DNA of 64,000 bases from Takakia lepidozioides (Eukaryota > Plantae > Bryophyta): positions 57,412,001 through 57,476,000 of the forward strand of contig CM060732.1 in assembly GCA_030704615.1 (NCBI GenBank). The letters run 5' to 3'. Position 1 is the first letter of the stretch, and every line of letters begins with the position of its first letter. Shown here one piece after another: positions 1 to 64,000 of the stretch. The notes under the pieces were generated by a model that had not been told where the DNA came from, did no database searches, and worked only from the letters and a program-made list of their open reading frames with translations. The translations under genes were made by a program, and so were the position numbers.

Positions 1-109
1 TTAGGGTATGTAGATTTGCTCATAACTTTGGTCTCTTCGTATTTCTCTGAGTTGTATGTTGATATTCACTCATTGAAGGGTCGTTGAAACTGAATATACG
101 TCCAAGTAT

Positions 110-220
110 ATGCATGATCCACCAGTGGCCATGATCACGGAGGTGTGTAGATTTACTGGGCGATTTACTTGGATTTATGTCGCTTAGGGATGGCGTGCAA
201 GCGGTGGAAAGCATTTCCAG
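110..220 (+). pseudogene. F-box motif remnant (frameshifted)
   Basis: MHDPPVAMITEVCRF followed, in another frame, by LDLCRLGMACKRWK resembles the F-box consensus LP.E+...I...L...DL.R...VCK.W; needs at least one frameshift. Confidence 0.3.
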
Positions 221-711
221 CAACTCCGAATTTATTTATTTTTTATTTTTTTCCCGTTTGTGTGTGCAACCAACTCACGTCGTCCTTCTATGTAACGCGC
301 ACTAATACGTTGCGCAATGACTTTGCAGACAATGAACGCGCGAGAAACACGTCGTGCGGCAGAGTGAAAAAAAAAATAACTGTATGCATCAATATTGAAA
401 TTGCTGAGTCGATTCCACAGTTTGGTTGACTATAAACATACAAAGTGGATTATACAAAGTGTGATGTCCCCATGTTGTGGGGCACGGAAACCTCCCCTTG
501 TTTATGCTTTAGAGAAAGAAGAATGGGAGAAAATTTGTAAAGAAAGAAGAAGAAAAAAACTGTATGGATCTGGATACAGACCCTGTGCTAGCGCCGGGAT
601 CGCAAGTCCTGAAAAAAACAAAGAAAAAAAATGACTACATGAAGAACGACGAGAAGCGCCGGTCCTTGCACAAGACATTTCCCACCAATACTGATGTGTA
701 ACTAGAACCGC

Positions 712-3700
712 CTAGTTTCTTCGAACGTCCAGCGGGACGAACGGTCTCGGATTTCTGAAACTCGGTTTCCCCTTTTTCTTTGCCGAATGTTGGCAACCGG
801 GACGTTGAATGTTTACCACGTTAGATCGATCCAGGGGTGGACGTGCTCTGACCATTGCAAAAATCTCCAACGGGACCGGCTTATCAGTCAACTGGATGAC
901 CTCGGTCTGCACGATCCCCGTTTCCGATGCCGGAGATCCCTCCCGCATGTCGACGGACGGGCCAGCCAGCGGGAAAACCTGTCCAAATGACCGAGCCGCC
1001 GAATCTCGTGACGCGTCCTTGTACGCGCCCAAACAAACCTCTACAACCCGACATTGCAATTTCTGCAACCAACAACGACGTCCTCCGTCAACCCTCGAAT
1101 TGTTTTGTATTTTGTTTTGTTATTTTATTCTATGTCTTGAATGTATTTCCACGATGAACTATGGTTACGCGATGGTGTGGCAGTGCGTACCACCATGACG
1201 TGCGTGGCGTCCCCCCCCCCCCCCGCGAATAAATTGATAGCCGTCATCCCGGAGGCTAGGAACTGGGACAGGGCATCGCTCGTCGTCCTAAGCGGCAGCT
1301 CCTGCTCGTGCACGCGAATCCCATCCAAGTCCCGGTCGTCGTCCGCGTCCTCGTCGAGGAACACGCTCATGATCCGCGCATCGGGTTTGCCGACGACTTT
1401 GGAACGCACCACCTCCGTCGCGTCACGTCCTTCCATAATGTGGAAAACGTAGTTCAACACCTCCACTGGGTCTGTGAGCATACCGCCCCGGAACTGTTCG
1501 GCATGCCGTGCTGGCAGGTAGAACCACTGCTCCATGTGGAATCCAGGCAGGCTCCGAACGTGCGCCACCAGCATGCGCGACGTCGCAGGGTCGGCAATGA
1601 CGCAAACTACCCCCACCCTCGCCGACTGCGTGACCACCAAGAGACTGTCAAAATGCACTGACTCCCAGCGCCCGCCGCCCTTCGCGGTGCTCACGAACAC
1701 TACGGCCGCGCCCGACAGAATTGCGCCCAGGTCCAGCTGATCTAGAGAATCCACCGCCAAAACCCGGAAAGCGTCGGCTGGGGAACGGCCCGCGGCGGCC
1801 GACCCCACGCCATCCATTTTGACGGCCCGCTTCTTCAACTCCAGCAGCCTGACAAACGCCTCCGGCGCGGACTCCTTCGCCACGATCGGCTTGGCCCTTC
1901 CCGCCAGGTACGCCTTCCCCAGCGCGCCCTCCAGCTGCGCCATGTCCGCGCGGTCGAGCTGGTAACGAGCCTTCACGTCCTTCCACTCCCCCAACGTGTA
2001 TGGGCGGAAGTTATCCCGGGAGGGCCGCGAATGCCCGCACTGCGCCATGATGTCGTCGACGACGAATTTGCGTGTCTTGCACTGCGTGCAGAAGGTCCTC
2101 AATCCGACGATAACTGCTTTGCCCTTCCCATCCCGGATGCTCAGCTTCCCGTCCAAAACCTTGTTGGCAACCTTGCGGATGGTGTGGTCATCCAGACCTT
2201 GCAAGCAGGACACCGACGTCTTGGATAGCGGCTCCAGCTCCTTCTTGTACGGGACGCCGTCCGGCCCCACCAGCTCCCCGCACTCCCACAGCCGGAACAC
2301 CCGTTCCCACAAGCTCCATGTGTCTTCGCTCACCTTCACCAGCGACAGCGCCTCCTTCACGCTCTCGCATCCCAGAATGGAGTTCGCCGCGGACATGAAC
2401 TCCTGCACCGGATGGGGAATCGTCAGCTGTATTGTTTTCAAAATTGCGGCTGGCGGGAGAGTATACGAACAAGACAAATTACAACAACAACAATCGACGA
2501 TTGACGTACCGTCCACCTCGCGCCATCTTGAATAGACGGCCGCCTCCGCGAGTGGTAAAACTCTCGACAATGTTTCACCTTCTGCGGGAACGTGGGCTCG
2601 AACGAGTTGTAGGAATTCGGCCGGTTCAGCAGTTTGGACAGTTTGACCAGCCTCAAATCGTCCGTGTTGTACACCACCTTTGCGTTCCACAGTCGAAACG
2701 CGTCCCCCGTTCCTTCCACACAAGCCAATTCCTGCAGCGTTGTGCACATGGTTATCGTCAGCAGAACCCAATCCCACCCTGCCCCACCCCACAACCGGAA
2801 CTATCACTCGCACCGAGAAGAAAAAAAAAACTAAATAAATAAAACATCCGATGCACATCCTACAGACCTTGGCCGCCATCGCAGTATGTTGACCGCCGAT
2901 CACGAAGAACTGGCCGGACGCAATTTCTGCCCATGACGAGGGCTGATCGGGATGCAAGCCATCTGAGCCTGATCGTCGGGGTAGAATGTACAGTGTCATC
3001 CTCTGATCGATGTCGACACAGCTCACGAGCCGGGACTTGATCTCGTCCTTGTGATCCACGTTCATCGGCCGATACACCATGTTGGCAGGCGCCGTGTCAC
3101 AGTTGTGCACGTCGACGCTCACAGCCGGGGAGTCCATCCCAAACGGGAACATGTTGCCGAACTCCGGCCGCAATTGAGCTTTCATCTCGCCGCTCCTGCA
3201 CATGTCGAAGGTGTGGCCGAACTTGGGCGGCATCTTCCCCCGAGAATCCGATGCCCCAGTGGCTACCGCACCCTTCCTTTTGCGTGACGGCGTCGTCACG
3301 GGCGGAACGGGAGTCGGACACATGCGCCGCCAATCTCTCATTACCGCACGCATAACATCCTCCGGAATCCTCCCCGGAGGCGGGACAGTGAATCCGGCCA
3401 TCACCGCCGCAGGCATGGTGTCCGTGTCCATCCTACCGACTTCGTCCACGAAACAGAACACCTTGCCCTCTCGACCGACCTCCCTGATGAACACCGCTAT
3501 AGACCCCTGTGTGTTTTCCAGCGAAACCACGTCGCAAAAACTCAACGTCTTCACTGACGACGAACCTCGATGGAACAGAAACAGCACCTTGTCGTCGTGT
3601 AGCTCCAAACCCCACCCGGTCTCACACGGTGACATATTGTACACTCCGTCGTGTGGCGTGCGGAACCCAACGCCCTTCCCAACCAGAAACGTTCCCGAAA

Positions 3701-3812
3701 TGTCAGAAGAAAACAACATTCTGGCCTGCATCGGTACCCTCGGAACATCGTCGTCCGCACACTGACCCGGTGGGAACATCGTGCTTGACCGAACATCAAA
3801 CGGGATCATCAC
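712..3812 (-). CDS. ParB/Srx-like domain fused to a degenerate N4C/N6A DNA-methyltransferase fold (~909 aa, 4 exons)
   Basis: Exons 3812-2868, 2731-2510, 2402-1191 and 1062-712 are all GT-AG, phase 0 and stop-free. ParB-like YRPMNVDH...FFVIGGQHTAMAAK|EL. The C-terminal LPLRTTSDALSQFLASGMTAINLFAGGGGDATHVMV|KLQCRVVEV matches MTase motifs X-I-II (VLDPFAGSGTT..A..LGR.FIG.E). VFVSTA occupies the expected DPPY position. Confidence 0.7.
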
Positions 3813-5772
3813 ACTAGAAACGACAATGGCGAAACAAAAAATATCAGATTGAAGAGGGAAATACGCATGTCCATTTCCATATATATATATAACGGTGAAT
3901 GTTTATTACTGAAGTTAAACGAGCTAGAGTGATGATAAAATTCCCTCGGAATTGAATTACAGTCGCGGCCTCTGTCCATCAAGTCATCCATCCATCCACC
4001 AGTGTTGTCATAAAGCAAAATAATGGTTTAAAAAAAGTAAAAGTAAAAGAGTGACAATGAATATCTCGGGTTCGCCCTCACCGAAAGGTGTGTATGCCTT
4101 TTGAAGTGTTGGGTGACAGGCATATAAAGACCCCTCGTCCGGCATACGAACCGTACATAGGCCGCTGACATACGATGATATGCGCGTACATGTGTAGGAG
4201 CGTGTGCGCGACTTCCTTGTCAGCGCCTCGAGCATGCAAACAAGATGAGGATGTGTATATAAGGAGAGCAACGTCCAAGGAGAGAATTGAAACACATCAG
4301 CGGGACCATGCTTTCTATGGACGGGAACGACGATGAGGTCGCTCGGCAAGCCGGCACTGGCATCCCGCAAGGGAGAAGGCGGCAAAAAATTCGCTCTCCA
4401 GCCATGGACACAGGCGACCGTCAGATGTTTTGTAACGAACGAACACGTTCTGCACTTGTGGCCAACAACAAAACACGATACGATTGCAAAGAGGCGCAAG
4501 TTGACGATCGGCCCTCGATTTCATCCCGATGCAACCAATGGTTTTTCAGTTCCGATTCTTGTTGAATCATACGCACAGCGCAAGCCCGTATCCATCGCCA
4601 AATAGGAGTGTATGGAGTATGGTCATCTGTATCACACCGTATCGGGTACTTGGTCATTCCTGAATATTGGAAAATTATTTTAAAAAATAAAATTAAAAAG
4701 TCCGATGGACGGATGGAGGTAATCGGTGTCATGTGAGGGGAAATGCCTGGGCCCACGTGTCCGATTTGCCCACGTTTTGCTCCGCCTTCCTCTGCACCAG
4801 GAAGTACACACATGGCGCTCCATAGGCACTCAGTTCCGGATGATAGACCTTCCGTTCCATGAGACGGAATGTATTGTCTGCGAATTATCCCATATCGATT
4901 GCCCGTATTTAGCACCTTGTATAGTATATAAACGGGGGTGAGCTGCAAGGGATTCGAGGGTGGGCTTAGGGTGTTCTTGAGCTACATGCACGTGGTGTCA
5001 CGCGGTCATTAATGCCCGCACAAATATTATACAACGTTTCTCTCTATCAAGTTCCACACGGTTCACATACTCGGGTTCAGCAAGTTGGGGAGGGGAGGCC
5101 ATAGGATGTCGGCTGGCCAGGGTGAAGGTCTCCAATTAAGCACGAATGCCATACAATCCACAGTCGATATGGAGCATGGCAGGGTTCTGGATGGGCCGGG
5201 TACTCCGCACCTGCGGAGGAACGATCCCTCATCCAGCGTCGTCGAGGAGGACCGCCTGGCGACGGTGGTTTGGCCCGGTATCGGGTGGTCGCGGGCGCAG
5301 TCTATGGTCATAATGGGGGCTCGGCGTCTGGCATGGATTCCCAGAAGATTGCAGCCAGGAGTTGACACAAGCGGTGCGCGGCTCGTTGGCATGGCTACGC
5401 CGACGGTGGACGATCGGAAGGGAGTAGATAGAGGCGCCGTCACCCGGATATCTCGGATATGTGAGGCGAAGGAGTGCGCGTGCAAGTTTTTCGAGTGACG
5501 TGCTACTAGTGTGTTTTGTATTATCGTTCCTAGCGGATTGTCGCCTGGTCGACTATAATTTTCTTTTTTCACGGATGTTTTGCTTTCCCCTCTCGTGATA
5601 CAGTGGCAACTCCTCTGTTTATTTTGTTCTCATTGTTACATAATGCTTTTGAAACAAACAATTGTAATAACTATTCAGTCCGTTCAATATAACGGACTCG
5701 GTTGATGATATGAAAGGGTGTATTGTATAATATTTTTTTCCCACAACATTCTAAACATGGTCTCGGGGGCCG

Positions 5773-5773
<1 letters not shown>

Positions 5774-5805
<32 letters not shown>
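5774..5805 (+). repeat. poly-G run (32 nt)
   Basis: Uninterrupted G run, counted directly. Confidence 0.9.
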
Positions 5806-5806
<1 letters not shown>

Positions 5807-6232
5807 GGGACAATGCACAACACAATCCGAGTTCATGAGAACAAAACTGCGGCGCGGTTGTCCAAATGATGGTTGCATACCGATAGACAGTCGCTCAGAT
5901 ATTGGTAATCGGTACATGAGCTGCTAAATTGTGATAGTTCGGACCATTTTTAATTCTTTCTTGGAGCACTTAAAGTTGGAGGAGAAAGCGCCAATGATAC
6001 GGCATTGGGAATGTTCCGGGATTAGCAGAGTGTGTGTTTGCATTCGGTACAACTCACCATTGCCTCGACCTGGCCGCGGTTAGAGAACCGGGGGAAGAAA
6101 GAACGCGATTGCCCACTATAGGATCGGTATTTAACAGGTTGATGTACATGTATTGAGGGGAAACAGAAAAATTTAACGAACAATAAAACAATAAAAATGC
6201 AAAAACAAATGGTACTCATCATGATCCAGTCA

Positions 6233-7873
6233 TTACTTCGGCGCCCCGCCCCTATTCGAATTTCTTTTCCGTTTCTGGCGACCCGGTCCAACGGGATGAG
6301 GAGGGTTGGAAGGACCCTCCTCGACGTTGAGATTCGTCATCAAATCCCCCCGCTCTGATACACAACCTCCTGCGTCGGCGGGATGTTCGCCGGCGGGACG
6401 GTCATCGGAGGATGGTGCCGCACATGGTCTCGCCGGATCGTGACGGCGCGGCTCAACGCGGCGTGCTTGGACATTCAATGTCCATGCAAGCGTGTCCGCT
6501 ATGCTCTGCATTCTCAGCTTCCTTCTCCACACCTGTTTGTCGAGCATGTCCAACTCACGCCGAAGGTCTTCAACTTCGGAATCGGTCTCTTCGCCGCCGG
6601 CTGCCAGTTGAACCCGTGTTTGGTCCGGTTGGAACGCGATCATATGGGTGTCAATTGTGTCCGTGCTGCCCATCCCGGTGGACTCGTCTGCGGAAGACGA
6701 CGGTTCTTCAGCGCGCGCCATCGACTGTCGAAGGCGGTCGTTATCGGCTCTGAGGTCGGCAATCTCTCGCTCTTGTTGTTGGCGCTGGGCCTCACGGGCC
6801 TCCGCGTCCTTCTCCAGCTGGAACACCTTTTGTTCGAGACTATGGATATGCAGCGAAGAACCGTGACCCTCTCCTTTTAACCTCTCTCTCATATGCATGG
6901 TTTCGTGTTTGGCGATGTCTTCAGAGTTCAAACCCAAAAAAAAATCCATTGCAGGCTCGAATTCCGGATGTGGCGGGAGGGGCTCGCGGTCCGAACATGG
7001 CGAGGGGTAGCAGAGGTCCTCCATCATCAAAGAAGGTAATGAATCGTTCCACAAGGATTGAGGATCGAGCTCGACCACGCTGGTCTCGGTCTCCAGTACT
7101 GCGGGATTGAGGGCTCCGACCCCGGGCGTTGTGGATGTCGATGGAGCTGCATTCTCTACCTCATTCAGATCGTGGGCCTTCGTCGAGCCACCGCCTTTGG
7201 TGCGAGGACTCAAGGATTGGGTCGGAGTCCGTGACGAGTCCAATTGCTTGCATGGCCCGCCCTGCTCCAAGCGCGGTGGGATGCCTCCGCTCGCAGGGCT
7301 CCCGTATCGGAGGTTTCGGAGGATGAGCGTGATGGCAGCCCCCGCGTACGAAGACTTCCAACCACAGACCACGTCCCTGAATTCGTTAACGGCGCGATTC
7401 GTCTTCATGCACATGGACTGCATGAGGCCCTTGACGAGGGAGGCATAGTCGGGATGGAGGGAATCTGCTACGTACCCTTGTCCGCTCACAAAGAGTTTGG
7501 ACCCTTGACGGAACATGGTTGTTTCGAGCTCGTGGCCGGGCTGTCTTACTTTCCCACCGACGACGCCGTTTTTTGGGAGTAGGAATACTCGGGCAATGAG
7601 GTCGTCATCGATGCGTTTGCACTCTCCACCGACGTCCACCCAATCTTGTTGAACGTGATTGAGGAACTCCATAACCGGTTGTTGGTCGATCATCGTCCAG
7701 TCGAGACCCACGAAATCGCGGAGGCCCGCTTGTTCAGTCATCCGGACGTGTGGATCAGTGAGCAGTCCCGCCATTGCTGTGACGCGATTCAACACGAAGT
7801 CTTGGCAAGGCGCCATCGCATAGCCTAGATCGACGAGCTCTTGGTGCAACCCGCCAGGGATACGGTCAGTCAA
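6233..7873 (-). CDS. Transposon-associated protein (plant transposon/Athila-ORF1-like N-terminal domain + coiled coil)
   Basis: 546-aa ORF. GLRDFVGLDWTMIDQQPVMEFL...VGGECKRIDDDLIARVFLLP fits the plant transposon-protein pattern; C-terminal heptad-rich region; paralogous to 8014-10122. Confidence 0.55.
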   Translation of the reverse strand: MTDRIPGGLHQELVDLGYAMAPCQDFVLNRVTAMAGLLTDPHVRMTEQAGLRDFVGLDWTMIDQQPVMEFLNHVQQDWVDVGGECKRIDDDLIARVFLLPKNGVVGGKVRQPGHELETTMFRQGSKLFVSGQGYVADSLHPDYASLVKGLMQSMCMKTNRAVNEFRDVVCGWKSSYAGAAITLILRNLRYGSPASGGIPPRLEQGGPCKQLDSSRTPTQSLSPRTKGGGSTKAHDLNEVENAAPSTSTTPGVGALNPAVLETETSVVELDPQSLWNDSLPSLMMEDLCYPSPCSDREPLPPHPEFEPAMDFFLGLNSEDIAKHETMHMRERLKGEGHGSSLHIHSLEQKVFQLEKDAEAREAQRQQQEREIADLRADNDRLRQSMARAEEPSSSADESTGMGSTDTIDTHMIAFQPDQTRVQLAAGGEETDSEVEDLRRELDMLDKQVWRRKLRMQSIADTLAWTLNVQARRVEPRRHDPARPCAAPSSDDRPAGEHPADAGGCVSERGDLMTNLNVEEGPSNPPHPVGPGRQKRKRNSNRGGAPK

Positions 7874-7879
7874 GCCGCA

Positions 7880-7945
7880 TCAGGGTTTGGGGTTTAGGGC
7901 TGGGCTGCGCTGCATCCGGACGTACGCATAGATGGGCCCGCCGTT
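7880..7945. promoter_or_regulatory. Candidate bidirectional promoter with telo-box-like and site II (TGGGCY) motifs
   Basis: AGGGTTTGGGGTTTAGGG plus TGGGCT and TGGGCC in the short gap between two divergent ORFs. Confidence 0.3.
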
Positions 7946-8013
7946 CAATTCCGCGTCATCATTAAGGCGCGCCAAAAGCCGCCCCCCCCCCCCAAACCGG
8001 TCGTTTAGTTGGC

Positions 8014-10122
8014 GTGGTTCGCACACTCTCCTGTTCGCGTTTTTCTCGGGCAATGGCACGAAGGCGACTCTGTTTCACACGACCCTGTGATGCCTGTAAG
8101 TGGTCCGGCCATACAAAAGAGCCTGACGTAGGAGACCTGAAGATCATGGGGCTGTACGAGTTTTTGGTGTGCATCAATTGGTCGTATTTCCATCTCGGGT
8201 GGTGCAAGGAAATGTTGTGTGGAATGGACATTGCGACCATGTGTGCAACCTTCCGCGGGCGCGAGATCAAGTTGACGCCGTTGAAAGCTGGGTGCGCGAG
8301 CGGGGGCCCGTGGAGAGGGGATTCGTGCACCGCACCCAGAGACAACGCGCTCGCGCAGATCATTTTCCTTGCCCATGATGCGGGGTGTGTTTCCGAGCGC
8401 CAAGCAGGGATGCTCGTCCGGGCAGCCAGGGGGGAACGGGTGGGATGGGCGGTGCACCTCCACGGTCTGATCAAGGCCGCCATGCGGATGGTGGTAGAAG
8501 ACGGGCCCCTGTTGGTGTGCTACGTTGGCCCGCACTTGACCCACATCCTGGGGCATGCGATAGGAGACGATGAGCCGACGGAGGCGTTATCCTTCTTTCC
8601 CGGCTCCGGGGAAGGGCGTCCGGTTCGTCCGCGGACATTGCTCATCCGTCCCCCTCCACAAACTGCGTTCAGCCACGTGGCGCCGCGGTCCGGGGAGGGT
8701 GACCTAACCCCCCCGCCTGGCGGCTCGGGGGCTAATTCGCTACAGACTTGCGGTCTTGCCCCTACCTCTCTCGCTCCTGGACGCTCCCAGCGAACGCTTG
8801 GGATGGAGGAAGTTTTCCAGACATGCATCGTGTTGGAGAGGTTTGCGGGTTTGGCGGAGGAATACAAGGCGTGGATAGTCGATGCCTCCCTGCGCTTGTT
8901 TCTGGAGTCCATCGATTGGAAGTTTATCAGTTCCTCCGTGTGCGAGGAGTTTGTAAAGGGGTATGATGTATCAAAACGCACGTTGGACATGGGAGGGCAG
9001 ATCGTCTCCATCGACAAGACCCTGATGAAGACTGTGTTTGGTCTTGATGCCGACTTGGGGTTGGAGGTCACCGAGCAGACATGGGCCCCGCATGCCGTTG
9101 AAGGTCTCTTCCCCGAAGCGGCCGTGTGTGCCGAGGGGAGCCGTCTTGATTTGGGCCGCTGCGGCAACAAGTGTGAGGTCTTGATTGCGCTCAACAACGC
9201 CGTCTTCATGGCGCCTGTCTTCGATTTCGATCCAGCGTCCAAGGGTTTCATGGAAGCCGTGCACGCCTACATCTTGGTGCAGTCCCAGAGCGGATACGTG
9301 TTCAACTAGGCAGAGTACGTCCTCTGCAATCTGACGTGCGAGTTGGAGAGGTCGAAGTCGGGTTTGCAATCCCTCTCGTTCAGTAGCGGCATCGGCTGCC
9401 ACATTTGCCGCATAATCAACGCGTTGCGACTCCCTTACGACGACAGCGACAGTGAGGCGGCCATGGACATCGACGGGCAGGCGGACGCTGGTGTTGTCGG
9501 CGGGATGGCATTGCCGCAGGGCCCGGTTGGAGCTCGGTTGGATGTGATGGCATCGCCGCAGGGGCCGGCTGGAGCTCGGTTGGACGTGATCGTCTCCTGT
9601 GATCTAACCCGGATCGCGGAGCGGGCGGTGTCATCGGCCACAGAAACGTTGGCATCCGCCAAGCGTGGTATGGAAACGGCGAATTGGTTCCAGCGGTCTG
9701 CCGACGATATTCTGGCGACGATGCGGGCTTAACTGGAGAAACGTGTCCAGGTCGTTGAGGATAAGCTGGAGGCTGAGGAAGAGCGGTCGAGGAGGTTGGT
9801 CGAGGATATGGAACGAAAGTGCAATGATACAGAAAAAGTTTTGGATGCGGTCTTGAAGGACAAGGATAAGCTTCGGGTAGAGAAGGATAAGGTCGTGGCT
9901 GACAATGGGAGGCTCCGGGTACAGAGGGATGAGGCCGTGGCTGAGAATAAGACGCTCCGGGCAGAGAGGGATAAGGTCCAGGCTGAGAATGAAAAGCTCC
10001 AGACGAAGACAGATCGTTCGAAACCGACTGGATGCGATCATTCGCGGTCGCATCGACGTTCCACACCCGATGAGTATAGGAGTCGTGACATGCAAATGTT
10101 TGACAGATCAAACCAACGGTAG
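8014..10122 (+). pseudogene. Transposon-associated protein with two copies of the same domain + coiled coil, two nonsense codons
   Basis: ORFs 8014-9309, 9343-9732 and 9796-10122 share one frame, broken by TAG (9307-9309, in FN*AEY, likely NWA) and TAA (9730-9732). Domain copies GLYEFLVCINW..FRGREIKLT and SLRLFLESIDW..MGGQIVSID; 42-bp repeats at ~9503-9586 and ~9865-10000. Confidence 0.65.
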
Positions 10123-10471
10123 GTTTGCATGAGAGGGGTTGTGTGTGGGAGTGTACATATCATTGTTAGTATCCACACATTTTGGGAAATGCTCATCGTT
10201 TTCATTGAAAATGAAATATCCCTCCTCATTGGGTAAATAAAGAGTTTTGTTTCGACATGCCCATAGACAAGTCCTCTTTCACCTCTCTACGAGATGGAAA
10301 AAAAAATGAATGTAAACGGAAACTGTTTAAAAAAATAATAATGTCCGATGTCGTTGCAGGGTTCGTCATCCCTTCCACACGGTGATGGGGGTCTCCGCCG
10401 AGAAGGTCGTTCGTCGCCGGAGCCTCTCTAACAACTGCATGTCAAGTTTACGAAACGTATTTAGTGACAAT

Positions 10472-13400
10472 TCATTCCGATTGATTTGTTTGCAAAAGTG
10501 TGGGAAGGGGTGAAGTACGTACGACCTGAGATAGGTTGGGCAACTTCTCAACCCATTCGCGTAGTTTGAACCATGCCGTGATCAGGTGATCATATCCAGC
10601 AGGGTCGTGCGGAAACTGGGAACATTCCCAGGCATCGACCAACCAGACGTTGTGTAGGGGATCGTGTCCGGTTTTGACGACGTTGCAATAGCCCATCTGC
10701 CGCTACAAACGTGAACTTGTCACTGTCGTGATCATAATCACGAATCAGGAGGGTGAGTGGGAAATGAAAATATTAGTGCACAGAGGAAGGTTGCGGATGG
10801 AATACCGGTCGACCGATGCAGGTTTCCTTCGGTGGCATGTACGTGGTCGATTCCTGGCAGAAGCGAATTGTGAGCATGCCCAGATCGGTTCTGCCGTCGT
10901 TATGTATGTCGTCGCAGAGATACAGATGTGACCAAGGCGTGTCTCCGACCGTGCCAATATGTACGACTAGACCAACTCCATCGAATTCACTGCATGACGT
11001 CTCAAATTCAGATGAAAGATGAAAGAAATGTGAAAATCAAAATAAAAGTAAATAACTCTAGTGGCTTACAGTTTCCCACTTGTTTGTCAAAAGTAGGCCC
11101 GCGCATCTCGGTGGCGTTGGTTGTCGGCACCGGAATGAAGTCCTGCCACCCCCACACATCACGTTTGAGCCTCGCGCACGTTAAGTCGGGATGGCATCGT
11201 CATTGGTCATTCGTAATGGGCTCACCTGAAGAGGGCCGTTTCGGTGGTCGAAAGGCGCCGCCATTTTCCCTCGTCGTTGGATTCCATGTGCACCATGTCC
11301 GGATCAGACGATGGAGTTGCATGGGCGCAAGATCGTGTATAAGGTAGATGCCGCCTTCTTCGATGTGCGGAGCCTGCACATGTTGCCACCCACGTGTCAC
11401 CTTTGTACACATGACGTTGGAACCACAAGTAAACCGTGGGAAGGTCGGCATGCGACAGACCTTATGGCTGGCAGAATAGGAGGTCACCATAGCCCAGCAC
11501 CATGTGGCGGATCGCCTCTTTCTGAAAAAATCGTTCGGTGACCGTATTAGCGATACTACGTTGCCGATCTTTATTTTGCGGAATCGGTCGACGCGCCTGG
11601 TGACCACCCCTGCCGCCTCTATCGCCTCCAAGATACCGTTGTCCATGACATCGCACTTAACTTCCTGCATCCATCCATCACCGCCGAGCCCCTCCTGTTA
11701 AAGGGGTTATGAGGGGCAGAATGGGAGGCTTTTGCAGGTACCCCTATTTTGAGAACGAGACCATCACCATGGCGTAGAGTCTTTGTTCATCACCCTCATG
11801 ACAGTAAGGTCTAGGAACCATGAAGGACCATGAGCCGTCCCGATCGAAAACCTGATATCGAAAAAATAAATAAAAGGGAACGTTCGGTCGAATTTACAGC
11901 GGCGTACCTCGCGGAGACACAAGTGGTTGTTGAGGGCCACTCGGTCGCTCGGAGTCAACCGATCGATGGCATGTGCGGCCCCCCTTGTGAACAACACGGC
12001 GCTCAAGCTTCCGTTTCCGTCCAGTTCGGCCACGCGGTCCCGGGAGATTCGTTCTAGACGGCTTCTCGCCGCCTCCACGACCTTCGTACGCCTGTTTATT
12101 GCTTCGAATGTCAGTCTCGACATTGACCCATACGTCTATGCCATGGAATTGCAGGGTATGGTAAGATGTCCATTCAACCTTTCTTTGAAACGTCGGTCCT
12201 TGATATGTTCCAGTTCCAGACATCTTGCCATTCCGTGTGTCCCATCCGGCAACCTGGCACATATACGGCTGTGAGTTACCAAAACGATCGTTAAAACAAT
12301 CATCCGTATCAATTGGGTTAGATTCAAGGTTGGCCCATACCTCTCTTGGTACATCGTCGGATATACCCTCTCGACGGCCGCCAAAACCGACCAGACGGGC
12401 CCTCCGCATTGCTTGACGCATCGTAAGGACAATGGATGCTAAGGCCCGGTAACTCCTCACCCCGACGCATAAAATAATAATAATGACAATTGTTAGGCTG
12501 AGAAATTACTTTTCAAAATAACGTAAAAACAAACTAGCAAATCAGCGTTGTCCTTGGAAATTTAAAAAAAAAACAAAAGTGGTATTGTATGTGCAACGTA
12601 CAAAAACCTAACCGTTCGTCCCACGGGACCCGTCGTGTACCGTTCATATGGATCGTCAGCCAACACCTATCACGCACCTTCACCCCGGACCCGGAGGTAA
12701 GGTAAGGTATTAGTATGCCGTTTTATTTATTTTGTATTTATATTTTTCCATATCAAACCCGTCCACGAGGCCAGGTCAGAATACCTACTTACTTGTAAAG
12801 GGTGGAGGGGTTCGTCGCAACTTCCGTTGTATTGTGCGCCTTGGACCTGTAAATTCCGACTCGGTCATTTCGGAGCGGTCTCTAATCGGTCTCTAAACAA
12901 ACAATGCAAAACAAAATGGAAAAAGGAAAAAAAAAAAAAACCCCGCTTACCCACAGTTTTTGTCCGCTGAAAATCTTCTTCTGTTCGATCAATGCGGTTA
13001 TAAAATAATCTGTTCGCACCGTCAAGCAGTACCTGTGGAATACTACCACACGTGTCACCGTCCAACTGTATCAACTTTTAGCGGTCAGCAGGTTTTGGGG
13101 AACCGATATATTACCATCCGGCTGTCACCTCCAGGTCGATTGTTTCACGGCCCATTTGCTTCATCCAGTGCCTGATCGCCGTGACACACACTATCATCGC
13201 ACGCATCGACGAGGCTCGTTTCTCAGTGATGAGCTTGATAGTCGAAGACTGCTCCTAGTACGTTTCTTTCACGAACCTGTCCCCCGGGGGGAAATTCTGT
13301 TATATTCCATTTCCATACGGAACGAGGCTTAAAATAGAATATGTACGTGCACCTTACCTGTTATTGAGTTGGTGAATCACTTTGGACAGCGTGAGAAGGC

Positions 13401-14476
13401 GGTTGGCGTTTACATGGGGAAAACTCCGTTCGTGCGACGCTAGTTTCCACACGATCAGTCGGTAATGGTTTACCAACCATCTGCCATGGATTCATAAACG
13501 TCAATGCCCCGTCGCATACATGTTGAATAAAAAATAAAAAATAAAAAGTGGTTGGATGAGATTTGGACTCAACTCAAACGGAACGGTGTCCGCTGTCTTG
13601 GCTATTAGTAATGCGTGAACATGTCGGATCTCGGCTTTGCTCCCGTCTGTCCGAGCGACTTCGTAGTTGGCAGAAGTTGTTGCGTCGAGTCGGAGTATAT
13701 CATCCGGCACGAACCCGGTCTGCGGGCACAGGGGTACAACTTTATGAGGGAAGACGAGGGAAGGGGGGAGGGGAAACCTCGTGGTCGTATTAACTCACCG
13801 GATTTTCCTGGTGCGGCCGTGTTGGGTAAAACTCCCTCATGCTGGGAAGTTTCGTAATTGTTCCTAGGGGGGATGGTACATGGATCTTCTCCAATGCTGT
13901 CTTTGTAGCCGTCACGACGTTGGTTTGAGATTTACCGCTGCATTCAGGAGCCGACGTTTTCCATTATATTTATAAAAATGTTATTATTATTATTTCCTTT
14001 ATTGAAGAAATGTTTTCACGGAAACCAATAGAGTATTCAGTGAACACTCGGGTGAGTGAAACAGTACCTGGGTCGGGGACGTTTGAACGCTGGCGGGTCA
14101 TTACGGCTTGTGGTCGCTTTTGAATTGTCGAGAATGGATGCCAATGTGATTCTCGCACCGCGGACACTTTGCAAGGATACCTTGATCGGCGTTTCGTTGG
14201 CAATCTTGAAGCCGGTCGTTTTGCATGCCATTCGGTGTTGCTGGACTCTCATAGAATTATTAGTTTCTCAATCCGACGGGATTGCAAAACAAGGGAAAGG
14301 AAAAAAGAAAAAAGAGACGGATTGGCCGATAGGACGTGATCGGTACCGGGGGAGGAAACAGGAATAACAACAATAAAACAAAATGACTTTGAATAACTTT
14401 GGCGGTACTTACCGATCGCCGAACGACGTTCGGTTTGCTCTGCGGGCTCTACATCGGAAAGGTCCACAATCTTCAT
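10472..14476 (-). pseudogene. BRCA2: Compact, diverged BRCA2-like gene (1 BRC repeat, FxxP motif, helical domain, OB1, tower/OB2, OB3), many short exons, at least 3 in-frame stops
   Basis: Spliced translation gives GFKIANETPIKVSLQSVRGARITL (BRC), FKRPR, WLVNHYRLIVWKLASHERSFP, LEVTAGW|YCL..IFSGQKLW|VQGA, IHMNGTRRVPWDERLGF, LRCVKQCGGPVWSVLAAVERVYPTMYQER, IEEGGIYLIHDLAP, EFDGVGLVVHIG and GYCNVVK..VWLVDAWE, colinear with plant BRCA2. Stops at ~13256-13258, 12439-12441 and 11200-11202. The start codon and two junctions are tentative. Confidence 0.85.
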
Positions 14477-14784
14477 CGTGGATGTTGCCGACGCTACAGT
14501 TGATCGGCGATGTGTGTGTATGCTGGATGTTGGATCCTCATAATGTTGGATCCTCTTGTGAAAGCGGTGACTCAGCGAAAGACATATGTGGTTCTTGTCG
14601 TTCTTCCCCTGCCCCGCCACGACGGGGAATGGATGGATTCATGGATGAATGTTGTTCGTCCGAAATTTGGTGGACGTGGAGGACGTTGTCGCGCCGGCAT
14701 ATATGTATATAAACTTTCTTGCGGTTGAGCGGGAGGTTGGTTCTGTTTGGAGCTTTTTCCTCCTCCTCACTGTGAACTAAGCGG

Positions 14785-16034
14785 ATGGACGACGATACTT
14801 CTCTTATCAAAGATGATGTCCGGTTGTCTGATGTCGACTATATTGCGGCGTTCAAACAATACATAGAATGTCATCACAAAACAGATATTGACGACCTTCT
14901 CATCGCTGATGACGATTCTAGACATTACTCGCTGCTCCTCGAGTGCGTTTTTATTTTTATTTTTATTTTTCCCCGTTTCTTTAGAGAACATACTTGCTGT
15001 TTGAGTTCCGTCCATTTCAATGGATTTCAAGGCCAGGATGTGTGTGTGTGTGGGACGTTCAGGTGTGCCGATTTGTTGGATGCGTGTCCAAGGCTCGCTC
15101 ATGTGGTGTATTATTATCCGGAGAAAATGATATTGTTGTTCAATTCGGCCGCGCGGGAGGTACAGGTATCCCCGCCCTTCACCATCAGTCACACATACAA
15201 CGCAAGGTGTGCATCGTCGCAGTGGATGTGGTCTGTGTCAGCATCTAACGCATTCGATCGTCGTGTCGTCAGACGACGGCCTGCGCTTTACGCGAGGGCG
15301 ATGAGTGGCGATCTGTGGTGCATGTCCGGTTCGTCGTTCAAGGCTCGGCCATGGAATGCACAGGTAGGTATTCCGTTGCGGTTACGTAAAACGATGCCTG
15401 GAAACCAGCCTGGAATGTCGTACCGCATCAGAAACGGTGGGAAAAACCTACCTGCGCATGGCCGTGCATCCTGTTTTGCACATGGTGTGTATTCCGGTTT
15501 GCTAGAGTGCTCTACCTCGTTGGATGATCACTCAAAGTAGGGGCGGCGACCACCGCGGCAAGCACTCGCGAGGCTTGCAATAAATATACATATGTGCGTA
15601 TGAATAGACAATGTATGAGGATGCGGCAGGCAGACGGGTAGTGTGACGGCATCGCTCGTGTACTTGCAGAAACTCACCCTAACGTCGGTCAGATCCGCTT
15701 CCACCATGTCGGACATCTGATCACGGTCAATGGCGTCGTCATACGTGCCGGCAAAATCAAAGTGTCGGAATCCGTCAGAGAGTATGAGTGCGCAGTATGC
15801 AGCCACAGGTTTTGTTTTTATTTTGTTTTCCTTAATTTTTCTTGTATTCATTTCATTTCCACTTCATTTAGGTTGTAACGTGTTAGAAATGAATACGTAA
15901 TTTCCATAAAAGTGACGGTGCCACGAGAACGGTGGTGCACTGGCTGGCTGATCGAATGGTGTGGCAGGTTCAGCGTTTTCCCCGACATCATAAGTGTTAA
16001 TTCGTTCGAACTCCCACATGTGTGCCTTTCCAAG
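14785..16034 (+). pseudogene. MCM9: MCM9-like N-terminal half (helical + OB/Zn domain), 5 exons, truncated before the AAA+ domain
   Basis: Exons 14785-14942, 15063-15165, 15273-15363, 15670-15808 and 15968-16034 (GT-AG, phase-compatible, no stops) give FKQYIECHHKTDIDDLL..RHYSLLLECADLLD, VHVRFVVQGSAMECTETHPNVGQIRFHHVGHLITVNGVVIRAGKIKVSESVREYECAVCSHRFSVFPD..C, matching the MCM9 N-terminus. No downstream MCM exons found. Confidence 0.85.
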
Positions 16035-16247
16035 GTAATGGTTTGCTGTAGATGTTTTTGAACATTGTCTGCGGGTGTGTTTTGGTAGAACCCGGTTCAT
16101 TGTATGGTTGGTTTGTGGAAGCGGACGGAAAGATGTGGCGGTGGGAAATTCATGCGCGTAGACTAATACAAGAGTATAATCATGCCACTAAGGGCAGGGT
16201 GTTGTTGGATACCACTGACAGATCCCACTGGTCTGTTGGGGTTGCAG

Positions 16248-17143
16248 ATGGGAACTCACTACAAGAAAGCCTTTGGAATTCCTTGAGCCCAGCTCATTGG
16301 GGGCCCTATTGTGGATGATATTCCCTGCTCATCAACCATGGAGCTGCAGCCTATTGTGGATGATATTCCCTCCTCATCCAACATGGAGGAGCGGCCTATT
16401 GTGGATAGTATGGAGGATTACGTGCGAGCGATGCTTCAAGAAGGACAATCTCTCCAGGCTGTTGCAAGTGCACTCGGTGTTCAGGACGTTAGACAGTTAA
16501 AGAGGCTAATGTCCAGAATTACAGGCGTCCCTTTCAAAGCCTACCACCAGCTGTCTCTTGAAGAGTTGTGTACAAAAATTCAAGAGGTGGTTCCAACCGA
16601 GGAGAATGGGGTGAACTGGGGCATTATGCAAGTGAAGGCTGCCCTGGCGAGGAGGGACATCAGGGTGTCTCGCATCAAAATCGCTTGTGCATTGAGGACC
16701 ATCTCCGGCTACCATTACGACCGGAGGCGTAGAGCACAAAATCTTATCAGTGGCCAATACAACGTCATAAAGCCGTTGGCATTGTGGCACATAGATTGCA
16801 AGTCAAGTCCCTTGTTTGCATTGAGAGACCATATGCTCCAAATGATTTCTACTTTCACTTGTTAGCTGATGCATTTCTTTTCAGTAATACAGTTTCCATA
16901 CCTTCCACATCGACCAATATAAAATGCATATTGTTTGTCCTTGTAGCTTATCACAAGCTTGCGATGTTCGGAAATATCCGAATACATGCTGGAATTGATG
17001 GGGCCTCCCATTTCCTGCTGTGGCCAAAGGTAGCCGACAATAAGAGGGCAGAGACAATATTTGGTGGATGTATGGAGGCAGTAAACAAGTTTGGATCGCC
17101 ATCCCGGATATCGGTACACCATGAAGCTGCGCGGACAGATTGA
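16248..17143 (+). mobile_element. IS3/IS481-related eukaryotic (IS3EU-type) DDE transposase, truncated
   Basis: HTH region NWGIMQVKAALARRDIRVSR..YNVIKPLALWHID, then a GC-AG intron (16798-16946), then (S)YHKL..IHAGIDGASHFLLW..NKRAETI..AVNKFGSPSRI. The second catalytic D and the E region are not found. 45-bp tandem repeat at ~16305-16410. Confidence 0.7.
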
Positions 17144-17592
17144 TCACTAGCCGTAAACATAACTCTTCTATTTACACGAGACCATACAAGTATAACATGA
17201 AGTAACATGAATTGATAACATGTGGTTTTATTGTTCAATTTTATTGAAGTCGGAAAAAGTTCAAAATATAAAATGAAAATTAAAATGAAAATGTAGCTTC
17301 ACAAAACTGACAAAAGCCAAATGCATCATGATAATCCTTGGCTAGCTGCACCATGTGTGATTTTTCAGAGAACTTTCTTGATAGAGTAGGACAACATTTG
17401 CCCTACATTTCCTTCCAACATGTTGATACCCGGGCCTGCAGAACTTAGAAAGAACAAAGAAATTAGCGAATGAGGCTATGGATCTACAAACTGAAGTTTG
17501 TGCAACTGAGACAAGCATGTTGTGTAACAGTTATTATTGTCCTCAGCCAGTACTCTGAAGCCATTTGTGGGCTGAATTGCAGGTGACCCAGG

Positions 17593-18138
17593 ATGTCTCA
17601 AGAGGAGCAGCAACCTGAATCCCAAAATGAGAGACCTGTTCAGGGAAATGTTAGGAGAGCTCCTAGAGTAGCTGTATTCCCTACAACAATCCAAAGTCCA
17701 AGTCATAGGTTTGGAACTCCCTATGGTGGTGGACCTACTGGGACAAGAAGAAGAGCACCTACCACAAGAGCACCTACGCCTCTAACCTTGTCTAGGAGGT
17801 TTTTCATATTGCCTCCTTCAACAGAGTGGAGAGCTACTGGCTCCATTCTTGGTCCTAGAGAGCCAGCTCCATGGCCAGTGGATCTACCTTCAGATCTTGT
17901 GAGCATTCCAGCTTCTTGGCGATGGGGTGGGGCAATCTTTCCTGAACAATTCGGCCCAGACATTGTAGAGCACAAGGTAGCAACATGCTTTGCAGCTGAC
18001 CACGGTCGCCCCCTACCCTCCCTTGTGTCAGGGTTGTTCTACAAACGCTCCCTCAAATCCAGGGGCTCTAGCAAGTACTATACACTAGAACCCTTCTACA
18101 GGAAGCTTGGACCTACAGACGGATTCTGCAGCACATGA
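17593..18138 (+). CDS. Hypothetical accessory ORF of the IS3EU-type element
   Basis: 181-aa ORF directly downstream of the transposase, same strand and same CpG-poor composition; no recognised domain. Confidence 0.35.
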   Translation: MSQEEQQPESQNERPVQGNVRRAPRVAVFPTTIQSPSHRFGTPYGGGPTGTRRRAPTTRAPTPLTLSRRFFILPPSTEWRATGSILGPREPAPWPVDLPSDLVSIPASWRWGGAIFPEQFGPDIVEHKVATCFAADHGRPLPSLVSGLFYKRSLKSRGSSKYYTLEPFYRKLGPTDGFCST

Positions 18139-18694
18139 CAATGAATCCCTCAATGCCAAGTCCCTCAGAGACATTAAGCGATTCAGAGGAGGAAGCCCTC
18201 CCATTACCTTTGCCTCCATGTCTGCCACCAGCTCTCCCACCAGCTCCTCCGGCATCCACCTTAGAGCTCCGACGACGATTTTCAGGCTGCCCTCCTCCCC
18301 CGCCGGCCTCCTCCACGTCTACCGCCACCTACAGGTTCATTATACCCCTGTTTCCCTGGTTCAGCAGTCCACTAACATGAACTTGGAGTCCACCAACTTG
18401 GAGGTCATGTCAGATGCAATGAATCCAGGGTAAATCCAATTGCAAAAGAAAAATATGCACATATTATGCACGGACAGCATTGAGGAGACGACAACAACAA
18501 CGACCTCTACATATCTTTCTACTTCCGAGTGGTTTTTGGTCGACTGATAACTACCCTATCACACCCAAATGTCTCATACATGCAAAGGATTAACAATAAG
18601 ACTTATGCATTGGACCAACTAATTTGATTCAATTGTGACGAGCTACATACTTGGGAGATTGCCAACTAGGAATAAGGTGGGTTAGACAGCTCAC

Positions 18695-18801
18695 CTCCAA
18701 TCAACATCCAGCGTGCCTCCTTTTCGGCAGCTGCTGACATATAGTTGCGGCTAGGTTGGAGTACCATTCCCTTTGCAACTTCTAAAACTGCTGAAGGTAG
18801 C
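18695..18801 (-). pseudogene. Isolated exon resembling SWEETIE/HEATR5
   Basis: AG/GT-bounded 107-nt exon encoding (R)LPSAVLEVAKGMVLQPSRNYMSAAAEKEARWMLIG, resembling plant SWEETIE LP.SVLEV.K.ML....RN......EKEAGW.LL (recognised from memory). Confidence 0.5.
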
Positions 18802-19144
18802 CTGCAAGTGATTCATCCATCCACACATTTGTGTCCGTGTCGGTCGGCCCTAAAAGTGGCAGTTTTAAGGTGGTGAGGGGGGGTCCTCTGTGAGCGCCAG
18901 AACATGGCGTAAATTGCATTCCGTAAATGTGATGTGCAACAGCACCACCCCACCCCCCCCCCAAGGGAAACGACGGGTCTACAGAGGCCAGAGTTAATGG
19001 TGTTTCCACCGTGGTTTAATGGCGTTTCCCTTGTTTGTGCCCTACCGTTAACGTACAAGAACGGGCCTCTAAAACACACGGAAACAGACACCAAAACCGG
19101 TTACGTTTCATTTACGTGAATGAATTATATCATAGTGTTTGCAT

Positions 19145-19760
19145 TCACGCCGGTGTGATGAACGACAACCGCGACATGTCATCATGGACAGACGAGTAGG
19201 GGTCTCGAGCAGAGTCTCGTTGATGTATTCGATGATCTCGTAGCGGATGCCTAAGGCGTCGCCTCTGTTGATACGTTTGAGATCGTCGTAGTTGTCCGAC
19301 GCCGCCGTCCGACGCAGCCGATGGGTCGTCGTCCCGGGCAATGTAACGCGCCATGAATGCCATAACGTAGTAGGCGCATTCCCAATCGGCCTTTTGCCGG
19401 GCACCGTGTTTATTTTTGACAGGGAGAGACGTCACGGCGTTGGATTCGGGGTCGACCATATGTTGGTAGATCAATTTGTGCAGTTTGACCGTGTCGTCGT
19501 CGGCAGGTTTATGTTCGAGCGAATTGAAGTGCAGGAATCGCCTCCCTATTTCCCATACGATCAAACTCCAATGATCCCTGCCAACAAAATTAGAGTTGGT
19601 TGTCAGAGTCGAGTGCCATGCCGCAAATCTCAGCATGTACGTCCAAGGGGTTGGCATGTACGTAACAATTACCTGGAAAACACGGGGAACAGAACGGCCT
19701 GCAAGCCGCTCAATTCGAACGAGGGCGCCGCGTGTGCGATGTCTTCGGGTTTCCTGATGA
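19145..19760 (-). pseudogene. Ulp1/SENP (peptidase C48) remnant
   Basis: Intron 19672-19578 joins AVLFPVFSR|DHWSLIVW; HFNSL (catalytic D replaced by N); RQKADWECAYYVM carries Q and C. Upstream part disrupted. Confidence 0.75.
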
Positions 19761-20344
19761 AACTTGGTCTGGGACTTCAAGAAATTTCCATGTTTGTTAG
19801 CATAAAACAACACACACACAAGATCCCTCAATCCTAATGAAACAAGAAGAATATGCACGTTTCTTTTGGAGTCGGTTCTGCCCATTCTTTCCTATTACAA
19901 GCAAACATTTGCATAACTGCTTGCTGGATGATAAGAGGATTGCGGATGCACATAAATGTTTGAAGTGTTGTTTATGCATTTTGGCGCATTACTATTATGT
20001 TTTCTTTTTGGAAAGCCAAACACTCTGGCAGAGCAAACGCTCACAAATCAGGTCCCTTCAATCATAGAGGAGAAAATAATCTCTTTCATAGTAACCATTA
20101 TACTCCTATCAAATGTCTACTATAAACCGTTGCATTATATCTATAATCCATGGTGTATATTATTTGGTAGTTGCCACCCTAGGCTATATGACGATCATGA
20201 TAAACCTTGACAACAATACTTATGCCAAAGAAAGATCTAATTTCAAATATTTCTCATCTACACATGAAGATTTCATCTTACGTCCGCTTAGAATCTACAA
20301 GTTTTCCAATGTGTGGCTTTATCTGCTTGCCAATCAATTACTAA

Positions 20345-21070
20345 CTATTGCAAAGGCGATCTTTTTGGATGACTTTGCTTCCGCTTGCGTATTTTTGTCA
20401 ATGGATCTGCATTCAAAACCCCTGTCGAGCTTCCAGCCAGCTTCGAGCTTCCATTTCCACATTCATATACTTGCAGAGTCTCGATTGATTCATGAAGTCT
20501 GGTTGCAGATATATGTGCTACAACGCTGACCATTGCTTCCTTGTTTGAGTCAACAAAGCATGATGAAGTTATAGTTATGTCACGAACTCGTTCATTGGGC
20601 TCAAAGTCTGTTGACAATGTAAGAGTCTGCAATGGGCTAATATTCTGCAAGCGTCGAATTTCTGAAATCTTACACTCCATGGAGCAGAATCGGAAGGTGT
20701 CAGATTTTTCACGATCACAACACTTTTTTGGGGCCCTTTTGTAAATAAAGACAGCAACTTTACCGTTGAATTTGCAACACTTAATCCAAGATATATCCAG
20801 CAGGTTTTCAATATCAACAATATTGACAGCGAGAACTCTGGATACTTTTCGAATCTGCAAGGTCTTGTGGTGCATATGATGTTTTAGATCCTCGCAACAG
20901 ATGGCAGGGCCCATACAGACTGTACAAAAATATTTCCGAATTCTGCACCCATGATCTTCATGTTCACAATCCTCAAAATATTTGTTTCGCATAAAAGAGT
21001 CCACCCATGCAGGTATTAAGGTGACATCCATGGAGTCATAGATCCCTCCTGTCCAACCAAGTTTGTTCAT
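20345..21070 (-). CDS. PLATZ zinc-finger transcription factor, diverged, no coding introns
   Basis: PAW...YFEDCEH..YFCTVC..AIC...HMHHKTLQIRK, DIENLLDISWI..FNGKVAVFI, FRFCSMECKI and C-terminal RKRK..P.RSP. Confidence 0.85.
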   Translation of the reverse strand: MNKLGWTGGIYDSMDVTLIPAWVDSFMRNKYFEDCEHEDHGCRIRKYFCTVCMGPAICCEDLKHHMHHKTLQIRKVSRVLAVNIVDIENLLDISWIKCCKFNGKVAVFIYKRAPKKCCDREKSDTFRFCSMECKISEIRRLQNISPLQTLTLSTDFEPNERVRDITITSSCFVDSNKEAMVSVVAHISATRLHESIETLQVYECGNGSSKLAGSSTGVLNADPLTKIRKRKQSHPKRSPLQ

Positions 21071-22780
21071 CGTCCGCCTAACAAAGCCGATAAAAAAGAA
21101 TATTTGTCAAAAATCTTAAACGACAATCTTTATAGCTAGCGGACACCAACTAAGACTCGTGCCTATCATGCAATAAACACAAGCAAGATGGATCCTAAAA
21201 ACTCGTTCAATCCATGAAGGTGAAGAACCTTGATCCCAACTACAAACAAGCTGCTAGATGCATCCATAATAAACCTGAAATTTTATTCATTTATTTTCCA
21301 TAAATTATTCAATAAGAAAGATGTTATCTGAGGGAGGTATCACCTTGAGTGGTTTTCAGCAAAGGAGTGGAGGTAACGCCTGGGGAAGGCACAACAGAGG
21401 CTTAGCGATTTTTGACACTGATGCATAGTCTCATTTATTCTAAAGAGGAGCCAATAAATAACCTCTTATATTATGTAAAATAGATAAAGTAGTCAATTCA
21501 AGGTTCAAGCTTTTAACTTTTCTCTATTTCCAATTATTATTAGTGCATCAATCGTTCAATGGCAAACTCTCTTTTTCTTTTTCTTTTTCCTTATCTTTAA
21601 AAAGTATGGGAGGAAATCTTTTCTCTTTTTCTGGGGAAAGGGAGACAAAGGTCACCAAGAATACGAGAAAGAACCAACTTGGGAACAGAAGCCTTTCGTA
21701 CTCGGGAACAGAAGCCGTATTTGCCTTTCCTGAAACTGCGACCATGCCGCCGGTTCTCCTCTGCGTCGTCACTGTGAGCAGGGGAGCGCCTAGTACTAAT
21801 CGAGCTCCCAGCATCCAGGACTGGAGTTGTTCCATTCAACTCGCGAATCTGTATGTCTCTTGCAGAAATGTCGCCTTTCCCCTGAGGAGTCGGAGGAAGC
21901 AAGCAATTGTGCTCTTCCGCCGGTCCTCGCATGTGCATGAAATTGTACAAACCACACTCCCAAGCCTTTGACTAGAAGAATACCCCTCGTAGGCATGGCA
22001 CTGTGCAGAATACCTAGTTTTTTAGAGATGCCATGGAATATGACCACGAAGAGATTCCCACACTGGACATGAGGAGCCTTCATTAACATTCAAGAGCAGG
22101 ACCGTAGCCTAGTAGTTGAAGTTCTTTCCCCAAGTGTGATAAAACTTTGCTGCCTATAGCCGGCCAACCGAGGTGAAGCAGCATTGCAAAAGACAGTGTT
22201 CAATTGTTTTCGTAACATGTAAATTGCAAGTCGACCAGAGGAAGGAGGCATCTGTGAGAAGAGCTCCTACTGGCACTATTTTGTTTTGCCAATCTTAGGA
22301 AGACCGAGATTTTGGCCGCTGCAGAAAACTCTGATAGAGTAGAGAGGGGTGTGTATAGTGGCACTGCATGGCCGCAGCCGAGAGCAGCCATTGTCGACTT
22401 GAAAACAACAACCATGAATGGAGTCATTGTGCTGGAACACAGCATAGAATGCAAATGTGACAGCATTGCGAGTGCAGCCCAGCCAGACAGGGAATTTCCC
22501 TACTGGAGGTTGTGATAGAGATCACTCCATAAGGGAGGAAAATTCCCAGAAACCATATCCCAACCACCAGGCTTCTGCTTCTGTCATCACGGCAGCCTCT
22601 GCAGCTCAAGGATTTTCAGTCCGCACAGTCGCTCGTGGTTGGGAAGCCTCTTATATCATTAAAGAAAAAATCAACTCGAATTTTAATCCTAAGTTCAGCA
22701 TACTTCTGCAGTTCTTATATTAGCATGAAACATGTCTTGTACTCTCTATATAATGAAACTCTGTGAGTCCCCTCAGAAGA

Positions 22781-22852
22781 GGGCACTTGGTCTAGTGGTA
22801 TGATTCTCGCTTTGGGTGCGAGAGGTCGCGAGTTCGATTCTCGCAGTGCCCC
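22781..22852 (+). tRNA. tRNA-Pro (anticodon TGG)
   Basis: GGGCACT/AGTGCCC acceptor stem, CTCGC-TT-TGG-GT-GCGAG anticodon arm, GTTCGATT T loop, upstream TATA-like sequence and downstream T6 Pol III terminator at ~22875. Confidence 0.97.
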
Positions 22853-23810
22853 CTTACCTGTGACTTAGTTCGCATTTTTTGATGGGCAGTTTTTTGATGG
22901 ATTAGCGTTTTTACCTAAAGCTATGGAAGATGATGTTCTGGATTCGTATACACTACTCTCTCGAACTTGGCTCCTGAAACGAAGAGGGCCCGCGATGCAG
23001 GGAATAAGACCGATTTCTGGAACAAATCAACTGCATGTGGGTCCCATATCAGCGACGATTGATGTGGCAGAAAAAATCTTCATGTCCCTGGAGATCCCAA
23101 CTCACTGAGTTAGAGGGAAATAAATACCACATGGACAAGAGGATGCACTCAGATTGCATTTCATTAGATGTGCTGAGCAATGGAGTAAACCCCAGCTGCA
23201 CCAATCTTGTTACATGAGGAGCTCACACTATGGGTCGCACTCCGAGAATCTTGTTCACATTTTCGATCAGGGAAGATCCAGAGGACCATAGCAATCAACG
23301 CTTGTTAAACATTGCCCCTTAGCACTACAGTGAACAGAATTTGAGGCTGCTTAGCAAAATACTGGACCCAGTGAGCATTGCATGGCACAAACAGTATGTT
23401 CATGTTCAAATATAAAAACTACTCAGTCATGTCTCTTAAGATGTCCGAAAAGTGCAGACCATCCCCATATCTGTGAGTGTGTGACAATTGGCAAATGCAG
23501 CATTCTCCTTGATGAGGCAACTACTTGCTTTCGGCAAGAATATGTATTGCACGTACAGAATCAAAACATGTTTCAAGTTTCAACTCCACACCAGCGAGGC
23601 TAAGTGCTCCTACAGAGTTTGATCCCTTCAAATAACATTTTTTTCTCTGGCATGAGACGGGAATGCATGATCAAGCGACATCTGACTGTAAGTGCGCAGG
23701 TCGTATACTGGCCGGCAGATCTGTACGCTAGAAGGTTTTCCCAAGCAAAAAGTGGTCACATGATTTGGTGATGCAGCTGCTATTAACATGGAACAGTGGA
23801 GAAGTTCACT

Positions 23811-24339
23811 TTATGCAACCAGAACATAGATGGCATATATGATGCCTGGCAGATAGCCCAATATCGTCAAGATTAGACACAGCCAGAATTCGATCTGCCA
23901 ATCACCACAAGCCATAGAGACGTATTAGACATCCCTAACCTGAATCAACAGCAACAAGGAAGGAAGACAACACTCGTGCTTAGCAAACACATTTAACGGG
24001 AAAACAACATAACACACTCATCGGAAAGACCAGAGTACCTAAGGATTGCCAACATGGTGAAAGAGAATCTCATGCATGCAAATCACCTGCTTCAAAGTGT
24101 CCCAATGTCTATGGCACGTCGATCTATCAGCCTCCCTTTGCGATCTCTCACAGATCTGACACACAGTGCTTCTGAATCTAAAAACCCTGAGAATCGAGAA
24201 CCAAGCAGACAGGGAAGCTTAACAGACGTGGACAACCCACCCTGCATCCATACTTCAGGAACACGCCGAGCGGCGGCAGTATGATTGCGAGCAGAATTTC
24301 GCAAAATGTCGCACCTCCGTCAGCACCAGGCTGCCCCAT
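23811..24339 (-). CDS. RCI2: RCI2/PMP3/LTI6 small hydrophobic stress protein, copy 1
   Basis: Exons 24339-24241 and 23894-23811: TFCEILLAIILPPLGVFLKYGCR|IEFWLCLILTILGYLPGIIYAIYVLVA*. Confidence 0.93.
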
Positions 24340-25170
24340 GTTTCCAAACTCTTTACTACCGCTTTCAAGGAGGTCGGAGCAAATCTGTCCAAAGCAAAGT
24401 GAGAAGCTTCGCAGGAAATCCTGTACTACTCTTGGGTATCTCCACACCACTAAGCGAAAGATGAGCCACAGAAACAGCGAAGAGTCGGTGCAAACAGAAC
24501 CATCACTGGACTCTCTACAAAAATATCCACCCAATTTCACTTTTACTACGGTCAAAACCTCCCTTCTCAGGACTGCTTTGCACTAGAACCTAGCTTACAC
24601 ACAGTTATTGAGGCCGGGATTCTCATGGATAGATGCTAAATGCTAACCTTCCCCACTTCTGTTTCCTCCGGACTGTCAAATAAAACATCTTTGTATGGAT
24701 GCATGCTTGTAGCTGTGCGTATAGTAAGTTTCGATGTATCACATTCATGCATCTTCATATTTTAGTTCACACTAATAGTGGTCATGTTCACTTCTTCAAC
24801 CTGGCGTGATTCATGGTGGAAGGGGTACCATCAGAGAACTGGGGACAGCCTGGCCAATGTGTGCTTTTTACTGAGGATTTTGGTGTGATCAATTGTACAA
24901 AAGAGCTCTCAAGTTCTTCAGATCCATTCTTGAAAACGAACTCAAAGATTCTAAAACAATCTCGAATCTATAGGCTCTCACAACTAGTCTCCTAAAATCC
25001 ACGATGTGGCCGAGCACGATATCCATCTCCACAAAACCAACGTCCGGAGTAATGTTGGTTGCGCTGGCAGTGGAGGGATACCGTATTGTAGAATGAGTGT
25101 TGTTGTGGGATCATTTCTGGAGTGCAGTCGTCCGGCAGTGATATTTACAAATTACGCCCGCAGTTCCACT

Positions 25171-25973
25171 CTATGCCACAATGACAAAGATGGCGTAGAT
25201 TATCCCGGGTATGTATCCCAAGATCGTCAGAACGAGGCAAATCCAGAATTCAACCTGCAATTCCAGAGAAAGAAATTCGTTAGTTAGACTACCTTCGCAT
25301 ACATTTCCATCTCCGCTTTCCATGTACTCAAAAGAAAACGATGAGTGAGAAGGCGAAGGTATGAAGGTGAGGATAGTGAGAAGCGACTGACAAAAACTAT
25401 TCCTTTGGTAGAGTACATGAAAAGCTCACGACGCGCCGATACAAAGCATTTGCACACATTCTCACAGGAAAGTCTTGCATACAGGAACGAGATTAGGTGA
25501 AGGGTGCTCAGGCACAAGGCTGACGACAAAGCCCCTGGTAAAGCAACAAACTAGCCCAGTTATAGCTTCTACGTTATCTGGGAGTAGTTCATTAGGATGT
25601 CGTGTGTCGCCCAACATTGCAAGGCTAGAGGTGCCTGCAAATGGCAGGCTACAATTGTAGGACAGGTTGGCTACAATCTGCGAGAAACTTCAGTAATAAA
25701 CATGGACAATACCTGCCGAAACAGGTCTACAAATGAAGTCTTCCATGTCAGGCACACCAGCAAATGCTAGACTCTTAACACCACCGCAGAAAAATGCTTC
25801 CAACTAATGAAGGGCAGCTGAGATTCGCAACCCAACAAGGCTGTGAAAGAGAAAGAAAGACAGAGGTTACAGCTCACCTGGCAGCCATATCTGAGAAAGA
25901 CCCCCAAAGGAGGCAGAATGATTGCCAACAGCACATCCACAAAAGTGTAAGTTCCTGCTGATCCGACCGCCAT
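25171..25973 (-). CDS. RCI2: RCI2/PMP3/LTI6 small hydrophobic stress protein, copy 2
   Basis: Exons 25973-25878 and 25254-25171: TFVDVLLAIILPPLGVFLRYGCQ|VEFWICLVLTILGYIPGIIYAIFVIVA*. Confidence 0.93.
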
Positions 25974-26199
25974 CGCTCTCCTCCCCAACTCAAAAATCAC
26001 AAAACCTCAAAACCTCAATTCGAACACACTCTGTCAGAGTGCTTATCTGTACCATTCGAATACTGCCACCTGTAATGCACACGTGTCGATGTAACACCAC
26101 GCATGACAGCCAGTGTGTGCCACGACCATTAGCTGAGTAATTTCAGTAGTAATTTGCCATTTTACCATCCCACTTACATACTACCTTCGAAAGTAAACA

Positions 26200-28250
26200 A
26201 GAGATGTTGGGTGCCCCAATTTTTATGAGAGTCATAACCAACCTTCATCGTTCAGATCTGTGACCACCACCACACACCACTATTGAGTTATTATTTTGTG
26301 CTTTATGTGCTTGTTTGCACAACTCAAGGATGCGAGGATTGTCCATCTGCAACAATGAAGAAAAATGGGATTGGTGTGAGGGACAGTTGCATATTGAGAA
26401 GAAAACTTGATCATAAAAGTTCCACCTAAATGTGGCAATATATTCCCATCTTGTGGCCCCCTGAAGTCTTTGAAGATGTGTACTCAATTACAATCTGGCT
26501 TGCTCAGATGGCTGGTGAGCCCACAATACTTCAATTTCCAAACACCCACTTGGCCGGAAAAGCTTGGACTACCATAAATACTGCAGGCCAATTGGACATA
26601 AACTGGATGTCAAAGCATATGTACACTATACCCAAGCTGTCTACAAAAGCACACCCTTCTGCAACAGCTACAACTCGAGAAGAGGAATCGCTGGTCGAAG
26701 CCGGTCTATTGAGACTTCCGAGATGATCCAGGGCTCCATGTCAAGGGTGGCTCCAAGTTGTTTGCAGATGAGTTGACGGATCTCCCTTTACAACGCTTGA
26801 GAGAAACTTAGGCACCCAGTTTGGGGATGCTGTGTGCAACCTCTTTATGAAAAACAAGGCCAGCCACAGCTCGCAGATATGAACCAAAGACTAGGAGCTG
26901 AGGGACAAAGCCAGGATGTCACTCATATTGAAGCGTTGGGTTTTTGAAGAGCCCACCGGATGGAACACCACCTCAGTGTCTGGCCTTACTTGAGATTGCG
27001 TGGGAGGTTTAGAGTTTTGCTTCTTATTGGACAAGTTGGCATTTCCCTCCCGGTAGTCACGAATAGTCATCGCAATTCGAACCTTTGGAGAACGACCAAT
27101 AGCAAAACCTGTAAAAAACAACAACATTTTGAAAACCGAGAATGGAAGCTATCACCAACCAGAGGTCCCTCCCGCTTTAGAAACAGTTAGATGAAAAGCA
27201 AATCATTTGTGTACTAAGCTTTTGCATGGAGAATAACTTTGCTAAATCGAAACAGACACCCAACAAAAGTGGAGAAGCAGCTGCTCATGGCCACTCTAAT
27301 GTGCTGAGAAGCCAATAAAAGCCATAGAAAGACCAGAATGTTGAAGTCAAATGGTTGGTGTCATGACAACGAGCATGCTGCCAGTGAAACTACTAGAAAA
27401 GAAGCACAAAAACTGATAGTAGGAGAAACTCATCCACACACCAAATATGTTGCCCAGCCAGCCTCGTCCATGACTCATGGCCAAGTGGCTCACAGCTGAC
27501 CGCTTTGCAAACTTCAAATTTTCCATATCTTCGGGTTGCCCCTGAAATTTTTGAAAGTCTCCTACCACAATTTTCCCTCCTTCGAGCACCAGCCTGGAGT
27601 AAAGAGCAAAGAAGTCAGGAGTTGCGATTAAAATAAAGAACAAGTGGAAATTTGTGTGCAATGCTGACGTGCACAAAGAGAAATATTTCTTGGTATGTTA
27701 AAAATCTCACTTAGCAGCGCCTTTCCACCACAAGCCCCACAAGGAAAATGAGCATCACATGCTGATTTGAGGAATAGTGCAACTAATTGCCCATTATGGG
27801 GATAAAGAAAAGGGGTTCCAAGAGATGTACTCATTGACTACTCCCTGTGAACTTTGACTGCAGCATAAGCTTGCAGGCAAAGTCCCGGCCATAGACCCTC
27901 CAAGAGTGACTAGTGCAATTTAGAGCCAGACAATTAAAATTATCCTAAAATTGTAAAAGCACCTGCACACAAAGGGTAACAATCCTCTTACAAAGTTTTA
28001 TTTGAGGCCGCCAATTCATGAGAGGGAGACACACCTATCCCACGTGGGAGCAGTACTCAGAACAAAGTGGAGTTGCTTCCTTTCAGTATCAGAGAGGACA
28101 CAGTCTGATTTTAGGCCGCCAAGGATATTTTTCATCCTCCCTGACAGACCATTACCCACACTCTGGTCCAAGAAGTGCTCCCATTGATCAGCTAACAGCA
28201 CTTCTGGCTGCATCATGATGGCCTGCTCAGGCCTGTTTCAAGCGCCAACT
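26200..28250 (-). mobile_element. Heavily decayed non-LTR retrotransposon remnant
   Basis: Ordered degenerate motifs on the minus strand: IVVGDF (~27555, endonuclease), FAIG (~27100), NAFN-like (~26930), VKGDP (~26780, RT QGDP-like). Many stops and frameshifts. Confidence 0.4.
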
Positions 28251-28799
28251 CAAGTTTGAATGCATTTCTCCATTCTTCCCTTTCTTTACAGTGTTACCAT
28301 ATTATTCCTTGGTATGGTCAGCAGGAGCCTCGTAAAAAAAGAAATGCCAGATGATGGTCTTCAAGCAGAATATGCTCCTTTGAAGGCTCAGCATTACGCA
28401 AAACTGTCACGGATTAGGTTAGTAGGCCTAGGTTAGTGGCTAAGCAAGACTGGAAATAGGAAGTCATATCGGAAGCTGAAGAGACTTATGACTAAGCAGG
28501 AGAAAGGGAACAGTCAGAATGGCAAAGTCCAAGGGTTAAGCCTTAGGGTAGCAAGTAAGGGAATACCAAAGGGTATTCTCATAGCAAGGTGGGGAATCCT
28601 CAGGAAGTATTTAGGAGGACCTGGTGTGAGACTCAAGGGGGAGACACAGGCCTGTCCTTGAAGAGCAAGGCTGAAAACAGAGTAGACAAATGGACTTAGT
28701 GACTACTAGCAAGTGGCAAGTAGAGGACTCTAGGTTGGGTGGTTAACTTGCTCATACAACGTGAATGTGGAGACTGTTTACTAAAATAAGACAGGACTG

Positions 28800-29500
28800 T
28801 GACAGAAACACTCTAATCCACAATGAAATATGTTAAGGTCATCAAAGAGACTGTAGGTTCAATGAAATACTGAATTGTGAAACCTATGATAAACTGATCC
28901 TCATTTCTGCAACAAAAGACCACACTACCTGCACCCAGGATTGACGAGAAACACTTTTGACTGCACATAGCTGTGAGGCACAGTGACCCCCCTTCTCTCA
29001 AGATATGCGATCAATAAAGTGGCACGGTACTTCGTCTCCTCCACCTGCCAAGGCCCAGTTCAATACGTCACCGGGTTTAACTCAATTGTGCTGGCAGAGA
29101 TCTGTCTCTCTCTGGTTTTCTTCTTCTACTTGTGTCAGGGCCTCTGTGACGCCTTCTGTTTCGTGCAATCTAGGTGTCTTTGACCTTTATTTCACCTCTG
29201 TAATCCCTAAATATCTGTGTATCTCTAACATATCATGAACCTCCATTTCACTGATGTTGAACCTGTCTCTGCCCAGTAACTTGAAAAACTTTTGTAGGAC
29301 TAGTAGGCTAGGTTTCCATCTGTATGATAAAGTCCTACTTTTGACACTTAGCTCAGACCAAAAGTACCCCATGGATTCAGATTCTAAGTTCATACTTAGA
29401 ATGAAACCTACCTCAATGAAGAGAGTTTTGTTGAATGTTTGAAGAAAGAACTTACAACATTTGGGTGCTTTTGAATGGTACCATTTCGACGAATTTGTGA
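28800..29500 (-). mobile_element. Ty1/copia reverse-transcriptase remnant
   Basis: MEVHDMLEIHRYLGITEV resembles copia RT FEM.DLGE..YFLGIEV; surroundings degenerate. Confidence 0.4.
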
Positions 29501-32365
29501 CCAGGTACCATCAGGATCAAGCTGAATAAGCCCTGACCAATTTTTCACCTCTATAACAAACAACTCCCTGCTACACATGAAAAGGCTTCATCAATACATT
29601 GACCCCTTGCTTCTCAGAGAGTGTTGCTTGCTGTCCAGTCATAGCCAAATGTGTCAAAATCTATAACCAGACAGAGGCATAGTGGGGCAATGCTAGAGAT
29701 AACCTCAACATCTCTAGTATTGTCAATATCAGTTTATCACCACAGACTGCCTCATCAGCTGTGCAAGTCCCATGAATCCTGCTGGTTGAAACCCTCCAAC
29801 TGGGTCTGGGACCGTTAGTATCCTGCAGGGACTCTGTTGTCAAAGATACAGCATGGGCGTTTGGTCAATAATTAGATGTACCTCTTGGAATTTGGCACCG
29901 ATACTGACCTCTTTGTAACAAGAACCAGATCAATCTCGCGGCGTCCCCTGTGTCCGGTATCAGGTATACGCAGTGACTGGTAGACTTGTACCCCAGGAAT
30001 GCCTCCAAATCTGATAGAACCAAAACTTCTACTTCATCACTCAAGTCACCAGATTGAACACCCAAACTAGAAAGATTCTTTTCTCTTTCCTGCCCCCAAG
30101 GAAACTGAGCCACCTAAAGCCCACTTATATGCAAAAGTACTACTTAAGATCTGCCATGACTAAAATCTGGAGTAAGCAAAACCTCTAAAACCTCTAACCT
30201 TTACAGTCTCTTGTACAGCCAGATTTGTCAAATATGCGCAGCAGTAATTCTGCTCACCATCATTCACTAAGTAAGCACACAATTACCCTGAACGGGTGCC
30301 GCAGCTGGATGGATAATATCACACGATCAGCATAGGAGGATCAGAGTTACAACGCACTATCCCCTCAAGGGTATGTTATGGCCAACCTACAAACGACATG
30401 TTCAAAATTTATGTCTTTCTCCTCTTTTTCTCTCTCAAACACACATACGAAACAATACTTACATGCATGTCACGTATGGTTTATGCCCAGACTACCCACT
30501 TCCACGAGAATGCATCTATCAAGCACATCTCTAAAACGACAACGAATAGGCATACAGACAGAGGACCTACATGCTAGCGACCTGCAGCTCAGCCTGACGG
30601 CCCGCCCGATCGCTCTCCAGATCTGCCTCATTGGAAGGTGACAAAGTAAGAGCAAGTAACTTCAGGCGCCTATACACAGCAAAAATCGCAGCTGCCACGG
30701 AAGTTCCCATGGGTGCTCAGCCTCAGAACCAATGCAACAACCCCATAAGAAAACGTTCCTTTGAATGGCGAAGCTCAGAATTTCTAGAGCCTCGGAGCCA
30801 CCAAGCGCTGCCCCTTCTTCCCTTTTTGGCCCAGGTACTTGTGTAGAAAACAGAAGTGCGTCCGTTGGACACACATTCAACTGACGGAGGGACCTCTGTT
30901 AGTCATATCTTCAAGTGACAGAAGGACGTCCGTCGGCCGTAGATCCAGCTGAAGCCATGGACATCCATCTTCCCCCTCCTTGAAAAGGAAATTTGAAACC
31001 TTTTTCCTTTCTCCATCTTATTACTCTTCCTCCCAGCTGGATTTCAGCAACAGTGGCTGGAGATTTCAGCAAATGTTTGTGGCAATCAGCCATAAACAAT
31101 CTTGCCCAGCCCACCTCCTTTAAGTCCAAGAAGCAAGGGTGCAGCTGGCCTTGCAACTGGAAAGAACGTTAAGGAATTTGCCTCAAACCAAAGAAGCTGC
31201 AGTAATAGCCCCACAGAACAAATGTACAGGTTTTCCAAGTCTTCTTCAGCTGAAGGGAATTCCATCAAAGGTTCAAAAGAATTACTGATCATATCTCGCA
31301 CAGAATTGTAATTGTAGCTGTTGTGGGTGTAAGCAACACAGTTGTGCTCCAAAGACTGTTGAGAAAGGCACTCGTAGTGAAATCTATGATGATGAGAAAG
31401 GAAACAATGTCTATTGCATGGTAAATGGTTACTCGTCGAGGTCCTTCATGAAAGTATCAAACACAGTGAAAGCTGTTCTTCTTGATCACTCCATGGATTG
31501 GGAGACAACTCTAAGAGCTGTGGTCCATGTTCAAGTAGAAAATCTTATGGTGACAATTGTAGGTCCATTTCTGCTCTCCTACCCTCCCCCTCTCCTCTTC
31601 TCTCCTGCTCTGCTCCAACTAGAAAGGAGCAGGGGTCTATGGCCATAAGATGCAGGAGGCAACTGCACACATTCTCTCTTCGTCTGTCATGAATAGTGAT
31701 GGGTCGTAACAGAACATCTCCATGGTGTAGGGGAAGGGCCTGCCACCAGGAATGAAGGCTTGCACAATCACTGGGACAAGGGTGACATCAGAGAGGGTGT
31801 GTAGATGGTGCAGTACAATGAGACCCATACTGGGGATTTCTTCAATGAATATCTCCAGACCGTTACTGGGAATTTGTGGATCAGGATTGTATGAATAGTA
31901 TGAACTCAACAACCCACACCAAAGTGCCTAGGACAATATTACTTTGGGCAAAAGCATTACAGCACTTCAATGTAAAATGCAGAAACCGGTGTTTAACCAT
32001 ATAAAGGTTCTAAGAATCCTGCTGATCTCGCCCATAACACACTTTCATGCTTGGTTTGAGTTGTGACGAAGTAAGAAACATCAATGTTGCCCTTTTGTGG
32101 CTTGAAGGAGGATCTCTCTTCCAAAACCCTGAATTACATCTGGAATAAAGCTTTTTGCCTGCGCCATGATGTTTTAAGTATCTACTTAGCTAACTTGTCT
32201 CAGATTTGTGCGACATGATCCTTTGAATTCTAATCATGTTGCATCTCTTAAGAAACCAGGCGGGAACACAAACACACTTTCTGAGTAACATGCAAAAGAC
32301 AGGAGGCTAAAACCTCTCTCATGATTCATAATCTACAGGACAGGTCCATGGTGAGAAACCTAAAG

Positions 32366-33297
32366 TCAGTCTGGCATATCTGCCGGATCACTCTGCCCTC
32401 CCCCTGAACCTTGCTGCATGACAGGCATGTAATGAGGGCATAGCTGTGTCCTTAAGTCAAAGAAACTGGTCTCCAGGGTTGTCATGCGTTGGCCCAATTT
32501 TCCCACTTGTTCCAGTAAAGTGTTGTGATTGGTTTGCATTGTTTGGTACAAAAGCTGTAAGGCTTTGTTGAGCGCCGTGGCAGGTGAGTCGCTGCCTCCA
32601 GGCTGAACCCCAACAGTTGCAGCAACTGCACACATGCAACAGGATTTGAAATCAATAAAGATACAGGGGGCCAGGTACATTCGATCGGTTTGTTCTCTTT
32701 GCCTGTTCGCAAGGGAGGGAGTGATGGATGCAAAGCTGAATGACAAGAGGGCCTTCTACTACCTGCTTTCTTGGGACCCAATTGTTTGGTAACGGACGAA
32801 TTCGTTGTGACTTGCTCTGCATCATTCCAAAACCGTTGCATTTGCAGCGCATTCTTATGTGCAGAACTGTCCGCATGTGTGGCAAGCGCGCTGGGTTGGA
32901 AATTAGTACTCCCCTCCTTCCGAAATGCATTCCGGGTGGCTGTTGAGCCATGCGATTCGCAGATGGTGCAGAACATTCGCTCCTCCCCTCGCACAACCCG
33001 CACAGCTGCCCATGGGTAAGTTTCCAGCCACTCATTCTTCCATTGCTTGGGGCCTCGAAACCGTTTCTTCTTCCTCCGCCCCCCCACTCCTGACGTTGCC
33101 AAAGCCATCCCATACTCTTCCTCCCCATACATATTTTCGCAGTTTTTCTCCACGGCCTCGTATTCCTTATCCATGGCGTCATCCCCCTCGTGGGCATAGT
33201 CATCTTCCCTATTCAGAGCAGCACCACTGCTGTCCACCGACCCATCGAGGTGCGCTACTTGCAGAGATTCTTCGTGGAGCACGATAGCCTGATCCAT
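32366..33297 (-). CDS. TTF-type (C17orf113-like) zinc-finger + coiled-coil protein, 264 aa
   Basis: Exons 33297-32763 and 32625-32366 (phase 1, stop-free). WKNEWLETYPW..MFCTIC..F..GSTNFQPSALATHADSSAH is the TTF zinc finger; RRKKKR is NLS-like. Confidence 0.85.
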
Positions 33298-34099
33298 GGG
33301 TTGGACAAATTAGGAGTGCGAGCATACAACTGACACCAACACTACACACTCTCTACCCGGCCCACATCGTCCAGTTCACTGTGAGCGACATGGCATGTCT
33401 TGTATCACACCCACGCTCTCACAATACTGGTGCACAGACAGACAGAGAGCGGCATTGAGCGAGACCGAGAGCAGTGCCGCTATCAAGATCACCCCACCAA
33501 CACCTCCACACACTCGCTGTAAGGCAAGCTTGCAACCCTAAATTGCACCCCGACAACAAACGGAAGAGGTGAGTGCATCTCCGTTTAGGTACAGGATCGT
33601 TAAATGCGTAACATACATCTTCTTTTTTTCTTTTTTGACAACAGGGAAGAGGCCCTGAGAATTTTAATTAGGGAAAAATTAAACCCTTACATATTGCCAT
33701 GAGGCCTTCACACGGAACCGTGTTGGAGAATCCGAGGAACTGTACGTCTTTTTAAAGTTGATATTTAAGTTTTTATAAAATAAGGTACAGGCGGTGCTTC
33801 ATGGGCTTCAAGGAGAGCGAGAGAGAGAGAGAGAAGAAAAAAAAGAAACCCCCCCCCCCCCCTTTGCTCAGCGCCGAGCAGCAGCGACGGCAGGTGGCGT
33901 GGGCGAGCAGGAAACAACAGAGGGCGTGCTAGGGGAGCTTGCGAGGGAGTAGGAGAGACGTTGGGAGACAGATGGTGGCAAGAGGGAGGCTTGGCGCGAA
34001 ACATGATGGCTCGTTGACTCATCTGGTCTTCATCCGGCTTTCATCCAACGTCTTAAATGATTAAATTTAGTGGTCCCCGGGTTGGTTTAACAACAGACA

Positions 34100-34850
34100 A
34101 AACAAATTATTGGTTCTCCTTATAGGGTTACCTGCTATAAACCTAGACTAAGCTCTAGGTTTAAAGATGAAGAATTTTGCTCGTTCTAGAATGTTATGTT
34201 CCGTCCTTCAAACTTGGCCATTGTCTCGAACGACTCCATCCCTGAAGCCTGGAGGGTGGCCAGCAAAAGATGACGAAGGGAGGTGACCTAGCGTCAGCGC
34301 CGAGCTAGGGATGAAAACTCAGCTCAAGTTTTACATGGCAGATTGCAGATCACCAAGCAATGTTTGATTGTTTCTGGCTCTGTTTGACACATAGTGCACA
34401 TAGGCAATCCTGCATGTGTTGCTTGTATGACTAGGAGTGCCCCGTGTGTTAGTTTCCACAAGAAGACAGAGACCTTAGCCCCACGATCTTTCATCCACAT
34501 GTTCTTCCAGATTTTGTCCCAATTTGCTTGAGTGAAATGATGCTGGCCCCATTTTGTGCACCATTTCCTTATGAAAGAACGGGCTAGATTCAGGAATGAG
34601 TAACCCAGCTTAACTAAGTAAGCGAAGAAGGGGGGTCGTTGTGCATTCATGCTACTCCATTCCCATTGTCAAACTGTAGGTCTGCCAGGGGGCAAGAGAG
34701 GAACCAGGAAAGTGATTGGTGTGAGGCCCACTGTAAGTCCTGTCCCCTAGGAGGTGTTGGTTAGCATTTCCCTTTCTGTCAAGGACTCTGATATGGAACA
34801 AGGATTGTTTGTCCATGTCAATGGAACCTCTTTTTGCAAACCTCATCCTC
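34100..34850 (-). mobile_element. L1-type LINE remnant (zf-RVT)
   Basis: WDKIWKNMW..AKVSVFLWKLTHGAL..CTMCQTEPETIKHCLVIC is the zf-RVT motif. Confidence 0.75.
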
Positions 34851-35419
34851 TTTTTTGACCTTCTTATTTCTGGCTTAGCTCTTCATTCGGCTTTTGACTC
34901 CTCTTCCTAGTGTTGGTTTCTTCTTTATATTGGTTTTCGGGGTGGTATAGCTGTTGTAAGCCTCCACGGCTTGCATGGTTATTTTTTCCATGTTCTTTTC
35001 AAATGCATCTCTAGGGCCTTTGTCCCCTTCTTTTCCTCAACTATTTGGGTGTTCCATGCGTTACGCTTTTACAACCCAGTGGAGGTTATTTTTACCCTCA
35101 TTCTATTCCAATGACTTATAGGGGGCCCACTCCCGACAGGGAGTAGTAGCCGTGAGGTGAAGTGGCTCTTAATTACGCCGGTTTCGGCCGGAGTACTCTT
35201 CTTTTTCTCTCTCTATTCCAATGACCTTATCAATAAAGTTTTTCAGGGCCATGGTCCCTGTTTTTAAAAAGTTACAATTATAAATTATGTAATTTTTTTT
35301 GCTAGTAGCATAATAAAAATAATGATGGCTTTCATTTTAAGATAATATCGTCTACAATGCACCTATGGGCCCCGCCAGTACGGCCCATGGGGTCAGCTCA
35401 TAGCCGAGCACCCATCCAC

Positions 35420-35695
35420 CGGGTCTGCCGGAGGGTCCATTGGATAATGTAGTCTCTTCTAGAGAGTCTATTGGAGGGTCCACCAACTCTCCAGATCAAT
35501 CCGGTGGACCCAAAGTCCGCTAGAGAGGGTCCATTCTGCAGTCTAATCCACTCTGCAGAGTTCGCTGGAGGGTCCACTCTACGTGCAGAGTGGACTGTGA
35601 ATCCACCTGTAGAGTCTGTTGGAGGGTCTGCCAAGTCCGCTGGAAGGTGAGTCCACCTATAGAGTCCGCTAGAGGGTCTACCCAGTCCGCCGCCG
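35420..35695. repeat. Degenerate short-unit repeat array (AGAGGGTCC/AGAGTCCGCT variants)
   Basis: Recurrent GGAGGGTCC, AGAGTC and TCCAC motifs in both orientations, like subterminal repeats of a DNA transposon. Confidence 0.55.
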
Positions 35696-38384
35696 TAGAA
35701 GAACAAAGACTTAGGAAAACTTCAGAAAGAACCAATATACAAAACATATAATTAATAACACGCATTACCATCTGACAAGAATTGATCACCGAACCTCATG
35801 CTCATTATTCGTTGCTCATAACCACCACACTACCCACTACTTTTTGCACCAATAACTAATGTTTTATGTGCATTACCAGAGCCTGTAGGCAGGTCCCCTC
35901 TAGGTTGGGACCTACCGCAGCAGATCTGCTTGCCCGGCAGACCCAGCAGCAAACCGAGCCGCAGCAGAACCTCCGACGGGTAGAGGCGCTCCCACCCTTC
36001 ATCACCCCCTTTGCTACATGTGGGCCCCACCACAGGCACACGCGTGCGCATTGAAGACCCTATTATCTTTCAATGAGAAGCGGATAATGATAGCTCCACC
36101 CAAATAGGTCTAATTAGCTAATATTATATGTACTTTAATATTGTATAGATAAACTGGAATACACAATGCCCCTCGAGTACGTGGCTTTCAAGGGTTTCCA
36201 TTAATTACCTTCTCTTTATCAATAAAGTTTTTTGTTTATATGTACCAGCCGGCCTAATTAAGAGCCACTTCACCAAGTTTCGGCTAATTCCCATTTTCAC
36301 GAGTGGGTCATATATATTTGAATGACTACTGAAGGTCGGAGACAAGTTTTAGTGTAGAGCAGGAATAGGGTGCCATAGTGCCACATCATCGTCGCCACAT
36401 TTTGTCGTCAATTTTGTTAAAGCTGCCCGGATTGTCCAAAGGAAAGAAAAAGAAAACCAAAAAAAAAAAAAACTGATTCTTGAAAACTGTCATTGTTGTT
36501 ATTCTTAAGCTGTTCGGGAAGGGAAAAAACGAATTATATCTAGCTTTGTTTTCTTGGCAAATGTGCTCTACTTATACTTTATTCTATTTTTTTTGTTTCT
36601 TCACATTCAATGTAAATGTTACAGCATTTCTACATATTAATTAGGATAAAACCACGAAACAGAAATCAATGGTTTACCCACTTATTGAAACCTCACAAGT
36701 TCAGCCTTTGAATTTATGATGAGCAAGTTTCAAAGTACTAATACATTAGAAGAATACATATATATATAATAAATATAATAATGGTAATAGCGAATGAAAT
36801 GTTAAAACTTTTAATATTGGATTTTTATCTCTTGTCTATTTTAGACAATGAAAACTATATCTCTTAGTCATGTCTCTAGCCAAAGTATTTTTCATCAACG
36901 GTATCATTAGCTGATTGACTATAGTCGTTTCTCAGCCGCCTGGACCTCCCACAGACATAGACATGCATAGATACAACCCACTTGAATGTGGCTTTGACAA
37001 ATGTATGTTCTTCCCTGTAGTTTTACTGCCAGGTCCCCTTGGACCCATATCAACACCCACCTCAGACCCAATAGATCCCCCTTCTCCAGCCACACTTGCC
37101 ACTATCTAAACATTTCTTAAGCAAAAACAGAATTTGAGCCTCTGTTGACGACTAGATCTCTATCGTGTTTCCAAGCCCGAGTGGCTCAGATATCAAACAG
37201 GAGGACTTTGACTGCAATGCTTGTCTTAGGATGTAGGCCTTTCCAGGAGACAAAGAAGGAGCAGGCCCATGTTGTCTCTGATGCATCATCAGAATGAGAT
37301 CCATTGGAGAAATGAACATTGGTGCCTACAATTGGAGACTGTGGAAAATCATCCAGGTAGACAAACAGAGCAATTGGTGTACACTGCCAGGAAACAAGAC
37401 GGGGGCTATGATCGATGTTTGCCGCGCTCTGGCAACTATATTCCTACAATGAGGTATTGCTAAAGGCTACAGATACTAGATGATGTGGCACACCTATAAT
37501 CAACAACATATGGTTTGAACCCACAACTACTAGTGAAGCGGGTTATGCCCTAACCACTGGGCTAAATGTTGGTTGGTAGCAGTTAGAATGACCAAACAAT
37601 CCTATCCACAGTACAAGGTGGGTGAAGATTTTGAGAACTTGATCATGACTTTTTCCGAATGAGCGTTCAAACGAGTAATGTGCATAGGATGAAGGACATG
37701 TATGAGGTAATAGGGATTGTCGCTAAGGTTAGTCTAGCTCACCAATTGTTTCGTTAGGAAAAACCCATTGATTATACTATATCGTGAGAAATACCAAACG
37801 GAGGAGAGTGTTTGGAAGAATTATACGAAGAAAGGACGGCCATATGCAAAACAATGTATGTGGTTTCTGAATGGCTAGTTTCTATCAAGATGTGCTCCAA
37901 TAAATGATGGCCAGCTCCAATCGAGCATGTATATCTACAGAAAAACCCGTATAACACTATGAACGAAATGGTTGTTCAGTCCATCGATGAGAGGTTGTGC
38001 ACTAAGGTGGCAAAGCATGAATTCAGTATATTTAAGAGTAATCGCAATGTGATGCTCAATGTGGTCATGTTGAAAACCTTAATAATAAAATAAAGAGACT
38101 TTTCTAAGAAGAAGCCTACAACTTACAAATGGCAAGAACTAATTAATTGAGTCAAGACATTTTTCTTGAATTCACATGTTTAGACACATATAGGTTGAAG
38201 AATCCGTTAGATTTCGTTTATGCCTAATTTACCTTAGGATAGAAATATGAGCATAGCCCGAGATTTGGGTCCGCAATGATGATGTGCATGACTAAGAAAG
38301 ATAATACATCCATAGCTCTTGCATTGGTCACCTCTCAAACTAATGAGAGTTAACCACAAGAGAGGTTAATTCCAATTTAACTTT

Positions 38385-41300
38385 TTACTCTTTACTAATT
38401 GGAGTGTCTCTTTTGGTGGGGGTCCCCTTATAAGCTTTTTGAATGTAGTTAAGGTCTGTGATGTAGTCTCCTACAACATCCAATTGCTTGAGAGCGTTGT
38501 CCCAAGGTGGACGACTGATCACCGAGACTCGATCAATCCGCGAAAACAAGTTGTCTGCTGCCATGCACATCTGGTTCACAAATTCCCCATCTTCACAAGT
38601 ATCAGTAATATTCTATTATATTAATTGTAATGCATATGTTAAGCTAGATGAAAATAGCAAGGCGAGATGAGACAAGATTGAGATAAAAATATATTCAAGT
38701 GCTTCACTCAACGTTACTATACTATTACAAAGATCTGTATTTTGAACAAAACAAAACGATCATATGTTTTTTAAGGATAAGAAAAAAGTTGGCACTTTGA
38801 CTTTCGTGTGTTCTTCGTGACTTCATGATGGCAATGGAATAAAGGTTTAAGAAGCATTGCACATCCGAATTTCAATAACATTCAAAATTAAATTAATTTC
38901 AATTTCATAGAAACAAAGTAGCATCATACCTGACTTCGAGCAAGAGTTTTTGCAGCCGCCATGTGGAGGATAGAATCTATGTGAAGTTGGAATTCAGCAG
39001 TTTCCACCTTTTTCTTCTCGTAAACCTGTTTAGTGACACTAACGTCATTATTGAGGGTAAGAATATCGTTCACAGTGGTCTTTGAGTAGTTTTGGAGTTC
39101 AGCCCTCACCAACTCCATCTGATCTGCACATGTCTCAACTTGTTCATTCAAATCGTTGTGGCTCGCCGCAAGCGTGGCGTGCCTGCACAAAAGTTCGTTG
39201 TTGTTATAGCAATTTCCAACTTATTCAAATTGTACATTAGCTGCATAGATATGTGTACAAAACTCCCAAAAGCTATCGTCATTAATTTGTTTCTTGCATC
39301 ATCTCATGATTGTCTTGTTTAGGACTCCTAAAAGCTAGGGAGATTTTTGTGGCATTTAAAGACTAATAATGTCAAGTATAATTACATGAAGGGGATGCAA
39401 CCTTAAGAATGATTAAAGAGTATTAGTCATGTATGACATGTACGACCACATATGCAGTCCAACAGATATATAAAATGTAGCCCAAAATTGTCATAGAGCT
39501 CGCATAGGCACAATAGATCTGTTGACTGATCATAGTTGATTTAAGGACTACCATTTACATATAGTAGAAAGCAACATGATGATAATATACGAGGTGTCCT
39601 CATATTGCAATTAATCCGGACCTTCAAGTGTATGTGTGAGGGAGAAGAAAAGACACCGCATCAAAAGGTCGTTGATTTCATGGTAAGCCGTTGCAGTCTC
39701 AACCACAGATTCCAAGTATTTCTGATACACCATAAACCGCTCCAAGTGAAGAGAAGTGGTCATTCTGGCCTCCTTCATCGTTTCCAAGTTGTTTTCTAGA
39801 ACCAATATTTCTGCCTCCTATATATGTACAAAATATTCCGGTGCCCAAATTATTGAATGTCGACATCTTTGAATGTGAAATCTCTATACATCATTTTTTG
39901 CACGAGAAAAACCATGTTATGAAACGAAATATTGGTCATCACATTGTGCATTCTATCAATCATATCTAAGCATAATTAACCGATTAATTACGGTTTACAA
40001 GTGTAATTATAAATCTCAACGTTGGCTGTGGATATAGTATTAGTACATGTTGCCATGGGTACAATTGATATAATATAGAGCTAACAAAATTTGCAAGTAA
40101 TCTTTGCAATCTTAACTCCTATATTGGGTAAGCTACACGAATGAAGCGCAACTCTGTGATATCAAACTTACGTGGACTGTGCTAGTAATTCATTTCTTAC
40201 AAAACTTTTGATCCCTTTTGGGTTGAAATAGACAAGAAAAATTCTCGTTTGAGTCTCAAAGAATATCGTAGAATGTAGACAGATAATCAAACAACTTCTT
40301 TTTGTCGAACATGGAGTAGCTGATTATATTGGCATACAAGTTTTAGGGTAGGTTTGATTTGGTAGACCTTTTCTAGCCGCATACGGATCTCGTCTGCACA
40401 TTTCTTTTCTGCTCGCTTCTTCTTTACTGCATTTTCCTGCCACACCAACATGAGATTTTTTTCATGTATTATAGCGTGATATATTTTTCAAGGTGTACAT
40501 TAATAGGTCAAGATCCAACAAATGGTCAAGTGGTTGGGGCACAAGGTAGCCTTACAAGTGGTCGTGGGTTCAAAGCCGCATGTCACCCATTATGACCAAT
40601 CCAACTATAAAAAGGGAGTAATAGGGTCAACGGGTTACTTAATGCGTGGATACTCTATGACTTTTGACTCTTGGGGAGGGTTCCCTACCTTGTTCCCCAA
40701 GTTACGGCCGTTAGATGGTGACATGTGTTCACTATCCAAACGGAATGCAGTAGCCATTTAGGCTGAAGTGATACCATAAATTAGGCTTACTTTGGCAAGA
40801 ATTTTTTTCTTCTCAATAATAGATGGTATGATGTTTATTGTTTGTTGTTGTTGTTGTTGTTGTTTTTTTTTCCCTCCAAATCCTTGTTATCATTTTGACT
40901 CTAACAAAACAACTCCATTCCCGATTCTTCTTCCTTCTCGGATCTTCTTCCTTAGGCTGGAGCTCGCACCTCGTGAGCTCTAGCCATAATCTAGACTCTA
41001 GGGGTAGCTCTAGGGTCTCACCAACTACTTTCATCCACTCGGATGGTTATCTCTCTGATATGGTATCTTGGGTTCGTCCCGGGTTTTCTTTTTTCCCAAT
41101 AAATAAAAAATATAGGGGTTCCTTCCCTTTATTTTATTTTATTTTATAAAAAAAACTTTGACTACTTCTATTGTTGTCCAAATTAATTAGCTGAAAAAAT
41201 TGTGAGAAACTTAATCTAGAAATAACGATACCTGCAGAAACTTGGAGAAGCCAACAAGGGACTCTTGTAAGTGCACATCCTTTTCCCTCAACGCCTCTTC

Positions 41301-42189
41301 ACGTTTCTGCAATATTTCTTCTTTCCTTCGTGACCGGGACCCCATCGAGACGCGGTTTAGAATTATATATGTTTTGATCGTGATTAAGTTCATAGGCGTA
41401 ATTTACCCAATTAGATCTTAAAGCAACAATTGAGGCCTACAACAAATTTTGGATTCCTAGTTTTTTTAAAGAATCGTCCTTAACATTTGTTTTTGTGTCA
41501 CACACTAAACTTTTGGTCATCTCTCTTTTAGATTTAACAATGGTGACAATTTATTTGTTAACATTGATTGTGGATCTCGATCATAGTAGCCGAGATCATA
41601 TTTTCACCAACTTGGAAAACTTAGAGTTAATCAAAATTTCTTATAATCTTGGGGTTGACGTATATGCAACAAAGCCTAATGCCTATGATTTTTGTTTCAA
41701 TACAACGACTCTATAACGTGAATTGCGTCAATGCAATACACAATATGATTTTCTAGATTTGTTCTCTAATTTGCAAAAGTTCATAATTTCACATATCAAA
41801 AGAAAAAGAAATACCCAAAAATTTAGGAGAAATCATGATGATACAATATTGACGGTCGTGATGGAGAGATAACTAAAATAATGACACATTACTCAAATTA
41901 TCAGAGTATTTATAGCACACAACTCTCAAGTTCATGAGAAAATGATAGAAAGATTAAACAGACATACTTACTGTGCACATTCAATCTTCTGCCGCTCTAA
42001 TTCCTCATGGACCAAATACATAAGGCGTCGTTTTTCTAGGAGGCGTGTAGCTGGCAGAGCCTTATCCAATTGTCCGGGGCCTATCGGTAGTTGTAATGGG
42101 TTTGATGTTTTATCTGTCCCTGCAACGGATGACGTTGCTTCTGTTGTTGCCATTGTTCCCGCTGACGCAGGTGATGCAGGTGTTGCCAT
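38385..42189 (-). CDS. CFAP73: CFAP73/CCDC42 family (DUF4200) flagellar coiled-coil protein
   Basis: Six exons (~42189-41972, ~41325-41232, 40436-40368, ~39817-39657, ~39182-38930, ~38570-38385). Signatures PATRLLEKRR, LQESLVGFSKFLQ|EN..K..RA, YQKYLESVV and QLDVVGDYITDL; spliced frame open. Confidence 0.85.
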
Positions 42190-43944
42190 AATTGATGGTC
42201 ACTTCTTCTGCTGCCTTCCGCTCTAATACATTTTTTTCTTCCTCAAATCTAATTTCTGGTGAGATATAGGTGTTCCCACCAATATGTGCAAGAATGTACC
42301 CTTAGTTTGTTTGGATTCTCTCGCTACTCCGATGTGTTTGTTGTCCATCTTCATCTCAAGTTGAAGGTCATCGCCCCCTGGTTTTATTTGGCTGCATGTC
42401 ATCCTTCTATCTAATTGTTTCGTTGAAGCTCATTCTGTGGGCAAGTAAGACTCTGACAAAACTACTACTTATGGCCGTCCAAACTTCATTTGTTTGAAAT
42501 CTGATAGATGATCTCCCCTTCAACTATAGATCCTTGGCTATCTCTAATTCTTGGCGGATCTTGACTCCAATTATAATTTACATAAATTTGCATGACTACA
42601 TCTATAATTCATTTCAACCTACCTTACAATTTGATTACTTACAATTAAATATTTAAATGAGATTACTGTTTATTCATATGGTCTAGGTAGTTGTCTTACA
42701 AACATTACGATAGAAAAACCTACATTAAATAAAGAATGACATCTCCACACAAAGAATAATCATGAGATGAGATTGTGTCATTATTCACAGAGAGATCGAC
42801 GAAAAATAATTAGTATTAGGTCCTAGAAAGGTTGTTCATCTCATTAACACTGCTTGGTACTCCCTTGTGAGGATTGTGAAGTGTATTGGATTTTGCAATG
42901 GATATGTGGGTTCTTCTATGATACATTTTTTTGATAATGTAACTAGTTGAATCTCATCTATATGTCTAATGTGGACTCTGAAAAAAAGTGTACGTTGGTG
43001 TTGGAAATAACAATTTACTAGTGCTCTAGTACATTAAAAAAAACTACGTAGGCAATCTGGAAGCTGAAAGCAATGGGCGAGGGCTAATGATGTAGATAAA
43101 TACAAAATGATACTCAACATTTGATAAGTTTGAAACATCTTGTAATGATCTTTTGTCAATCATGCAATCAAGGAAATTTTGTCCTCATTTTCGAACACAA
43201 ATGATTTTGGATATCATCCCAACGGATATCTTGTATCATATAATCATTGTGCAACGTACATACATTTTAAAGAATCCAACTTCCATTTTCGTTTTGTTGG
43301 CTTGAAACACAATGTTGGACCATACAATTATAGACTCAAGGCAAGTTGTGGATATGAAAGACATGAAGGAATTTAGGTTTCAGAAATAAAATGCATGAAA
43401 TGATGTTTTTCAAGTCTACATAGAAAATGAAGTTTCAAATTAAACAGATTGGGGATCACAAGGCTTTGAGAGATGAGAGAGAGGGATGACTAGGAATTGT
43501 AATATTAGTAGAGGTCGTAAGATCCATTTATGAGAGGTTATTTGAGACGAGAGAGACAATTTGCTCATACAAGTTGAATTGTTGGCAAAGACTATTCAAA
43601 CGGTTTACGACGGTGGTGACAACTTTTCACTGGACCAAACTTTCACATACTTCACATGAATGGATGAAATACTTAGAAATAGATGAATACTTTTGTGCAC
43701 AATAGTCATGCTCAATGGTCTTTGTTCATTGTCAGGTTGACACTTAGCATTAACATAGTTAATGAAGACGAGAGTGTGTGAGGTCTCTTTTTATAAGGAT
43801 GTCAATGGCCCTGCACTCCGTGGCCTGGCGCATATAGGCAACTTCCGCCTCGTAAGCACCGGGCAAAAGGCGGTTTATCGGGCAATATAAGAGTTTTACC
43901 ATCAATATATCAAGCATGGTAATTTGTCTGTTTTGTTTGTTTTG

Positions 43945-44110
43945 TAGCGTTGAGATCTCCCAAACCGCGGGGCCTCAGCCCCAGTGCTTGGTACCATTGG
44001 AAAGCCCTCGATGAGGAGGGATGCACCAACTTGATCTCATTATTTTTGGACCTGCGGTATGGGAGATTCGAATTTCAATTACTTTTGGTCGCTGGAAATT
44101 TGCAAAAAAT
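43945..44110. repeat. Dispersed-repeat fragment
   Basis: CTTGGTACCATTGGAAAGCCCTCGATGAG..GATGCACC resembles a repeat I recall from moss assemblies; not verifiable here. Confidence 0.25.
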
Positions 44111-46639
44111 AGCAAAGTGAGCTTCATTGGGACAATGATTGGATATATTACTACTCAGTAAATTCATGGGAAACATTTTTTTTTCTCAATATATGATTGT
44201 ATATACAGAAGTATTAATATAAACTTCTAACTCTCGCACCATTGCAAGTTCGCCATTGGCTGCTCCCACTCGCCTCCTGCTTTGGATATTTAAAACAATT
44301 ATTTAAAAAAAATTAATGGTTTTGTTTGGCTTGGTGGTGTTTGTTTTCTTTATAATGCAGTTGGGAACCAAGATGCACAATTGATAATTCTCAAACGAAC
44401 AAGAACCGGGTATGTTAAAACCGGCCATGATGGAAAAAATTAAAAATTAATGGGAACTGGAAAGGTACTACTAGATAAAATGGGAGCTTCCGAACCGGCA
44501 CCCACGGATCTCTAGCAGACCTCTCACTTCCCAAAAAAGAAAAAAACTTATGACGCCTTCCGAAGGGAGCGTAACTTATGGTGTCTCTTGACCCCGAAGG
44601 GCTACTGCCTTCCAGCAAGAAGGTGGACACCTTCGTGACACCAATCGGTGGATTGAACCTACAACCCTCTCACTTCCAAACCAGAACTAGAGGTTCCCAT
44701 ATAAATCAAGGAACTGCTCAATAGAGGTAACGAAGTTGTGTGCAGACGCAAAAATATTACACAGGCTCTTCCAGTTTGTACGGGCCTATAGCTAGTTACC
44801 AAAGTATTTATCAGAACTAGATTTTATTGTTTTGTTTTTATGTGAAATTATGCTTTATATGTACTTGATATCATAGCTCATGCAGGTATTTGGGGGCATG
44901 TGATATATTTGAATGCAAGCGTGGTGTCATTATTCACTAACCCTGAGTGGGCCAATCTTATCATCTCACTTGAGCTGAATGTTTTGGCGAGTGCATCCCA
45001 AAAATTAATTGACAAACACATTAGGTGTGTGCCATGGACTTTATCACTTGAGAGATTATGGAATTGCATGAATGTGAGATGGGTTCCTTTGGAGGCATGC
45101 CGCCATTGTGAAGGTCCAAGCTGTGGTGGCCGTTGTCAACTCCCCTAATTTAAACGTCTACAAAGCACCCTGTCTAATCATGCAATTTTGCTCTAAAACT
45201 TGGGTGATGACTTAGCTTTCTTACCACAAATTGATGCATGCTAGGAGGAATAGACATCAAAATCCACACTCAATTTGCTTGGTCAAACCAAAAAGTGTCT
45301 ATTTTGAAAAACCAAAAAAAAACTTGAACATCCCCACTAAAACACTATAATCAATGGTAAAATTTGGTGAGACTTGCATGTAGGTGCGAGGTGCGAGGTG
45401 CGAGGTGCACACAAACTTCATACTTCCTCAGAATTCACTTCCCTTGGATGCATCTCTTGCTATGCTATTCTAATTAGGTTTTTACATTACACTCTTTGAG
45501 TTTCTAAGAGCAATGTCCTCATCTGATAAATGATTGGAAATCTTAGAGTAAATCAGGTTATCGCCACAAATGTGGAGAAAATGTCTTAATTGGAGATTGT
45601 TCAGTTATGGAATGGTTGTTGGACTAGATAGCCCCCTGCACAACAGGTAGAAATAAGATACCCCCAGTAGCCGAGCACCACGTGGGGCAGTTATCGTGCG
45701 TAGCGCAAGCAGACCGACTCAAGCCGTTAGTACTTTGTAAAATCAGGTAGGTACCTTATTTTTTGAGGTAGGTAGCTGCGCTTTTTGTCCTAGATGCGCT
45801 TTTCATCCCAGCTTGTCATCTTTATGGGGTTTAAGCTTTCTTTCTGAGGTTTGGGCGTGAGAATGCATTTGCAATTTGAGTTTTAGGCGCTCCGAGCTGC
45901 ACATCAAGATTAGGCACTGTTGAGCTTTGCGAATTGGCAAAATTCAAATTTAGTTAAGGTTGTGATCTTGGCTTCTTTTTGTGTGCATCTCACTTACAAT
46001 TCTTGTATTTTGTGTCTCAATTTCAATCTCTCAGTTTCAATCTTATGCTTCTTGCGATGGATTCTGTGAAGGGAGTTCGCACTTCTGCTAGGAAGAGGGA
46101 TATGGTAGCATCCTTGAACGAGATTTCTTACAGTACTGTTGCTGGGAGTAGTGGATCTTTATACACTTTTGTATGTCTCTTTTTGATTTGGGAATCGATT
46201 TCTTTAGCAAGAAGCGGTGACTCTGTCGTGGTGTGCCTCCTGTCCCTGTGATTCAAGCAACTACTCATGATCTTGTGATTGAAGCATAGCTGTCCGACAC
46301 CATAATGGAAGTTGTGCATTGTGAGAGCGGGTCTCGGAGACTACTAGCACTATCGACAGTAGTCGACACACATATACATCTCCCTCGTCTGGTGTAATGG
46401 TGGTAGCTGAGCGCAATCTGCCTAAGGATGTGAGAGATGAAATACCGAGTGTAGTTGAGGTTAAAGGCAATTCACTTCTGGTGGTTAAGGCGCGTAAGGG
46501 CGATTCACTTTTGGTAGTTAAGTTATCAGATGCACCGTAGTTGCACAGATTGCAGCTAAATCTTCCATCCCCTCTCTAAGATGCAAGGCAATTGATTCAT
46601 CTTCAGATGCTAGTCAAGCTTCAAGTCATGAGGTGGAAG

Positions 46640-48170
46640 CCGTCAGACAATTTCTTGATTGTGTGGAGCTTGAGGATCCCGTTGATGTAGTCGTTGCACA
46701 TTTCACAGTGAGTGCTCATAAAACATCTAGGGCCAAGAAAGACAAGAACCAACTTGTAGTGCGTGAGTAGTAATGCTTTCGGTCGAATTTGAATGGATTT
46801 TGACCAGGTTGCTTTCGAGAAGCTAATGAGTGACAATAGCATTGCTAGCTTACGTAACATGGTGCAAAAACCGTTTTGATGAGTGGAGAGCAATTATGAG
46901 CATTGACATCAATGTACTTCTAGATGACCTTCCCCTTCGAGACCTTGCAGGAACCTTCTGTAAATGTTTCCTGATCGTTCAGAAAAAATATGGATAAAGG
47001 TATCCAACAGATTCACTGATAAAGCTCTACTCGTCTATTAACCGAATACTTATCAGAAAGCAAGAAAGGCGTATTCTTCGGACCAGTAAAGCTGAGCCTC
47101 GCTTCAATATTCGTACTCATGCTTTTTATCGGGGTCAATAAAGCCATTGTGGAGGCGATGACTCAATCAAGAAACAGTGGCATGAACATGCATCGAAGAA
47201 AAGTCAATGGCATATTTGCTGACGAGGAACGGCGATTACTGACACACCGTTCTTACTATATCACCACTGCTCATGGGCTGCAAAAGCGCATGACATGGTA
47301 CTGCTTCAGTGTGTTCTTGATTCGTGGGGATAACGAGCTCTATAAACTACTGTTGACTGATTTCGAGCTCGGGCAAGATGGCAGAAAGGTAAGAATCTCA
47401 ACTATCTTGAGTTCAAGAAGCTATTGCACGTTTGTTATTATAACCGCCTGCACTTGCTGAATCTAACATGTTGTCTTGTTATATTTCAGGTATGATAAAA
47501 AGACCTTAATATCAAAAACCTACAAGATCACGACTAAGAAGTTCCAACAAGAACACTTTAGGCCCCCCGTGTTCCCGTTCGATCCTCACGTCGTGTTGAC
47601 CTACATGACACTGCTATATTACATGCCAGCTAACCTTGATGGCGGAGCCCATCTATTCATTTCCCCGATTCCTCATCCTTCTGATATCGTTCGGTACAAG
47701 CATACGATTAATGTGGGCAGAATGTAATATAGAAGTACTTGAAGGATATGGCTATAGCAGCAGGGATAGTTGGCGATATTACAATAAGTCTCATAGAGTG
47801 ACAACGATTGGGAGAATGTCTACAACTCGGTTCCTCATGACATGATCATCAATGTGATTGGGCACCGCAATGTGAAGACCTTGTCTCGCTACAACAAGAG
47901 TCTGCTGATGAAGCAGAAAGCGGCTCAACAACTAAGCAGAACTCCTTATGATATCACAACTGGTGCTCTTCTTACCTTTGATCACCACTATCAGATTGAG
48001 CTAGCTGACTACCATGCAAATGAACCTGGTGGTGCTAATTTGTTGGTCTCCTCTCAGGACAAGATTCCAAGCATCACAGAGGCAGAAGCTGTTCATGACG
48101 ACATTCCTTGCATCACATGTTTGTTTGAGGAACCTCAAGCGGCCCCTGTGACTCCTCCACAGTGAATGGT
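46640..48170 (+). mobile_element. Crypton-type (DUF3504-like) tyrosine recombinase pseudogene
   Basis: EERRLL..TAHGLQKRMTWY..FLIRGDNELYKL..DF, an intron at ~47389-47489, ..LFISP..VGR, NKSHRVT (HxxR box with K for H) and VIGHRNVKTLSRY (H...Y). Frameshifts and stops present. Confidence 0.7.
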
Positions 48171-49649
48171 CTTGGAGGACGTGACCGTCACTCCCCTCAA
48201 GTCTAGTACCCCAGTGTCTCAGCTGCATGTTATTGCGTTGAGGAACATTGCAACACCGAGTCCTTCAGGGTTGAATTTTCAGGCTCCTTGCGCCTCTGCG
48301 AGTTCCATTCCAGCAGTGCGTACTCTCACGTTATCTATCATTCAATGTCTCCAATTGTAGTCCCCGTCTTCTCCATCATGAGGGGGGTTGGGGGGGAGAA
48401 TATTGTGCTAATGGCATTCTCTGTCGGAAGCATGGAAGCCGAGGATGCCGCCTTTGCCCCCTTCCTCCTTGAAAGTAGACGTTTTGGATCTACGAACAAT
48501 TTCCGAGTTGATGTGAATCAGTTTCAAAGATGTGATATATATTTGGATATTAAATTAACTGGTGAAGATTGATAAAGGCACCAATGCATGGTCTCCTTAA
48601 GATTAAGGAGGAGCCGGCCAGGGTGGACGGATGACTATGGTAACCGAACACTACATTCATCATAACTCCTGTCCATTGCATATCCACATTACATGTGTGG
48701 TTTCCGGATAGGCCAGCTCATTATTTAAAAAAAAAAAAGGCCAAAATAGAATTATTAAAAATATGAGATTCTGAGCCGGAGATTCAAAGATTCGTCCGTA
48801 CTCAGATTCACCGTTGAAAGAGAATCAACATATCATAATTCTTAGAAACTATTTAAAAACATTTAGGGTTCACATAAAATCTTAACTTAAGAGCACACAG
48901 AAACCAGAGTCTATTATTACTATTATCACTATTATCACTCACCAAACAGTGGATTATTTTATCATTTTATTATTTTATTTAAAAATGATTATTATTATGA
49001 TTATGGTTTTCTACAACAGCATTTACAGACATTTACAGAGACGAGACATAACAAAGAACAGAGGGCCAGTAATTTTTTATTTTTATTTATTTATTTATAT
49101 GTTTATTTAATGAACTGGCAGGGGACAGCGGCCCGGCCCTGAAATCTATTTGGAATTATTAGGGGGAAAAAATTTAAAACCCCCGGGTCCACCACGACTT
49201 AGGTGGTTAATTGTAATCTGGAAAATGAATAAGAGTTATTAAATAAATAAATTAATAGGGGGTGACCTCCCGCCGCCCTTGAAGCGTGCCATGGAGCGTT
49301 GGCGCCACCGAGAAATCGTGGCTTCTCCATCTTGTCGCTCTGATCTCTGATCGGTCTCGCAGGCCGAGAGATGAGATGAGCACCAGATTTCCATCACAAC
49401 CATGCCCCGCACACGCATCATACATAAATCAAAACAGACAGGAATACACGATACACAGATCGAAAGCAACAAGCCAGTTCTTTGCTTCTGTTCTTCCTGT
49501 CAGACTAGGGGTGGCCGTTTATTTGCAGTGAAGGATTCTCAGTCTGTGTTCTCGTCTGTCTGAAGTGAGCTCTCATGGAGTAGGGCAATTTGGGGCTGAG
49601 CCGAAAGTCTGAGGAGAGGAGCTGGGTGGCAGGCTGCAGGCAGGCAGGC

Positions 49650-52600
49650 ATGGCGGCTGCACAGATGTCTACGCTTCACGCTGCTCATCCTTGCACGCTC
49701 TCTCCGCTGTGCAAGGAACGGACGACTGAAACGTGGAGTCAGTTAACGAGGATTGGTCACCCTCTGTCTTCGTCTAAGAGCCTCGGCTGGGGACGCCCCC
49801 TGAACCTGAATCTACTTGCCGCCCAGAAGCCTGGCATTCACCACCCTGGAACCCTCGCCACAGCCGAATTGCGAGGCGTGTCAAGTGGTTCGGAATTTCC
49901 AATTGTGGAGGATGATTCTAGGGGACATTCTGATGAAGACGGGAGCTGTTTTATGGAATGGAAGAAACCGTCCCGGGATGCTGAGGAAGAAGCGAATCCC
50001 ATGGTAGAATGGCTTGAGAGGGGCTCAGATGATGGTGACATGTTGAGAGAAGAATGTGGGGTTGTTGGAATTTTTGGAGACCCAGACGCGAGCAGGATGT
50101 GTTATTTGGCACTGCACGCGTTGCAACATCGGGGGCAAGAAGGGGCAGGAATAGTATCGGTCAACAACGGGACTATGCAGACTGTGACAGGTAACGCCCC
50201 CCTGAACACTTTTTCTTTGTATCATGTAGAATTGTTCGAGCACTAGAGATATTTCTAGCTCCAAAAGCACCATCTGGTTAGTATTTGGCCAATTTTTCTT
50301 CTAACGGTCCAGGATGCCTGCTACGATTTTCTCAGCAGACAGAAGATGGTCCATGCAATACACAGGCATGTGCATGTTTCTATACTTTCATCTAACGAGT
50401 ATTCCTTTCTTGTGTCTACCTCTGTTGTGTCGCAGGGATGGGCCTGGTATCGGAAGTCTTTGACCAATCCAAGCTGTCCGCATTGCCTGGGACCTCAACA
50501 ATTGGCCATGTTAGGTATGCAACAGCAGGGGCATCGGTCCTTAAAAATGTGCAACCGTTCGTCGCGGGCTACCGGTTTGGTTCGGTTGCTGTGGCCCATA
50601 ATGGTAACCTTGTGAATTATTCGAAGCTACGGACTGAGCTGGAGGAAAGCGGCTCCATTTTCAACACCTCTTCAGATACGGAGGTGATGGACAAATTCAT
50701 TATTCTTCATGCAACAATGTAGTATGGGTAGTCTGTATTTATGCTCTGCCATATGCCCTCTTAGATCAAAATTGCTAGGAAGGTGATAATAGCTTTCAGT
50801 AACAGGAGTATGCCAAATGGGGTCAAGTCCCGGAAAGCTGGCTATCTTACAACATTTGGGAACCATGTAGCTTTACTAACCATGCTTAGTTTGTTGCTGG
50901 GGTTTGTATCTTTGGGATTTTCTGCAGGGGAGCCCTTAGAGTTTTGTTGACTATGTGATTGGAGTTGACGGCCAAAATGGTTGATACTCCAGGTGGAGAC
51001 ATTGAATTCTGGAGAATTGAGTTGGGTTGGTACTGAGTGATCGTTCTCCTCCAAGTCCTAGTTTGCACAAATTAGGGATTTCCTCAGTGAATTTTAAGGC
51101 TTCCTGTGGCTGAGCACCCAGCTCTGACCACTTTGCTTCTGAGACCAGTGTATGGTTTGCTGCATCCTTCAATCGCATATATGGGATTCCTCTCCGTTTC
51201 TTTCTCTGTTTTCAATACATTTTCTAAAAGCAGGAGGGAGAACATAGTCTCCCTTTATGTAACTTGTGCTGAGGACGCTCACTGATGCCTTGTTCTCAAT
51301 GTGGTATTTGCATAGGTGGTGCTCCATCTTATTGCTAGATCACAGAAGCGTCCATTCATTGCCCGCCTTGTTGATGCATGTGAGCAGCTGGAAGGCGCAT
51401 ATTCACTTGTGTTTTTGACAGAGGATAAATTGGTGGCTGTTCGGGACCCTCATGGATTCCGTCCTCTGGTGATGGGGAGGAGGAAGAATGGAGCCTACGT
51501 CTTCGCATCTGAAACATGCGCACTGGATTTAATTGAGGCTACCTATGAGCGAGAGGTGAGATCCATCTATTCCTTGATGCACCACGGCGTAGAACATCTG
51601 GCTTGAATGGCCGAGGATGGGGAGGAGGTGCACTTGCATTACAAAGGAATGTTTAACCTAAATTACTGGGCTTGTATCTTCTATGGTTTGTGCAGGTTAA
51701 CCCTGGAGAGATGGTGGTGATTGATGATGCTGGGGAGAGCTCCTTATGTCTCATGCCACAAAAGCAGCGCAAAGCATGCATCTTTGAACATATTTACTTC
51801 GCTCTACCTAATTCAGTTGTTTTTGGTCACTCAGTGTACGAGTCGCGGTACAAATATGGTCAAATTTTGGCAGAGGAGGCCCCTGTGGAGTGTGATGTAG
51901 TTATTGCGGTTCCTGACTCTGGGGTGGTTGCTGCACTGGGCTATGCCATGAAAGCCAAGGTCCCCTTCCAGCAAGGGCTCATTCGGTCACACTACGTTGG
52001 GCGAACATTCATTGAGCCGTCGCAAAAGATCCGGGATTTTGGGGTGAAGTTGAAGCTTGCACCAGTGGGTCATGTCTTGAAGGGCAAGAGGGTGGTGGTG
52101 GTAGATGATTCGATTGTGCGTGGCACAACCTCTTCTAAAATAGTGAGGCTTATAAAGGAAGCTGGTGCCACTGAAGTGCATTTGCGGATCGCCAGTCCTC
52201 CCATTACTGGGTCTTGTTACTATGGGGTGGATACACCAAGAAAGGAGGAGCTCATTTCATACAGGTAATGGAAGGACCAGTGTTAAGCACCATGCATGTT
52301 GTGGTATGAGTAGCGTACTGTAAGATAATTGTGAACAGTTCTTTGCCGTGTCTAAAATGGTTGTGGGATGTCTGGTATAGGCTTGGTATAGATGATACCA
52401 GGAAGGAAATTGGAGCTGATTCACTGGCATTCTTGCCTCTTGAAAGACTGCGAGGAGAGCTAGAAGATGAGGCTCCCACGTTCTGTGATGCTTGTTTCTC
52501 TGGGGACTACCCAGTGCCTCCCCGAGATTTAGTGAACGACAAAGAGGAGAAGCAGAAGCCTGTGAAAGCTGTGGTTGAAGGTTATGAGTCGGTCAGGATT

Positions 52601-52651
52601 GAGAAAATTCGGTCGTTTCCCGATCTCGAGCCAGTCAGTGTTGCCTTATAG
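49650..52651 (+). CDS. purF: Amidophosphoribosyltransferase (ATase), plastid-targeted
   Basis: Exons 49650-50190, 50436-50683, 51316-51555, 51696-52264 and 52381-52651. Motifs REECGVVG (Ntn Cys), [35 protein letters not shown] and CDAC. Confidence 0.97.
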
Positions 52652-53806
52652 GTCAGGTTCATATTGCCTGATTTGCCATGTGCTGTTGGTGATAGTGCTT
52701 TCTTTTCCATTCAATGGTTTCAGGTAGGAGTCTTGGGCCCCTAGGATCAGGAAAGGAAAAATTGGTGGTCCATGAGAAGGGTAGAGACATGGCAGTCCGC
52801 TTATGATTGTCATACTAAAACACAGTCTCCTGAGCGATTTATGCCATGAAGTACAGCTGATTGGTATTCTTACAGTTCAACACTAACACTCTGTTGGGAA
52901 AAATAGCGACATGTTCTGGCTGAGCTATCTGAACAGACAAGGGCCGATGGGCATTTGCAGGCCCCCCCATAGTTGCATCTCTTTAACACTCAATTGTAAC
53001 TCTCAATTGTTTAATCATTTTACTTTGGCAAGAGAAGGATCTAATGGTTAGATTAGCGAGGCTCTCGTTTGTATTGGCTGTAATTACGGCACACTGTTTG
53101 AAATCCTGAGGGTTCCCATCGTGCTTTGCGATGTCTGACCTTCAAGGAGCTGCTTTGCATTGCTTCAATGACATGACATCTACTGATGAAAGTGACTATT
53201 ACAGGCAGTTTATTGATGACAATTTAGGTGCTTAGATTGGCTGGTGTTTTGAAGCTGAGGCTAGATCCATGCCAGTCTTATAAATTAGATGATCTGTACA
53301 GACAGAGAAGTTGTAGCAGAGGGGCTTCGGCTGGAATGATCCAAGTAGGAGGTGCAGTAATCAGACTGAGCAAGCTGTTACCTCCTGTACTGCATTGGTT
53401 GAAGAACTATATTGTCCACTTGAGTGGCAAGACTATTCTGGCTGATAGTCAATTTTGTGAGGAGTTGAGGTTGTGGAACTGTGGATGGGAAGTTGTGGTT
53501 GCTTCCTCCCCATTACTAGGTGACTTTTCTGTTACCGCAAACTCAAGGTTTGATACAGGCGATTGTCGCAAATTGATTCAGTACTTTCCAAATGAAACTG
53601 TCAGCATTTAACTTGGTGCATCATCAGTAGCATATTCTAGTCATTGCTTAGGCTTGTGCATGCAATTCTTGGGAGAGGAGGTGGATGTAGAGAACCAAGG
53701 CATGGATATTTAGGAATTGAATGTGAGGCTGCTTGTGAGTAACTCTATGTCAACCATATCCTTGGCATTCCACCAAACTGTGTGACTACCCAAATGTGAT
53801 GTGTCT

Positions 53807-55078
53807 AGGGAATTCCCAAAAAGGCCTTGATGTGAAATGCATTGCAATTCACTTGATCACCCCCCTAAAAGTGCGCAATTCAATTGAATTGCAAGGGCAA
53901 TTCAATTGAACTGCTAAAACTAGCTTGAAAACAACCCTAATTTGCAATTCAATTGAATTGTCGGCACACGATTCAATTGAATTGCGAATTGGCAATTCAG
54001 TTGAATTGCTAGTTGACAATTCAATTGAATTGTTGACTGCAATTCAATTGAATTGTGAATTTGCAAATCAATTGAATTACGAATTGGCAATTCAATTGAA
54101 TTGCTGACTACAATTCAATTGAATTGTAATCTATAATTTTTAACTTATTTCTGTATATAATATATAATATATATGTATATATTCAAATTATACTTATACA
54201 CATGTAAGAGTATAAGCTAAAAATACATGTTGCCGTTCTATTCTTGCTGGCCCTCTTTCTTGTGCCCTTGAGGAAATTGTGGAGTTGTGAAGCCACCCTC
54301 AGCCTCAGCGAGAAAGGGAGAGCCAGAAACGGAGAGAGATCAGCAGTTTCCTGTGATTCACTGGCAAAAGAAACATGGCTGCTCCGAAAGAAACAGACAA
54401 AATCAAACCTGACAATCGATGAAAGGCTTCCCCTGGATCACCATGTAGTCCCCTAACACTAGTATCTGGCCCAGGACAAAGAAAACAAAAAATATGTTCA
54501 TCTTGAGAATTATCAAAAATAATATTGTTTCGATACCCTTACAAAGGTATCATGTTGAAGTTGGGATGTGTGTTCCATATAAGTTTAATATATCAAACTC
54601 TTACGCGTTGATACTCATACATTGGTTTCATGTTTGTTTGGTATATGTACATAGCCATATATTAGCACCAACATCCACAAAGAGAGAGTATCCTGCTTTT
54701 ACAAGCGCTTCGTGACTCTCGCTCTCCCTTAGGCTTATCTCGGGCTCAAGCCTTACCACGGGCAAAGGATTGACAGACGGACAGCAAGAATAGACGCGCA
54801 ACATGTATTTTTAGCTTATACTTTTGTATACGTATATGTATAATTTAAATATGTACATATATATAATATATACAGAAATAAGTTAAAAAATTATAGATTA
54901 CAATTCAATTGAATTGCAGTCAACAATTCAATTGAATTGCCAATTCGCAATTCAATTGAATTGCAAATTAGGGCTGTTTTCAAGCTAGTTATAGCAATTC
55001 AATTGAATTGCGCACTTTTAGGGGGGTGATCAAGTGAATTGCAATGCATTTCACATCAAGGCCTTTTTGGAATTCCCT
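53807..55078. mobile_element. Non-autonomous Foldback/MULE-like DNA transposon with long TIRs
   Basis: Arms 53807-~54233 and ~54798-55078 are reverse complements (AGGGAATTCC..AAAAGGCCTTGATGTGAAATGC) containing tandem CAATTCAATTGAATTG palindromes. Exact 8-bp TSD ATGTGTCT at 53799-53806 and 55079-55086. Confidence 0.92.
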
Positions 55079-58000
55079 ATGTGTCTGTGATATTCTGTGC
55101 TTGCAATGCAAAGGTATGAAGTGGCGCCAAAACAGAACAATAGGGAGCTTCAAATTCACACCATAACTGTATATATAGTCATGTATATGTATACATAAAG
55201 AAAAGACAAAAGGTTGATTCTTGCCGAAGCAATCATAACTGTATACATATATATATATAGCTTGAAGTTTGAATCACCCTTTCAAAACCACTCTCACATG
55301 CAACTAAATATATTTGGGACCCAACACCGGAAACTTCGCAGATGACAACAAGCACCTTCAATCAGAATACTGCTGTTTGAATTCGCAAGATTTGGATATT
55401 GATGTACCAATTTACAGGCTGAATCCTCGCCCCACTTTGTTGGATGCTTCTGATACTTTAATGTCTTGCATTGCTTACACTGTACTTTTCTCATTGTTGA
55501 GTCTATCCACAAAGTGACGCAAAATACCAGGGATCAATTTTTTTTTTGTTTTTTCTTTAACTGAATTGAGAAATGTTCTGTGTGCTAACAAGTTTGGTTA
55601 GATTGTGGGCGGCATAACCACTTTCCATGTCACCTCACCCTACTTGTGCATACCCGTGGCTGTTATCATGTTGAAAAGAACGATCTGTTTCTGAAGAAAC
55701 TTCAGGCCAAATGTGGGTATACTGTGTACTCTGCGTTTGCTTCAAGCCACGATGCATGATACATGGAGACAGATGTCAAGAGAAACAATGACCGAGCGAA
55801 AACCACATCACCTTTGAGCACATGACAAGGCTTGCGATGCACATTATGTTTGCCTTATGCCCATTCGGCTTCATAAACCAGGACTTTCGAGAAGATCTCT
55901 CCATAGACCCATGTTGTGTTCCACAAATCACTGGGGCCACAAGCTGTTTAGACGTTTAGTCGTCTTTCTCTCCACTTGGTCCATGCCTGCAGCCATTGCG
56001 TATGATTCATCAAATTGGAGTTGTGAAAGTGATGCTCCAGGAATGGCGAGGATTCCCTGGAATGCCTATGGTGACGTCCTCGTCTTATTGAAATCCGGGT
56101 TCTCCATGTGGGTAGTGTGCTGTTTTAGATGCGTTACGGTTTTTTGTTGTGAGCAGACCAGGTCACAATCAGCCCACTTTCAGGTCGCAATCGGCAGTGA
56201 TGATCAACACTTTTATGATCACTTCGAAGTAGTTCTATCGATCTGTAGGCTACCTTAAAGATTTAATCCCTTGTCTTGTTTTAAATGACTGACCATCAAC
56301 TGTCGTACATTGGGTTCTACAGTGCAGAAAATTCTGCAGCTATGGCAGCATTAACAGCCGTCACGCCGGTAAGACAGTGGAGGCCACCGCTGATGCTCTT
56401 TGCGTCTAATTTTGCCCGCTTGTCTTCATCATTCTTCGGCTGCGCACTCCAGTTCTATGGCCTTTCCAGAGCTCTTCTCGGAGCATCCCTTTCAAAGTAT
56501 GCTTTTCTGGTTGCCGGTATTTGGTCCTTGAATTGTCTTTTGTTGTTGATCGCGTTGAATGTTTTCACGAAATACAATTGGTTACAGGGTTCTCGGATTT
56601 TAGAACTGTGAACTTCTGTGTTGCTGTATATGTTCCAGTGACTTCAACAGTGGTGGATCGCATCTAACTCATTACTTTCACTGTGAGCTTTCGATAACAA
56701 ATCACCTGCTAGGTGCAGACGTTGCTTAACAACATGATCCTACCACTATTTGAAATTCTTCCCCTGAAATTGCCGGTGAATTTCGGAGGCGTTGTATACA
56801 TTAAACTGTCTGACGAGTGTGTTCAATTTCACTCCTGTAGCCCAGTGGATTAGACATTCCAGAAATTTTTTCCCCAGAGTGGTCTCTGGGATGACTTTCT
56901 TTGTCTCTCCTCTCACTTGCTGTTCTATGTCCCATCCACCTCCAGTGGATAACATAAATGTCATCTGCCCTTCTACAGTTGTGACTGGCAATGCAACCAG
57001 GTAAGGTAGAGGGTTACCGCAGAGGGCTATATGGTAGCAGTGCTGCTACCTTCTGGCCATTTTGTCAATGGTAGCCCTCAAATTCACACTCAGTTTACCT
57101 GTTCAAGGTTGTGTGATCTGCTAGGTGAAGGTTACTGTTTCCTCCATGGTCGAGCCTTGTAGGGGGGTTCGTGATTGGTGTTTTAATTGTGTTTGATCAC
57201 CTGATTGCTGGGTGGCAGGGACATCATGGGGACACCTTGAGTTTCTCTGTCAAAACATTTTTTGATGTCAAAGTGTAACATCCATGAAACTTGTACTCTT
57301 AGTGAATCACTTTGTCAAGTTATTATTGTAAGCTTTGGCATGGTGTATCATAAATATAGGAATGGGAAAAATGTGTTCTTTGAAATCTTAACCCTGAAAT
57401 AGAACAAAGAAATTTCCTGTGTTCATATAGATGCCTTGACAGGGCCCAGGATATGGTGAATGCATGACTGAAACGCATCCAGCCAGTTGCTGGAGCCTTC
57501 GACATGGACGAAGCCATCTTTAAAAGTGCAAAGTGATTAAGTAGCTTGTTACAGTGTGTAGGAGACAACAGAATGCTTGGAGAAGGTGATCACTATGTGG
57601 TGTTAATGTGGAGTTGAAGAGGATGGCTCTGTCATCAAGGAGCTGGCCTCTCTGTTAACCGATCAATGAGTTCTGAATGGTGCAATTTCAACCCATCTTT
57701 CTCTTTTTCCGCTGTTTAGAGTTCTCTGGACTTAATACCTCTGCAAAATCTTTGCCTATTGCTACCTCCACAATGTTCACTGAGGATTAATCACCCTTGA
57801 GCTTGGATGTGCAGTCAGATGTAGGACACATACAAACATGGACTGGTGAAACACTTTGTGGGGCATGGCGTTGGTCAAATCATCCATTCAATCTCCCTCT
57901 AGATTGCATGTATCTCTCTCTCAGCTAGTGTTCTTTGAGTATTAGCTAATTTTCCTGATTGAAACCTCTATGTGTTATGCTTCAGAAGAGGGGAAAAAGG

Positions 58001-60053
58001 CCAGATGCATAGGAAGGATTAACCTGGAGACTCTCTCTCTCTCTCATTCTCTCTTACTGGTCAATGGCCACAAGGCTATGGCAAACAACGTCTTATGAGT
58101 ACAATCTCTTACTGGTTTGTGAAATGGCGGATGTCTAATACAGTTGGGAAAATGGCAGGGAACAATTTTCCATGGGGTATGGTGGTCGGACAAACATTTA
58201 CTACTGGTAAGTTCACCTCTAATCTGTCAAACTTGATGGTTGATCTGTAGGTAATAGAAGCACTGCAACTATTTCATCAGTGGGGCATATAACTGCTCTT
58301 GAAAGACCCTTCTCTGTGTAGTACCTACAGGTCTACAGTTTAAGTCAGTTGGTCTCATACTTCGGAAGTATAGGCCCCAATTGAGTGCAGGCAGTTGCAT
58401 ATAGTCGACTTATGTGGGTAGTCGCTCGTGATGTCCTTCTTGCATGACGGGAAGACACTGGTTGTTAGTGCATAAGCTCCGCTTTCATGTCGAAATTCTC
58501 ATCTAATTTACAAGAACTTAAGCCAGCCACTTGTCTGAGAAATACATTTTGTGGTCATATGCCATCAAACAGTTCCGTGTGGGGTGGAAGACTGCCAACC
58601 CAATAGTGATCTCCCAGTGATTGTGCCTGAGGCTTAAACTCACCAGCTAAGGAAGACAGGTTTTGGTTACTGTCTCTCTTATGAGGCACTAGGGTACCAG
58701 TACTGGTGCTGGCTAGAGAACTTGCGTTCGACTAGGGGCCAAGACTGAAAAAACCTCCGGACCAATTTGCTTCAAATTTGTCCAGATCTTGGTCCCTATG
58801 TGTATATTAAAATATTAATAGCGTTTGGACCAAAGTTGGTCTGTGTAAAGGCCTCAAAGAACTGAAGTCTTTGAACTGACGTCCACGATCATTTGGAAAA
58901 TTTATACTTTATTGTTTCCATACTTGGTCCAGGTTCCAAGGATAGGTCCTCCAAACTACATCAGCTCCTTTCACTAGATCCTCGCCATAATCAATGCCAC
59001 ATAGACGACATATCATTCCTAAGTTTCTTGGTCTTGGTCCATAGTGTAAAGCCATATGACCGAGAAAATGGCCCTCAACCAATAGGATCATTGCATTCTG
59101 AGTTGGTCTTGGTCCTTAGTCTAAAGCAGCTAATCGTATAAAGTCATACTCTGCAGTAGGTCATCAGCCATTATCACAAGGGAAAAATTGTAGACTGATC
59201 TTCCACTACAGGTAGCCAATAAAGTTCTCCATAAAGTCATCCTGAGTTTGGGCCCCACTTTGGACCTGTAAATCGTGTTTCATCCCCAGTTTGAGTGCAA
59301 ACATAAAGTCAGCCAAACACAGTACGAGTCAGCCAAACACAGGAGGAGTTTGCAAAACTGGGTACGAGTCCTGCTACTCTCCTCTCGTAGCAACTCTCCA
59401 TTCTTGTCTGTCTCCTCTCTAGTTTGAGGCTGCGTTCTGGAGTTTCATCCCGTGTTTTTCCTCTTTGTATTAGTTTGATCTCCAGTCTTGTAACTCGTCC
59501 CCTATTCTTGTCCTCTATTTTGGCCAAACTGGGAAGACCACATTTTCACTCAAGAAATGAAACCTACTGTAGAATTAGAAGAGTAGCAAGGAGTAGTAGT
59601 CAGGAACCATGTCATGATGTGGAAAGAAAGCTTTGTGGGCATGGTGTGGGACTCTTGCATTGTGGGCATAGCTATCTCCATCTCCATCTCATAACTTTTC
59701 TTGGTGAAAACTGACCGGCTGCGTTCAAAGTCACTGGGGGAATCCAATCACTCCTAAATACAGAGAAAGATATGAGATCTCTCACAGTGGCTGAGGATGG
59801 ATGCCCGAAGGTCAGGCATAGTAATCACTCCAATACTCAACTTCCTGATGCAATATTTCCCGAAAGCCTCAATCACATCTATCATGTTCCCGCCCTTCAC
59901 ACCAGCCTTAGGGAAATTGAAGTGGATATTTTTCTTTACATTTGCAACAAGGGGCAGAAGATATTGATACAAAGGGCATGTGCCCAATGCCCTCTACTTA
60001 CAAAAGAAAAACAACAGCTTTATCTTCTCTTTGTTCACCTGCTGCTACTATAC

Positions 60054-63000
60054 CTAACCAACTCCACCACTGGTATTGCCGGCGTCCCTGGAATCTGCAG
60101 GTCTCAAGTGCTCCTCAGCTCCCGTGGAACTTCTAGGTGAGCTGCGCGGGAATGAAGTAAGTGTGGGTGCCACAAGCGGATGCTGGGCTTCACTTGCATG
60201 AAGCAGTCCATTACCACTGTTCCAGGCGCTGGAGCTTACACTGGCAGGGCCTGAAAGGTTCAACATGTTCTGCTGTGGAAAATGCATGCTGCTGTCCCTT
60301 AAACACTGTTGCAACACCTCTGGTCCACTCAAGTGGGATTTCGTAGCCAAGGAAGCCGCGAGCCCCAATGCTATACTTGCCTTCACAGGATCGACGACAC
60401 ATCCACTGGGCTCCCTTCGGAAGCCACCCGCCTCCCAGGTCTGGAGCTCCTCATGTGACCGCTGTGGCACAACAGTGTTTGTGTGTGATGGGGTACTACG
60501 GATACTTTGCCAATCAGCAATCGCCATAAGCGCCTCCATGACTGCACGTGGCAATACTTGGTTGTTCGCCACAGCTGGAGCTACCTGAAGGTTAACATAA
60601 TTGGGTTGACCCCTACTACTTCTACTCCCCGACAAACTGCCTCGGTCACCCCCACAATTCACAGTCCCCTGCGACAGATCACCTCTCCTTTCACAATCAA
60701 CCATGCTCATGTCACCAGTGCCTAGTAGAGAGAGACTTCCTCCCACACATTGATCCACCACCAGCCCCTCTTTCCGGTGAAGCTCTTGAACACCTCGCAG
60801 CTGCTCTGGTTGCTGTAGCTTATGGGGTGGTGCAATCATTGCTTGTTCCCCCTCCGACACCTGGACCTCTCGAGCCAGCTGCTTTGTCATGCGAGCCACT
60901 GCCTCCTGCACGCTGTGAACCTCAGGTTCCCCATCTGCAGGTTTCGCCAGTCCAGCTCCCTGTAGACCAGTCACCATATTCCACAAACCCATATTCCCCA
61001 AGTTCCCAGCCTGAGTAGGCCAACCAACCTGCCGGCCATCAGGCATCTTGAAAGGAACCTGCAGCCTTCCAAAGGCAGATGAAACAACGACAGGATCCTT
61101 TCCATATGCTTTCTGCATCGAGTCGGTACTAGATGCCAAGCTGGCTGTGGGCCCTGCCAAGGTTGGGTAAACTGGTTGCTGCAGAGTAGCACGATCATTG
61201 GATGTGCCTGAAAAGCGCGCAACAGTTGGTGCAAGCACATTTGATGGCGGTTGAGAGAGCAGAGACTGACCAAACAACTTCACATCACCAGGATGCATCT
61301 GCTGGGCATCAACAGACAACGATGAGGTCAGTCTTTGCGATGTTCCCTGCTGCTCAGATGTACCCTGTGGAACAGCACTCTGCTGCAGCTCATCAGGTGA
61401 CAACTGCTGGAGCTTGGCTCCAATACTGCTACCACTACTGCTGCTGCTCCTCAGTTCCACCATCTCTGCCTGGTTTAAGAGTTCTCCCTTGCTAATAGGT
61501 GTGGAAGTGTGACTGGTGGCCCTGAGCACGGTCGGTGACTGTCCGTGCTGCTGCTGTTGTTGCTCATAATGGTGAAGCAAAGGTCCTGCTACTCTTTGTT
61601 GTTGCTGCTGGAGAGAGACCGTTGAATGCGCATTTGAAAGCTGCTGTGATTGTGGCTGAGTTACAGCTCCGTGAAGTGACTTAGCCTTCACAATATCCTG
61701 TGGCTGAAGGAAAAGTGGATGTTGTGATTGCTGGTGATGATGCATATGCGCATGGACCTGGGCAGCTGCAACCTGAGCCTGCTCCTGCTGTTGTTGTTGA
61801 TGAAGCTGTTGCACAACTTGCTGCAGCTGTTTCAAAATCATGTTACTACCATGTTACTTCAAGGTCCTAGATAAATTAGTCAAGTACAGTGAGCAATGAA
61901 AAGAACTTTGCGGTTAGATTGGGTACTTGCTTGCCACACCCAACATGTGAACTCTTTCATATGCTCAGGAGAGGTCACAACCTCCTTTTTGATCTGCAGT
62001 TAGTAATATCAAAGCCTCTTTAGTTCCAGCCCACTACTTATTACACTATTTATCTCAAGCCACATAACTCGGTAGACAATGGATAGACACCCTGACCACC
62101 ACCGCAAGCACCTTCAACATGACACCAATTAAATGGTGATGTAAATAGTTAAGTGAAAGCTGCCATCTGAATGGTTGGAGATGGTAAGGTTCATGTTGCT
62201 GACTCACAACTTGCTGGGGGGGATTGCCAACTGGGTGCAGCTGGTTGGCCACCGGCTGCAGAGCATTGCCCTCTTGCTGACTGGAAAATTGTTGTGGCTG
62301 CACATGCGGATGGTGAGTAACCTGTTGATTTAACAGGAGTTGCTGCTGCTGGCGCTGAACAGCTTGGTGTTGATGCTGAAGAACTGCAACCTGCTCCCAA
62401 TGTAAGTTATTGTTAGCCCAGTGTATGTTGTATACTCACACAGCAAAACTCTGCTCTTTAAGCCATGTGGCTATAGCACCCAGCTTGGCATACACAGCAG
62501 TGTGGGACCTGACTCTATATATACAGCTGGCTCTGGGTCTATGCAGTGTCTTTCTGATGCTTGTGAGGATGGCACCTGGTTCTAATGGATACCCTCTGCA
62601 TAGCAAATAGAAACATCACCACCATGCCCATAGGATCCATTTTTCTCAGCTGCATTGCATGTGGGTGTGTGACACAGAAGAAGCACAGGGACTTTGCTTC
62701 GCATCACAATTTGGGAGGGTTGAGAAGACTTTATGGTGGATATCACACAAAACTCTGCCAACGATCAGCAATATGGTACCTGATGCTGGAGAGGGGGTCC
62801 GACAACCTGGGCGGTCTGTTGTTGCTGCTGCTGAATTGCTGCTTGCTGTTGCATGAAGTTCACCACTTGGGTTTGGAGCTGCTGCTGGTTCTGAGCCACC
62901 ACCTGAGCAGAAGGGTACACATTTCAGCACTACACTCCACTCACATACTTTTGCAAATCCAGCTCCAAACCACAATTTTCATGGACACATCTAACCAAAC

Positions 63001-64000
63001 CAGGTAAAATGGCATGCAAGCAAAGCTCACATGGAAACCACACACATTATTGAGAACAATAGTCAATCTGGGGAAGGCAAAGCTGCAAAACCAAGACCAA
63101 GACCTGAAGACGGCAGCCTTACCACCGTACAGCTAAACAGTATGTACCCTAGTATATACCCTGGGTTCCCAGCAAATCTATAAAAATATCAAAGACTTAG
63201 AACAGAGACCAACTTGAGGAATATGGATTGAGAGTTGGCATTTCCTTGCAACTGAAGAACGGATGCCACACTTAAGGCTCAGTAGCTATACCTCTAAGAA
63301 AACCCGGAAGGTATTGCAGGCTCTTATGTTAAGGGAAAATATACATGCTAGCAGAGAACACACATGCAAGGAAATAAAACTCAGAATAAAAGACCCTAAC
63401 TCCAATAAAAACGCCTTTAATCTTTTGCGTAGGTATTAGGAGCTTACATCAGTTCACTGACAAATATGTAAAACCTCAGGGATCATGGAAAGACCTTCTA
63501 AAGTGATTGAACATAGACCATTTTCCATGAAATCCAGGGGTGCGCAAACTGACTTCCTATTGAAGAAACAGAAATAAATCCCACACCTGTGCAGTCTGCT
63601 GCTGCTGTTGCAACTGGTGCACTGCTTGTTGGTGAAGAGCAGGCTGGCAGGCTTGCTGGTTTGAGGGAGGCAAGGGCTGCGGCCGGGGACTTCCAGACTG
63701 TGTCAGTTTTTGCAATACAGATACGGCAGGCTGCTGCTGCAAGCCCAAATGGGGAGCCCGCTGAAGTCCCTGGGAGGGGAACACTGGCGTTGCCCCATGG
63801 TGGAACAATGGAAAGAGGCCAGGAGCGGTAGCTTGTGTAAATCCATTTGCAGAACACATTTGACGGATGAATTTTTGTATACCGTTGATACTCGCTGGGT
63901 CTTGATCAAGAGACTGACCTCGCTGACCAAACCAAGTAAGTGCAAGGCTGTCAGCCCCCACCACTGCAGTGGCCACGCCCATAGTTGCTCCCATAAGTGG
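60054..64000 (-). CDS. 3' exons of a Q-rich nuclear protein, POWERDRESS/NCoR-like (5' end outside the window)
   Basis: Last exon 61826-60054 is open, with Q-rich upstream exons at ~62200-62390, ~62780-62900 and 63587-64000. GDVKLFGQSLLS resembles the PWR C-terminal GDVKLFG motif; SANT domains are not in the window. Confidence 0.6.

What the first reader, a model, noticed from the sequence alone, without database searches (positions are those of the whole stretch)
700..19790. CpG-rich ~19-kb island: a candidate giant mobile element carrying BRCA2, MCM9-N, ParB-MTase and Ulp1
Seen: a dense, visibly CpG-rich block, unlike the host genes to its right, packs a ParB-MTase fusion, transposon-protein paralogs, a diverged BRCA2, MCM9-N and a Ulp1 protease; most of these retain introns. 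Known: BRCA2 loads RAD51, MCM8-9 acts in homologous recombination, plant Helitrons carry RPA70-like OB folds, and MULE/CACTA elements carry Ulp1 proteases. Inference: a large element family has recruited host recombination and ssDNA-binding modules, to repair or copy itself or to modulate host repair. I know of no described plant element carrying this cargo. Its ends and its own transposase or helicase were not found in the window.
Basis: partly seen in the sequence, partly recalled or inferred. Interest (0 to 1): 0.92.

Follow-up and report, generated by a model that had tools for sequence, protein, structure and literature searches.

The report
Decaying plant transposon carrying mini-BRCA2
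A transposon-like island in a moss-type plant genome carries its own shortened copy of the DNA-repair gene BRCA2 and half of its partner helicase MCM9, both now broken, which hints that such elements once used captured repair genes to copy themselves, but the element's ends and transposase were not found.

Summary
The CpG-rich island is real (CpG o/e 1.1, host 0.5). It runs off the window's left edge and is split by a separate CpG-poor insertion (16160 to ~18900). The BRCA2-like gene is a streamlined land-plant BRCA2: 18 exons, one BRC-like repeat, a full DNA-binding domain, and 17 introns matching Riccia BRCA2 in order and phase. It is now a pseudogene (two TAG stops, one frameshift). MCM9 is real but cut by the insertion, so 'MCM9-N' need not be a designed module. 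Ulp1 is weakly supported; ParB-MTase rests on motifs seen by eye. No termini, target duplication or transposase were found. The BRCA2-MCM9 block is single-copy at 31-mer level, but pieces of a second copy (83-91% identical) exist, and both copies show CpG decay. Two probable RNA runs hold nothing. Best reading: a dead copy of a giant accessory-gene DNA transposon whose BRCA2 cargo was long kept under selection, probably to drive homologous repair that recopies the element (0.5). The scan noted ParB-MTase elements many times elsewhere in this genome; BRCA2 cargo only here. Novel cargo, family status unproven.

The parts
1..16160 (.). CpG-rich island, left part; continues beyond position 1
   Evidence: CpG o/e 1.11, change point at 16160, none in 1-3000
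712..3809 (-). Intact 4-exon gene (3809-2868, 2731-2510, 2402-1191, 1062-712; ~908 codons), ParB-like and amino-methyltransferase-like by motif only
   Evidence: All exons phase 0, no internal stop; VIGGQH and NLFAGGG motifs by eye; no DPPY-type catalytic motif; all database tests blank
6233..7873 (-). Single-exon 546-aa ORF: unnamed transposon-protein-like domain plus coiled coil
   Evidence: paralogous to second domain of the 8014 gene, 0/500 shuffles
8014..10122 (+). Paralogous gene with two such domains and a coiled coil; one 702-codon frame broken by TAG 9307 and TAA 9730
10366..14476 (-). Mini-BRCA2 pseudogene: 18 exons, 2279 nt coding; one BRC-like repeat, helical, OB1, OB2 with tower, OB3; TAG 13255-13257, TAG 12439-12441 (or phase break there), 1-nt shortfall in exon 11373-11226
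14068..14266 (-). Exon with the BRC-like repeat and an FKRP motif; corresponds to the 2.3-kb BRC exon of Riccia, shrunk to 199 nt
   Evidence: Position and phases match Riccia exon 4; BRC motif by eye, no Pfam hit
14785..16165 (+). MCM9 5' half, head to head with BRCA2-like; ends inside an exon at the nested insertion
16160..18900 (+). Separate nested repeat, CpG-poor, with HTH and rva_4 integrase core; right edge approximate (18830-18960)
   Evidence: Pfam rva_4 E 2e-7; repeat junction 16160-16167; CpG o/e 0.40
19145..19774 (-). Ulp1/C48-like protease exons (His and Cys kept, Asn in place of Asp); upstream exons may reach ~20000
18900..19760 (.). CpG-rich island, right part; true right end not identified
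   Evidence: change points ~18960 and ~19760; no terminus found

Best explanation
The island is a dead, partly deleted copy of a giant (over 20 kb) plant DNA transposon of the accessory-gene type (ParB-MTase-like gene, Ulp1, unnamed transposon proteins). Long ago its lineage captured a land-plant BRCA2 and an MCM9 as genomic DNA, trimmed BRCA2 to one BRC repeat plus DNA-binding domain, and kept it in frame while it diverged. Shown: gene identities, DNA-level capture (introns), streamlining, shared CpG-rich signature, recent lesions, second-copy pieces. Inferred: that the block moved as one unit, and that the cargo served the element. Most likely use: after excision, or a cut at the empty site, mini-BRCA2 loads RAD51 and MCM9 (with host MCM8) extends the D-loop, so the long gap is refilled from the sister chromatid and the element gains a copy. 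This copy no longer does so.
For: All island genes share CpG o/e 0.94-1.35, host exons 0.37-0.66. 17 of 17 introns match Riccia BRCA2 in order and phase; several exon lengths are equal. Identity to Riccia is 32%, against 40-44% for Riccia versus vascular plants, yet only three lesions in 760 codons: long divergence in frame, recent death. Second-copy pieces at 10450-10799 (91%) and 13698-13854 (83%, same intron, indels only in the intron); about half of the listed differences at 10498-10638 are CpG transitions, split evenly between the copies, so both decay from a CpG-rich ancestor. Ulp1 is known MULE cargo (PMC13317346); ParB and N6-MTase accessory genes are known in algal Plavaka, Mutator, Zisupton and Fanzor elements (10.1101/2025.02.11.637652).
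Against: No TIR, TSD, CACTA or Helitron end, no palindrome array, no transposase. 10730-16195 is one unbranched contig at single-copy depth. Selection between the two copies is not significant (6 synonymous, 7 non-synonymous, omega ~0.45, p 0.13). No close relative among protein representatives, metagenome or viral contigs. No RNA contig. Splice sites were partly chosen with Riccia as a guide. The mechanism has no direct test.
Confidence: 0.5

Rival explanations
1. Passive Pack-MULE-like capture: a ParB-MTase/Ulp1 transposon picked up BRCA2 and MCM9 by accident, they never served it, and they are decaying.
For: Both genes are broken and not seen in RNA. Pseudogenisation is the usual fate of captured genes (PMC13317346). 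Exon divergence between the two copies (13/137 nt) is about that of the neighbouring intron, and omega is not significantly below 1.
Against: A nearly whole 18-exon gene with a clean in-phase shortening of the BRC exon, extra protein divergence with only three lesions, and full adoption of the CpG-rich signature need a long time in frame.
Confidence: 0.25
2. The BRCA2-MCM9 segment, or the whole island, came by horizontal transfer from another streptophyte with CpG-rich genes and was never a working module here.
For: Composition differs sharply from the host; no close relative found; introns show a land-plant or close streptophyte source.
Against: Other notes describe many CpG-island ParB-MTase elements in this genome (unchecked), so the signature needs no foreign donor; no donor was found.
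Confidence: 0.13
3. It is the host's own ancestral BRCA2 (and an MCM9 duplicate) decaying among unrelated transposon insertions, a stage in the loss of the BRCA2 DNA-binding domain seen in mosses.
For: Physcomitrium, Ceratodon and Funaria BRCA2 lack the domain (PMC12412785); the host is moss-like; only this BRCA2 was noted genome-wide (weak); divergence is only moderately raised.
Against: Host exons are CpG-depleted and these are not; no MCM9 is called beside Riccia BRCA2 and its flanks share nothing with this window; another note places an MCM9 beside ICMT elsewhere (unchecked); the second copy is CpG-rich too.
Confidence: 0.12

Closest known systems
Non-TIR MULEs with Ulp1 cargo (VANDAL / KAONASHI; PMC13317346, PMC5735166)
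   Same: Large element, Ulp1-like gene, unnamed accessory proteins, no long TIRs seen, signature of past escape from methylation
   Different: No MuDRA transposase, motif array or 9-bp TSD found here; ParB-MTase-like, BRCA2 and MCM9 genes are not mentioned for them in the passages read
Red algal giant Plavaka/Mutator/Zisupton/Fanzor elements with PAG2 (N6-MTase-SET) and PAG3 (ParB-2OG oxygenase) (10.1101/2025.02.11.637652)
   Same: 17-19 kb scale; ParB-like and amino-MTase-like accessory genes that move between superfamilies, including Fanzor elements
   Different: Here both motifs sit in one gene, no SET or oxygenase, no palindrome array, and recombination genes are carried
Pack-MULEs (PMC5861414)
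   Same: GC-rich captured host gene sequence inside an element
   Different: Cargo here is a nearly whole, streamlined, strongly diverged 18-exon gene rather than recent fragments; no TIRs found
Plant Helitrons with RPA70-like OB-fold genes (own knowledge)
   Same: Element-borne ssDNA-binding OB folds with introns
   Different: The OB folds are BRCA2's, with helical domain and BRC-like repeat; no RepHel, no convincing hairpin-CTRR end
Canonical land-plant BRCA2 (Riccia KAL2619874.1) and minimal BRCA2s such as Ustilago Brh2 (own knowledge)
   Same: Same domain order; all 17 introns match Riccia; one BRC plus DBD like Brh2
   Different: ~760 versus 1699 codons, 32% identity, pseudogene, sits in a CpG-rich island

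Membership tests
BRCA2 family | Helical domain plus OB1-OB2(tower)-OB3 in order | tested here: met
BRCA2 family | BRC repeat | tested here: inconclusive
   FxxA-type motif by eye in the exon matching Riccia's BRC exon; no Pfam hit
BRCA2 family | Intact expressed reading frame | tested here: not met
   two TAG, one frameshift; no RNA contig, weak evidence
MCM9 | MCM N-terminal, OB and zinc-finger domains closest to MCM9 | tested here: met
MCM9 | AAA+ ATPase domain | tested here: not met
   gene ends at 16165; no continuation seen by eye in 18640-19160
MULE (incl. VANDAL-type) | MuDRA-type DDE transposase | tested here: not met
   none among island ORFs in the window; DNA left of position 1 not available
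MULE (incl. VANDAL-type) | TIRs or degenerate ends with 9-10 bp TSD | not testable with these tools
   left end outside the window; no match between 1-1200 and 19600-21600
MULE (incl. VANDAL-type) | Ulp1-like accessory protease | tested here: inconclusive
   Pfam C48 E 0.004, below cut-off; His and Cys present
CACTA/Plavaka | CACTA/G termini and Tnp2 transposase | tested here: not met
   no paired ends, no transposase in the window
Helitron | RepHel and 3' hairpin-CTRR | tested here: not met
   no RepHel; only hairpin-CTRR hits inside genes or of weak energy
ParB / beta-class amino-MTase fusion | ParB/Srx and N6/N4-MTase folds | tested here: inconclusive
   motifs by eye only; searches blank; single-sequence models pLDDT 37-38
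Mobile element family | Dispersed copies with the same gene order and an empty site | tested here: inconclusive
   two diverged second-copy pieces; main block unique at 31-mer level
Fanzor1-carrying element | Fanzor gene and omegaRNA inside the same element | not testable with these tools
   noted 1.6-4.8 kb left of the window (s1-479422, s1-480417), DNA not available

The most novel reading that the evidence does not exclude
A family of giant bryophyte DNA elements carries a self-contained cut-and-recopy kit: an RNA-guided Fanzor (noted just left of the window, unchecked) cuts the empty site, and element-encoded mini-BRCA2 and MCM9 steer repair into long-tract homologous recombination that copies the element back, while a ParB-MTase-like protein keeps it unmethylated. 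If the host is a moss with a DBD-less BRCA2, the element also preserves the DNA-binding domain that the host lineage lost.
Probability: 0.25. Interest if true: 0.87.

Novelty: new variant of a known kind. Interest (0 to 1): 0.6.

Why it matters
I found no paper on a transposon carrying BRCA2 or MCM9 (library incomplete). If the cargo proves selected, it would show an element supplying its own recombination mediator to bias repair towards recopying itself, and would give a natural minimal plant BRCA2. If the host is a moss, the gene also helps date the loss of the BRCA2 DNA-binding domain in mosses (PMC12412785). The value is limited for now: one broken copy, no ends, no transposase.

Tried and rejected
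ParB-MTase: word search whole and by domain (limited to 0.55-1.75 times the query length, and the ORF used reads through two introns and misses the true second exon), Atlas (DUF3723 at 0.75, lead only; blank), Pfam/NCBIfam/PHROGs, PDB, two single-sequence folds and fold searches, viral, bacterial, phage and plasmid scans: all uninformative. BRCA2 relatives: no hit above ~63% over the helical exon; named top hits are canonical BRCA2s; no island neighbour genes in 80 metagenome loci; none viral. A stop at 12136 and one at 11200, first taken as lesions, lie in introns. Stop-codon reassignment rejected: a frameshift and a TAA also occur. rva_4 rejected as the island's transposase: different composition, and it interrupts MCM9. 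No Rfam hit, no repeat or palindrome array (7, 61, 102). Exact look-ups of window proteins failed, so DNA left of the window could not be fetched. Host not named: run labels are coded.

Full report
Island. CpG o/e is 0.95-1.29 in each kb from 1 to 16000, falls to 0.3-0.55 at 16-19 kb, returns to 1.26 at 19-20 kb and averages 0.50 beyond 20 kb. Change points lie at 16160, ~18960 and ~19760; there is none in 1-3000, so the island runs off the left edge. The CpG-poor stretch is a separate repeat: it encodes an HTH and an rva_4 integrase core, and contigs from other loci join it at 16160-16167, the same place as the change point. All island genes share the CpG-rich signature (BRCA2-like exons 1.23, MCM9 1.21, ParB-like 1.13, Ulp1 1.35); host exons are at 0.37-0.66.

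Host. A non-seed land plant. The amidophosphoribosyltransferase exon at 51.7 kb is 90% identical to a metagenome exon that I recall as Sphagnum (JGI Ga0116227; from memory), 82% to Physcomitrium. The tree does not separate moss from liverwort. 5085 windows of 64 kb would be 325 Mb, the size I recall for Takakia; this is a guess only.

BRCA2-like gene. Searched exon by exon; the joined protein was not built. Pfam gives the helical domain (E 7.5e-12), OB1 (6e-4) and OB3 (6e-5); natural BRCA2 proteins align collinearly from 13632 down to 10547. The model has 18 exons (14476-10366, 2279 nt). Mapping Riccia BRCA2 on its locus shows 17 consecutive introns in the same order and phase, so this is a DNA-level copy of a land-plant gene (some splice sites were picked with Riccia as guide). 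Riccia's 2.3-kb BRC exon is reduced to 199 nt with one BRC-like motif (by eye). Identity to Riccia is 32% over 507 columns, against 40-44% for Riccia versus a fern and three angiosperms. Three lesions disable it: TAG 13255-13257 early in OB1, TAG 12439-12441 (or a phase break), and a 1-nt shortfall in exon 11373-11226. The source contig shows no other letter there, so they are not assembly errors. Strong divergence with few lesions means a long period in frame and a recent death (inference).

MCM9. Exons from 14785 match MCM9 best (PDB E 1.5e-5; Pfam MCM_OB 6e-5, MCM_N 0.015). The last exon ends in a stop at the junction with the nested repeat and no continuation was seen beyond it. So the gene may have been full length; 'MCM9-N' is what survives. 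Its middle exons were not fully resolved.

Other genes. 3809-712 is an intact 4-exon frame with a ParB-type VIGGQH motif and an MTase-type NLFAGGG motif by eye and no catalytic DPPY; every database and fold test was blank or uninformative. 6233-7873 is intact; 8014-10122 has two stops; their domains are paralogous but unnamed. The Ulp1-like exons reach Pfam E 0.004, below the cut-off.

Copies and expression. In the source DNA run, 10730-16195 is one unbranched 5466-nt contig at depth 38, so there is no near-identical second copy. Other contigs match 10450-10799 (91%) and 13698-13854 (83%, same intron, gaps only in the intron). Their lengths (1869, 1271) would tile 10730-13900, which suggests but does not show a collinear paralog. 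About half of the listed differences in the first piece are CpG transitions, four in each copy: both copies are now decaying from a CpG-rich ancestor, as inserted transposon copies do. Selection between them is not significant (omega ~0.45, p 0.13). An independent plant metagenome holds the region at ~99% identity. Two probable RNA runs hold none of it (weak). No close relative was found elsewhere.

Ends. No TIR, CACTA end, convincing Helitron end or palindrome array. Earlier notes (unchecked) place a Fanzor1 and a candidate omegaRNA and element end 1.6-4.8 kb left of the window, and describe many ParB-MTase MULE-like elements in this genome, some with Ulp1.

Mechanism. Best reading (0.5): a dead copy of a giant accessory-gene DNA transposon whose lineage kept a streamlined BRCA2 and an MCM9 to favour RAD51 loading and long D-loop synthesis, so that the gap left by excision or by a Fanzor cut is refilled from the sister chromatid. 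The roles of BRCA2 and MCM8-9 are established knowledge; their use by the element is inference. Rivals: passive capture (0.25), horizontal transfer (0.13), decaying host locus (0.12).

Comparison. It works like VANDAL/KAONASHI MULEs (Ulp1; PMC13317346) and the algal elements with ParB and N6-MTase accessory genes, which include Fanzor elements (10.1101/2025.02.11.637652), but it cannot be filed in any superfamily. BRCA2 or MCM9 as transposon cargo was not found in the papers searched. Three moss genera lack the BRCA2 DNA-binding domain (PMC12412785), which makes a full domain in a moss-like genome notable. Verdict: new variant of a known kind, interest 0.6.

Noticed in passing
window:16160-18900: Nested CpG-poor repeat with an HTH and rva_4 integrase core, three 45-nt repeats (16305-16411) and a second ORF (17593-18138); no TIR found; IS3EU-like is only a guess.
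   Followed up: partly
window:53809-55077: Fold-back element with long subterminal inverted repeats built from palindromic CAATTCAATTG units, GGAATTCCC ends; MITE- or MULE-like.
   Followed up: partly
window:35156-36274: Small element with 26-bp TIRs, GC-rich interior.
   Followed up: no
window:32482-33297: ORF on minus strand with a zf-C17orf113 zinc finger (Pfam E 5e-20), hAT-derived type.
   Followed up: partly
window:24180-26010: Cluster of RCI2/PMP3-like small membrane protein exons, at least two genes.
   Followed up: no
window:20345-21070: Single-exon, diverged PLATZ gene right beside the island; possibly a retrocopy.
   Followed up: no
window:9307, 9730, 12439, 13255: Three of four nonsense codons in island genes are TAG and one TAA, as expected from cytosine deamination at non-CG methylated sites (inference).
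   Followed up: partly
window:14219: The independent metagenome sample has a 1-nt deletion in the BRC exon (depth 4.8, may be an error).
   Followed up: no
L009:10001-13279: Intronless 1092-aa BRCA2 with BRC, helical and OB1 domains on a 30-kb JGI metagenome contig; organism unknown.
   Followed up: no

What the first reader, a model, noticed from the sequence alone, without database searches (positions are those of the whole stretch)
10472..14476. Hidden mini-BRCA2: one BRC repeat plus a complete DNA-binding domain
Seen: invisible in the ORF track but recoverable by splicing, with every BRCA2 landmark in order (BRC at ~14130-14216, FKRP, NHYRLIVWKLA, EVTAGWY, NGTRR..W..RLGF, GGPV, EFD..VVH.G) in only ~4 kb. 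Divergence is high but motifs are kept, implying long selection as a separate lineage before the few stops arose. Known: a single BRC plus DBD resembles minimal functional BRCA2s such as Ustilago Brh2. I also recall that the Physcomitrium BRCA2 lacks the canonical DBD (to be verified), which would make a DBD-bearing copy in a moss notable.
Basis: partly seen in the sequence, partly recalled or inferred. Interest (0 to 1): 0.88.

Follow-up and report, generated by a model that had tools for sequence, protein, structure and literature searches.

The report
Near-intact plant-type BRCA2 gene relic
The window holds a compact, intron-rich BRCA2 gene with the full DNA-binding domain, disabled here by only two stop codons and one frameshift; if the genome is a moss, as other notes of this scan say, that matters, because moss BRCA2 is published as lacking this domain.

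Summary
On the minus strand, from ATG 14476 to TGA 10368-10366, lies a 16-exon BRCA2 homologue of about 760 codons. Exon pieces hit Pfam BRCA-2_helical, OB1 (three collinear pieces) and OB3. My own profiles place all conserved blocks in order.

Fourteen of the 16 intron positions of liverwort and fern BRCA2 recur here with the same phase. Of the 28 columns conserved in at least 90% of 36 BRCA2 proteins, 27 keep the consensus residue.

The reading frame is broken three times:
- TAG at 13257-13255
- TAG at 12441-12439
- one frameshift between 11322 and 11227

A third TAG, at 12138, lies in a conserved intron. Two stops in 753 codons fit roughly 2-3% neutral decay, so this is a recently inactivated gene and not an old relic.

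The single BRC repeat is only weakly supported. It has an FKIA motif and passes a shuffle test, but it fails both BRC profiles.

No close relative was found in any collection searched. The organism was not identified here; other notes of this scan call it a moss. Whether the gene is a host gene or transposon cargo remains open. The scan noted this same stretch before, within a 19-kb island.

The parts
14413..14476 (-). Exon 1: ATG at 14476, 21 codons plus 1 base; donor G|GTAAGT
   Evidence: Read from the sequence. It is the first ATG of the open frame. The junction to exon 2 is not unique: 29 single-intron solutions exist.
14068..14245 (-). Exon 2: BRC-like motif (FKIA core at about 14213-14127), then FKRPRP. 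A phase-1 intron lies upstream and a phase-2 intron downstream.
   Evidence: No Pfam BRCA2-repeat hit. Own BRC profile E 18. Plant profile 4.0 bits, E 0.13, aligned to a plant BRC. Mean local alignment score against 64 BRC repeats is 27.7, against 18.1 +/- 1.7 for shuffles; 0 of 500 shuffles reach it. The intron after FKxPR has the same phase as in fern and Riccia.
13799..13937 (-). Exon 3: linker before the helical domain (..LPSMREFY..)
   Evidence: Unique GT-AG solution on both sides. The phase-0 intron after it is as in fern and Riccia.
13574..13719 (-). Exon 4: first part of the helical domain; donor GA|GTTGAG
   Evidence: The phase-2 intron splits a Glu codon just before W-x-x-NHY, exactly as in fern.
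13358..13480 (-). Exon 5: core of the helical domain (WLVNHYRLIVWKLA...)
   Evidence: Pfam BRCA-2_helical E 7.5e-12. Own profile 71.8 bits. 107 BRCA2 hits in 1.84 billion representatives.
13115..13276 (-). Exon 6: end of the helical domain and start of OB1. It carries in-frame TAG 13257-13255 (lesion 1).
   Evidence: Pfam OB1 profile 1-52. The intron before it (13357-13277, phase 2 in an Arg codon) is as in fern and Riccia. No splice path removes the TAG without deleting 14 or more conserved residues.
12951..13032 (-). Exon 7: OB1 (..KIFSGQKLW)
   Evidence: Pfam OB1 profile 53-82. Phase-2 (Trp codon) and phase-0 introns as in fern and Riccia.
12793..12846 (-). Exon 8: OB1 (VQGAQ..PLHPLQ)
   Evidence: Read. 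Plant profile E 0.08. Phase-0 introns on both sides as in fern and Riccia.
12602..12677 (-). Exon 9: end of OB1 (..NGTRRVPWDERLGF); donor TTT|GTACGT, phase 1
   Evidence: Pfam OB1 profile 96-122, 26.6 bits, above the cut-off. Fern has TTT|GTGAGT, phase 1, at the same place.
12341..12452 (-). Exon 10: start of OB2 (PLSLRCVKQCGGPV..YPTMYQE). It carries in-frame TAG 12441-12439 (lesion 2).
   Evidence: Plant profile E 6e-7. No single GT-AG intron joins LGF to PLSL in frame if the exon starts after the TAG. With the phase-1 acceptor at 12454-12453, the spacing equals that of fern. The alternative is a 10-11-base micro-exon.
12179..12253 (-). Exon 11a: OB2 leading into the tower (LPDGTHG..RFKE); donor AG|GTTGAA
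   Evidence: ER|LPxG junction and phase 2 as in fern and Riccia.
12092..12178 (-). An 87-base intron that contains the TAG at 12138-12136, so that TAG is not a lesion
   Evidence: Same position and phase as the fern and Riccia intron; Riccia's donor there is also GTTG-type. Removing it restores the plant spacing.
11908..12091 (-). Exon 11b: tower-like helices (..RVALNNHLCLRE)
   Evidence: Alignment by eye to plant and human tower sequence. No Pfam Tower hit. Phase-0 intron after ..RE as in fern and Riccia.
11226..11694 (-). Exon 12: tower return and the rest of OB2 (..RRVDRFRKIKI.., ..IEEGGIYLIHDLAP..). One frameshift lies between 11322 and 11227 (lesion 3). Two plant introns are absent here.
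   Evidence: Plant profile E 0.29 for the tower return. The conserved block is in frame 2, but donor CAG|GTGAGC (11225) and acceptor CAG|T (10990) need frame 1 to give the split Ser codon before EFD, as in fern.
10806..10989 (-). Exon 14 (no exon is numbered 13, because an extra exon tested there was rejected): start of OB3 (S)EFDGVGLVVHIG..
   Evidence: Pfam OB3 E 6.4e-5, 23.1 bits against a cut-off of 24. Own profile E 5.8e-5.
10526..10696 (-). Exon 15: OB3 (MGYCNVVK..NVWLVDAWE..)
   Evidence: Plant profile E 0.002. Phase-0 intron before it as in fern and Riccia.
10366..10434 (-).
   Evidence: Read. It matches the plant C-terminal ..ERLRERV... Phase-0 intron as in fern and Riccia.

Best explanation
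This is a genuine nuclear BRCA2 homologue of land-plant type, reduced to a short N-terminus with one degenerate BRC-like RAD51-binding motif and a complete DNA-binding domain: helical domain, OB1, OB2 with a tower-like insert, and OB3.

While intact, the protein would have acted as canonical BRCA2 does. The BRC motif holds RAD51. The helical and OB folds bind DSS1 and single-stranded DNA. Together they load RAD51 at resected breaks. This function is inferred from family knowledge.

What is shown here:
- The domain order and the exon-intron structure.
- Retention of nearly all invariant residues. This means the gene was under protein-level selection until recently.
- Three breaks in this assembly: two in-frame TAG codons and one frameshift. 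Translation would stop after about 225 residues, before any OB fold.

The copy is therefore most likely a young pseudogene. Whether it is the host's own ancestral BRCA2 locus, a duplicate of a working copy elsewhere, or cargo of a large mobile element is not settled.
For: - Pfam helical, OB1 and OB3 hits lie on separate, collinear exon pieces. My own 37-sequence and 6-plant profiles also place the blocks collinearly.
- 14 of 16 intron positions of Adiantum and Riccia BRCA2, counted from FKxPR to the stop, are matched with identical phase.
- 27 of 28 columns conserved at 90% or more keep the consensus residue, and 47 of 52 at 75% or more. Bona fide orthologues score the same.
- Two in-frame stops occur in 753 codons, against 51 in 1474 codons in the other two frames. 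Simulation gives P(2 or fewer stops) of 0.53 at 3% divergence, 0.23 at 5% and 0.013 at 10%.
- No splice path avoids TAG 13257 while keeping the conserved block. No single intron fixes the other two junctions.
- Pooled identity is highest to fern and liverwort (34%). In a neighbour-joining tree the gene is sister to six land plants, with 57% bootstrap support.
Against: - There are no reads or RNA, so none of the three lesions is verified and no junction is confirmed.
- Two of the three lesions could in principle be removed by 8-101-base mini-exons.
- The acceptor proposed for exon 10 has a purine-rich tract.
- The land-plant grouping has only moderate support, and the six land plants exclude this gene in 93% of replicates.
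- No relative closer than about 62% identity over 42 residues was found anywhere, so selection could not be measured directly.
Confidence: 0.7

Rival explanations
1. The gene is alive. The two TAG codons and the frameshift would then be assembly or consensus errors, private mutations of the sequenced strain, or are bypassed by unusual mini-exons. The organism would make a functional one-BRC BRCA2 with a DNA-binding domain.
For: Conservation at invariant columns equals that of working orthologues. There are only three breaks. Mini-exon solutions exist for two junctions, and one reproduces the plant spacing exactly. CpG observed/expected is about 1.1-1.3, as expected for unmethylated genic DNA.
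Against: TAG 13257 sits inside a conserved block and cannot be spliced out. A stop codon is not a homopolymer-type error. The neighbouring MCM9-like gene is truncated, so the neighbourhood is decaying.
Confidence: 0.15
2. The gene is cargo of a large mobile element or a captured or duplicated segment. It would sit together with a ParB-like ORF and an MCM9 N-terminal fragment, and may have been kept because a RAD51 loader favours gap repair of the element's donor site.
For: There is a sharp compositional edge at about 16,000 that cuts the MCM9-like gene inside its OB domain. An integrase-core ORF lies just beyond it. Other notes of this scan describe giant transposons with ParB-like cargo in this genome. 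No BRCA2-MCM9 synteny exists in Riccia or Adiantum.
Against: No terminal inverted or long terminal repeats and no repeated palindrome occur in 1-24,000. No transposase domain was found inside the island. The ParB and methylase identity of the 895-residue ORF is not supported by Pfam. Captured gene fragments are not normally full-length or under long protein-level selection.
Confidence: 0.2
3. The gene is foreign DNA, from a giant-virus insertion or transfer from a non-plant eukaryote.
For: The island is GC- and CpG-rich and unlike its surroundings. The gene falls outside the six land plants in 93% of bootstrap replicates. No close relative was found.
Against: It has 15 spliceosomal introns, 14 of them at liverwort and fern positions with the same phase. 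It carries plant-type signatures such as LGF-C/F, PLxxxC[IV]K and ER|LPxG. No BRCA2 DNA-binding-domain relative was found in IMG/VR viral contigs. The insect and dictyostelid BRCA2 genes examined have very few introns.
Confidence: 0.03
4. The genome is not a moss. This would then simply be a divergent or decaying copy of the ordinary BRCA2 of a plant lineage that keeps the DNA-binding domain, so nothing conflicts with the literature.
For: I could not identify the organism. All three protein-database searches, two metagenome scans and four exact look-ups of window ORFs were blank.
Against: Independent follow-up notes on other parts of this genome call it a moss, though these are unchecked. Identity to liverwort and fern BRCA2 is only 34%. 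The single BRC and about 760 codons differ from the 1,287-1,699-residue multi-BRC proteins of fern and liverwort.
Confidence: 0.1

Closest known systems
Canonical land-plant BRCA2 (Adiantum nelumboides MCO5582656.1; Riccia fluitans KAL2619874.1; Arabidopsis BRCA2A/B type)
   Same: The domain order is the same: BRC, FKxPR, helical, OB1, OB2 with tower, OB3. Fourteen of 16 intron positions and phases are shared. Plant-type motifs are present. Pooled identity is highest to these proteins, at 34%.
   Different: It has about 760 codons against 1,287-1,699 residues in the fern and liverwort proteins. It has one degenerate BRC instead of several. Two introns are missing. It sits on a long branch, at distance 1.15-1.26 against 0.87 between fern and liverwort. 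The frame is broken three times.
Non-canonical moss BRCA2 (PpBRCA2, Pp6C10_10830; PMC12412785)
   Same: It belongs to the same family through the BRC motif. If the genome is a moss, it is also from the same kind of organism.
   Different: PpBRCA2 is 391 residues, disordered and described as intronless, with BRC repeats only and no DNA-binding domain. This locus is the opposite: intron-rich, with at most one BRC and a full DNA-binding domain.
Minimal BRCA2 proteins with one BRC plus a DNA-binding domain (Ustilago maydis Brh2; recalled from memory)
   Same: The architecture is the same: a single BRC followed by a canonical DNA-binding domain.
   Different: There is no specific sequence or intron-structure affinity. 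This gene groups with land plants. Brh2 is functional, while this copy is broken.

Membership tests
BRCA2 with canonical DNA-binding domain | BRCA-2_helical domain (PF09169) | tested here: met
   E 7.5e-12, 45.7 bits against a cut-off of 25, profile 137-179/187 on exon 5. The earlier helices are aligned only weakly.
BRCA2 with canonical DNA-binding domain | OB1 (PF09103) | tested here: met
   Three collinear exon pieces cover profile 1-52, 53-82 and 96-122. One piece scores above the cut-off, 26.6 against 25.6.
BRCA2 with canonical DNA-binding domain | OB2 with tower insert (PF09121) | tested here: inconclusive
   The OB2 start scores E 6e-7 against the plant profile. The tower return scores E 0.29. 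There is no Pfam Tower hit and no PDB sequence hit. Length, the ..ALNNH.. motif and three shared introns fit.
BRCA2 with canonical DNA-binding domain | OB3 (PF09104) | tested here: met
   E 6.4e-5, 23.1 bits, just under the cut-off of 24. The two OB3 exons score E 5.8e-5 and 6.6e-4 against my own profile, at collinear positions.
BRCA2 with canonical DNA-binding domain | At least one BRC repeat with an FxxA core (PF00634) | tested here: inconclusive
   No Pfam hit. Own BRC profile 1.5 bits, E 18, ranked 15th in the window. An FKIA motif is present. The shuffle test gives 0 of 500. A phase-1 intron lies upstream, as in fern BRC exons.
BRCA2 with canonical DNA-binding domain | Uninterrupted reading frame (a working gene) | tested here: not met
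   TAG 13257-13255, TAG 12441-12439 and a frameshift in 11322-11227. These were not verified with reads.
BRCA2 with canonical DNA-binding domain | Binding of RAD51/DMC1, DSS1 and single-stranded DNA | not testable with these tools
   No plant RAD51 sequence could be used in the complex tool. Bench assays are needed.
Land-plant BRCA2 lineage | Shared intron positions and phases | tested here: met
   14 of 16 are shared with Adiantum and Riccia. The insect and dictyostelid genes examined have 8 and 1 introns in total. How many positions are older than plants was not tested.
Land-plant BRCA2 lineage | Grouping with land-plant sequences in a tree | tested here: inconclusive
   Neighbour-joining tree on 265 pooled exon columns: sister to six land plants in 57% of 200 bootstrap replicates, and never nested inside them as a moss orthologue should be.
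Non-canonical (DBD-less) moss BRCA2 | Absence of the helical and OB domains; intronless; several BRC repeats | tested here: not met
   This locus has the full DNA-binding domain, 15 introns and at most one BRC. The definition comes from PMC12412785.

The most novel reading that the evidence does not exclude
Mosses did not simply lose the BRCA2 DNA-binding domain in their common ancestor. In this reading the ancestral intron-rich gene survived as a separate one-BRC, DNA-binding-domain gene alongside the intronless BRC-only BRCA2. It would have stayed under selection until about 2-3% sequence divergence ago in this lineage, so intact copies may still work in other strains or moss species.
Probability: 0.3. 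Interest if true: 0.8.

Novelty: new member of a known kind. Interest (0 to 1): 0.6.

Why it matters
A 2025 paper (PMC12412785) proposes two classes of BRCA2. It states that mosses, the plants with yeast-like gene targeting, lost the canonical DNA-binding domain in their common ancestor. That conclusion came from protein-database searches only.

A BRCA2 gene with the DNA-binding domain, selected until recently and now broken or unannotated, would change that history if it sits in a moss genome. The function would have been split between two genes, not lost. It would also give a concrete candidate to look for in other mosses, and a natural test of whether the domain is dispensable there.

If the genome is not a moss, or the locus is only a decaying duplicate, the finding is an ordinary pseudogene.

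Tried and rejected
- **Protein-database searches:** three homologous-protein searches were all blank: the exon-12 ORF, the PLATZ ORF and the 895-residue ORF. Four exact look-ups of window ORFs were not on record or gave no organism.
- **Collection scans:** two metagenome scans and one viral scan with a DNA-binding-domain alignment found nothing.
- **Structure-database and Atlas searches:** PDB sequence searches of the OB2 and tower pieces gave nothing. ESM Atlas gave only weak leads under 0.8.
- **Readings I held first and then rejected:**
  - A 28-base pseudo-intron or frameshift after exon 5. It is replaced by the 81-base intron 13357-13277.
  - The TAG at 12138 as a lesion. It lies in a conserved 87-base intron.
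  - A frameshift at the exon 9/10 junction. The fern phase shows an in-frame TAG instead.
  - An extra exon at 11142-11080. It does not fit the plant spacing or phase.
- **Mini-exon rescues** of two junctions remain possible but are less likely.
- **Element ends:** a search for terminal repeats and repeated palindromes in the island was negative.
- **Synteny:** BRCA2-MCM9 synteny in Riccia and Adiantum is absent.
- Exons were searched one by one, and for distances only per-exon alignment columns were pooled.
- **Complex prediction:** Complex prediction was not used, because no usable plant RAD51 was available.
Full report
**What is there**

Pfam was given each piece by reference. It reports BRCA-2_helical at 13357-13491 (E 7.5e-12). 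It reports BRCA-2_OB1 on three successive pieces that cover profile positions 1-52, 53-82 and 96-122. It reports BRCA-2_OB3 at 10776-11036 (E 6.4e-5).

A phmmer search of the helical exon against 1.84 billion representative proteins returned 107 BRCA2-type proteins and nothing else. The best hit had only 62% identity over 42 residues. A profile built in the sandbox from 37 of these DNA-binding domains, and a second from six plant sequences, place the window's pieces strictly collinearly from the helical domain to OB3.

**Gene model**

I read the minus strand and enumerated all GT/GC-AG paths between conserved blocks. I then mapped the fern Adiantum nelumboides BRCA2 (P0012) and the liverwort Riccia fluitans BRCA2 (P0062) onto their own loci to get exact intron positions and phases.

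The locus resolves into 16 exons from ATG 14476 to TGA 10368-10366, about 2,285 coding bases.

From the FKxPR motif to the stop, liverwort and fern share 16 introns. Fourteen of them are present here at the same place and with the same phase. Several even split the same residue:
- Glu before W-x-x-NHY
- Arg after ..QL-x-x
- Trp of ..DGW
- Phe|Cys of LGF-C
- Arg of ..ER|LP
- Ser before EFD

Two plant introns are absent: the one after ..TEE-x, and the one before the small exon that precedes EFD. The insect and dictyostelid BRCA2 genes I mapped have very few introns. The locus is thus a genomic, intron-bearing BRCA2 of land-plant architecture. It is not a retrocopy and not a virus-like gene.

**Is it intact?**

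Three places break the frame.

1. TAG at 13257-13255 lies in the block that corresponds to plant RYEREVN-x-x-RSAIKKI, with no length to spare. Every splice path that avoids it deletes 14 or more conserved residues.
2. Between ..RLGF and PLSL.. no single intron keeps the frame. The fern and liverwort intron there is phase 1, with donor TTT|GT. The same donor is present here at 12601. With the phase-1 acceptor at 12454-12453, the spacing to PL equals that of the fern exactly, but the reading passes through TAG 12441-12439. A 10- or 11-base micro-exon would also restore the frame. I consider that less likely, though it is not excluded.
3. The conserved ..IEEGGIYLIHDLAP.. block is in one frame. 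The strong donor at 11225 and the acceptor at 10990 reproduce the plant split Ser codon before EFD only in another frame. So one frameshift lies between 11322 and 11227. Only contrived mini-exons avoid it.

A further TAG, at 12138-12136, which I first counted as a lesion, lies inside an 87-base intron. That intron has the position and phase of the liverwort and fern intron, and removing it restores the plant spacing.

**Evidence for recent selection**

Of the 28 alignment columns that are at least 90% conserved across 36 eukaryotic BRCA2 DNA-binding domains, this locus keeps the consensus residue at 27. At 75% conservation or more it keeps 47 of 52. Liverwort, fern, dictyostelid and vertebrate-type controls score the same.

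The chosen frames hold 2 stops in 753 codons. The other two frames of the same exons hold 51 in 1,474. Random substitution of the exons yields about 2.5 new stops at 3% divergence and 8 at 10%. The gene therefore encoded a constrained protein until recently, with roughly 2-3% neutral divergence since then. That figure is a rough inference.

**The BRC repeat**

The stretch around 14213-14127 has an FxxA core (FKIA) followed by the alternating hydrophobic pattern of BRC repeats. It sits just before FKRP, as in plants. It is preceded by a phase-1 intron, like the fern BRC exons.

Its mean local alignment score against 64 BRC repeats taken from the retrieved proteins is 27.7, against 18.1 +/- 1.7 for shuffles; no shuffle of 500 reached it.

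Against this, Pfam's BRCA2-repeat model does not hit it. My own BRC profile gives 1.5 bits, E 18, which is no better than other pieces of the window. I call it a candidate degenerate BRC. No second one exists in the window.

**Affinities**

Pooled over the well-placed exon columns, identity is highest to fern and liverwort (34%), then about 32-30% to angiosperms and about 25-31% to non-plants.

A neighbour-joining tree from distances summed over 265 exon columns puts the locus as sister to the six land plants in 57% of 200 bootstrap replicates. The six land plants exclude it in 93% of replicates. This fits a fast-evolving streptophyte gene but does not prove it.

The joined spliced protein was deliberately never assembled or submitted to any search or fold. 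No maximum-likelihood tree or structure prediction was made for the same reason.

**Context**

From the window start to about 16,000 the DNA is GC-rich (47-59%) and not CpG-depleted (observed/expected 1.0-1.35). The rest of the window scores 0.1-0.7. The edge is sharp.

Head-to-head with the BRCA2 start lies an MCM9-like N-terminus. Its best PDB hit is the MCM9 N-terminal domain at E 0.13, and it has an MCM_OB hit at E 5.7e-5 covering profile 4-43/126. It stops at that edge, and no MCM ATPase motif occurs anywhere in the window. Just beyond the edge is an integrase-core ORF (E 6.9e-7).

Other notes of this scan read the island as part of a giant mobile element. I confirm the composition. I found no terminal repeats, no repeated palindrome and no transposase inside the island. 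Riccia and Adiantum show no BRCA2-MCM9 synteny. Host locus, dead duplicate and transposon cargo all remain possible, and genome-wide copy number would decide.

**Organism and literature**

I could not identify the organism. Every database route was blank. Follow-up notes on other parts of the same genome call it a moss; these are unchecked and are not evidence of mine.

PMC12412785 shows that BRCA2 of Physcomitrium, Ceratodon and Funaria lacks the canonical DNA-binding domain. It proposes that the domain was lost in the moss common ancestor. Its searches were PSI-BLAST and HHpred on annotated proteins, and it describes PpBRCA2 as intronless.

If this window is from a moss, an unannotated, intron-rich, recently selected BRCA2 with that domain would revise the history towards a split into two genes. 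If it is not from a moss, the locus is an ordinary decaying BRCA2 copy.

**Verdict**

This is a real BRCA2 family member of land-plant type with a compact architecture. It is most likely a young pseudogene in this assembly. The scan had noted this same stretch before, within the 19-kb island.

Noticed in passing
window 1-16000 versus 16001-64000: The left 16 kb is GC-rich (47-59%), with CpG observed/expected 1.0-1.35. The value falls sharply to 0.1-0.6 at about 16,000. The rest of the window scores 0.24-0.7, except a CpG-rich patch at 19,001-20,000.
   Followed up: partly
window 14785-15875 (+): An MCM9-like N-terminus lies head-to-head with the BRCA2-like start. Its best PDB hit is the MCM9 N-terminal domain 7w7p (E 0.13). 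It has an MCM_OB hit at E 5.7e-5 covering only profile 4-43/126. No MCM Walker A, Walker B or arginine-finger motif occurs anywhere in the window, so it looks truncated at the compositional edge.
   Followed up: partly
window 16733-17140 (+): An ORF piece with an integrase core domain (Pfam rva_4, E 6.9e-7, above the cut-off) lies in the CpG-poor stretch just right of the island edge. A transposable element probably abuts or truncates the island.
   Followed up: no
window 19148-19891 (-): A weak Ulp1/Peptidase_C48 match (E 0.016, below the cut-off) lies inside a 1-kb CpG-rich patch.
   Followed up: no
window 1125-3812 (-): An 895-residue uninterrupted ORF has no Pfam hit and no relative among 5.8 billion proteins. 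Only a weak Atlas lead (0.76) was found. The ParB and methylase reading made elsewhere in the scan was not supported by the tools used here.
   Followed up: partly
window 53874-55012: At least ten copies of the palindrome CAATTCAATTGAATTG are spread over about 1.1 kb. This resembles the motif-studded transposons described in other notes on this genome.
   Followed up: no
window 32482-33297 (-): A 271-residue ORF has a strong zf-C17orf113 zinc-finger hit (E 5e-20), which is a transposase-derived type of domain.
   Followed up: no
window 22781-22852 (+): A tRNA gene (Rfam RF00005, 60 bits).
   Followed up: no
window 13573, 12178 and 12597 (minus strand); L002: This gene uses GTTG-type splice donors: GTTGAG at 13573 and GTTGAA at 12178. 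A GTTGCA candidate lies at 12597. Riccia has GTTGCA at the intron homologous to the one at 12178.
   Followed up: partly
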